A DNA stretch of 55,928 nucleotides, the filler included, from Dugesia japonica (lineage: Eukaryota): the NCBI GenBank assembly GCA_001938525.1. It is 4 parts of 4 records of this genome, joined end to end, with 100 filler letters (N's around TTAATTAATTAA, not from the genome) between each part and the next. Parts side by side here need not be neighbours in the genome. Positions count along the whole stretch, not along the records: positions 1 to 27,875 come from MQRL01603297.1; 3 more parts are not named here. One strand, 5' to 3'. Shown one piece after another: positions 1-55,928 of this stretch. Every line of letters starts with the position of its first letter. Position 1 is the first letter of the stretch. The notes under the pieces are model-generated. The model did no database searches, was not told the DNA's origin, and worked only from the letters and a program-made list of their open reading frames with translations. The translations under genes were made by a program, and so were the position numbers.

Positions 1-63
1 AACTGTATTTCAAATTATTTCTTTGCTTTTTAAATTACAATTTCATATTAACATTTTTTTAAG

Positions 64-299
64 TTTAAAAGTGTTACAAGAATTGGAATTCTTTCAAATC
101 AAGATATCAATATTTTCACAAAAAATTTAAAATTGAAAGACAGTTATACATTAAAACATATCTATCTTGGAGAGTGTTCAGAGTCACAAATTGCTAATAT
201 TAATTCTTGTTTAAGAATTGGAGGACCTTTTGGAAACGACATGATAATTCGATTTCAATCACCTCTTACTCGCAACGAATGGTACAAATATTTAAACGA
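64..299 (+). CDS. RhoGAP gene exon, PH-domain C-terminal half
   Basis: tttaag acceptor, open frame FKSVTRIGILSNQ...RNEWYKYLN, gtaaat donor in phase 2. Confidence 0.8.
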
Positions 300-2914
300 G
301 TAAATTATTTCTTCGCGATTGCAATTCATAAATTTTTATATATCTTTAATTTTTAAATTTTAAAATCTTTGAAATTCACCAATTATTATAATTTAAATGT
401 TGATATATATAAATTTTAATATCGACTGGTTTTTTTAAAACAGAGTTTAATAATTCTAAATAATCGTTGAAGATTTATCTTCTGTCAAAAGATTAAAAAT
501 TATTAAAAGAAATCAAATTTTAATTGTAATTGTTATTGCCAAATTTATACTAGTTCAAGTGTTTAAAGTCTTATTTTAATGTTTTATAAATAAAAATAAA
601 CGCAATAAGTATTCTTACAAAAATAATTTAATTTGATAAAACCCAGGATTTGACGTATTTGTGCAAATAATATTGAGAATATACTGTTAAGTTTCTTGGA
701 GTAGAAATAGTTATTATTTGATAATTTTTAACCGGTATATTTGCGATACTATTTAATTTGCAGTACATATTAATAATTCCAATAAAAACATTAAAAATCT
801 GTAATTGAAAATTCGAGTTATACAATTGATTTTCTATTTTACCTTAAATAATATTGTGGAGAATACACTATCTTTATTTGTTCGCTAAATTGCAAATGAT
901 GCATTTCATTATTTATTTCCAATAAATACTATTTTTGTTCATTGATGTTTTATTAATTCTTTAAAATTCTATAAAAGAAATTGTTTACTATGAATTTTTT
1001 CTACTCACCAAATCACAAAAAATCATGTTTAAATAAATTATTTTTTACTATTTGTGGGTTTAAAAAAGTTTTTATAGACGTATTATTCATAAAGATAATT
1101 ATGTAGATTAACATGAAAAGGTCAGGAAATAAATTAAAAATTTGTGAGGTTTGAAAGAAAATGAACTTAAAGAAATTTTATTCATGTTTATTAATTCTAA
1201 AAGTGAATATTTTATGAAAAGTATTGATTTCGTAAAAAATAAGCTTTTTTGTAAACGAATTTTTTTATTTGCGCTTATTTTTTAATAATTTATATTAAGG
1301 GTCATAAAAAATCATGAGTATATTTGAAGTAAAAATCCTTATCCTTACATTCATTTTACATCAATTTAAAATAATAAATATAATTAATATTATTAATGTA
1401 AAATTGGATTTTTAAATTACAATCTTTCTTGAATATTTCAATTATAATAATAAATAAACATTTTTATTTGTATTTTGTTACACTCTGACTATTCGGTAAT
1501 ATTTTTTTTGATTACTATCGCCTTAAATTTGAAGAATACCCATTTTGTACTATAAAAATAATTTTATTTTATTCGTTTTTTATTGAAAAATTCTGAATTA
1601 AAATTTCAGGTTACTGGTTATAAGCAATATCTACATTCTAATTTAACTTAAAGAAATATTTTCTTTGTAACATAAAATTTATATTTCTTAACAATAAAAT
1701 ATCTGAATTTATTCAGATTATTTTCAAAATATTTTATATACTTACCTTTTCCTTACATTTATTTAACATGAAGTATAATTTTGTAAATTTAAATTTTTGT
1801 TTCATTTCTTAACTTTTCTGTAAATTATTTTATGAATCATCATTTTATTATTCTTGATTATATAATACGTATTTTATCATTATTATTGTGTTGAATTATT
1901 TGACTAAAGCAAAGCAACACATTCCTGAAAATTTATTACTGTTTATAACAAGTGACACAAACATATGTATTTGTATGTATTGATTAGATTTCATAAACTT
2001 TACTTCTATACTTATAAAAATTAAATTTTTTCAACATAATTAGAAAATCAATTCAAATTGTTTCAATGTTAATATTTAAAACTTTCTAAATTTTATTGAT
2101 TGATAATTCATCAGTAATCCATTTTAACAATTTTCAAAATATGAATATCTTAATGGTTGCAGAAGTTTTATTTATAGAATATTTCATTACAAAATTTCAA
2201 ATTTTGGTATGTTTAATCTACTAATTTCTTTTCAAAATGTATAAAACTTAATTATTTTACGCTCACATATATAATAGAAACATTGTTGCATATTACTTTG
2301 AATGGCATTTATTTAGTTTGTGCATGTAATACATATTATTTTTGAGAAATTTATTGACGTAATAGGAAATAGATATAAATTATTTTTAATTAATAATATT
2401 TATTTGATGTTATCAATTATTAGATTACAATTTTTTGAAGTTTGACGATATTCTAATAATACTAATAATAATTTTTCAATTGCAATTATTGTGAGAATAA
2501 TTGTTGGACATAACCATTGATCGTTTTACAGAATTCATTTAAAATAAAAGCTTCGATCAAAATATTTGTTTTTTTATTGATATTTGATAACAATTCGATA
2601 TTTCGACCTTGTCTTCGTCAGGAATTGACTTTTTAGTCAATTCCTGACGAAGACAAGGTCGAAATATCGAATTGTTATCAAATATCAATAAAAAACAAAT
2701 ATTTTGATCGAAGCTTTTTTTTTAAATTATTACTAAAAAAAATNNNNNNNNNNNNNNNNNNNNNNNNNNNNNNNNNNNNNNNNNNNNNNNNNNNNNNNNN
2801 NNNNNNNNNNNNNNNNNNNNNNNNNNNNNNNNNNNNNNNNNNNNNNNNNNNNNNNNNNNNNNNNNNNNNNNNNNNNNNNNNNNNNNNNNNNNNNNNNNNN
2901 NNNNNNNNNNNNNN

Positions 2915-2974
<60 letters not shown>

Positions 2975-5900
2975 TAATAATAATGATTCATTCATTTATT
3001 CATTCATTACAGAAAGATTACTGCATACCAAGAAATAATAAAAAGTTCTATATCTTCAATTACCATTTTCAATGATACCAATCCTACCTCCTCAGTTAGA
3101 ACTTAGTTATTTCCATTATTATCTGTATTCATCATTATGTAAAATAGGCTCCACTGGTTTCCAAACCACTGCAAATTAATGGAACTACAAATGGATCTAA
3201 TTTAAAAAAAATGGCAATGAGTATTTTCGAAATTAAAGACGTTAGTATTATGCTTTTTGTCAAATTATAATTTAAGTTATTTTAATATACATTAGTAGAA
3301 TTTCAATTAGATTTTAGAATTACGGAAATGTAATAAATTAAGAATTCTTCTTCAGGAATATCAGTAATATTTTATCTTATTGATATTCCTGAAGAAAACA
3401 ATAATCGAAAATTCGAATAATACAAAAAACAACGAAATTTTTATCGAAGCTTATATTTTAATGAAATCTTAAATGTGATGAATGGTTAAGTTCAACTATT
3501 ATTCTCGCAATAATTTTAATTGTAATAATTTTTTAAATCAATTTTTTTATTTTAAAATATTTTATTTTGCAAAAATATTTTTTTTAATCCGCATTTATAT
3601 TTTTTCGGTATAATTATGATAGATGTTTATTATTACTTTGATTGTTGTTTGAAATATAAAAATTATTAAACCATAAGTTAAGCTCATTTGCTATTTTAAA
3701 TCAAGTTCTAATATCACAATATCCATTGATAATTAAACATACCGTCATTGGATTACATATGATCATCTTCACTGTATATCTAATGAAACGTGTTTAAATT
3801 CATTTAATCTATATCGCAATCATGTAATTATGTCATTAATTTTTTATTGTTTTAGTTCATAAGTAATTTAAAATCAACTAGATAATATATTTAAGCTTTT
3901 TTAAAATAATATTTAAATAAATAATTTTTTAATTTTCACACACACACACACATATATACTACCTTAAATAATTGATTGTCATGCCAACATAATTCACGAC
4001 CTCAAATAAATAAAAATAGTCACAATATTCATGACATTAAAACTAGGAATAATGCAGGGAATACTCAAATATAATATTTAATTGTATAAAATGAGTGGAT
4101 TTACTGTAACTTGCCTAATGTCAGCAGTTTTATTATTTCTGTTTTTGTTTTTATAAATAAATAAAGTTTATAAATAGAAATATAAATTCCTTTAATAATT
4201 AATATTATGTTTCTAATGGTAAATTTAATGAAAGAAATAATTATTAATAGGCAAGAATATTGTATTGATAATATTACAATTTTATCAATAAGATATAGAA
4301 GTGTATCGGCATAAAGTATTTTATAAATTATTATTGTATTAATATTGATCACCGATCTAACTTAAATTAAATATCGTATTTATTTTAAAATGATTAAGAT
4401 ATTTATTAAACTAACTTATTTCAGTCTAACTGTTGAATGAGTTAAAATATTTTTAATCGAAATGAAACAAGAAGTTTATATACTAAACCATATTTAGTAA
4501 TTTTTTAATTTTGAGAGAATTATAAGTGTTCACTTTGTTAAAGTAATTTGCATAACAATTTTTGTTGGTTAGACCTTGTTGAAAGTAATGAATTTTTTAC
4601 AATAGATGTATTAAATGCTATTTACTTTCATAACTTATGAAGGGTTGTAAATGTGTTAATAAATGTAGTGAGTGTTTTCTGACAAACTACCGGGTTATTA
4701 TGCTTTTCGTATATCTTGAAAAATATTTATTCTAAGGACATTAAATTAAATACCATTGTCAGAGTTCTTGTAATTAAAATGTTTTTTAAATGTTTTTTTG
4801 AACTTATTTGCTAGGAGGCATAACATTTACAATTCCATCTAAAGTTTTATTTAAAAGAAAGAAAATTTCTTAATGTTTTGCTGCCATAAAAATGTTTAGT
4901 AATTCAGAAAACTACTTCAATAAATTTTAGATTTCGTAATCATAGCAAATAAGATCATAATAAAAAACTATCTGCTATCTTATTGATATTAATACAAAAT
5001 CACTTTACCATAATGATTTACTTTTCAAAAATGTTTGATGAAAAAAATGAAAACAGTTTGAGAAACAAGAATCAGTTGTTCACTTACCTAATTGATTCTT
5101 TATTAAATGTTTCCAATTGATATATAATTAGGCAATNACTTAATTTATTGATTAATAAGTTTAAGAAGTAAGAATTTTTAATTTTTAAAAATAAATCGAG
5201 CTCTTGATTTTTAAATTTTAATTCATAAATTTTGGAGATAATTTTAATTAAATAAATTTTAATTAATTATTTATTTAAAATAATAAATGATTGAATTTTA
5301 ATAATTGGTCAAGAGTCAAATTTATTTAAATTAAAAATACTCGATTTTAGACTGAAGTTTTAAAGAATGATAATTTGTTTAAATATCACAAATTAAGAAG
5401 AACATCTTGTTCGAATAAAATTATATTGGAACTTGAAAATTCTTTATTGAAACTACACCGTCTTTGCACGTTTGTTCTTACAATAAGCTTGTTTGATTTG
5501 ACAATAATTTATTTTTAAATGATTAAATTATAGTAACAATGCATTGATTATTCACTATAATCCAATTTTAAAATTTATTTATAAAATAAACTTCCAACAT
5601 ACTGTTGCGAACTTCAAAAAAAATATTAAATTTGATTATCTTTACCAAATTTTTCATTTCGTTTTTATATAAAGGCCCACCGAATGACAACTTGAGAATT
5701 AANAAGTTTGTTTTGAATTTCTATTTAAAAATGAACTAATAAATGGTTTTTTATATACTTAATTTTTAACTTAAAATGATAATTAATAATAACATTAAAT
5801 GAACTTTAATAATTTAATTCTAGATCGATTTCAAAGACTTAATAATCGTTTTCCTGTTGAAAAATAAAGAAAATATTCTTCACGGTATGTTTGGATATTT

Positions 5901-8900
5901 CAATTAATAAATATTTTTATAAATATTAAAAAAAATTGATTTTCATATAATCATAACAGCTTTTTAGATTACAAAATTATTTTAAAAAATTATTGTTTTT
6001 GGTTAATGGATTTCAATATTCTCAAAAAGAAATGTTATTAAAACATTTTATCTTGAATTAACATTTTCTAAATATTTAATGTTTTCTTATGTTAAATCGG
6101 TAAATTTTGTATATCGTTAAAAATATAATAAAAGTAAAATACTCAATAATTATACTCAAATTCTGTTGTTATGCAATAGATTCGTTCTCAAAAAACCCCC
6201 ATAAAACAGAATTAGGTGTATTATAAAAGCGGCAAATAAGAATAACGGATAAACGTTTATGAAATATAATTATATAAGCAAGTTTAACTATGTTTAAATG
6301 CAGTACACAGACATTTCATATAAATTTTTTTATACAAAACCTTTTCATATTTGTTTCAAATAATATTTTGTTTCAAGTAAATACGTGAAATTTTTATAAT
6401 TCTGTTCTGTTTGGCCATAAAAGGACAAATAATTTTGTGGAGGGTTGGCATTCGCGATTTCAAAAATCTTGCATTTCTAAACGTGCAACAATTCGGAAAT
6501 TTATCGAGTTCTTACAGAATGATGAAAAAGTCAATCAAGTGTTAATTTCGCAACTAAATGATGACCATAAAAGTATTCAACATCCTTTTAAGAAAAAATA
6601 CTAATAATGCTGAAAGGATTTCAATAATCGTAAGACCTATTTAGTTTGAAAAAGAGACGGTTAAATTGATGAATATATTTCAAACATTGAATGGCTTCTA
6701 AATTATAACTATATCAATATAATAAATAAATTTTAAATTTTGGGATCAGTGTTCAATTAGTTCATCAGTTTATTAGTGTATCATTAGTGTATTAGTATAT
6801 TAGTTAGTATTTAAATATTTATATATATATTAGTATACAAATTAGTATACAAATTAGTATATATATTAGTATATTTATTATTAGTTTTTTCTTTTTTTTA
6901 GTTTATATTTTCCAACTTGGATTAACTATTTTGATTAGTTTTATAATAGTAATGTTTTATAATAGTATTGTTTTATAATAAAATGTTTTATATGAAAAAG
7001 GTTTATATGGAAATTTTTTTTATGAAATGTTTGTGTAAGGAAACTATTTAAACTAATTTTGAGTTAATAACATAATTTTTTTCAAACGGACTGATTCATT
7101 TTAGAATTGTCAGTTGAATATTTAAAAAAACTGAGTATTTGTTTAAATATCGTTTTTTAAGGTTTAGTTATATTTTGAACTTATTGAATAAATCTGTTAT
7201 GGAAATTAAGACTTTTGATTTAACTGGCGATCCAGCCTAGTTGAACCTAATTACTCGAAACCAGGAAACCAAAGCAAATAGGATCTATGAAGCTTTGCCT
7301 AAAGAGTCAAGGGAATTACTAACCCCTAAAATTACGAAATTCTCTGGAGATTATGACGAAGACCCAGCAAAAAGTTTAAATGAAATTTCAATTTTTGCAG
7401 AATCAAACAGCTTTGATTTATTATCAACCTTTGATTTTTTATTAGACGGTGATGTAAAAGACCTGTGGCAAGAATTTAAAAGTCTGCAGAATGTCAACGA
7501 TAAAATGGCTAGTGAATGGTTTAAAGGAACATTTATAAAAAAAAGTCATTTCTCCGAATTATTGAAGAATGTAGTGAAATTCGACAAAAAGAAAATGAAT
7601 ATTTTGAAAACTTTGAATTAAGAGTTTTAAGATCAAAGAAATATTTGAATCAGGATTGACTGTGGAAAAAATTGCTCAACAAATAATCAAGAAAAGAGTT
7701 GGTTCCAAAGAGCTATGAAAACAATTTGCTCTTAAACCAGAAATTAAGCCTGATTAAATGAGAAAGTCTGCTGAAAATTTTGAGAAGAACGATGAAAATT
7801 TTGGTGGGTTACAGATGAATAAGTTGACTTACTCAGAAGTGGCAGCTGCAAGTTACAGTCAGAGAATTAAGAAAATTGATTTAAAAGGTTCTAACTCTCA
7901 TAAACCTAGGAATAAAGAAATTGAAAAAGTAATTCCAATTGCTGAAGAATTTAATAGTTCCAAAAACAGCAGAGACGGCCAATTTAGAAATATGCTAACA
8001 GTTTCCAAGTTTATTGCAAGTAAATTGTAAAATAGATAAGAAGAACTCCCTCCACCAAAAGAAGAACAATCAAAAAAAGGCTAATCCTTTTGCCGTGGTT
8101 TGATTGGTCACATACATAATAACATCCCTCTTAAATCATAATAATAATTGTATGAAATGCATTTCAGAAGATGACAATGTGGATGAAAGAAATAAAGATT
8201 TAAAGATGATCAATCATGATGCTAGCTATTTAAACGAAAGACACTCCATTGTTTCAATTTCGTCGCTGGAGTCAATAAAATATAAACTGAAAATCGGAAT
8301 TGTGATATGTATAAGAAGAATGATGGAAGAATTTGGAGTATGGTCAAAGTTAGGAGTAAATGGTCGAAATGTTGTTGGATACAAGTGGTTCAATATCAGT
8401 GATTGATACAAAGTTATGGAACGAGTGTGGATCTTTTACATTGGATAAATTTAATATTAAATTGAGTGGTGTATTCTCAAAAGAAGCAGTGAATTGTTCA
8501 GGAATTGGAAAGGTTGAAATAGAATTTGGAAATGTGAAGAGAATTGCTTATATTGTGATTGCTGATGGAATAAATCCAGAATTTCTTGGTGGAATTGATA
8601 TGTTTAATGCATTTAATATTCAATTAAAAATGCCCAACATATTGGTCTCAGAGAACATTAACAGCAAATTCAATGATAATGATCGTTTTAAGGCAGCATT
8701 ATCAGCCTTTAAACCGAAAGATAATGATTTAAAAGAAATGCTTCTAAAGTTTACAAATATATTTATGGCAGAAATTTTTATCTTGGAAAAACACATGTTG
8801 TAAAACATTTCATTCCGACAGTTGGTGATCCTATTCTACAACAACCTAAACGTCAACCAATACATCTTGAACAGTAGATTGATGAGTTGATTGAGCAACT

Positions 8901-11900
8901 GATAAAAAGCGATATTATCAAAGAATGCAGAAGTGCTTGGAATTTTTCGATGGTAATTGTTGGTAAAAAGAATGGCGCGATCAGAATGTGGCAAGACTTT
9001 AGAATGTTGAATGATTCTACAAAGAAATTTTCATTCCCAATGCCAGATCCACAAACCTTGTTTGATTACATTTGTGGCTGTACAATATTTTCAACTTTGG
9101 ATGTGGGGCAAGCTTATTATCAAGTAGAATTAAATGAAGATAAGATTAAAACGGCATTTTCAACAAAGAACGGACAATATTGCTACAATCGTATGCCATT
9201 TGGGTTATCAACTGCTCCAGCTACATTTCAGAAATTGATGCATACAATTTTGGATGGGATTTTATTTAAAGGTGTAATTGTATATATTGACGACATTTTA
9301 ATATTTGCAAAGAGTCGTTCTGACCATGATAAAATACTTGAAAATGTATTTCAAAGAATTCAGAATTCTGGTCTCAAAATCAATCCAAATAAATGTAAAC
9401 TATATCAAAGTGAGTTGTTATTTTTCGGCCATACAGTTAGCAAAGACGGATTGATGCCTAATTCAGAGAAAGTCTTAGAAATTGCAAAAGCAGAAATACC
9501 AAAATGCACTAAACAGCTACGTTCTTTTTTAGGCATGGCAAACTGTCACAGGAAGTTTGTTAAAAATTTTTCGTTACTTGCTAAACCATTATTTGCTGCA
9601 ACGGAGGGCCATAAATGAGAAATCCAATGGACTGAAGAGTGCAAAACAAGCTTAATGTACTGCACCAATACTAGGTTTTCCGGATTCAAGCAACCAATTC
9701 ATATTGGATACTGATGCTAGCTTTAGTGGGATTTGTGCAGTATTGAGCCAAATTCAAAACGTCGTGAAGTGGTAATTTCATACTGCTCAATACTAATAAA
9801 TGCTCATGAAAAAAAGTTATTGCGTGACACGTAAAAAATTGCTGGCGTTATATGAATTTATCAGACATTTTCGTCGTTATTTATATGGAAACATTTTGTA
9901 GCTCGAACTGATCACAAGGCATTGGAATTTATTAGGCGTTCACATAAATTAATTACGTCACAATTTCAAACCTGGATAACCGAATTGGCAGAATATGATT
10001 TTGAACTTAAATATTGGAAAGGTGAGCAGCACCAAAACACAGATGGTATGTCTCGTATTCTTTCAAGTTATTGTTCTCAGTGTCAAACCGAACATGTGTA
10101 CGCTAAAGTCAAGATGTCTAAAGTAAAATATTTGAGTGTTTTAGATTATTCTGTAGGCAATGTGTATAGCTATATTAACAGATTTAAGAGCAATGAATTG
10201 TTTATTTAAATGAAACAGTACCTCTCTGGAGAAGACAAAGAGATTCTTAAAGATCCAAACGAATCAATTTTCAGAAAACACTTGAATCATTTATTTGTAG
10301 AAGACAATTTGATAAGCATTGGACGTGATGGGGTTCGTAAGATTGCAGTACTACTAAATGAAATAAACGACTTTGTTAATAAAGTACATGAAGATTTATG
10401 TCATGTTAAAATGAAGAAAACTATAAAATATGTATCAGATTATTTCTTCTAGCCAAATATGATAAGAGATATTCAAAATATAATACAACAATGTCAATTT
10501 TGCATGCGCAGGAAAATAAGTTGTAAAAAGGTTCAAGATAAATTTATTCCGCGCGAAGTTAGTAATCCTATGGAACAAATCGTTATGGATATATCATATA
10601 TGGATATTGGTCGATCAAATAAAATATATATGATCGTTATATATGATTGTTATCATCGATCAATTTAGTAAAATGATTAGTCATACTGCAACAAACAATC
10701 AAAATGAAACCGCTGTAAAAAGCACTCTACTAAACCACTGGATTTATAATTTNNNNNNNNNNNNNNNNNNNNNNNNNNNNNNNNNNNNNNNNNNNNNNNN
10801 NNNNNNNNNNNNNNNNNNNNNNNNNNNNNNNNNNNNNNNNNNNNNNNNNNNNNNNNNNNNNNNNNNNNNNNNNNNNNNNNNNNNNNNNNNNNNNNNNNNN
10901 NNNNNNNNNNNNNNNNNNNNNNNNNNNNNNNNNNNNNNNNNNNNNNNNNNNNNNNNNNNNNNNNNNNNNNGAAAACCACAGAAAATCGTGTCAGACCGTG
11001 GTAAAGTATTTGTAGGGAAATTATTACAAAATCTAGCTTAATATTTCATGGATCTTTACATCTTCATATGAACATAAATCTAATTGATTAGCTGAATGAG
11101 CAATCAGAACAGTTCGAGACCTGATAGTGACTTCAATGAAAGCGGAAGAGTGTGAAAAATCTTGAGATGAACTTCTTCCTAGAGTAGAGTTTGTATTCAA
11201 TTGTACTATATCAAAGTCAACAGGATTCTCACCAATGGAAATCATATATAGGAGGAAGATAAATATTCACACAAATAAATAACACAACTTTGGAGAGGAC
11301 GAAATTATAAATAAAGCTTACGATAATATTAAACGATCAGCACAGACAATGATAAATCAAGGAAAAAACCGTGTTAGTCGCGAGTTCGAAGTAGGTGAAG
11401 ACGTGTTAATAAGAAAACTCCCAGAAACGGAAAAAGAATGATTTTAAAACTTTAAACTTAGTTTACAATTTTATTATAATTTATTTTTTATTAAAACATC
11501 TTGGAAATAAAACTTTAACTTTGATAACAAAGCAAATTATTATTAAAATTTGAGTAAAGTGAAATCTTTATTTTCAAATATAAATATTAGCTTCTTTGTA
11601 GATGATGTGTCACCTATGGTTTTACAAGAGCACGCAAACAACATTCAAGAAAATAATTGTGTTAAATCCTGTATGCATTGTGACAGAGGAACAGTCGCAG
11701 TTAAAATAATATATTATTTAAGGTCTAATCGACCCATAAACAGTAAATTTATAATAAAGTTTACATGAATTTGATCAAATAAATATCTAGCAATTTCAGA
11801 TAATACTGTGAAAGGATTGGTTCAAAATAAAAAACCCTATCAATCTAAGCTTAAACAAATCAAGTACAATATAAATGGTAGATGGATTGAAAACGAGATG

Positions 11901-14900
11901 CCAAAATGGCTAATGGTAAAATATTTTTAATAAATGATATATATGGTACAAATTCATTCCAAATTTGGTAAAATGAAAATTCAATGGTTTTTAAATTAAA
12001 ACTAATTAAATTATTTTATTTTCAAAATATTTTTTTTAAATAGACATCTTTTAGGTAACAAATTATTACAAAATTATGAACAGAGCACTTGATTTCAGTA
12101 AAATCACTAAAACCTTAAAATAACCATCATTCTGATTGGTTAACAAGATATTAAATTAGATCGATTTTTTCATCTTTTATCTAACTCTTGCAATCAAATC
12201 TTTGAATTATCACACATAATACCGCTTTAAATCATCAGCGTTATCATTAATGCATCTGCAAAGTTTACATAATGTTTAACTTGCCTAATTTTTATTACTG
12301 GATGTTGTTGTTGTCTAAGGTTCTAGTCACTGATGCCAGAATGTCATCCATTATTATGAGATCATCTTTAATATAGTCTTGAAAACTTGCATTCTTTCCT
12401 GATTCCCAAATAATATTCACCAATACAAATATTATTAAGTATAATGAATTTCTCAACATAAATACAGTAAAACCCCGATTATCCAACATCCGATTGTTAG
12501 ACACACAGTTTATCAGACATAGAAATATTTAAATTTAAAATACAATTAATAATCATTGAAATAAAAACTTCGATCAAATTTTTTTGTTTTTCATCAAAAA
12601 AAAGTTCATTTTTGACAAAGACTAAGTCGAAAATTCGAATTATTATCAAAACCAAAAAAAATGATCGAAGCTTTTAATGAATTCTGAAAAACGATCAATG
12701 GTTACGCCCAAAAATTATTCTCGCAATAATTGTAATTGTAAAATAATTAATATTGATTAAACTGTATTGACATACCATATATTAATTATGTCATATATTA
12801 ACATTATGTCAGATAAAAGAGGTTTTACTCTATTTATGTTTTTACATAGTTCTTTGACTGTGATAAACACTTTTGAATTTTTACATTTTAGAATATTTTC
12901 AGCCTCTCATGCTTGATAAGGTAGGTTGAATGTGTCGAATTCCTTTCTTTATCGATGACATCTAATTTCTTTCATAATAATAGGCGTCTATAATACACTT
13001 TTGATTCTAAGTACTGATCTGGTTCATTACTGTGTTGCTGTATTATTTAGAAGTAAAATCTTTCAAATTTTAGATAACTTTNNNNNNNNNNNNNNNNNNN
13101 NNNNNNATAACTTAATATCAATAACCAGTAAAATATTTCTTCCATCTCTTGTTAGTTTGCTGTTCCAAACTTTCAAGCACTTTAATGAACTAAATCGATT
13201 CTCAAAGCTCGGATATTGTTCATGTTGTCAATTGGAATTTTTGAAGTAATGCCGATTTTCTGATTTACCTCTAAGAAACAAAGGTGGTTTTTAATTTTCG
13301 AGTCATATTGGTTCCAATTAATACAGAGTTCCGAGTTATGCTTTTTCCCAGATGTACAAATGACAGTGAACTTTTAAGCTCTGTTATGCTGATTGCACTT
13401 TTATAGGCTCTCAATCTATCTATTGCTTAAAATTGATTTATCATTGTAGTTGCAATTTTTATGTCTTCTCTTTGAGACTTTAGCAAGTGACAGAAATATT
13501 GTGACTTTTCATTTGTTTTAACAAAATCAATATCGCCTTTTGAAGATCTTCGTGTTGAAATTATTTATCTTGTTGCACTTTGAAGGATTACCATCATCAA
13601 TTGTATTTCAAAATGCCTTTTTGATTTTATTATTCCAACTATAATCGTTCTAGGGACTCCATATATTATATGGCATATAGCTTTGCTATTTCTGTTTGGC
13701 TTTCATATTTGAAAAATTGTCAATTGAGTGGGAGGAGGTGTTTCAAATGTTGTATTCCACATGTTGATCACTGTATTCTCATATTTTCAGTAGGATTTTA
13801 AAACAAATTTTCTTTCATCTAATGTCACTTTTCGTGGCATGGTCAATTTTTTTGCCTACTTAATATATTAATAATAAAGTTAAAAGTCTATATTTTATTG
13901 ATTGTTTTAGATTAGTATATCTACGTATAAATTTATTCATATACAAAGCATAAACATATATTTCATAAATATAACAATAGTTATACGTTTTTGTAGATAA
14001 ATTTATTTTAGTTTAACTGTATACTAAATTTTTTGACCAGATGTGAAAAATGTTCTAATGCAGAGGGCAATAAATTTGAACACAAGTTGATAGACGTTGT
14101 TTTTATATTCAGAATGGCGGTAAAAATTAATCTGTGGATGTTTTGTGTTAGATAATCATCTCTCTAAATAAATTTATTTTAATTTAAACTGTAAAGTAAC
14201 TTTTTGAGCACTCTATATTATTCAAACGAGAAGATTGACACTCATCGTAGAATTTAGAAAACTAGCTGATTCCATTAAGAATTTATTACAATAAATATAA
14301 CAATTCGAAAAAACTGAGCTGAAACAATAATAATAATACAGGGTTTTTCATCATATTTTAACATTATTTCAGCATATTTTGACATTTTTTCAATCAATTT
14401 TGACATTATTAATTCATGATCCAAATATAAAAGTTTTTCATTTTTTTATAATCATTTAAAAATTAGTAAACAAGTCACTCAATTTGCATCATTAGGAAAA
14501 TATTTTAAATAAAAAAAAAAAAAATTTAAACAAATCTTTCACTACTGAAGTTAAGGATAAGTGTTTTAAAGCACCATTCTGTTAATCAGCAGCTAATTTT
14601 TTAAAATAGATTTTAAAATTAATTAAATATATTTTCAAAAAATTGTGACATGGTAAAATTTTAGATGATGCGAAAAACAATATTTTCTGATTCATGATAT
14701 CATTTATTACGTAATTTAAAAAATAAATATAAAAATGATGCACATAGCGGATGTTGAAGTTAGTCAATATTTTATTTTGAATTATTTTAGTTGAATATTA
14801 AATTTTATAAATAACTATTATATACTATTATATATAAACTATTANATAACTATTATTTCATAATTTGAATGATAATAATTTAATGTCAAAATTTACTGAA

Positions 14901-17900
14901 AAATATTAAAAAAAATTGAAATAATGTCAAAATATGATGAAAAATCTGTACTATAATTTTAATTTATTATAAATTATTAGTTTATTGAAAATTAAAAAAA
15001 TAAGCGTAAAAAGTTTAAAAATATAATAAGAAAATAAAAAAATTATTTAAAATTATTTAAATTATTAAAATTATTTATTTAAAAATTAATAATAAAAATT
15101 TATAAGAATTTATTTGATTGAATATTGAATATCATTTTTCTTTTATGACAATTTATTCAAACAAAAATACTTACAATTTTGAAAACAATCTTGCATAAAT
15201 TTTAAATTATATATATAAAAAGCCAAATATATTTAATTTTCAAAAATATTTAAAAATTTGTATTAATTTTTTTAAAATAAATTCAATTAAATTTTTTGAA
15301 ATTCAAAGCAATCTATAACAAATTTTAAATTAACTTTAAATAGACTAATTTGATTTTAAAATTCAATAAATTTTTTAAATACATTTAATATTTAATACTC
15401 ATAATATGCGTCATATCTTTCAATAATTTAATTTATAATATTTTCATTTTAAATTTAATAAATTTCAGCTCACATTTCAAAAATTTAAATCCACTTCAAC
15501 AATCTCACAGGGATTAAAAAAATGCTAAAGTTTTTATACCTGAGTTTTTAAACCGTATATCAGAAAAACCAATTTTATTTGGTTTGCCGTCGGTTGAAGA
15601 CAGATGTGTCACCAGTTGCTTAAAGAAGAGGGGAACAGGTCTAGCAAGATAAATCGATGTCACAATGAGACAAAAAATCAGTGAACTGGCTGTAACATCC
15701 GCAAATAGTCTAATCGTAGGAGACATAGCAACCGAATACGAATGAATCGAGAATGTAACATATCACAATCATCAAATTGTAAACAGTTGGCATTATGTTT
15801 TTTAAAGTATTATAAAAAGAAGCTCGCGTGTCGAAGACATATTACTTATATGAACGTTTTAAACAAAGTGATATGTGGAAATTCACCTGGTGGAAATTCA
15901 CTATTAATATTTCATCCCTTTTAAATACGCAAAATGAACGCATACACCGAATGGTGGGAATAAAAACAGAGTTTCTAACTGAACAGGTGCTGGTTGAAAT
16001 TGATTGCCAACATCCATTTGTAATAGTCTACCGTGCGGTGTCATGGAAAAGTAAAACACAACTGCAATTTATTGAAGGAATTGCTGATGGAAAAAATAAT
16101 GTTTCCTCTCTCGAAGGAATAAAACAGTTAATCAATTTATTTATAGTATTGAAACGTATCCCTATATGTTTTAAGACATAAAAAAAATAATTGATGGCGA
16201 AAGTTGAATTTGGCATCAAAATGGTGCTAAAACATATACAACTAAAGAAACTGTTAAATGGCTACAAGAGAATACTACGAGCCTTATTATGCCAGATTAA
16301 TGGCCCTCGAAAAGTTCCGATTTGACTGTTATGGACTACTCGATTAGGAAAATACTGCTAGAAGAAGTATAGATTGCATGCAGTAAGGTGAATATGATTA
16401 ATGTACTTAAACTGGTTCTAACAAAAGCGTAATAGAATATAATATCAGTTAAGAAACCTTACAAAAAGCTACTGAAGGTTGGATAAGACGTCTTAAAAAG
16501 TGCCGTGGCAATTATGGAAATCAATTCGAACATTTGTGATTACATGTATCTTAATTTTTTGTAATTTCTGTAAATATAAATCTTTTATTTTTTATGAATC
16601 ATCCTGTAGTATGTTACCTCCTTGAAAAATGTATGTTGTGAATATTTTAAAATCACTGAATTTGAATATTATCGGATTATTTAAATGTTTTAAGATGTGA
16701 TTATTAATTTTAAATAAAATGTTTTGAAAATACTCAAATAAATCCAAATATTTATTATTTCAACTAATTTTTTATCTTGGTAATTTTAATGAAATTTTAA
16801 GTATGGAGTTTATTATAAAGTTTATTATTTGATTGTTTATTTATCATTTTTATTTAAATTTTAACTGGAAATAATATATATTTAAGTAATTAAATTATAA
16901 TTTTGACTCGTTAATTTAATTATATTTATTTGATCAAAATCTGTAACATGTTGTAAAGTACAATTTAGAAATTTACCGCCTAAAATATATATTTTAAGCA
17001 CTTCCCGAATTTTGGCGGTATAGGAAGGGTTGACTGTATTCATCCTTATTTTGTTATTACAAAAATAGCTATATACCTCCACATAAATTTTTGTTTACAA
17101 ATTTGCACGAATTGAGGCGGTATAACGAGGGTTGACTGTATATGTTTTGATTCTGTAACTTAACTAAAGTTTTTGGTTTATAGAGCAAATACAGATTGAG
17201 TTCCATTTTGTCTTTAAAATTTAGAAATTTTAATTTTGAATCTTCAGTTTTGTTAGTTGATACCACGTTACGTTATAAATTTGATAAAAATATTAAATAT
17301 GTAATTATTGACTAAAATATTTTTAGTAAAATTTATGTAAAAAGATTTCACGTAATCTTTGTAATTTTTAATACAGATAAAAACTAAAATCTTTTCATCT
17401 ATTTGACGAAATCCTGATAAAGGCTGATCGTATTTTGAAACGTCGGTTTCCTCAAGTAATAAATGAATATTGATAAACTAAGATAAAAATTCTAACTGGA
17501 TTTGTTTATATTTACCTTTTTATTCTAAAAGACATTAAATTAACTAAAACATTAAATTATTTTTTTGTTCTTAGATCTATTTAAAACATTAATAATGCCA
17601 ATGAGAATTTCAATTAAAATAATTTTTAAAAATTCAAATGATTGAACTACATTATTAAAATTAGACATTCAATTCAAAAATTATAAATTTATAAGAATTT
17701 GATGAAAATTCTTTTTAATTAATGATTTTAGATACTCCTGGCTGATTTATATAACGAAGGTGCCAAATGTGAGGGTATATTTAGATTAACAGGATCAGTA
17801 ACACAGTCAGATGATTATGTAAGTCAAATAGCCGAAACCGATGATGTAAAAATTGATACAAATATTCATAATAAAACTAACATTTTAAAAGTATTTAAGA

Positions 17901-20900
17901 TTTTGATCATAGTTTTATTTTTGTGTAACAATAGAAATTTATCAGCATTATCGATGGATCACTTCTATCAACAATTACTAAAGAAAGCTTTAATATTTTG
18001 GCAAGTGAAATAGTTTCAACAGATGATTTTCTTTCGCAAGACGAATTACAAACAAAACTAATCGGGTAAATTTTTTATCAATAAATACTCTTCATATTCT
18101 TAATTAATTAAAATTAGTATTATATTGATTCTCATTGCATTGCCCGATTTTCAAAACACTTATTTATTTTAATTAAGATAGCGTTATTTTTATTAAATTA
18201 TTATTAAATTAATTTTTGTGTAAATACTCAATAATTTAATTAAGAACAATAATCTAAATGAAAATCGAAATTATTATAGAACTGCTGGATATTTACAACA
18301 ATATATACTAGATATAGAAAGAAAAATTAAGGTTCTTGAAATAGAACAAATAAAAAATGTAATTTATACTTAATATTAGCATCATACATGTATTATGGAA
18401 ATTCTTCGTAATATGCGGGATAATATAAAGATCTAAATTAGATGACTTTTATTTACGGAAACAAAATTATAAAAATTTAAATTCACTGGGTTTTATTAAA
18501 ATTTAATGGGCAGTTGACTCATTGATGGAAATGAAGGCTAATTTTCAACTTTTATGTTACTATGGAAAATGAAGGTTATTGGCGTCTTATAAATTGTAGA
18601 CTCAAAACTAGTTTCTAAATGTCACAGATACTTATAATGCATATACACCACAATATATTATTACAGACACCTATTTATCTACTACAGTTTTCTGTATATG
18701 AAATACGCTCTTAATGTTTTTATTTAATCAAAAAATAACCCCAAAACGAAGTCACAATCTTGCAGTCAGCAGCATTTTTAAAGTGTTCGCCAATGTAGTA
18801 AGCTAAATAAAATTGTCTCCGAAGATTTGGTTTTATAATAAGTAATATGGGATTGTTAATGAGTTTTAACTCATCGGATCATCAGCATCAAAATTCATCT
18901 TCATAAAATTTATTTCAAATAAAAACTATCTATAACCAACTTTTTGTGTTTTAAAACAAATTAAAATCCATGTTTTAATTGGTGATTGTTTCTCAAAATT
19001 TTTTAAAATCTATTTAAAGTCGTTTAAATTTTTTTTTCAGATTTTAAAACAAATGTTCACTTTATTTATTAAAACTTAATTTTAAAATGTAAAACAAATA
19101 CTCATTAGTCATTTAAATTTTATATTCAAATTTTAAAACAGATTTTTACTTTATTTATTAAAACTTAATTTTAAAATTTAAAACAAATACTCATTAGTCA
19201 TTTAATTTTTCATCTACAATTTAAATCTTTTTTAANNNNNNNNNNNNNNNNNNNNNNNNNNNNNNNNNNNNNNNNNNNNNNNNNNCTTTTCAAAACAGAC
19301 TCACAGTGATCAACTATCAATTTTCAATTATTTTCTTCTCGAGTGTATAAGCTGCATAGATAATCTTCATTCGCTTGTAACTCACGAAAATGACCATTTT
19401 TATTTGAAAATTACACAAATACCTCGCAATTGTATCTGTAGGTTCAAAATTAATTTAAAAACATCTTTTCGATCAAAGTTTTATAATTAATTTAAACTTT
19501 AACGTCCAACAATTATTCTAGCAATAATTGTAATTGTAAATAAATTAGTTATAATTATAATATAAATTATTTAATATTTCAATGAATTTAATGTTTAAAA
19601 TGATGTTGACAAAATACATTAAATTCAATATAACGTATTTTAAAAATCTCAGTTAAACATTTTGATAATATTGTTTAACATAATTTATTTGCAAAAAAAT
19701 GATTAATGATTAAACAAATATTTTTTTTAGCTTCATTCAGAAAATTCCACCTAATCACTTGAATTTTTTTCAACACATACTTGTGATTCTAGATACCATA
19801 ATTAAAAATTCACAAATAAATCAAATGAATATCACCAATGTTTCTACTTGTTTTTCCCAAAATCTGTTTAAGCATCTTTCTGATGATCCAATTAAAATTA
19901 ATCGATTGTTTGAATGTATACTCCACGTGAGAGATCGAATTGTAAATCCAGTTACTTACAGTAATATTGTTCGAAGTTTTGAAAGCAGAAAACTATCAAG
20001 TGGATCCTCAGAAAGTGAGATAGCGTATTTTGAATACACAATAATATTCGATTTATTCTATGTTTAACTTGAAATACATGGATTTAAATTTTAAATTAGA
20101 ATGTTTAATTAGAATTTTTTAAATTTTTGTTTAAATGTCTTAGAAATNNNNNNNNNNNNNNNNNNNNNNNNNNNNNNNNNNNNNNNNNNNNNNNNNNNNN
20201 NNNNNNNNNNNNNNNNNNNNNNNNNNNNNNNNNNNNNNNNNNNNNNNNNNNNNNNNNNNNNNNNNNNNNNNNNNNAATTAAAAATGACTAGAAAATTTGT
20301 TTATATTACATTTGAATTTAAGTAAAATTAGCAAATTATTAATCATTATATGTTTATTGGTTTTAATAATTAATAATTTTATTGTGAATTTATCAAAAGC
20401 TTTTAAAATACTTTTCATTAAAATATTGTTTTCAATTATTTTCTGTTTATAATCCAGAATATAATTGTCTTTGATAGAAATTTCTTCATGGTATCTTATA
20501 AAATTGTATATAGTTACACAGTTGTGTGAGAACGTTGTTATCTGTGCAAATTAGTGATCATTTGTAATTTCACTTATCTGTTTACTCATTTGATATGTCA
20601 AATTGATCACAATTTATTTCACTAAATTATCGAATAATTAAATTCAACCTATACAGTTTCATATGTTTCAATATGTGATTCATAATGATGTTAATAAAAT
20701 TTGAAAACGATTATAATATCGTTTTTTTCAATTTTTTGTCGTATTTTGAATGAATAATATTAATTTATTTGTTTCCGTTAAAAGTCTTTATTTCACTTTC
20801 ATTTGCAATTAATAACCATGAATAATTCACATATCTTGTTTATTACGAATAATTTCTTTGTACATTACTGTTTTATACACTGAAATTTGATGCACTGCAA

Positions 20901-23900
20901 ATTATTTTTTACATTTTAATTTTTCATTTTTAACATCTAACAATTTTTATTTTTCGATAAATTCTTTTAAAATGTATTTATTTATTATGAAAATTATCAT
21001 ATTCATAAATAGTAAAACTTTGAAAATGGTCATTAGTATAATTTTGTCTTTTTTTAAATTGATTGATTTTTTTGTAATTCATTCTTTTTTACATAAATCT
21101 TTACTGAAAAGCAAATGAAATCCACGTTTTAATTTCTTTAACAAACATGTCATTCAAACTTTGTTAAACGACATTATTCATTGATAATTATTATTGTGAG
21201 GCATACATACCTCTGGTAAATAACAATCTTCTTTTAGCATAAATATTTATTAAAAAAAATTACAAGGTTTCTAAATAAATTTTACAATAATAAATTTACA
21301 GCAAATCAATAAATTTACACTACAATAACTTATAATTTACAAATAATAAAAATTACCCTTTAAAATTTTTAAAAGAACCAATACTACCTTGTCAAAATTC
21401 CCCTCCTTTAAGAATTTTTTTGATTTTTTCTATATTTCTCTCTATTATCCTGCCTTGACTGTCTTGTAGAATATATCTTCTCATGCGGTTTGTCTACCAC
21501 TTGATATGATCATACATATTTTTCGTTGTTTTTATTCCCCCTCCTTCACTTTTCACTAGCACACACTCTCCTATCTGAAAATGTCTTCTCGTCAAATTTT
21601 CTCTGGAATTATTCCATTAGAATTAACTCTTGAATCTATAAGAACTTCGTGACTAATATATCTCCCAAACATAAGTTTCACAGGGCTTATCTACGTACTT
21701 TTCTGTTTAGTAGCGTTCATCGCAAACTCCACCTCTGGAATAATTTCAGCCCAGTCCGATGTGCCTCTCTCACACAGAATTGTGTTTATCCATTCTTTCA
21801 CCGTTCTGAATTGACGTTCTATCTGTCCGTTTGTATTGTGATGATATGGACTCGACGTCAGCAATTTTATTCCAAAATCCGTCGTGAATTCTCTCATAAC
21901 TTTAGACTCAAATATCTGTCCGCAATCTGCCATCAATACCCTTGGACAACCCCACTTAAGAATCCATTGGTTCTGTATCGCCTTCTGTACTGTCGATTCA
22001 TCTTGTCGTCTAAAGGCTACTAATACTATATATTTAGTGTACTGATCCACCATCCCCAAAATGTATCTTTTTCTTCTCGATGTTTCTCACCGCGGTCCAC
22101 AAATATTCACATACAGAGTTTCTTCTTGGCGGCTAGGTTCAGCTCTTACCACTTCTTCTTTTGTTCTACCTGTCCATGTCTTTGTCCTTTGACAATGTTC
22201 ACATCCCTGGATTACCTCCTTAATTTTATCTCTCCATTTAATCTTGGGCCATTGTCTTTTAATGTATTTTGAAGATTTTTCGACTCCCGCATGACATAAC
22301 ATTTTATGCATTCTCATCATTTCATCTTTGTATCTTTCCTCATTCCATCCCATTTTATCTGTCTCCTCCATTGGGGCCACTTCCTGCAGAATCCCTGTTT
22401 TAATCTTTTCTTTCATCGCCCTTTCATGGAACAAATGACATTGTGTGCAGTTATTACACTTAGGTCTGGACAAAAAATTTGCATTACTGTGTAATTCTCC
22501 TTTTCTATATAATAACTCTATGTCTAGGTTACTCAAATAATTCACCCATGTCTGAAATTGTGGTGTAATTGGCTTCTTTGTTCCCAACATTAAAGTGATC
22601 TGTTCGTAATCGAAATCGCTTCCTAGAAAGATAATGCTTAAACAAATTGCAGAAATACTACACTGCCAATAATTCCTTTCTCGTTGTGCAATAACCGTTT
22701 TCATGGTAAGTCATTGCGTGCGATCCATACGCAATAACTCTTTCTCTATTGTTATCATCCGTCTGAGATAATACTGCTCTTATGGTTTCAAAACTATCAT
22801 CCGTGCCCAATGTAAATGTTTTGTCTAAATCTTGGAATGCCAGTAAAGGTGCTGAAGTTAATGCGATTTTTAAACCTTTAAAAATTCTGTCTAATTCGTC
22901 ATTCCATAATAATTTTGTATTACACTACCTGACTGCTCCAACTTTCTCATTTTCGCCGCATAACCATTAATAAATTTTCTGTAATAATTACAAATCCCTA
23001 GAAACCTGCGCATTTTTTTTACACAATTCGGCCTTCCAAATTCTTTGATAGCTTTTAACTTTGCCAGATCAGTTCTTATTCCCTCTACACTCACTAGGTG
23101 ATCCAAAAATTTAATTTCTCGTTTTAAAAATTCACATTTTCCGGATTAATTCTCAGTCCAGCATTGATTACCCGTCCCAATACCTCCTCCACTCGAGTGT
23201 AATGACTTTACTTGTCTTTAAAGAAAATTAGGATATCGTTGAGATATACCATCGCCCCATCGATATTACCTATTTCTTTTCTCATCATCTCCTGAAAATT
23301 TCCCGGAGCAGTTGCTATCCCAAAAGGCATTCGCGTGAAACAATACAGCCCATGTTTTGTCGAAAAAGCCGTGTTTCTTGCTAGTCTTTTTCTAGTTCTT
23401 CTTGGTAGTATGCATTACCTAAGTCGATCGAGCTGAAATACACATTTCCATGCAATGCATCTAACATCTCATCTATATTCGGCATCGGAAATGCTTGCCT
23501 TTCACTAATTGCGCTAAGCCTTCTAAAATATAGACAAAGTCGTACATCTTTCTTCTTTTGCTTCCATATGCACATTAATGGTGCATTCCAAGGTGAAATA
23601 CATTTCCGAATGATACCGTTTTCCACCAAGTTTCGAATTGTCTCTTCCATGTGATTCTCTAAGTGCATCAGAATTCTGTACGGTTTTACCTTTATTGGAT
23701 CACCTTTTGTCACAATTCTATACTTCTCAATGTGAGTCATTTTCATTTCTCATGTGCCTCAAATCACCGCAACCAAAACATCTTCCTCGTTGATTTTTTA
23801 TACAATTCATACTCAAATGTCCCTTCTGATGACACGACCAACCTTCTCTAGATTATTCTCCAGGACACTGTGCCCTCATATGGTGCTTCATATGACATCC

Positions 23901-26900
23901 CCAACATTCAACTGTTCTTTTTGAATTTCGAAGTTGCTCCTGTCTCCTTATTTGTGGACTTACTGGTTTGTGCCAATCCTTATTCAATCTTGTTGTCTGA
24001 CTTCTTATCGCATCAATATAGTCTTTTATCCCTTCTATTTTATCTAATAAACCCAATGTTTCCTTAATTTCCGTTACCGTGGATTGTTTGCTGAGTACCA
24101 CTTCTCTGTGCAAAGTATTACTCTCAGATGAACTCACTAGAATTTTGGCTAACAACGCTTATTTTGTCAAATCTTTGTGTGCAAAATATTTTCTACTAGA
24201 GTCTCTGCTTTTTTTATGAATGTATCTAACTCCAGATTTCCTCGTCTGAATGTTAATAAACTCTCCAGGTCTTCTAAAATATCCTTTTCCTTGTGAAAAG
24301 CCAGCCGCAGACTTGCTTGAAAATCCGTTGCTTTATCTGCAGTGTTTAAATATTTTTCTATCAAATCAGTGTCTAATAAACACGATACTAGCTTTTCCTG
24401 ATCTCTTTGAGCATTAATCCCTTTAGTTGCCAAGTACAACTCGCACTGTTTTAAAAATATTTCCAATTCTCCGTCTCCTACTACAGTTTCTCGGTAGCAA
24501 CCTCTCTGCAATGGTGCCGGTAATAACCGCTGCCACCATGTGAGCATACCTCTGGTAAATAACAATCTTCTTTTAGCATAAATATTTATTAAAAAAAATT
24601 ACAAGGTTTCTAAACAAATTTTACAATAATAAATTTACAGCAAATCAATAAATTTACACTACAATAACTTATAATTTACAAATAATTAATAATAAAAATT
24701 ACCCTTTAAAATTTATAAATACACCAATATTACCTTGTCAAAATTCCAAAATAAATACCTTCAGATAAACCTTTTTAGACTCAGATTTATTTTTTAAATT
24801 TAAACCACCGCAAAACAACTGATTATAATATTTAAATTAAATCTATAAATTCTTATATATAATTAATCCTCACAATTATATTTTATTATATTCATTTATC
24901 TATGTCATTAAATTTGAGTTATCTGAAGGACAAATGCTCAAAAATTAAATAATTAAATGTATAATTCTGAGCACGGGTTTTCTGCATTCAATTTGAGTTA
25001 TCTGAAGGACAAATGCTCAAAAATTAAATAATTTCCATCATTGGAAAATAAAATTATTTTCATTTCACGACACTCACGTGATTCCGGAAATTAATAATTC
25101 CTACAATTTCCACATCATCATGAACGAAAAATATTAGTAAAGCAATAAAGAAATTAATTGGAATAAAAATAAAAATTTTCGTAATTTTACTAATTTAATA
25201 TCGCCATTAATATCCTACCAGATAAAAGCATTACCTTTTATCAGAAACAATTGGTCTTTGTTGTTGATAGTTCTCATGGAATTCACCAATGACTTTTTAC
25301 GTTTCGGACTATCATATTAAATCCATTTCTCATTTCTCATGACAATTTTCCACAAGAAAGACTTTCGATGCTGTCTATTGAGAAGAGAAAGACATGTCTG
25401 GTAGGATATTAAGGGCGTGCTATATTATGAGTGATATTTGTCGTTGATATTTGTTGGATTAAGTTCATGTAGGGCCAGATTTCTTTCTTTTTGGATATTA
25501 CACATTTCATGTAGGTGATTAGAAACAGTTTGCTGAGTTACTTACAATTGTTTTGTAAGCTCCACCCGTGCCTGTGTCTCTGTCGAATTATCAGAGTAGT
25601 TGTTCCAGATATTCATTCCTGCATGCTTTAGTAGCACCAGGACGTTGTTTGTCCGTGAGACTGAAATCACCGCTTTTAAAGCGCCTGAAGCAAAATGTAT
25701 ACTCATCATACGACTCTACATCTTTGCCAAGAACTGAACAAATGGATTCCCATGTTCTTGCTGCAGTGTCGAATACAGTGTCGAATATGTACCATATCTG
25801 ATCCTATGTAGGACACTGCTGGATTGAAAGTTTTGAAGTTTCTGATTGATTCTTTTGTAATTAATTTAATTTGACAATTAATTCTACATTAAAATATTGT
25901 AACAATTGTATTACTTATATAACATAATAAAAATTTGAATTATTTATTTGTAAACCTAATATATAGAAACACAACAATTTTCTAATCATATTAATAATAC
26001 ATTCAATGTTTCTAGCTTAAAATACTGTTTTAATAATTAATTATTTCATTTAAATAAAAGCTTCGATCAAATTTTTTTAGTTTTTGATAATATTTAGTCT
26101 TCGCCAGGACTTGACTTTTTTGATTTATTCAAGATTGAATTATTTATTATTTGTTTAATTAATTATTTGTTTTATAGGTCATCATAAATCAGATGGAGCG
26201 GTCAACTTTGATTTGGAATTCAATTTGTATATATATTTTTAGTATTAATCTTTTATTACAATTAAATAGACCAATGAATTATAAAGCAGTGTCAAATTCC
26301 AACGACGAGAAAAGTTCTGTATCTGTACCCGTAGTCCCTCCAAGACTTAAAAAGAATATTCAAAATAAGCATATTTTCACAACTCCAATTGGAAGTCCTG
26401 TTATTCCTAGTAGATCTATCTCCAGACAAATTAGTCTTGAAAATAAACGCCCATTATCTTCTGTAATTTTGGCGACAGATGTGAATGACAAATATCTTGA
26501 TGAATTAGACTCTAAATTTGTTTCCAAAAATTTAGATGACCCCATATTACCTTCAAAATCTCCTGTAAAACCAATTCAAAAGTCTAAAAGACTTTCAAGG
26601 AGTTCCAATACTTTCAGTACAAACTCAACAGAAACTATGAATACTGAATCCGGTAATTTTTGTCGCCAAATTCAAGTCAACCGTAAACATAAAAACTATA
26701 CCAACTCAGAAAATTTTAACCAAATTCAGAATAATGCCAAAAATAATGTGAATCAACTCAAATCTTTTTCTAAATTAACTCGAAGTAATGATAGAGTTAT
26801 TCCTAAAAATCGCTCCAGATCTCAAAGTAAATTAGTGGAAAATGTGCCAAATATTGATTCACAGCCAACAAAAACTACATATCATTACAATGCCGATTCT

Positions 26901-27281
26901 ATTCAAAATTTTGATCAATCAAGAAAAGTGCAAATGGAAAGAAAAAGAAGTAGTTCCAGTCATAAAGTACCACAACTTAAAGAACAATATGAATCTATTC
27001 AACAAAATCCTAGACCTCCTATCCCTACGAAAAAACATTCTTTCAATGGAGAAAGTCAAAAGGTTCAAAAATTAGTAAAGAATATTGAAACAAACAAAAC
27101 AAATGAAAAAGCGAAAAACCTTACTCGTAATAATGGGCCGATTAAACCTTCACACAATTTACAAAGTAAAAATACTTCAATAGAACATTCAAAACCGTCT
27201 ACTCTATCACATACAAGCAATAAACAATCATTACATGATAAGTTGAATGATAGCAATGATGACGATGTTACTTACATTTAA
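64..27281 (+). CDS. ARHGAP20: Spliced Rho GTPase-activating protein gene, PH + Ras-associating + RhoGAP + disordered tail (ARHGAP20-like), 5'-partial
   Basis: GT-AG exons chain in consistent phase for 64-3240 and for 5824-27281. PH C-terminus LRIGGPFGNDMIIRFQSPLTRNEWYKYL; RA-like SKPLQINGTTNGSNLKKMAMSIF; RhoGAP ENEMPKWLMILLADLYNEGAKCEGIFRLTG...NQMNITNVSTCFSQNLF. Exons between 3240 and 5824 are not fully resolved. The symbol is inferred from domain order. Confidence 0.8.
2591..2627 (-). ncRNA. Minimal type I hammerhead ribozyme (inverted twin)
   Basis: Exact reverse complement of 2638-2674. Confidence 0.8.
2638..2674 (+). ncRNA. Minimal type I hammerhead ribozyme
   Basis: CAAUUC-CUGACGA-A-GAC(AAG)GUC-GAAA-UA-UC-GAAUUG: 6-bp stem I, intact core, 3-bp stem II, palindromic AUAU stem III, predicted cleavage after C2668. 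Confidence 0.8.
2915..2987. repeat. (TAA)n microsatellite, gap-adjacent
   Basis: Direct reading. Confidence 0.95.
3013..3094 (+). CDS. RhoGAP gene exon
   Basis: ttacag acceptor, phase 2 matches previous exon, KITAYQEIIKSSISSITIFNDTNPTSS, followed by a 53-nt intron. Confidence 0.7.
3148..3240 (+). CDS. RhoGAP gene exon, RA-domain-like
   Basis: aatag acceptor, 31 codons APLVSKPLQINGTTNGSNLKKMAMSIFEIKD, gttagt donor. Confidence 0.7.
3346..3525 (+). mobile_element. Hammerhead-repeat family copy with short inverted fragment
   Basis: ttcttcaggaatatca / tgatattcctgaagaa inverted; tail atcgaagctt...ttattctcgcaataatt. Confidence 0.65.
3384..3419 (+). ncRNA. Hammerhead ribozyme, partly degenerate copy
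   Basis: UAUUC-CUGAAGA-...-GAAA-AU-UC-GAAUA; stem I and palindromic stem III preserved by compensatory changes, stem II disrupted. Confidence 0.6.
5351..5490 (+). CDS. Probable RhoGAP gene exon (end of RA-like domain)
   Basis: ttttag acceptor, open frame ending LCTFVLTI, resembling the RA-terminal strand; donor position and phase uncertain. Confidence 0.45.
5824..5884 (+). CDS. Probable RhoGAP gene exon
   Basis: ttctag acceptor, G|GTATGT donor, phase 1 matches the exon at 11602. Confidence 0.5.
6304..7037 (+). mobile_element. Mutator/MULE deletion derivative
   Basis: Imperfect ~45-bp TIRs (tacacagacatttcata... / ...tatgaaatgtttgtgta); internal RTNNFVEGWHSRFQK...RKFIEFLQ matches the MULE transposase C-terminus; attagtata micro-repeats at 6760-6885. 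Confidence 0.7.
7225..7237 (+). promoter_or_regulatory. Primer-binding site, probably tRNA-Arg(ACG)
   Basis: TGGCGATCCAGCC directly upstream of gag; tRNA identity from recalled tRNA 3' ends. Confidence 0.6.
8887..9618 (+). pseudogene. pol: Gypsy reverse transcriptase
   Basis: DFRMLN, KTAFST, RMPFGLSTAPATFQ, YIDD, LRSFLGM. Confidence 0.92.
11602..11742 (+). CDS. Probable RhoGAP gene exon (linker)
   Basis: ttgtag acceptor, DVSPMVLQEHANN..., phase-1 donor at 11743 (alternative phase-1 donor at 11671). Confidence 0.55.
11791..11915 (+). CDS. RhoGAP gene exon, start of RhoGAP domain
   Basis: atctag acceptor, ...GRWIENEMPKWLM, G|GTAAAA donor phase 0 joining ILLADLY at 17732. Confidence 0.8.
12465..13840 (-). 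mobile_element. Decayed Tigger/pogo element abutting a Tc1/mariner N-terminal HTH fragment
   Basis: TA-CAGTAAAACCCCGATTATCC TIR at 12465; minus-strand LFLRGKSEN..WNSKLTRDGRNILLVID (pogo DDE_1-like) and YGVPRTIIVGII; 13700-13840 MPRKVTLDERKFVLKSY..FETPPPT (DUF4817-like). Confidence 0.55.
12561..12742 (+). mobile_element. Hammerhead-repeat family copy with inverted fragment
   Basis: agactaagtcgaaaattcgaatt...gatcgaagctttt...cgatcaatggtta...ttattctcgcaataattg; core mutated. Confidence 0.7.
14339..14948. mobile_element. Tc1/mariner-type MITE (610 bp)
   Basis: TIRs CAGGGTTTTTCATCATATTTTAACATTATTTCA / near reverse complement ending at 14948, TA on both sides, no coding capacity. Confidence 0.8.
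15500..16608 (+). mobile_element. Degenerate maT (DD37D) Tc1/mariner transposon
   Basis: LNTQNERI, AVSWKSKTQLQFI, WHQNGAKTYT...WPSKSSDLTVMDYSI with 37 residues between the catalytic positions; right TIR tgaatcatcctg+TA; left boundary approximate. Confidence 0.75.
17010..17140. repeat. Two tandem Tigger-like TIR ends
   Basis: ggcggtata..agggttgactgta at ~17024 and ~17116. Confidence 0.55.
17409..17449 (+). ncRNA. Degenerate hammerhead ribozyme of a second family
   Basis: AAAUC-CUGAUAA-...-GAAA-CG-UC-GGUUU; stem I with one G-U pair, ACGU palindrome, core G8>A and stem II decayed. Confidence 0.45.
17732..17890 (+). CDS. RhoGAP gene exon with arginine finger
   Basis: 53 codons ILLADLYNEGAKCEGIFRLTGS...NIHNKTNILK; canonical EGIFR motif. 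Confidence 0.9.
17935..18065 (+). CDS. RhoGAP gene exon
   Basis: 44-nt upstream intron, KFISIIDGSLLS...QTKLI, phase-2 donor. Confidence 0.85.
19041..19209. repeat. Tandem duplication, ~90-bp period
   Basis: actttatttattaaaacttaattttaaaat.taaaacaaatactcattagtcatttaa occurs twice. Confidence 0.8.
19466..19541. repeat. Hammerhead-repeat family fragment
   Basis: ttcgatcaaa plus gtccaacaattattctagcaataattgtaattgtaaa. Confidence 0.55.
19731..20014 (+). CDS. RhoGAP gene exon, C-terminal half of GAP domain
   Basis: T8-AG acceptor, phase 2, IQKIPPNHLNFFQHIL...NSQINQMNITNVSTCFSQNLF (NxMxxxN motif), gtgaga donor phase 1. Confidence 0.9.
21195..21394 (-). repeat. 3' LTR
   Basis: Direct repeat of 24539-24740, TG...CA ends, follows the polypurine tract. 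Confidence 0.9.
24526..24538 (-). promoter_or_regulatory. Primer-binding site, probably tRNA-Leu
   Basis: TGGTGGCAGCGGT, complementary to the recalled tRNA-Leu 3' end ACCGCTGCCACCA. Confidence 0.7.
24539..24740 (-). repeat. 5' LTR
   Basis: Direct repeat of 21195-21394, immediately followed by the PBS. Confidence 0.9.
24990..25961 (-). mobile_element. Degenerate mariner element
   Basis: TAARTWESICSVLGKD...FRRFKSGDFSLTDKQRPG HTH; mariner-type TIR ATTAGGTTTACAAAT at ~25961; 44-bp local duplication at 24912/24990. Confidence 0.7.
26044..26121 (-). repeat. Hammerhead-repeat family copy with internal deletion
   Basis: aataaaagcttcgatcaaa...gtcttcgccaggacttgactttt. Confidence 0.65.
26178..26226 (+). 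CDS. RhoGAP gene exon
   Basis: ttatag acceptor, phase 1 in and phase 2 out, HHKSDGAVNFDLEFN, 43-nt downstream intron. Confidence 0.7.
26270..27281 (+). CDS. Terminal exon of RhoGAP gene, S/N/K/P-rich disordered tail
   Basis: ~1 kb open frame in AT-rich DNA, in phase with upstream exons; proline motifs PVVPPRLK, PVIPSR, PRPPIPTKK; ends VTYI-stop. Confidence 0.85.
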
Positions 27282-27875
27282 TGAAATCAAACATTTTTTT
27301 TCAATTTCTGGCTAGTTTTTAAGTATTATTTTGAAATTGAATAATTGTCAAATGCTATTATGCAGATTGTATTGTATGTAATTATGTTGAAATGATAAAA
27401 TATTGTCTAACCTTAACTTAGATTGCAATTATTTTTCTATATTTGTTTGTCAGTTTGTTTATGATTTGTTTAAAATCGATATTATTCATTACTTGTTTTG
27501 AAAATTCTATACATTATTAAATTCTTTTGTTAATTTAATTGTTTTACAAAATTATTTTGAAATTTTAAAAATATAGTGAAAATTTTATTCCATTTAAGAA
27601 CTATAATATTAATGGCGTATGAACTTGCTAATTTAATAAAACTTCGTTGAAAATTTCGTAATAATTACCATTATTAAAAGAAATTTTTTTCATAGTTTTT
27701 GTGGTGAAATAGAATCTATTTTTAAATTTATATCGTTAAGTTTAATTCATACAATTTCATAAAATAGTAAATTAAAGTTAATAAAATTGTGAAGTCAGGG
27801 AGTTTTCTTAATCAGAAACTAATCGAATTTGTGCATTTCTAGTTCCAGGTTTTCGGGATAAGCGTTCAATTTCGT

Positions 27876-27975
27876 NNNNNNNNNNNNNNNNNNNNNNNNN
27901 NNNNNNNNNNNNNNNNNNNTTAATTAATTAANNNNNNNNNNNNNNNNNNNNNNNNNNNNNNNNNNNNNNNNNNNN
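27876..27975. other. Artificial contig linker
   Basis: 44 N + TTAATTAATTAA + 44 N. Confidence 0.97.
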
Positions 27976-28099
27976 AGGAGAAAATTTGTGTAAGAACCAA
28001 GTGTTAATAATAAAGAATCGTGGGAATATTTAAATTACTCTTGTTGGTATTGTCTAAGTTTAAAATTTGGAGTTTTTAATTGTTTATATTTTTGTAGAG

Positions 28100-28620
28100 A
28101 ATCCCGTGTGGTATATTGTTAATAATTTATTTATAAAACATGTATCTATATATATCCTTCTATATGAGGAATTTCGTCATGTTGTCCTTAATATCATTCT
28201 TTGAAATAAACTTATGTCCTCATATATGTTTCTTCAGATGATTGAACAATCAGAAATCACTTGGTACCAGATATGGACTGTATGGAGTAATTTACAGCTG
28301 CACAAATGTTTTTTGTGTTTTCTTGGAAGTATGAATATGAGAGTTATCATGGTGCAAATAAAGATCCTGGTTGCGTAACTTGGGTCGGATGACTTGGGTT
28401 TCAAGTATGAGATTACTGTATTAATCCAATTTTATGATTTCTTCAGTTTAATCTGGTTTCACTTCTACGTATATCAAAACTTCTACAAATTCTTCATAAA
28501 AATTTCGAATACTATTATTCAGAGTTAATTTGGGATCCATTAAATCTGAACAAAAACTTTTACATTCTAATAATACATCAATTATATCATAAATGGAATT
28601 GTGTCCAGTTTAGAAGTCTA
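28100..28620 (-). mobile_element. Mariner transposase C-terminal relic
   Basis: LHHDNSHIHTS and PYSPYLVPSDF*LFNHLK motifs. Confidence 0.75.
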
Positions 28621-28809
28621 GTAGAAATAATCGTTATTAGTAAATCTTTGCGACTAAACAGAAGGTCTATCATATGTTTATCAATTATTAATTGAATTTT
28701 GATATTTTTTATTATATAATTTTAATATATTTGAAAATTTTTTAAAATTTTTTGTCAATTATAATTATCAAATTTAAAAAAATCTTTAACCAATATTTTT
28801 TACTAAAAG

Positions 28810-28812
<3 letters not shown>

Positions 28813-28877
<65 letters not shown>

Positions 28878-28927
28878 NNNNNNNNNNNNNNNNNNNNNNN
28901 NNNNNNNNNNNNNNNNNNNNNNNNNNN

Positions 28928-28979
<52 letters not shown>

Positions 28980-28981
28980 TA
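28813..28981. repeat. (TTA)n microsatellite spanning a gap
   Basis: Direct reading. Confidence 0.95.
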
Positions 28982-29377
28982 ATATTTTAAGAATTATTAA
29001 ATTATTTTAGTTAATGATTATTTATATTACATTAATATAATGAAACGGGATTTTTGTTTATGAAAATCATTTGGTACCGATCGGCATATAAACAAATTTT
29101 ATCTAAAGAGAATTATTGATGCAGACTGTGGGACATTTTGTTTAGTCAATTTATATTGGATGAAAATTCATTTAATTTTATTGTGCACATTATTAATCGA
29201 TAAATTTCGTAAATTTCCACTTATTCTTATGAAAATTAATTTTTAATTAAAGAAGAATAAAAAAANNNNNNNNNNNNNNNNNNNNNNNNNNNNNNNNNNN
29301 NNNNNNNNNAAACAAAATGTTTAGTTTTAATCAATATTCTATACGTTGAAATTTCGAGAATTTTGAAAGAAAAATGG

Positions 29378-29532
29378 GCTACGGCTTATACTCCGATTTT
29401 ATATTACGTTGTATAAGCCACCGTTTATACGCGAAAAATTGTGATTCTGAAAATTCGGAATCTCGAAGTGTATGATTTTCTCGTTTTTCTGCCTATTTAT
29501 AGTGTGGCTAATACCCCCGAAAAATACGGTAA
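29378..29532. mobile_element. Pogo-type MITE end
   Basis: Repeated ggcttatac/ggctaatac subterminal motifs ending in cgaaaaatacgg+TA. Confidence 0.5.
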
Positions 29533-30869
29533 ATTTGAATTGAATTGTAATTTTGAAATTTATTTTTCTTGCCACCGATATTTTCTTTAAACTCTGTTTG
29601 GACGAAAATGCATTAACTAACTGATTTGTATTCACGAGGGAACTACGCAGGCCTGTATTTCAGAGAATTCGATGNAAAGATAATAGTCATATTGAAAATT
29701 AAATGGATATTGTTAATTTCGTTTGGTTGTAATTCACGTAGTTTGGTTTGTACAACATCAATTAAATATCCGAAATTGCATGATGAATACATAAAAATAA
29801 TAAGCTTAAGGTATAATTTACCCCATCTCCATAACATGAATTTGCTGCCAATAACATTATCATAAATGTAATACTTGATTAATTTCTAATATTTATAGCA
29901 TCTTTCTATCGGATTCTGTGATTTATAAATCCGTGCGGTTCTCGAATCAGTCAAATAAAACAGGTACAAGGAGGATTTTCGAAATAACCATAACGTTAAA
30001 ATTACCACTTATTAATCAGGTTGAATAATAATTTACAATAGAATCCCCTTTAATGGGTTACATTTATTCACTTTGTTTTGACTAATTTAACCGGCTATCT
30101 CATTAAACCAAAGCAGAACTTTGCACACTTAGTGTTACCAACACGAAGTACGTAATAACTATTGAAATACTTATTATTCGGTTAGAATATAAATTCGTAG
30201 AGATTTTGCAATATTGTGTTTGAACTTCTAAACGAGATTATATTGTAGTATGAATATTCGATATATTTATTTTTCTGGTGTGATATCATATCAGTGTTCT
30301 GGTAGATGTGATATCAGAGATCTTAGGATGATGCCATTGCATTAATGATTTGATTTGATCGCTTTTTTATAACACCATATTTTTTAGAGAAACTAAAAAT
30401 ATCTAACATGAGTGTAGGAAGGTATTATGAAGGAATTAAATAAATCAATCGTTCCAATGTTTGGATTCAAAATCCGTTAACAGAAAAGAATTTGATATGT
30501 ACTGTTTCATTTTGTAATTTCTTACTTGTTGGAAACAAGAACGATCCTTTTCTGAAAAGAACAATTAAAGATGCTGAGGAATTAATTATGTTTAACAATT
30601 CTAAAAGTAAAGGTCATGGCAAAAAATAAATGTGTCACAAATTAACATTTCAAAACCGGCCGAAGTCCCAATAAAGTAATATTCTGAATTTGGTAGGATT
30701 AAATGGGCGTTATATAATACAAACTTCGTCCAGGAATTTGCCCTTTGACTTCCATGAAATCCTGGTCAAAATCGGATCTATTTAAAGCTGCAATCGTTGT
30801 ATTGGTTAATCGAAATGATATGCCTCTNNANTAGGATAATTCCAGACCTCATTTAAATATATTTACATA

Positions 30870-31440
30870 TATGCTGTAATTAATCAGGCCATAACATTCT
30901 ATTGGCGCCACTTTGGCTTAGGAAAAAGTTTAGGGACTTTATTTTGATTGAGCAGAATGTCGAAAGTTGTTGTACAGTATCCACTTCTCGTCGCTCGCTA
31001 AAATCCAATCAAGAACGGTTCATTTTTCTTACGTAAATGAAGAGCCAAGGATACCTTCAAACGATGATTTTTATGGATTTCTCTCAATTTGTAAGGTATC
31101 CATTTTACAACTTCCTTGATTTCCAAATTTCTCGCAAATAGTGGGAAACGGTTGTAGGTAATAAGTCTAGTTCAGAAACACGTTCTCAAACAGTTGTATG
31201 TGGATTAGCTTTGACTAACTCCTTCAATTGATCATTGTCAATTGTCGCTTTTGGTCCCTTTTTCAAATGTACGATTACTATTTCGAGCGGTTTATGCAGC
31301 TTTGTGTTACGGAGTGCTGCTGAAAACTTTGTAAAGTTTATTATGATGATGTTGCATCATTAAGAATTTCTCGTAAATTATTCGCTCAATTTCTTTTCTG
31401 GAAATTTTGATGTCAAAGACACACCTTGCTCTGATTGATA
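30870..31440 (-). mobile_element. Mariner transposase relic (N-terminal to first catalytic D)
   Basis: DNDQLKELVKANPHTTV and WILASDEKWILYNNFR. Confidence 0.75.
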
Positions 31441-31499
31441 AATCCCTGAAAACATTGATAAACTCATACAAAAATTGGAGCAAACTAAAACATTACTAT

Positions 31500-32176
31500 T
31501 ACATCAGATACTACATGATTTAATAGTAAGAAGTTTAATAAACATAGTTTCCATCTGTGCATCATTCCTGTGATGATGCAAAATCGAACCATTTTTAAAA
31601 CATATCATTACATATGGTGAAACATAGATAATGTACGACAAGAATGTGCGGAAACGATCTCAATACTTGATGAGATTGCACAAAAAAATATTAAAGTCAC
31701 AATTTACATCAACGAAGGTGATGTTTTGTGTTTTAGAAGTTTGGAAGGGAATCGTATATCATAAAATGATATAAACATGAAAAATGATTGATTCGGCTCT
31801 CTACTGTTAACATTTAACCAAATTATAGTAGGTAATTAACTGAAAAAGGTCAGAATCAATCAACCGAAAAGAAGTTGTGTTCCGCATAGCAATGCCAACT
31901 ACACACATCGTTGATATGCCGGTAAAACTTTATAGAGTTGGAGAAGTTTAAAGAAATCCCTTTTATAGTCCGAATAGTGCAGATTATCCATTGTTTCATT
32001 TACTACAGAATTTTTCTAATGGCGTAAANCTGGTGTCAATAGAGGTATTTAAAAATTACTTAGTTTAGGTTTTTGCCTAAAATTCTTAGTAACAGAAGAA
32101 TTCGTAGTTTAATAAAAATTATAATAAAAAAAGTGAGTTGGAAATTTTATTGAAAAACTTTTTGGACTAAATAATA
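31500..32176 (+). mobile_element. Mariner transposase relic (catalytic/C-terminal)
   Basis: LHQRKVMLC-like, KGIVYH, YSP..DYPLFHLLQNF. Confidence 0.65.
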
Positions 32177-32297
32177 CTATCAAGATTTATTATAAGAATT
32201 TAAAATATTTACATACCGACTATCATACTTACAAAATCGATTAACGTAAAGTATTATTTTTTTGTTGATATAATCATTCAGTTCTTATATATAGATA

Positions 32298-32437
32298 TTT
32301 ACAATTGCAATTATTGCGAGATTAATTGTTGGACATAACCATTTTCATAATTCATTTAAAACAAAGGCTTCGATCAAAATTTTGTTTTTTTTGTTTCCAA
32401 AAACAAATAAAATTTTTTTCGAAGCTTTTATTTTAAA
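32298..32437. repeat. Hammerhead-repeat family copy, inverted pair lacking the ribozyme
   Basis: tacaattgcaattattgcgag...ggacataaccatt...gcttcgatcaaaat then inverted tcgaagcttttatttt. Confidence 0.65.
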
Positions 32438-32447
32438 GGAATAGATA

Positions 32448-35320
32448 TATTTGTCCCTCGATTTGCACGGTTTCGCTTTAAAACGGTTTTTTAAAAAAAA
32501 TCAGTGTTATTCTTATAGTTTTATTTTATGTCATTTATCAGTATCATATTGATCGATGTACTCTTAAAATTCGTTCAAAGTACAAAAAGCTCGCTTTCCG
32601 AAGTTTCTATCTCAAATATAAAGATGGAGGCATTTTGAGTGAAAGATAAAAAAGTTTAAAGTCATTTGGCGATGTTTGATTATGCATAAGAAGGAAAATT
32701 ATTGTAAGGTGAGAAATTCAATTTTTTCTTAAAAAAAATAACCTCCAAATTTAAATGAATAAAAAAATAAAATTGTAATAGGATGATGTTATTCTTAAAT
32801 CATGAAAACATAAAAAAGAGAGATTTATTTTATATTCAAATTTGCAATCTTGTAATTAGATTATTTATAAATTTATTTATTGTTTAAAAATTTATTTATA
32901 ATTTTTTTCATTATTTATAAATTTTATTATCATTTGTAAATTTAGTTATTATTTATCAACTCGAACATTATTAAAAAATTAGAATTTTTCTTTCTTTAAA
33001 TTAATGGATTTGGTGCAATTATTTTTTAAAATTATTTTCGACTTTTCATCCTTACATACAATCAACCATCGCCATCATTTGTTCTGATTGAATTCTAACA
33101 ACTGTTTAAAAGTCGGTTTTTAAATTTTAAAAATTTATTTTCTAATAATGCTTCAACTTTATTAGAGCCCTATAATGTTATCAAAAAGAAAACTCAAGGA
33201 AAGAAAGACAATTAGTTTGGGGAAAAAATTGAAATTTTAGACAAACTAAAATCTGGACAGGGCTCAACATCCGTAGCAAAAGAATATGGAATGAACTGTT
33301 AGAACAATAAAGCGAATGGAAGATTTCATACGAAAAAGTGTTGCTAGGGGAACTACTATAAGTGCAAAATTTAATAGAAGCAGTGCAAAATGCTCTAGTA
33401 ATTTGGATAGAAGACAAAAGTCAAAAAAAATATCAGTAGATTCAAACTCGATAAGACACAAAGCGCTTAACATTTTTAGCTCTTTGAAAGAAAAGCAACA
33501 AACTCTATAGACTACAAAGTTTAGTGCAAGCAAGGGTGTGTTTGAAAACTTTAAAAAAAGACACAATCTGCATAACATTCAACTCAAAGGGGAAATAGCT
33601 TCCGGTGATGAGAAATCTGCAAAAGAATATCAAATAAAACTTGCAAAAATTATTGAAGAAAAGTCTTATGTTCCTGACTAAGTATTCAATGCCCAAGAGA
33701 CCGGGTTATTCTGGAAACAAAATGCAAGAAGAACGTATTTGTCAAAATCTAAGAGATCAGTCGGAGGATTTAAAGCAGCTTAGGATAGGGTAACTTTACT
33801 TCTGTGTAGTAACTTATCGAGTGATCGTTTTTTGAAACCTTTACTGATTAATAAAACTCAAAGGCCTCGTGTAATGAAAGAAAACGATTTAGAAAATTTA
33901 TCTTTATATATGCGTTTCAACTAAAAAGCCTGGATGACGTGCACGATCTTTGAGTAATAGTGTCATAATTGTTTCGTACCTAAAGTGAAAAGTTATTTAC
34001 ACGAAAAAACCTTCAGTTCAAAGTTCTATTAATCCTAGACAATTCGCCAAGTCATCCAATAGACTTTCAACATCTAAATGTAAAAATTCAGTTCTTGCCT
34101 CCTAATACAACTTCACTAATTCAACCGCCAGATCAAGGAATAGTTTCTAGATTTAAGGCTTACTATATTAGAAGAAGCTTCACAAATATTTTGGAAAAAA
34201 AAGATGAAAATCCTTCATTTACTTTACCTGAAGGGCGGAAAAATTTTACGATTTTGAATTGTATAACAAATGCGATTGCAGCAGTCGCCGAAATAAAAAA
34301 GTCCACATTAAGGTCTTGCTGGAAAGTCATATGACCTGAAGTAATAGTCGAAAGAAACGTTACTAAAGCTGAAAATGTTTACGCAAATATTACAGACATA
34401 GCTCATTCTATTGGAGGCGAGAAATTTAATGATTTAGATATTCCAGATATTGAAGAGTTATTTGAGGATAAGGAAATTTCAGATGCGGATCTAGTGGAAT
34501 TAGTATTACAAAAGGTTTCCAAAGACAATTTAGATAATAGTTCTGAATGTGAGAATAATGAAGCCAAAAGGTAATTGCTGAAGGTATTCGACTTGGTAGA
34601 GAACTGCAATCATATTTTTTAACAGAGATCCTGATACCGAGAGAACATTGAAATTTCAAAGAACAATAAAAAATGCGCTCAGTCAATATGAAGAAATTTA
34701 TAAGAATACCCGCNGAAGTAAGCAAATGTTAATAACTGATTTCGTGCCACCTAAAAGTCAATCAACTTTTAGTAATAACGTGGGAAATGTAGCCTACAAC
34801 TCAATTAGTGAAGGTGCACCTACGAAGAACGTTGATGAATTAGCTAATAATGACTCGGATAGTGACGTTACACCATATTATCAAAGAAAAAAATGGATTA
34901 TAGTTTTACATAGCTCAGAAGAATATTAAAAGCCAATTTTTTATTCTGTTTTTTTAAAGTTTGAGTTGTTACAAAGACTATTTGTGTTTGAATTCTTATA
35001 TTTTAGTTTTATTTACATTTTGTATAGTTTTTATTTGAAATTAATATTGCTAATTAATGTTAACGTTTTTTCTTTTAAAAAATGTTTTGAATTGGAATTG
35101 AATGAACCCCCCTCCTTTATTCTTCAGCATCTATCTCATTTTACACTATTATAATGAACATAATTTGAACTTTTATTTGTCTTCTTTAAATCGATTTATA
35201 CGGGGTTCGGGTTAATTGAACATATCTGATTACTTTGTATAAACTCTATGTCTCGTTTTACACGGTTTCGTTTTGGACGATTTTTTCAAGAACGTATCTA
35301 CTGTGGGAATGAGTACATAT
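32448..35320 (+). mobile_element. Near full-length degenerate Tigger/pogo transposon (TIGD1-like transposase)
   Basis: HTH_psq/CENP-B region, FSASKGVFENFKKRHNL, VFNAQETGLFWK, DRVTLLLCSN, KAWMT, LDNSPSHP, LPPNTTSLIQPPDQGI; stops and frameshifts; cacggtttcg subterminal motifs near both ends. Confidence 0.9.
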
Positions 35321-36456
35321 ATATAGTTGAAAAATTTCACCAAAATTGTTTTACTCGGCGTTTGACTTTTAAAATAAAAAAAAGTTGTAAGTAAAGTTAA
35401 GTTATGAAAATTTTTATATCCAACTTACAATAATTCGGTATATATCCCCCTGGTTTACTTCTTGATTAATTTTTTCAACTTTTTCTTAGAAAAATTTCCT
35501 TTGTAAGGTATTATTTAGAAATTTATTCTCATTTGTCGATTGTTTGATAAATATTTATTTTTTTGAAATTTAAATTTATTGAAATAAGTTAAAATTTTTA
35601 TTTCGTTTAATACTAATTTATTTAAAAAAAATTTTCGCTCTAAATAAAATATATAATAAAAAAAAATATATACTTCTTGATTTGAATTTATGACAAAACT
35701 AAATCATTATTTAATATTCTTGATAAAATTACTAAATGCACAAAAATTCCAGAAATACTGATTACTTTATTGAACATTTGTACCGATTTTAAAAATTCAT
35801 AGTTATTCATTGAAAAACCATACGAATATAAAAACCCAACTATTTAATATATTTTTTAAGAAATAAATAATATTATAATATTATTAAATAATTATTTAAC
35901 TTGCCAACTAGTCCAACAATATCAATTAATTTTTGGATAAATTAAAAATATTAATGGCATTTTTATACAACCAATACATATTCATAAGAACACCGATTTA
36001 TAGTTATTATTTTCTTGAACAGTAAATGCAGTAGCCGACTTCAAGAATAATTGAATAATTTTTTAAACACACAACATCTGAATCAGAGACACTAAATATG
36101 CTGTACCGACAGTTTTTTTTATAATCGCAGTAGAAATAACAAATTTTTCTCAGCTCTCGCTATCCCACTCGCTTGTTTAAGAAGCACCAACGGATCCTGT
36201 CTAATAATGGTTGACTAACGAGTATTTCGTCATCAATTTGGAAATTCTGTTGCAATTTACAAACCTGCATTTTAGACCACACAAATTACATAAATTTGAC
36301 ACATGGTGAAAAATCTCCATTAATATAATCACATCATCAACTCCCAATCAATATTTTACATTAACGAATATTGAAACATTAATTTTTTATCTTTTTGATT
36401 TTCTGTGGAAATTTTGTGTTTTTTTTGTTGGAAAATTATTAAAAATTTGAAGGTCC

Positions 36457-36866
36457 ATGAAAATTGTTCTTGGATTAATTGTAGCGGTGTTTTGGATTAT
36501 CATATCAATTGCGAAATATTCCGAGTCCGCAGCAGTAAAATATTCTGATTGTTTAAATGAACTTGAAAATTTAATGATTATTATTATTATTATTTTAATA
36601 TTTAATAAAAATATATTCAATTTAGGCTATATGTAACCGATCAAATTGTACAGAATGTACTTGTCAGGGTTTAGAGGGGCTAAAAGTAATCATTATTATT
36701 TTGCGGTAAAATGAAAAATAAAATTTTTAAGGGAGATATGGGTTTTGATGGTCATATTGGAAAACCAGGATATCGGGGTGCAAAAGGAGATCTTGGACCT
36801 AAAGGATTACCAGGATACAAAGGTAATGAAGGATATAAAGGAGATCAAGGTCCAAAAGGAATGATG
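36457..36866 (+). CDS. Type IV collagen alpha chain, first three exons (36457-36534, 36626-36685, 36732-36866), truncated by contig end
   Basis: Signal peptide MKIVLGLIVAVFWIIISIAKYSESAA; Cys-rich AICNRSNCTECTCQGLEGLK like the collagen IV 7S start; 15 perfect Gly-X-Y triplets; all introns GT-AG phase 0. Confidence 0.88.
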
Positions 36867-37465
36867 GTAAAAAAATTAACTTTTTTTTAAAAAATTAGTA
36901 ATTATCATTTGAACATTATTTTTTATTTAAGATTTTGGTTTTTCCGTCTTTTAGTTTTAATTTTTTTTTAATAATTACATTAAATTAACAAAAATACAAA
37001 TAAAACAATTTTTTTATAATCAATGATTTTTTAAAAAAGTTTTTAGCTGAAATAATTTTTGGAAAAATTTACAGAGTTCTACCGAACAAAATAAATTTGT
37101 TTTTCAACAAATATCTTTGTACTGGTGAAATTTTGATTGAACTATTTTTAAGACAATGAGAAAAATTATTGATCATTTTACTTTTCTTTTAAAGATAGAG
37201 AATGTTTCTTCAATTAACCCATTGATTAAACGAATAAAACTACATACAAAACCAAAGTTCAATAAAATTTGTTAAGCTCACTTGCCATATCGATTAACTC
37301 CATAAAACAGACAGTCGAGAAAAGTGTTATGATAAAATAATTTGCATTTAAAATATAAATTCAAATAAACTTCAAGTAATATTGATTCTTGTTGTTAGAT
37401 AAACGTATTATGAATATAATAAGTTAAGAGTATATCAAGTACTGTGACATAAAAATACAAAAAAA

Positions 37466-37565
37466 NNNNNNNNNNNNNNNNNNNNNNNNNNNNNNNNNNN
37501 NNNNNNNNNTTAATTAATTAANNNNNNNNNNNNNNNNNNNNNNNNNNNNNNNNNNNNNNNNNNNN
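37466..37565. other. Artificial contig linker
   Basis: 44 N + TTAATTAATTAA + 44 N. Confidence 0.97.
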
Positions 37566-37613
37566 AAATAATTATTATTTATTATTATAAATTATTATTA
37601 TTATTGCTATAAT

Positions 37614-37716
37614 TATTCATTTAAAATAAATGCTTCGATCAAAATTTTTGTTTTTTTGTTTGGTATTTGATTACAATTTGATATTTCGACTTTGTCTTCT
37701 TTAGGAATTCACTTTT
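37614..37716 (-). repeat. Hammerhead-repeat family copy abutting (TTA)n
   Basis: gcttcgatcaaaat...gatatttcgactttgtcttctttaggaattcactttt; core G5>A. Confidence 0.7.
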
Positions 37717-37734
37717 ATTATTATTATTATTATA

Positions 37735-37784
<50 letters not shown>

Positions 37785-37834
37785 NNNNNNNNNNNNNNNN
37801 NNNNNNNNNNNNNNNNNNNNNNNNNNNNNNNNNN

Positions 37835-37897
<63 letters not shown>
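37715..37897. repeat. (TTA)n microsatellite spanning a gap
   Basis: Direct reading. Confidence 0.95.
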
Positions 37898-37898
<1 letters not shown>

Positions 37899-40800
37899 AA
37901 TTTTATTAATATTATAATCATTAATTTCTAGAAATGTCCAAACAAATATTAGAAAAAAATTTTTTTAATTTAAATTAATTAAAACAAAACTGTAATTAAT
38001 ATTAAAATTTTTACTTGATCAAATATTGTTTCAAATTCATAGAAAATTTATTTGTCAATTGATATGGCTATTTAAACTCGCCGGTGCTATCATTTATCCC
38101 ACTTGATCGATTTTCGGGACGAACAAGTCAACAGAGCTGGGAAGATGACGCAGTTGTAATGTAATATTTAAGAAATAAACAACTCAAAATATGATGAGAT
38201 ATTCTTCACTTATTTTAGGATAAGCATATCGAATCGGCTGTGTATTCCGAGGTAAAATTTGTATCAAATTTTTAATTATTAATTATTCGTATTTCAATAT
38301 CAACCAAAATTCTTAAGTAAAATTTTAAAATAAAACTATTGAAAAAACATATTTTAGTGCACGATAGTTTAAAACATGAAAAAAATACTTTTGTTGAAAT
38401 ATTAATTAACAAATTTTTATTTTTGAATTTTTTTCAACTTTTTAAAGCAAAATAATTCAAGAATAATTGTTTTTCAGTTTCATATTTATCGATTATCTCC
38501 CATTTATTATGAAAATTGGAATATTTATGTCGGAATTCCGAGTATATTAATTACAGTAAATCAACTGTAAAAGAGTTTATTCTTTTTCTCTTAATTATTG
38601 CCGGTAATAATTTCGCATATTCTTCATGTTAGCTGAGTTTGTTACACTCATCGTTGAATTCTTAAGAATAACACTTTTCATTTACGAAATTTATTATAAC
38701 ACAAGACAACACAAAAAATACTAAAAAAAAATTTGTTTTTCTAAACAAAATGAAAACAAGCTAAACATTTTTTGTCTGACTAAAATTGATTATTTAAAAA
38801 CTATTTAATAACTAAAAAAAATAAATTTAGAAAATTAAAAGTTTTATAAAATTTTCAAATGTTATAATCATTCCAAATTTTTAATTAAATATTTCAAACA
38901 TTTTAAAGTATCTATTTAAATTATATAACATTATTTTTTTGAATACAAATATTAAACTATTTTTTTTTAATAAAATACATAATACATAAATTATATATTT
39001 AAACATGTATTTATTATTAAAATTATCAAATTTATTAAGTTATAAAATCAAATTTAATTAATAATTTTTTTAAATTAATATATCTATTTATTTAAATTAG
39101 CTGAATTATTGAATTAAGCCATTAATTTCAATTTAATTATTAATTTGTTGTGCTGGAACAACTGAAAAGGAGAAATAAAATATGAAAATAATGAAACTGA
39201 TGATTTAAACAAAAGTACGAAAAATTTCACTTTCATTGTGTGATAAGAATTAGATAATAAAAACGAAGAGAATATGAAAAAAAATTGAATTAAATTAAAC
39301 AAAAGTGAAAAATGTAAAGTTATCAAAATAATATTAGTCTGGAAAATAATTAAAAGGAAATAATAAAAGTCCAATTATTAATAAAAAGTTATTAATGATT
39401 GAAAAGAAATAATAAAAAACTTGAACAGTAATACTGATAAAGAAAATGATAATCGGATAATCGGTAAAATGAATGATAATTGGTAATGAAAAAAAATTAA
39501 ATTTAAGGAAAATAAAATTATGGAGTGATAAAAGAAATGAATTATTGTTGCAATATTTCTTATAATTGTTATCATGAAAAAAGAAAATAATAAAAGGTAG
39601 AAGTAGAAATGAAGACCCTGGGCCAAGAAAGAATTAAAGAAAATTATTAATAAAAATCATACTTTATATTGAATGAAAATAAATAAATAATAAATAAAAT
39701 TTATCTAGGATTAATTGTGAAATAATGTTAATTAAGAAAATAACTGAAAATATATTATTAATTATTTAGGAATAATGTTGATTATATTGAATGAAATCCA
39801 TCAAAAGTATATGAAGTATTAATATTATATTATTATTATTATTATGAATATTATTATTTTTATAATTATTTTCGTTATAATTGCTGATATCGTTATTATT
39901 ATTGATATTAAAATAATTATTATGAAACAAGTAAAATGCAATTTTGAATATTTTTTTGAAAAATCTTTGGAAAGAGCAGGAAAAAAAATAAATTATTTAT
40001 GATCGATGAAGTAAAGGTGATGAAGAAAGACTAATGGAAAATGAACAACGAAGAAATATTGTTGAAGATGTGAAATGGTTGGGAATAAAATTTTTTTTAA
40101 ATGATGATGGAGAAAATTGCGGGTGACATGAAATTGTTGGAAATGAAAACGATCATGGTTAGAAAGAAACCAAAGATGAAAATGAATGACAAGGACATCA
40201 AAGAAGAAAGCCACTTAATGAATGAGGAAATAATGAATTGAAATTGAGAAGAAATGAAGTGATAATATTTGAGTAATTAATGAAATGGAAAAGACACGAA
40301 ATGATCCTGATGATGAAACAAACTTGTAGAGTAGTAAAGTGATAATGATAAAAACAAAACGAATTGACGAGGATGATGAAGAGAAAGTGACAAGAAATTA
40401 AATGATAGTAATGATGAAATAAAATTGAATAGTAAATTAAAGATAAAAACGAAAAGAAAATTTTAAATTGGGAAGAAGCGAAATGATATGATAATGAAGA
40501 AGAAAGCGAGGACAGAAAGATAACGAAGAATAATTTGATGAAAATGAAATCAATGAATACATGATAATGATGAAAGATTTTACCATGAAATGAGAGTAAA
40601 TCGATCAGGAAGAAGTCAAAAAAATTGATGAGATTAAAATAATAATGATAGAAAGCGATCCGAAAGAAGCAAATGTGATGGGGTAAGAAGAAATTGATCA
40701 TTATAATAAAACGATGCTGAAGATGAAATAAAATAAAATGAAATTATGAATTGATAATATAAAAGAAATGAAAAGAAGGTGATTGCGTTAAAAAAGGTGA

Positions 40801-41064
40801 AGCAATACCACTAAACAAAATTTACCCGAAATCAAATAAATCAAGTAATAAAATAAAATTCCAGTTGAATTATATTTCATACANNNNNNNNNNNNNNNNN
40901 NNNNNNNNNNNNCTTTGCTGCCGGTGATGTATGGTTCTGCTCCTTTTCTTCTTGTTTTCTTTACTAAACTGAAAAAAGTGTGTAAAAATGAATATGAAAG
41001 AATAAAATATAATCATGAGATGATTTCAATATACTTTTGTTGGGTTATTAGTAAAAAATAAGAA

Positions 41065-41355
41065 AAATGAAGGTTTCCGTTGGAGCTAAAATCGGCAAAT
41101 AAGAAAATTATGGACTAGAAAAAATCGGGGATTTCAAAAATGTTGGTTAGAAAATCGTAGCAATATTCAGAAAAAAGCTATAAGGGTTTGAAGAGTGACC
41201 AATAATTTTGAAATCCTAAAATAACCACCAATAAAAAGAACTCACGTGACGTTCAAGCCAATGGAAACGTCAGAAAAATCGTACGACTCCATATAACCAA
41301 TGAACGGAATGGGGGTGTGAAGGGAAACTGGTATAAATACCGATGAAAATTTCAC
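41065..41355 (+). promoter_or_regulatory. Repeat-borne Pol II promoter (probable LTR U3)
   Basis: CCAAT at 41199, 41228, 41258, 41297; CACGTG at 41243; TATAAATA at 41332; collinear inverted homolog at 43413-43710. Confidence 0.6.
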
Positions 41356-43412
41356 CAAAACTTAATCTTCATCACGAAAAATATCGAGTTTGACCGAAAA
41401 ATATTCAATTATCACTAAAGGTAATTATTTCTGCTCTTTGATTCATGGTGCAACGATTTCCGACTTGACGGATTATAGAAGTTATGGAACCCACAATAAT
41501 CAGTGTCGTGATGAAGATGGAGATCCCAAGTTAATGGTTAATTGTTACGCAATTGGTGGTCATGATAAATCAAATAATACCTGTGTGCTTGCTCCGGATC
41601 GGGATTCAGTCATGTTAGTTGTTTGCTTATTATAATTGTTAAGTTTATGTACCAGTAACAGTAAAATTTAGAATATAATTTTTCATTCGTTGAATTCTTC
41701 TATTCCTTAGAACTGTAAAAACATAACGTATTGATTTTTAACCTAAAAGTAGTAATTAAGCAAACTCAGTTAAAAATGTTTAACCGTTAATACGAAAAGA
41801 TTTTAATTAATTAGGACCTCATTAATTGATAAAATGAAATCTAATAAACGAGTTGTAAGTTGAACTATAAAGGACTTATGACTGATAAGTAATAAGTATG
41901 ATTTGTAAATCAAGCGAGTATTATGAAATATGGACCCAANNNNNNNNNNNNNNNNNNNNNNNNNNNNNNNNNNNNNNNNNNNNNNNNNNTAAATCAAGCG
42001 AGTATTATGAAATATGGACCCAAACCAAAGGAGTGTGAGTCTGTACTCAGATTTTGAGTCAACAGCTCCATTCCAAAGATCTGGACTTTTGGGGACACCA
42101 GATTCAAATTCATTGCGGGGTTTTACCAGATCAGTTACCGTAGACTTAATTTTATATATAGTTCGACCCCCCTAGTTTTAATCATATAAGAAATCAACCC
42201 ACCTAGGATAAAATTCAACATTACTATTATTATCATATTGTAATCTATTTTGATTATTATACTATGACTATTATCATTATTAATTATTTTCATTGTTAGC
42301 AAAAATTGGATCAATTTGATCCAATCAAAATATGTTAACTCACCAAGTATCGGCAATAATACAACCACCACATGGATACAAGTGTTAAGAGTTACCGTCT
42401 TTTCGTTTCTAATAGGCTACCACTTTACCTCAGCAACTGGTACAACTTTAAATAAATTAGTCCCACATAACAGCCAGTACGCGGTGGTGAAAATTCACGA
42501 AAATACATCGTTATTTATACTTTTGTACGCAAACATAATTTTTCCACTCATTTTCATAGACATTCCTATTTTAATCTCTCTTCCCCTGAACGTTACTTAA
42601 ATCTATTCCCACATATTTGCGATAGTTATAATTTTTATTCCGATTCGTTCACTGGAAAACTCGAAGAACTTTATCCTTATCGATTTACAATTGAAATAGT
42701 CTTAAATACTTTTATCAAATATACTACAGATTTGGCCAATTTTTTCATTTGTAAATCTGAAGTTTTTAGAGTGATTTTCGTCCATAAAATGAACTTGTTT
42801 GTAAGGTGTTTTTAATGTGTTATACGGTTAAGCTCCCTACTTTGTAAGCATTGGCTTGTTGTTTTTTGAATGCTTTTAAAAGCAGTTTCTAGTTATTTTA
42901 ATAGAAATTATATTTGATAGCACTTTTCTTAATTTATATTCACATTTTTAATCAGGAAATTGTTCTCTTTTCGTTGTTTTAATTCATTCTTAGATGAATT
43001 AAAGCTTGTATTGTGCCTCAATTTCTATTTAGCATCTTCTATATTGGTCGATCTCATCCAACCCATTTTCACTGTATTAAGTATTCGTCGCCTCTAATAA
43101 GTGATCTTAGTTTGTTAGTGAAGTATATCTGTACACACAGGGGTACAGTAAAGGTAAGTAATGTCCAAATCACAAATTATCATATGTATACATTAGTGAC
43201 AAAAGGCTAGTTAATTAGTGTACAAAACTAACTATCATGGAGCGTAGAATATATGAGCAATGATAACAGTCCGGAGCAGGGAGCATAGGAGCATTAATTT
43301 TTTAGCCAATTTATATCCAAGTTATATCTTACTAGTAAGCAGAAACCGTTGCAGAGCTTGTGATATTTTCTAAGAAGTCACCTCTAACTTATTAAAATCA
43401 AAAGTGATTATA

Positions 43413-43710
43413 TGAAATTTGCATCGGTATTTATACCATTTTTCTTATACACCCACAATCTTCGTATTGAATCGATAATATCGTACGATGTTTAATAACT
43501 TTTATTGACTGAAATTATCACGCCATATCGTACCACCTTTTTTTATTGGCTTATTTTTTGGAATTTCCGTATTAAAAGATTCCAATTAACTATCCATTAA
43601 AACCCTTAAACTTTCTTCCTGACGAATCTTCTGCTTTTCGAAATTTGCGCTCATTTTTTTATCATAATTTACTTGTTTGCTAATTTTTCCTTAATGGAAA
43701 GCCTTAATTC
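43413..43710 (-). promoter_or_regulatory. Diverged second copy of the repeat-borne promoter
   Basis: TGGTATAAATACCGATG identical; atcgtacga, ccaataaaaa and taagggttt in the same order. Confidence 0.6.
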
Positions 43711-45344
43711 TCTTTTTTGTCACTTTATTGTGAATAAATCCTATTTTTGGAATTAATCATTTTAATCTGATTTATTTTCATAAATTTATTATTTATTTTA
43801 TTTTCTTTTATTTTGATTTATTAATTTGATTGATCATTCTTAATTTCCAGCCAAATATATTTTGATTTTAACTTTCTAACTCCCGAATAATTTATTTTAT
43901 TTAATTTTCTGCTGATAACTATTTTATTTAATTCAGCATTTTTTTCATGCTGATTAATTATTTGATATGGTTGTTACTTGCTGCTTCTTTATTTTAAATT
44001 TGTCGGTTATTTTCTCTGTAGTTTTTGTTTTGTTCTAATTTTTATTGATCTATTTTCCAATATAGTTTTCCCTTTTTTAGATGTTGTGCTTGATTATTTA
44101 AGATTATCATGGATTTTGCCAAATTATTCTTTTAACTTTATATCTCAATATCTATTCAACAATTTTTTAACTATCTATACCTTTATGATTCCTTTTTTTC
44201 TTATCTCATTCTTCTTCTTTGATTTTGTCTCCACCTATCGCTATTATTTTCTTCTTATATCAGGTATACCACCCCGACATTATTGGCCGGTGAAAATGTT
44301 ACCGTGCTATGAAGAATGATAAATTTAAGAACTGCATCAGTGAAATGGTGTTTAAAAATTCTTTGCCTCTCACTTTTTTCTCCAGTCCAGTTTTCATTAA
44401 ATGGAACGGCGAATCTTTAGAAATAAGCAGTGTACAAAATTTAGTAATGGAGGACGTTAGAAAGTAAAATAAGGAACTAAAAAATCTATTACACGGAAAG
44501 TTGGTTTTGTAAAAAAAGGATACATGCACATGTCATTGGGTAAATTACTTTACTTTTGCCTTAATGTTAAATTAGTTGATGATTAAAAAGAAATAATATG
44601 TACAATTTTATACGTTCCTTGTTTTTCCAGAGGCATCAAGATGTAAACCGAATTAACCACGAGGTTACATCAAACCTGCCAGTTCATAACTAAGTGGTGC
44701 TATACGTTTCCCAGTGTCCTCTCTCTAAATTTATAATTCTATGCCAATTCTAACTGGCATATGCTCCTCTGTCAGTCTGCGAAAGTTTGCTTTTGTGCTT
44801 CTATATTAATATTAAGAGAATCATCTGCATGAAATAGAACTGAATGATCTTTGGGCCAGACAACCTGTTTTATATTCACTGTATCAGTATCTTATACAGT
44901 GCAGATTTTCAGTCTCAATACCGCAACAGCGCAGAAATTAAAACAGCAGCAGGGAATGATTAATTACATTTAGTAAATTTCTACAAATTTCATTACAGGC
45001 AGTCATGGTGAAATAGATTCATCAGCTTGTCATCTTGCCAGGTAATGCCAATATTAACACTATATTATTAAGACTTCTGCGCAGCAGTGTCAGTCAGATA
45101 TAACTGCAAACTAGGGAATGGAAATAATAACCACTCTGCAGCAAAATAAAATATATTCAGAGCCCTACTATATTCGAAAATCATGACATAATTATATTAT
45201 ACATCATTTTATTTTTGCATACATACGTTTTTGTTGAAATATCCCTTCCCTCTATACGCACTTATCCACAAAGAATTCACTCGGGACACACCCCTCTCCC
45301 CNNNNNNNNNNNNNNNNNNNNNNNNNNNNNNNNNNNNNNNNNNN

Positions 45345-46380
45345 TCGGAATTGAAATCGGAATCGTGTTTTTTTATCGACTCAACAGCCCTAATTATTAA
45401 ACTAAAACTATATGATTTTATAACTGATATAAATCTTATACAAAGTATGGAGATAAATTTTTTGACAACAGTGTATAATTGGCAACATTATACGTTAATC
45501 CAATGCATTGCTTTAAGCAAAGAAAAACTTAAAAACGAAATGCAGAATTCATTAAATACAAGAAGTGTATTAATGACATTAGATCATCAAGATGAATCAC
45601 CCATTACAATATCCAGTAATATTTCACTAAATACCACTTCTGAAAATGAAGCAAATAACACAGATTTAGATAAGAACCCTTATGTTAAACAAGCTAAATG
45701 TCGCCAAACTGATATATATCTCCAATCTATATCTAGTGCTTTGAATGGGGTAGAGAAAATAGATCGGTCATCTAAAATAAATGTAATGGAGGTTATACCG
45801 CGTTACCCAAAAATAACACAAAAATAAGCTTAATTGGTAACTCCTTTGTCTACAACCCAAGTTGGTGTAGAACGTTTATTTATTTATTTATTGTAGTCCT
45901 GTTGATTTATTTTTCTGGTTTGTTCCCGTTTAGCGGGTGTTCCACCCCAACACCTTTATAAATTTTTTAAACGAATTTTTTTGGCTTTTTATTAATTGTT
46001 GTGTTTCTTATTAATTGTTCTGCAATTTATTATCAATTCTGTTTTATTGTTAGGTATTTTAATTCGCATATGTATTGTGTCGATAGATTATACACAGATT
46101 TCTTAAGTAAACAATAGATTTATTACGGGTGTTACTCCTTTTATTCAAACTAGCATCAATTTCAATAGAATATANNNNNNNNNNNNNNNNNNNNNNNNNN
46201 NNNNNNNNNNNNNNNNNNNNNNNNCAAAAATAACACAAAAATAAGCTTAATTGGTAACTCCTTTGTCTACAACCCAAGTTGGTGTAGAACGTTTATTTTT
46301 GAATTACACATTAGGATCTTCAAGCATAAATGAAGGATTATTTNACTGAAGCTATATTGTTCCTAAGAACAAATTCATTT
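45345..46380 (+). mobile_element. hAT transposon relic
   Basis: tcggaat subterminal repeats; C-terminal dimerisation motif TTQVGVERLF...EAILFLRTN; 45809-45881 duplicated at 46225. Confidence 0.7.
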
Positions 46381-46776
46381 TGATTTTTATTACTAAATTG
46401 TTATTAAATTATCTGAATTTTTTCACTCAAAATTTTTATATTGTTATTTGTTTTTTTCTTTTTCAAGCCTTGAACTACTACCTTGAGAAATTAATTTTTT
46501 ATCAATACATTTTTTTCAATATGTGTAAAATTAGTACTCAAATATAAATTTGCATTCTAACATGTTATTTTGTCTAAAAATATTTCTCGAATAAGAAAAT
46601 GTCTAAAATTGAATCCGTATTNTTTTGGTTCAAATATAAAAGATCCCGATAAATACATCTGGTGTGAAAATAGTAATTTTTTAGACTGCCCGATATCTTA
46701 AAAGTCTTGATATTTTTTAAGATATTATTACAAGAAATTTATGCATGGTATGGGCAGTCTTGATATTTTTTAAGAT

Positions 46777-46876
46777 NNNNNNNNNNNNNNNNNNNNNNNN
46801 NNNNNNNNNNNNNNNNNNNNTTAATTAATTAANNNNNNNNNNNNNNNNNNNNNNNNNNNNNNNNNNNNNNNNNNNN
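46777..46876. other. Artificial contig linker
   Basis: 44 N + TTAATTAATTAA + 44 N. Confidence 0.97.
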
Positions 46877-47957
46877 ACCAATGTAGCAAGTATATGATTT
46901 TGGTAGCAATCCGCAAGCAAGATGAGAACACAATCCAGAAAGTTATTTCGTATAATTTGCTGCTCAAGTTTGGTTGCCCGAAATGCATTCACGTGGAATG
47001 TGAACGGTCTTTTGAGTCGAAGGCAATGGACGAATTCTCCAAGAAAAAGAACGTAGAATTATGTTTTTCGAGCCCGTATCACCATAATACGAATGGGCAA
47101 ATCGAGAGACAGTTCAGGACAGTACGGGATTTGCTAAATGCGACATTAAAAGACAGAAAGAGTACAGATTGGGCTGAATTACTGCCGGAAATAGAATTTT
47201 CATTAAATTCGACATGACAAAGATCTATAAATACCAGTCCAGTGGAATTCATCTTTGGAAATAAATAGCAAGGGAAAACTGGAATCAACAAGTAGCAGAG
47301 AAGACGGCACTGAAAACAACAACCAAAAGAACTTTCGAAGATGGAGAGGAAGTGTTAGCAATGACCGAAAACAGGAACAAAGACCAGGAACGTTTTTAAG
47401 GGCCTTACCAGATAATAAAAAAAGTACACGACCGAAGATACCTATTGCAGAGAGATGATGGGAGACGAATAGAAAAGAAATGTGGAACAGTTAAAGAATT
47501 TCTTTCAAAGGGAGATATGAGATATTATTTAAAATTGAAAATCGAATATAAAATAATTGATATTAAATTAATGTTTAATATCGTTGTTTTAATATTCAGA
47601 TTTTGGTTTGATAACTTTTTGAATTAATACATTATTTTATAGATTTGGCTTCGGATTTTAATCAAGTTAACAGGCTCATTAAAATNNNNNNNNNNNNNNN
47701 NNNNNNNNNNNNNNNNNNNNNNNNNNNNNNNNNNNGAATAGAAAGAAATGTGGAAAAGTTAAAGAATTTCTTTCGAAGGGAGATATGAGATATTATTTAA
47801 AATTGAAAATCGATATTAAAATAATTGATATTAAATTAATGTTTAATATCGTTGTTTTAATATTCAGATTTTGGTTTGGTAACTTTTTGAATTAATACAT
47901 TATTTTATAGATTTGGCTTCGGATTTTAATCAAGTTAACAGGCTCATTAAAATAACA
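46877..47957 (+). mobile_element. Gypsy 3' end: integrase core, GPY motif, PPT and 3' LTR
   Basis: SSPYHHNTNGQIERQFRTV shared with the element at 21195-24740; PPT AAGGGAGA then LTR TG..CA 47786-47957; variant copy of the PPT-LTR segment at 47467-47685. Confidence 0.9.
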
Positions 47958-47959
47958 AA

Positions 47960-49082
47960 ATTCCATTAATCTGTTATATAATCACCATTATTAAGTTTTC
48001 CATCTTCCTAATAACTGATCAATTCTTTTCTCCATAAAAAATGGTGAGTTTTGAATCGAAACAAATTTTGACAACCTAATTGACTTCCTTGTTAGATTTG
48101 AATATTATCCTATTCATAAGGTTCTATAAGAATCGGAAAAGGTGGTAATCTGTTCGCCAAGGTGCGAGGAGTAAGGTGGATATCGTAAAACAAACAGCCA
48201 AGTTAGAAAATTTTGGCGTATGTAGTTTCCCATTTTTACTATTCACAAGACAGGACGTTTTTCTTGAAGTTTATGTTGAACTCTTTGCTATTGCTGAATG
48301 TATTTACCTGCAGTAATTGTTTCATTTCGATTTAACAATTCGTAGAGGACTTCGACTTGACGACTCCATGATACAGATAATGAAATCTCTCCATGTTTGT
48401 TTGATTTAGGATCTGGTAACACCCTTGGCTTTTCCGAGTGATATTTTCATGTAACCAATTTTTCATCTCCTGTTATAATTCTGCCTAGAAAAGGTACAGT
48501 CATATTCAGTGAGAGAAGAATTGTGAAAATTGAGATCCGATCTGTTCAACTCTGCTCATTTAGAATATGAGGTACCCTTACTCCAAGTTTGTTGACTTTC
48601 CAACATTTTCAAGGTAGTAATACACACTTGATTGTGACGTATTAAGCCTCTCAGCCAGCAGCCGTTTTATTTGCTGCGGAATTTGTGTTTGTCATTTTTA
48701 AATGTGTTGTCCTCAAAATGGGAATAGCGATATGTTCATTGTTAATCGATTAAGGACTCTTTCTTAGAACGATATTTATCAAACCAATTTTTTATTGCTC
48801 AATCTGATATTAGACTTTTCCCGTTAACACTTCACCGCAGTACTTTTGCTTTCTTTGAACTCCCAAAGCATTATATAACGAATATGGACTTTTTGGTTCT
48901 CTATATTAATGACTAAAATACTTTAATTAATCAAACACACTAGTCAGTTTTAAACTGATTAAAAAGATTTTTATTCATGCTGCTGAAACAAGGGAATCTT
49001 TTGTCTGATCGTAAAATAAATCAAAACTAATGAATATTTACTTTATATATCCACATGAAGTTATTTATGACTCATCCTAATA
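47960..49082 (-). mobile_element. Degenerate mariner element
   Basis: VPHILNE, PFLGRIITGDEK, YPPYS..DYHLF; TIR TATTAGGATGAGTCATAAAT at 49082. Confidence 0.8.
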
Positions 49083-49749
49083 GTTGACTTAATCTATTTT
49101 TTAATTATTGTTGAATCAAATATTTCGTTTTACAACTTGGCCTGGAAATAAATTGTCATGTGTTCGTGACAAAAAACATCCAACGTTATTTGCAGTGAGA
49201 AAACCTTGAAAACTTTTTTTGGAAATTTTGAGGTGGAATATTTTTTCTAACTGGGGATAGTGAAATGAATTTACTAAATATGTCAACGTATTCTACACGC
49301 CATATCGAAATTTGGGACAGATAAAAGCGTACGTGCATATAACTTCATTCCAAGCAAATTGTTAAATTTTAATAAATCAATGTGCCTATCACTGATATAG
49401 ATATTTTATAATTTATTAATTAAATCCCGGATGGTGATATGTGGGAATCACGTGAATTGTTATTTCTAATTGAATGCTGCCAATAAATTAAATTCTATTT
49501 TATTTTCTACCCAGATGCGATAAGTTTTTTTTAAATTTCTGTTGAATTTTATTTGCAAATTTTGCATTTTTCTACGAGTAACTAATAATTAATGACTTCG
49601 ATAATTGATTAGTAAAATTTCTAAATTGAAAACCGTGATTTAAACTGGTTTTTGTTAAATTTGAATTAGGCATTGTTAGTTGGCAAATTTATTAAATGAC
49701 ATTAGAATTAAATAAATTTTTCTTCAGATTTCTTGTCAGAATAATAATT

Positions 49750-50190
49750 TCAGGTTCCGAGGTTCTCTATTGTTAAGTTTCTCTTTATTGTCTCTTCACC
49801 ACGTTCTTTTCTTTCCGCCGTGGAGGCATACAACATAACTGTAAGTATTTGCAAAAAGCATTTTCGCTCAATCTTTTCCGGTTCAGCGGATCTTTGTGGT
49901 AACTCGTCTGACGATTGTAAATAAATTAAATGAAAAGAATTTTTTTGGCTTAGCATCCAAATTACTCATTACAGATTAAAAGTTATTCTCCAAAAATTTC
50001 TTATGAGTCGCGATTCATCTTCATCTGCAACAATTCTTTGTTTATCTTCCACTTTCTTCGGTTTAAATTCTTTCCATAATGTGCGGACATTGACAAATAG
50101 GATAATGTCTGTCGGCATAACCTTTTTTTATCTCAACAATTATCCCATTGTTCTGGATGAGGCTTAACTCTTGATTTTGTGCGTGACATA
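49750..50190 (-). pseudogene. Possible DNA-transposase N-terminal relic (Sola-like)
   Basis: KPHPEQW...GKEFKPK...LIRNFW...KCFLQILTV pattern with stops; family recalled from memory only. Confidence 0.3.
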
Positions 50191-50730
50191 ATCGTTCATT
50201 CACATTTGTCAATTTCTTTAACAAGCAGCTAATTTTATTTTTATTCTCTCTTTGTTGCTCTTTCTATTCTGAAAGTGTATCTAGTAATTTTTTTCAGTTA
50301 TTTGCGGCTTCAGATTTACTATTCGCTGAATAAAAAGCAATTCACCAGTAGATCAGGACATAACACGACAATTATACTATTAAGTTACAACATTAAAAAT
50401 TTGAAAATGTTGGTTAATTTAGACAGAAATCATAAAAATCAACTGATTAAAACAAAACCAATTATTTTCACTTAATTTAAACAAAAATAATAAATTGCAT
50501 GTTATTTTAAAAATAATGACATCATCCACCCATGCACAAAATTTGAAATTTTTCGAAAAAAAATTCTAAAAAAAGTAAGGAAAAAAAATCGACCAAAAAA
50601 ATTTTTCACCACTATCTACCTACTCTCGATCTTCAAATAAATTTGATATAATTTAAACACATTTATTCTAATAAACATTTTACCATGAATAAATGACAAA
50701 TTCACTCAGTAAATTCAAATAAAAACAATA

Positions 50731-50831
50731 GAATTTCATTAAAATAAAGAAAAAGCTTCTATCAAAATAACATGTATTTGTAAAGAAATTCAAATTTTCG
50801 ACCTTTGTCTTCTTCAGGAATGATGACTTTC
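50731..50831 (-). repeat. Hammerhead-repeat family copy
   Basis: aaaagcttctatcaaaat...ttttcgacctttgtcttcttcaggaat. Confidence 0.6.
50788..50821 (-). ncRNA. Hammerhead ribozyme copy
   Basis: AUUC-CUGAAGA-A-GAC(AAAG)GUC-GAAA-AU-UU-GAAU on minus strand. Confidence 0.6.
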
Positions 50832-51059
50832 TGATGTATTCAAAATGGCAATCGATCTTTTCTACAAAATTTTTAATCTTTTATCGAGATTTTTTTGATC
50901 TATTTAAATTCTTAATTTTTTTTTAAATTAAATCTCAAAAATTCTTTTAAATTAAATTTAATTGAAAATCTATTAATGGTTTTTTAAAAATTTTTTTTAA
51001 AATATAAATTAATGCATTAAAGTATTTAAATATTTAGATATATATTTTATTAATATTAA

Positions 51060-52446
51060 AATTGAAAAATGTTATGGTCAAGGATATGATGGAGATAGTG
51101 TTATGAGCTGTGTTTATAGTGGTGCCCATACGAGGATTAAAAGTATTCAACTAAATGTTGAATATGTCCAAATTTAATTAGCAACGACAGCATTATCAAT
51201 TGCCATGAAGTATCGTCATTCTTTGTAACTATTGAGAATATCTATTTATTTTTTGGCAATAACATGAAAACATTTTTTTTCTAGATTTTTTAATGAATCA
51301 AAAGTTTCATTAAAAAACTGCATCCTACTACTCGTTGGTCAAATAGAGTGCAGTCGATATTAGCAGTGAAACTTTGTTTCACTGTTATAATAAAGGCATT
51401 AGGTTAATAAATCTGAAATCAACAAAAGAGATGAAAGAGAAGAAGCAATCCGAATAAAAAATGAAATGATGACATTTCATTTTGTATTTATTTGTGAATT
51501 TATATTTAAAGTANNNNNNNNNNNNNNNNNNNNNNNNNNNNNNNNNNNNNNNNNNNNNTTACTTTGGACGAAGCCACTTTGGTATCAAATCATATATATG
51601 AGAATGTTAGTAAATAATGAAATTCATACAAACAAATAAAATCAGAAGCGAAAAAAATTACTGGAAAGTAGGGCTTAAATGATGATTTTGAAAACAAATG
51701 TCAAAATATTATTAAATGTCATTCGGATGAATTAGCATCCGATTACAGATTTAACAGTGAACAACTATTTATAATATTTCTGACAAGGTAACCGTTCAAC
51801 TTTAAAGTAGCTTTCAAGGAATGCAGTTAGTACAAAACTATTTCAATTTTCTTGAACCTCGCAATACTATGAATTCATCAGAAGAAAATATTTTAGAAAA
51901 TTGTTTAAAATTAAGGAGAAAAAATATCGAGAAATGTCCTCACATCAATTTGATTTCAAGTAATTTCATTATTGAAAAACGATTTCACTGAAAACATGAC
52001 CATAAGACAATTTTCACAATTTGCTTATCACAAAATACAATTNTTTAGAAAGTGAATTTTCGGAAGTTTATGTCGTGTTTATGTTATTTTTTACTTTACC
52101 GATAACAGTAGCGATTGTTGAGAGAGCATTTAATAAATTAAAAATCATTAAAAATTATAAAAGAAACTCTGTTAGACAATCAAGATTAAATAATCGTAAA
52201 TGTTGGCCATTGAACATAAAAAAGGCGGCATGATTAGAATTTAAATATTTCATTATTGATTTCCCAAATATGTAAGCAATAAAGAAAAGATTTTAAAATT
52301 AGTGAGCTTATTTCTAAATTATTTTATTATTTTCTCTATTATATGAATACTTATACTAACTTATTTCATTTCGTATTTTTTTAAGAAAATCAAGGGGCCC
52401 TTACGTAATTTTTTATTAGGACCCAAAATTTCTAGCTACGCCACTG
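51060..52446 (+). mobile_element. hAT (ZMYM1/Tip100-like) transposon relic
   Basis: GQGYDGDSVMS, TRWS, TLPITVAIVERAFNKLKIIKNYKRN; right TIR reads CAGTGGCGTAGCTAG on the minus strand. Confidence 0.85.
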
Positions 52447-52945
52447 TTCTGATCATTGAATTTACGAGTTCACATTTACAATCTCTTAGAGTTTTCAAGC
52501 TGGTACTCGAATCTTGTAAGGTTACAATTAAAAACGATTGCATGGTGCTCGTTTATTGTATAATATGCGTTAGCTAGGCACGATCCAAACACATGAGATT
52601 GTAATTTGATATTACAATCAAAATTCCATTTTCAGCAATGTTTTTTATCTTTTATAAAACTAATAAACAATTTGTATAACAATCCACAATTTTACTTTCT
52701 TTTAATTCATTAATGACTTATATTAAAGATGAATATTAAAGGTTTTTAGGTTTCAAATGGTAAAAATTATCCAAAATAAAAACTAAAGCCAAAATTAATT
52801 TAATATTTATAAATTAAAACTATTATTAAAATTACAATTATCATTACGGTCGATAATTTGTCAAGCCACTATCCATTTTGTCACTGTAATTCAATAAATT
52901 TAAACTTATAACTCTTAATTTTAGTGATTCTTTACATCTACACAG

Positions 52946-53116
52946 AAAAATTATTCACCGCCATTGCTTTTTCTCATTTCGTATTTGATATATCATCTTT
53001 CTGTATTCGTTTACATATTTATCGTTTCTATACTTCCTTTAATTGATACCATTTTAACGGCTTCAGGAACTATTGCTCCCGAAGAAGGCATAGCCGAAAT
53101 ATTGAACCATCTATGA
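52946..53116 (+). CDS. Possible terminal exon with a hydrophobic segment
   Basis: ctacacag acceptor then 56 open codons KNYSPPLLFLISYLIYHLSVFVYIFIVSILPLID...; no upstream exon linked. Confidence 0.3.
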   Translation, partial: KNYSPPLLFLISYLIYHLSVFVYIFIVSILPLIDTILTASGTIAPEEGIAEILNHL

Positions 53117-53868
53117 AAATAGAAGAACATCATTTTGATCTTTGCATTTGAAAATAAATTTTAAATAACAGAATTTATTTTTCAAAATATTTGTTTAAAA
53201 AAATTTTAGTGAGAAAAAATATTATGAAAGAAGTTATGAATTTTTATTGATTTCTCTGGTAATTGTTGTGAAATTATGAATGTTTTGGTTTTTTTTTATC
53301 TAAAATTAATTTTTTTATGAAATAATTAATGAATGAACTGTTTCTTTCCTTTTACTTTATTGTTTAAATAAAATGTGTGTAAAGCACATAAGAACCATGA
53401 ACTTTATTCACCTTATATTAGCTGATATTTAAAATATAGAACCAATCCCCACTTTTTATATGTATACGCTCATTTTTACGCGAATTACCGAGGAACGTAA
53501 AAACAGAATTAGGTGTATAAGTTTTTCTTTAAATTCTTTTTATCTTTTACATTTAAATAAGATTTTTTTAAAAAGGAATATTAGTAATAATAATAATAAT
53601 GTTGGGATTCCATCTGAGTTGACGACAGAAAAATGTGGCTGGGGGAAAAGATCAGCTCTCAGTAGTTGACTCCCAACGCATTCTTGGAGTAAGTGCTCAC
53701 ACCTTTGTTTCGGGTTCATAATTTCCCCTAATTCGTGGTAGATTAAAGAGAAAAACAACTTTATGTACCAAGAAAAATTTATTTATAAATAATCAAAAGC
53801 CCCTGGGTCGAGCCATTCAACGGCGCATCGTCCGTAAAATCGAACGCGGCCTCGTCGTCATCACTGTT

Positions 53869-54302
53869 TCAATTCGTCCATGTTTCTAATTCGAGACGGG
53901 TGGACAGATTAGCAATATACTGCTTAAAGAAGTTGACCTTTTTGGAGATTTGAAGATTAATACGATTCGCAATTATTAATTGTTTATTGCTCACAGTCTC
54001 GAGTTTTGTGATTAACCTATTTTTCTGTGAGAGGTGGGGGAGCAGGGTCCGCTCACACTGTTTTGCGCAATGACTCTCGATGATGAATTTTTGGAGAATG
54101 CAACGTCTTGTTCCGGGCCTGTTCAACTCTGGTATAGCTGGCCCTCTGCTGCGTCGAGATCTCTGGAAGTTAGCTTCCCAAGTAGTCAGGTTTGACCTAT
54201 CAATCAAAATACTTGCATACTTATCATAGGAGTTCTTAAATCGCTTGAAAATCATCCTGCATGTGTGCCGGTCGAATACTAAATTCCATCGGTATTCGTT
54301 CA
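53869..54302 (-). CDS. Orphan ORF or exon of unknown function
   Basis: 144 open codons, GC-richer than background, preceded by an attacag acceptor. Confidence 0.45.
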
Positions 54303-54431
54303 CTGTAATTAATAAATGAAAACTTTTAGATCAAGATTTCGAAAAATTGAAAAATTAATAAATTCACAGAAAAATTTACAACGAAATATATTTGTAATTC
54401 CAAGACAGTTCATGATATAGAAAAGCATCAT

Positions 54432-54737
54432 TCACGTTTCATTAACCGGTGTTTCGAGGGGAAACACTTCTGTAAAGCACGGATGATTTTTTTCCGGATG
54501 ATAAATTATGGGCAAGTAGCTACCATCGACGAGCTCTCCTCCTTTCCTTGCGAATCTGTCGTAGCGTATCATATAGTTCACTAGGTATAATCCTAAAAGT
54601 AAAATCATAAAATACCCCTGACCTAGCCGGTTGTAGAGGAAATCGTTGAAGAGAAGTTTCAACACAGAAAATCCTGCTAAAAGTTGCAACCTAAAATAAT
54701 TTAAATGATAATCGAACGTGACTAAAAAATTATCCAT
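54432..54737 (-). CDS. Orphan 101-aa ORF with hydrophobic segments
   Basis: ATG-initiated, GC-richer than background, same strand as and 130 bp upstream of the previous ORF. Confidence 0.45.
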   Translation of the reverse strand: MDNFLVTFDYHLNYFRLQLLAGFSVLKLLFNDFLYNRLGQGYFMILLLGLYLVNYMIRYDRFARKGGELVDGSYLPIIYHPEKNHPCFTEVFPLETPVNET

Positions 54738-55928
54738 GACAATTATAATTATTACGCTAATACGGTCAGGTTAAAATTGATAACTAGATCAGTCACAACG
54801 ATAATGCGATTCGAAGTCATAATCGACAAAGTTGATAACAATTTTCTATAATTTCATTATCAGTAAGAAAATAATTTCAATACAATTTCTAAGACTAAAT
54901 ACTGAAATGATAAATAAGCTACCCCGAGCGTGAGGACCAAGCTATTGATAATTACGTTAAAATTAGTACTGTTGGGCTAAAACGCTGAATTTCGAGTGAA
55001 TTAAAAATGAAAAATAATGAGAATAATAATAAAAATGAAATGATAACACAAAATACCCAAACAATGAAGAAGAGAATTCGTTGAAGAATAAAAACAAGTG
55101 CTGGGCCGGACAATGTCATAACTAATACGTTATTGTTATTACGGTCATTATTATTATATTAATTATTATATTGTCATTATTACGAAGCTATTTGAATGAA
55201 GAAAGTAAAGAAAAATTGACCCATATGTGAATGAGAAAATTTCGAATTAAAAATTATATAAGAAAATGTATTAAAAATAACAATACAATATTATAATTAT
55301 ATGTTAGAAGGAGATTTGTGGCCATCGTATTTAAAATAATAATTACATTTTCATATTTTTAATATATAATTAATGTTATTAAAACATTAATTAATCGGCC
55401 CAGTCCCTAGTTAGTTTGGATTTTCATTTTTTACGTTAAAATTGATTATTAAATCAAGGCCCCCAGCAAGACAACGTGAATTTGGTTTTCCAAATTCGCT
55501 GTCAATCATAGCTGGGTGACCTAATGCATTTTAAATTTGCATGGAGACAAAATGAGAGGTGGTGTCACAAATCAGTTTAAAGAATAATATCGAGAGGGAA
55601 TATGGTTAGTGAACCAATAAAATAAGGCGAACAACTAACATCAGGTGTCATAGCAAACTGATACAGAAGAAGAGAGCAGATATTTTATCGAGAATTTTCA
55701 AACAATTTTTTGGTGATTGCGAACAACGAGAAGAAAGTAATTTTGTTTTTTTAGACATAAAAAATGTATAAACTCGAGTGGCTAGCCTAGCGATCGTGCT
55801 CCTTCTAAAAAAATAAGTATGAGAAATATTCTGCAATTGAAAGAGAAAAGTTTATAAAGTTTAATGAGAAATATCATACAGTTGAAGTCGAAAATGTTTT
55901 TAAAGTTTACTGAAAGATGTCATGGAAT

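What the first reader, a model, noticed from the sequence alone, without database searches (positions are those of the whole stretch)
2591..2674. High-copy non-coding repeat family carrying a minimal hammerhead ribozyme
Seen: a ~170-bp repeat recurs at about 2475, 3346, 12561, 19466, 26044, 32298, 37614 and 50731, in all four independently assembled pieces. Its best copy reads CAAUUC CUGACGA A GAC AAG GUC GAAA UA UC GAAUUG, a complete type I hammerhead with 6-bp stem I, canonical core, one extra A before stem II and a palindromic stem III. Established: such minimal hammerheads occur in Penelope-like element pseudo-LTRs and retrozymes and are thought to cleave as dimers through the palindrome. 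Inference: this is an abundant, probably unannotated, non-autonomous ribozyme-carrying retroelement. No Penelope RT or GIY-YIG ORF was seen in the window.
Basis: partly seen in the sequence, partly recalled or inferred. Interest (0 to 1): 0.85.

Follow-up and report, generated by a model that had tools for sequence, protein, structure and literature searches.

The report
Miniature Penelope repeat with hammerhead ribozyme
This is a real minimal hammerhead-ribozyme motif, present here as two back-to-back mirror copies, at the front of a very abundant ~165-base repeat that is likely the protein-less end piece of a Penelope-like jumping gene; this kind of ribozyme has been known since 2014, and this locus is predicted to be inactive.

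Summary
Observation confirmed and extended. 2591-2674 holds two identical type I minimal hammerheads, head-to-head on opposite strands (C17 at 2668+ and 2597-), in a 61-bp perfect palindrome. A descriptor gives 3 hits versus 0.003 per shuffle. Six copies covary, with stem III always palindromic (AUAU 3, AAUU 3). The carrier is a ~165-nt unit at 9 loci in the window and on ~34,000-35,000 contigs in each of two DNA runs. It has a fixed 5' end just upstream of the ribozyme, an optional ~60-nt 3' tail, variably truncated head-to-head partners, and 8-bp flanking duplications at 2 of 4 such loci tested. That is the published Penelope pseudo-LTR anatomy. No RT/GIY-YIG was found in the window, and the genome could not be searched, so the autonomous partner is inferred. 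Retrozyme (tandem, circular) and MITE readings are not supported. RNA reads look like passive read-through with no end pile-up. Flanking context is predicted to misfold the core. Verdict: new member of a known kind; modest interest.

The parts
2472..2634 (-). Full ~163-nt unit (pLTR-like arm with hammerhead at its 5' end, plus 3' tail)
   Evidence: nhmmer; alignment A1; sharp 3' boundary at 2471/2472 in 149-209 contigs per row, runs X1 and X3
2591..2627 (-). Minimal type I hammerhead, intact; predicted cut after C at 2597
2635..2728 (+). Inverted, tail-less second arm joined head-to-head (perfect arms 2570-2630 / 2635-2695, 4-nt spacer)
2638..2674 (+).
2472..2531 (-). ~60-nt optional 3' tail, absent from the inverted arm and from solo arms
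2483..2503 (-). Weak 8-bp stem-loop about 11 nt from the 3' end (candidate RT recognition site, inferred)
   Evidence: this hairpin is the MFE in 2 of 5 tails; the other 3 fold differently
3346..3525 (+). Older copy with tail; 20-bp head-to-head palindrome just upstream of the hammerhead; core intact, stem II broken
12553..12744 (+). Head-to-head pair: 5'-truncated inverted arm (12553-12592) plus full copy with tail; hammerhead 12606-12642 with U3-A8 core; candidate 8-bp TSD 12544-12551 / 12745-12752
   Evidence: P=0.05
19467..19542 (+). 5'-truncated tail-only copy, between RhoGAP exons
26043..26122 (-). Solo tail-less arm; 3' half of the hammerhead deleted
32296..32440 (-). Head-to-head pair, both members 5'-truncated (no hammerhead); 8-bp TSD 32291-32298 / 32441-32448
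   Evidence: P=0.008
37614..37718 (-). Solo tail-less arm abutting a (TTA)n run; hammerhead with G5A, likely dead
50736..50832 (-). Solo tail-less arm; hammerhead 50786-50823 with intact core, AAUU stem III, U17, 4-bp stem I
53060..53148 (+).

Best explanation
The repeat is a ~165-nt protein-less unit that carries a minimal hammerhead motif at its fixed 5' end and is likely the pseudo-LTR plus tail of a Penelope-like retroelement (PLE), likely copied around the genome by a PLE reverse transcriptase/GIY-YIG protein supplied in trans. SHOWN: motif, covariation, abundance, a fixed 5' end about 10 nt upstream of stem I, two 3' ends (with and without the ~60-nt tail), head-to-head partners of variable length joined at that 5' end, heterogeneous AT-rich flanks. 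INFERRED: (1) an RNA starts just upstream of the ribozyme, from a pLTR-internal promoter; (2) the PLE protein nicks AT-rich DNA and primes internally at one of two sites (arm end or tail end), as shown in vitro for the Anolis PLE; (3) RT runs to the RNA's 5' end; because copies keep the whole ribozyme instead of starting at the cut site, the template is uncleaved RNA; (4) a second, variably truncated cDNA is joined head-to-head, and repair leaves a ~8-bp duplication; (5) the ribozyme cuts slowly and only as a dimer through the 4-nt stem III palindrome, probably protein-assisted, and was under selection in the master copies. This locus is predicted inert: read-through RNA folds into a ~100-bp hairpin that buries both cores.
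For: Covariation in 6 distinct copies: 7 cells changed on both sides, 0 of 500 shuffles reach this; stem III AUAU x3 / AAUU x3. One copy has the U3-A8 core reported for PLE min-HHRs. Match to the published min-HHR consensus: extra nt after A9, G10.1-C11.1, palindromic 15-16. Head-to-head pairs at 5 of 9 loci. Opposite-strand joints from 2527/2543/2558/2571/2575 to 2632-2634 in DNA runs X1 and/or X3. Tail on one arm only, head-to-head palindromic junctions and 8-10-bp TSDs are the PLE anatomy in PMC3846280 (passages) and PMC8557442 (passages). 8-bp repeats flank 2 of 4 head-to-head loci tested (P 0.05, 0.008) and 0 of 4 solo copies. Loose ends beyond 2633 are heterogeneous (141 contigs, agreement 0.43, X3), so no common upstream sequence is seen. 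Internal RT start, ATT preference, uncleaved template and protein-assisted HHR come from PMC11167929 (main text parts 1-2). In the DNA rows shown, HHR variation of 4% or more lies at loop II (25%), C11.1 (14%), stem I (13%) and N7 (7%), not at the 11 core positions.
Against: No PLE RT or GIY-YIG domain in 229 of 262 frames scanned, and no genome held, so the link to an autonomous PLE is by anatomy only. The tail (~60 nt) is longer than the 30-40 bp reported. 2 of 4 head-to-head loci show no significant TSD (P 0.38, 0.14), and I chose the boundaries by eye after noticing the candidates. The covariation rests on 6 related sequences; the control ignores relatedness, and AT drift could give U3-A8. 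7 (X1) and 9 (X3) variant places of 4% or more were hidden and could be core positions. G12 is changed in 3.6%. The active fold is predicted only for the trimmed 37-mer (P stem I 0.75); with 12 or more natural 3' bases it falls to <=0.01. No read-end pile-up at 2597 in two RNA runs (table 6).
Confidence: 0.72

Rival explanations
1. The copies are ordinary 5'-truncated debris from the 3' pLTR of an autonomous PLE; the apparent fixed 5' end is only a strong RT pause at the ribozyme structure.
For: PLE insertions are heavily 5'-truncated. Most min-HHRs in S. mansoni were solo and ascribed to truncated PLEs. Shorter truncated copies exist here (19467, 32296).
Against: None of 9 loci extends upstream into a shared 3' UTR or ORF. 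Loose ends beyond 2633 have no consensus (agreement 0.43), although high-depth shared contigs could be among the 750 rows not shown.
Confidence: 0.15
2. A non-LTR retrozyme: tandem 170-400-nt units transcribed, self-cleaved and circularised, and spread through circular RNA.
For: Unit length fits. A few head-to-tail DNA joints exist (2633->2454, 2634->2486 in X3). A preprint derives animal retrozymes from PLE pLTRs (abstract, introduction and methods; passages).
Against: No tandem array of this unit in the window. The dominant arrangement is head-to-head. The HHR is of the minimal type, whereas retrozymes carry canonical HHRs with loop 1-loop 2 contacts (passages). RNA is scarce (6 and 181 reads per million), on both strands, about 90% running on into unlike sequence, with no circular joint among the rows shown. 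Oligo-dT libraries would miss circles, so this last point is weak.
Confidence: 0.07
3. A fold-back DNA transposon (MITE, e.g. hAT-related because of the 8-bp duplication) or a Helentron-type non-autonomous element; the hammerhead is a passenger or chance.
For: Long palindrome at the lead locus; 8-bp flanking repeats; a hAT remnant in the window; a hairpin near the 3' end.
Against: The two termini of the TSD-flanked units differ (tail on one side only) and the inner arm length varies, so there are no terminal inverted repeats. Compensatory changes keep the ribozyme fold. Helitron-type elements make no TSD (recalled, not from a call).
Confidence: 0.04
4. The mirror duplication at 2635-2728 is an assembly artefact next to a gap; the repeat family is real.
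For: The arm ends 15 bases from the N-run at 2744; the exact 2630/2635 joint was not among the rows shown.
Against: The arms differ by one A and diverge at the outer end. Other head-to-head loci away from gaps exist, and such joints stand in independent DNA runs. This rival does not affect the family-level conclusion.
Confidence: 0.12

Closest known systems
Minimal hammerheads (min-HHRs) in pLTRs of metazoan Penelope-like elements (Cervera and de la Pena 2014, PMC4209133)
   Same: Type I; CUGANGA plus one extra nt; G10.1-C11.1; GAAA; 2-nt palindromic 15.2-16.2; NUC/NUU; thousands of solo copies; pairs on opposite strands; U3-A8 variant.
   Different: Sequence matches none of the Fig. S3 rows that I read in the supplement PDF (supplement file 1 could not be searched, part 3 of file 2 not read). 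Stem II is only 3 bp with a 3-nt loop (short end of the range; the C. briggsae row also has 3 bp). Upstream flank is A-rich, not U-rich. No attached ORF seen.
Endonuclease-containing PLE insertions with inverted pLTRs (Adineta vaga Pen2a/Pen3a, PMC3846280; scheme in PMC8557442)
   Same: Head-to-head inverted pLTR, shorter than its partner; palindrome at the junction; tail on one end only; 8-10-bp TSD; solo pLTRs.
   Different: No ORF between the repeats; arm ~100 nt versus ~200; tail ~60 nt versus 30-40; far higher copy number.
Poseidon PLE of Anolis (PAc; Frangieh et al. 2024, PMC11167929)
   Same: Two 3' ends defining a tail; AT-rich targets; HHR retained, consistent with an uncleaved template; no RNA-seq ends at the cut site.
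   Different: PAc is autonomous and biochemically tested; nothing here is.
Animal non-LTR retrozymes (PMC7229834; bioRxiv 10.64898/2026.07.22.740005)
   Same: Short, non-coding, type I HHR, proposed PLE dependence.
   Different: Those are tandem arrays with abundant circRNA and mostly canonical HHRs; this family is dispersed, head-to-head, minimal-HHR and weakly transcribed in the two runs laid.
Short-stem-III hammerhead variants of Lunse, Weinberg and Breaker (PMC5785218)
   Same: By title and by the review's summary: PLE-associated, cleave as dimers.
   Different: Paper not held; I saw only its citation, so this family may already be among its sequences.

Membership tests
PLE-type minimal hammerhead | Conserved core C3UGANGA9, G12AAA15, U16 H17 | tested here: met
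   Intact at 2644+, 2621-, 50817-, 3389+; U3-A8 at 12612+; single core changes at 37704 and 53079
PLE-type minimal hammerhead | Extra nucleotide between A9 and G10.1; G10.1-C11.1 pair | tested here: met
   Extra A in 6 of 6 distinct copies; G-C in 5 of 6
PLE-type minimal hammerhead | Palindromic vestigial stem III | tested here: met
   AUAU 3, AAUU 3 of 6
PLE-type minimal hammerhead | Stems I and II supported by compensatory change | tested here: met
   5 of 11 pairs with two-sided change; only 6 sequences
PLE-type minimal hammerhead | Self-cleavage as a dimer | not testable with these tools
   No end pile-up in two RNA runs; the nearest-neighbour energy of my drawn dimer (-4.8) is above the cofold MFE (-15.5), but the model lacks core contacts
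Penelope-like element (EN+) | RT plus GIY-YIG ORF between or beside the repeats | tested here: not met
   None in 229 of 262 window frames. Genome not held. So these copies are not autonomous PLEs; the parent is unidentified
Penelope-like element (EN+) | Inverted 5'-truncated copy adjoining the 5' end | tested here: met
   5 of 9 loci; joints to 2632-2634 in DNA runs
Penelope-like element (EN+) | Optional 3' tail on one end only | tested here: met
   ~60-nt tail on 5 direct copies, absent from the inverted and solo arms; longer than the published 30-40 bp
Penelope-like element (EN+) | Target-site duplication (8-10 bp in A. vaga) | tested here: inconclusive
   8 bp at 2 of 4 head-to-head loci tested, 0 of 4 solo copies; the 53060 locus was not tested
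Penelope-like element (EN+) | Tail overlaps the start of the PLE ORF | tested here: inconclusive
   A 27-codon open frame starts at the arm end in the 12677-12757 copy, too short for a protein search; by my reading the common tail variants are mostly not at third positions
Non-LTR retrozyme | Tandem head-to-tail arrays | tested here: not met
   No array in the window; only a few head-to-tail joints shown
Non-LTR retrozyme | Abundant monomeric circular RNA | tested here: inconclusive
   None in the rows shown; one oligo-dT and one cDNA library only
MITE / hAT | Terminal inverted repeats at both ends of the TSD-flanked unit | tested here: not met
   Ends differ (tail versus arm end) at 12553-12744 and 32296-32440

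The most novel reading that the evidence does not exclude
A self-propagating miniature Penelope: an ORF-less 165-270-bp element, the PLE counterpart of a SINE or MITE, that reached about 10^4-10^5 copies from its own short uncleaved RNA. It keeps a selected dimer-type hammerhead that flanking sequence holds switched off, and it seeds the genome with head-to-head copies that give ~100-bp dsRNA hairpins on read-through. Its thousands of natural variants would test whether PLE hammerhead cleavage matters for transposition.
Probability: 0.3. Interest if true: 0.55.

Novelty: new member of a known kind. Interest (0 to 1): 0.3.

Why it matters
The ribozyme class and the insertion anatomy are both published, so this mainly adds a family. 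Its value is as material. The role of PLE hammerheads is stated to be unclear (PMC8557442), and in vitro cleavage was dispensable for insertion (PMC11167929). A family with on the order of 10^4-10^5 copies, subfamily covariation and a hard 5' boundary just upstream of the ribozyme allows a direct test of selection on the core, and of whether uncleaved RNA is the template in vivo. About one copy per 6 kb in this window also makes it a notable cause of assembly breaks and of hairpin RNA in introns and UTRs.

Tried and rejected
Rfam scan: no hammerhead family at E<=1; three chance hairpin hits. Whole genome: not held. Metagenome scan with a hammerhead pattern: 0 hits; viral contigs: 0. A 20-nt tail motif gave 8 metagenome loci; none extends into the ribozyme (best profile E 0.002), so I treated them as chance. 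The look-up of sequencing runs: no RNA holder listed on record; raw-read runs were added by species label. Host placement failed: two protein searches returned unnamed sequences and the Atlas gave only Eukaryota RhoGAP clusters; a collagen-repeat exon points to an animal. Planarian was my guess from recall for literature searches; nothing confirmed it, and the Schmidtea and Hydra motifs in Fig. S3 differ from this one. The 17-nt motif was not found in the supplements searched of PMC4209133 (RNA letters are used there, so I also read the alignment) or PMC8557442. The tail peptide could not be searched (27 aa), so the link to a PLE ORF stays open. The sigma-70 scan does not apply to a eukaryote and was ignored. 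My covariance model R1 found only its 7 training motifs plus 5 weak hits at E>=0.07. Searches for a described ORF-less PLE of this anatomy found retrozymes and putative non-autonomous Chlamys elements, not this family; Repbase and Dfam could not be searched. Supplements of the bioRxiv preprint were not seen and could list related families.

Full report
Setting. The window is an AT-rich (about 19-37% GC per 2 kb) gapped eukaryote scaffold with RhoGAP and collagen exons and Gypsy, mariner, pogo and hAT remnants. No genome is held. Public runs of one coded organism A hold the stretch 1-2632: 20 listed rows from 10 studies, 6 with half the words or more. The host is probably an animal (inference from the collagen exon); I could not place it further.

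Observation. The quoted hammerhead is at 2638-2674 (+), C17 = 2668. It is half of a palindrome: perfect arms 2570-2630 and 2635-2695 around a 4-nt spacer, and 92% identity over about 217 bases. A second, identical ribozyme therefore lies at 2627-2591 on the minus strand, C17 = 2597. A strict min-HHR descriptor finds 3 motifs at 2 loci in the window and 0.0033 per shuffle in 300 shuffles. Rfam has no matching hammerhead model at E<=1.

The repeat. An nhmmer profile gives 12 hits at 9 loci; the reversed window gives nothing under E 0.43. In ribozyme sense the unit has about 10 A-rich bases, the hammerhead, about 55 further bases to an arm end near position 100, then an optional tail of about 60 nt. 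The tail is on 5 direct copies and on none of the inverted or solo arms. Five of 9 loci have an inverted partner joined at the 5' side. Laid on 2290-2634 at 80% likeness, 34,294 of 10.2 million contigs (X1) and 35,189 of 9.2 million (X3) fit. Summed word depth is 9.5/12.4 in the unique flank and 2.3-4.6 million over the ribozyme and tail peaks. The tool warns that this is no copy number. My rough figures are 7,000-13,000 after dividing by 31 for word overlap, and 125,000-153,000 if the window's density held over 0.76-0.93 Gb: order 10^4-10^5. The 3' end is sharp at 2471/2472 with unrelated AT-rich flanks (agreement 0.46-0.47). Opposite-strand joints run from 2527, 2543, 2558, 2571 and 2575 to 2632-2634, i.e. 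variably truncated inverted copies attached to one fixed 5' end. A few head-to-tail joints also exist. Many rows were hidden (60 variants, 65 joints, 750 loose ends). Eight-base direct repeats flank 2 of 4 head-to-head loci tested (P 0.05 and 0.008 against composition-matched windows; the other two 0.38 and 0.14) and 0 of 4 solo copies; boundaries were set by eye.

Is the ribozyme under selection? Among 6 distinct copies, 84.8% of cells pair, 5 of 11 pairs change on both sides, and 0 of 500 shuffles reach the 7 such cells. Stem III is AUAU in 3 and AAUU in 3, a palindrome either way. The control ignores relatedness and n is small. The 12612 copy has U3-A8, a core covariation reported for PLE min-HHRs, though AT drift could produce it. 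In DNA run X1 the shown variants of 4% or more inside the ribozyme are loop II (25%), C11.1 (14%), one stem I base (13%) and N7 (7%); G12 is changed in 3.6%. Seven (X1) and 9 (X3) such places were hidden and may include core bases. Against activity: the active stems are predicted only for the trimmed 37-mer (P 0.75). With 12 or more natural downstream bases P(stem I) is 0.01 or less, and 8 or more upstream bases already cut it to about 0.1. Read-through of the palindrome gives a -143 kcal/mol hairpin. The mirror ribozymes are on opposite strands and cannot pair in cis.

Expression. 68 of 10.5 million reads (X21) and 2,458 of 13.6 million (X22) lie on the stretch, on both strands, about 90% running on into unlike sequence. 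There is no place where many molecules begin or end and no circular joint among the rows shown. This fits passive read-through of many copies. These libraries would miss circles and short non-polyadenylated RNA.

Partner. No PLE RT or GIY-YIG domain was found in 229 of 262 frames of 45 aa or more. The 33 left out are mostly other frames over the two Gypsy remnants, and Pfam may miss short decayed PLE pieces. A 27-codon frame opens at the arm end of one copy, as pLTR plus tail overlap the ORF start in A. vaga, but it was too short to search.

Mechanism. Best reading (0.72): the pLTR-plus-tail of a Penelope-like element, moved in trans. The published anatomy is the same: an inverted 5'-truncated copy next to the 5' end, a tail on one end only (PMC8557442, passages), head-to-head palindromic junctions and 8-10-bp TSDs (PMC3846280, passages). 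For the Anolis PLE, RT starts internally at two sites that define the tail, the endonuclease prefers ATT, uncleaved RNA is the main template, the HHR cuts only with protein, and RNA-seq shows no ends at the cut (PMC11167929, main text parts 1-2 of 4). The D. virilis pLTR holds an internal promoter (PMC2377424, abstract and two sections). I infer that an RNA starting just upstream of the ribozyme is primed at its arm end or tail end and copied uncleaved to its 5' end. Whether that RNA is the front of a full PLE transcript or the unit's own short transcript is open. Rivals: plain truncation debris 0.15, retrozyme 0.07, DNA transposon 0.04; separately, 0.12 that this one mirror arm is an assembly artefact.

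Known or new. The motif fits the min-HHR consensus of PMC4209133 (main text parts 1-2 of 4, supplement PDF parts 1-2 of 3), which reports thousands of solo motifs per genome and opposite-strand pairs 100-700 bp apart. It is a member of that ribozyme class by every sequence feature tested; cleavage is untested. It works like a PLE end but is not an autonomous PLE, since the ORF test is not met at these loci. It fails the tandem-array test for retrozymes in this window. I did not find this family in the papers searched, but the most relevant paper (PMC5785218) was not held and Repbase/Dfam were not available, so novelty of the family itself is unverified. An earlier scan note from another genome (e1-9887598) reached a similar reading; it is not independent support. 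Verdict: real, new member of a known kind, interest 0.3.

Noticed in passing
window 7241-11100 (+) and 21206-24747 (-): Two decayed Gypsy-type LTR retrotransposons (protease, RT, RNase H, integrase hits); the second is flanked by 150-bp direct repeats at 97% (21206-21355 / 24545-24694), likely its LTRs. A third integrase piece lies at 46879-47214.
   Followed up: partly
window 25594-25803, 33511-34331, 48291-48446, 52045-52230: DNA transposon remnants: Mos1-type HTH, pogo/Tigger HTH plus DDE_1, mariner DDE, hAT dimerisation domain.
   Followed up: no
window 17732-18010, 19714-20064; 52-300; 36690-36887: Host exons: RhoGAP domain in two pieces with a repeat copy (19467) between them; weak PH-domain hit (E 0.0098); collagen triple-helix exon.
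   Followed up: partly
window 26178-27281 (+): 367-aa low-complexity S/N/K/P-rich open frame, no Pfam family, one unnamed homologue at 36% identity; probably a disordered host exon. It starts about 56 bases from the 5' end of the 26043-26122 copy.
   Followed up: partly
window 27876-27975, 37466-37565, 46777-46876: Three pairs of 44-N runs each enclosing 12 bases; the three are near-identical in the repeat scan and the one read is a short TTAA palindrome. Likely scaffolding filler, not genomic sequence.
   Followed up: no
window 2915-2984, 28812-28986, 37715-37923: (TAA/TTA)n microsatellites abut scaffold gaps; one repeat copy (37614-37718) runs directly into such a run at its 5' end, and the lead locus lies one gap away from another.
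   Followed up: partly
window 12606-12642: Hammerhead copy with both C3U and G8A, the U3-A8 core variant; missed by descriptors that demand CUGANGA.
   Followed up: partly
window 19018-19210; 47474-47953; 45808-46305: 89-bp two-copy tandem; 212-bp and 81-bp near-identical direct duplicates beside 50-N gaps (the latter two probably overlap artefacts of assembly).
   Followed up: no
window 2374-2421: In one search this AT-rich flank has 30-60 times the unique depth in both DNA runs: a second, lower-copy repeat or low-complexity matches just beyond the tail end.
   Followed up: no
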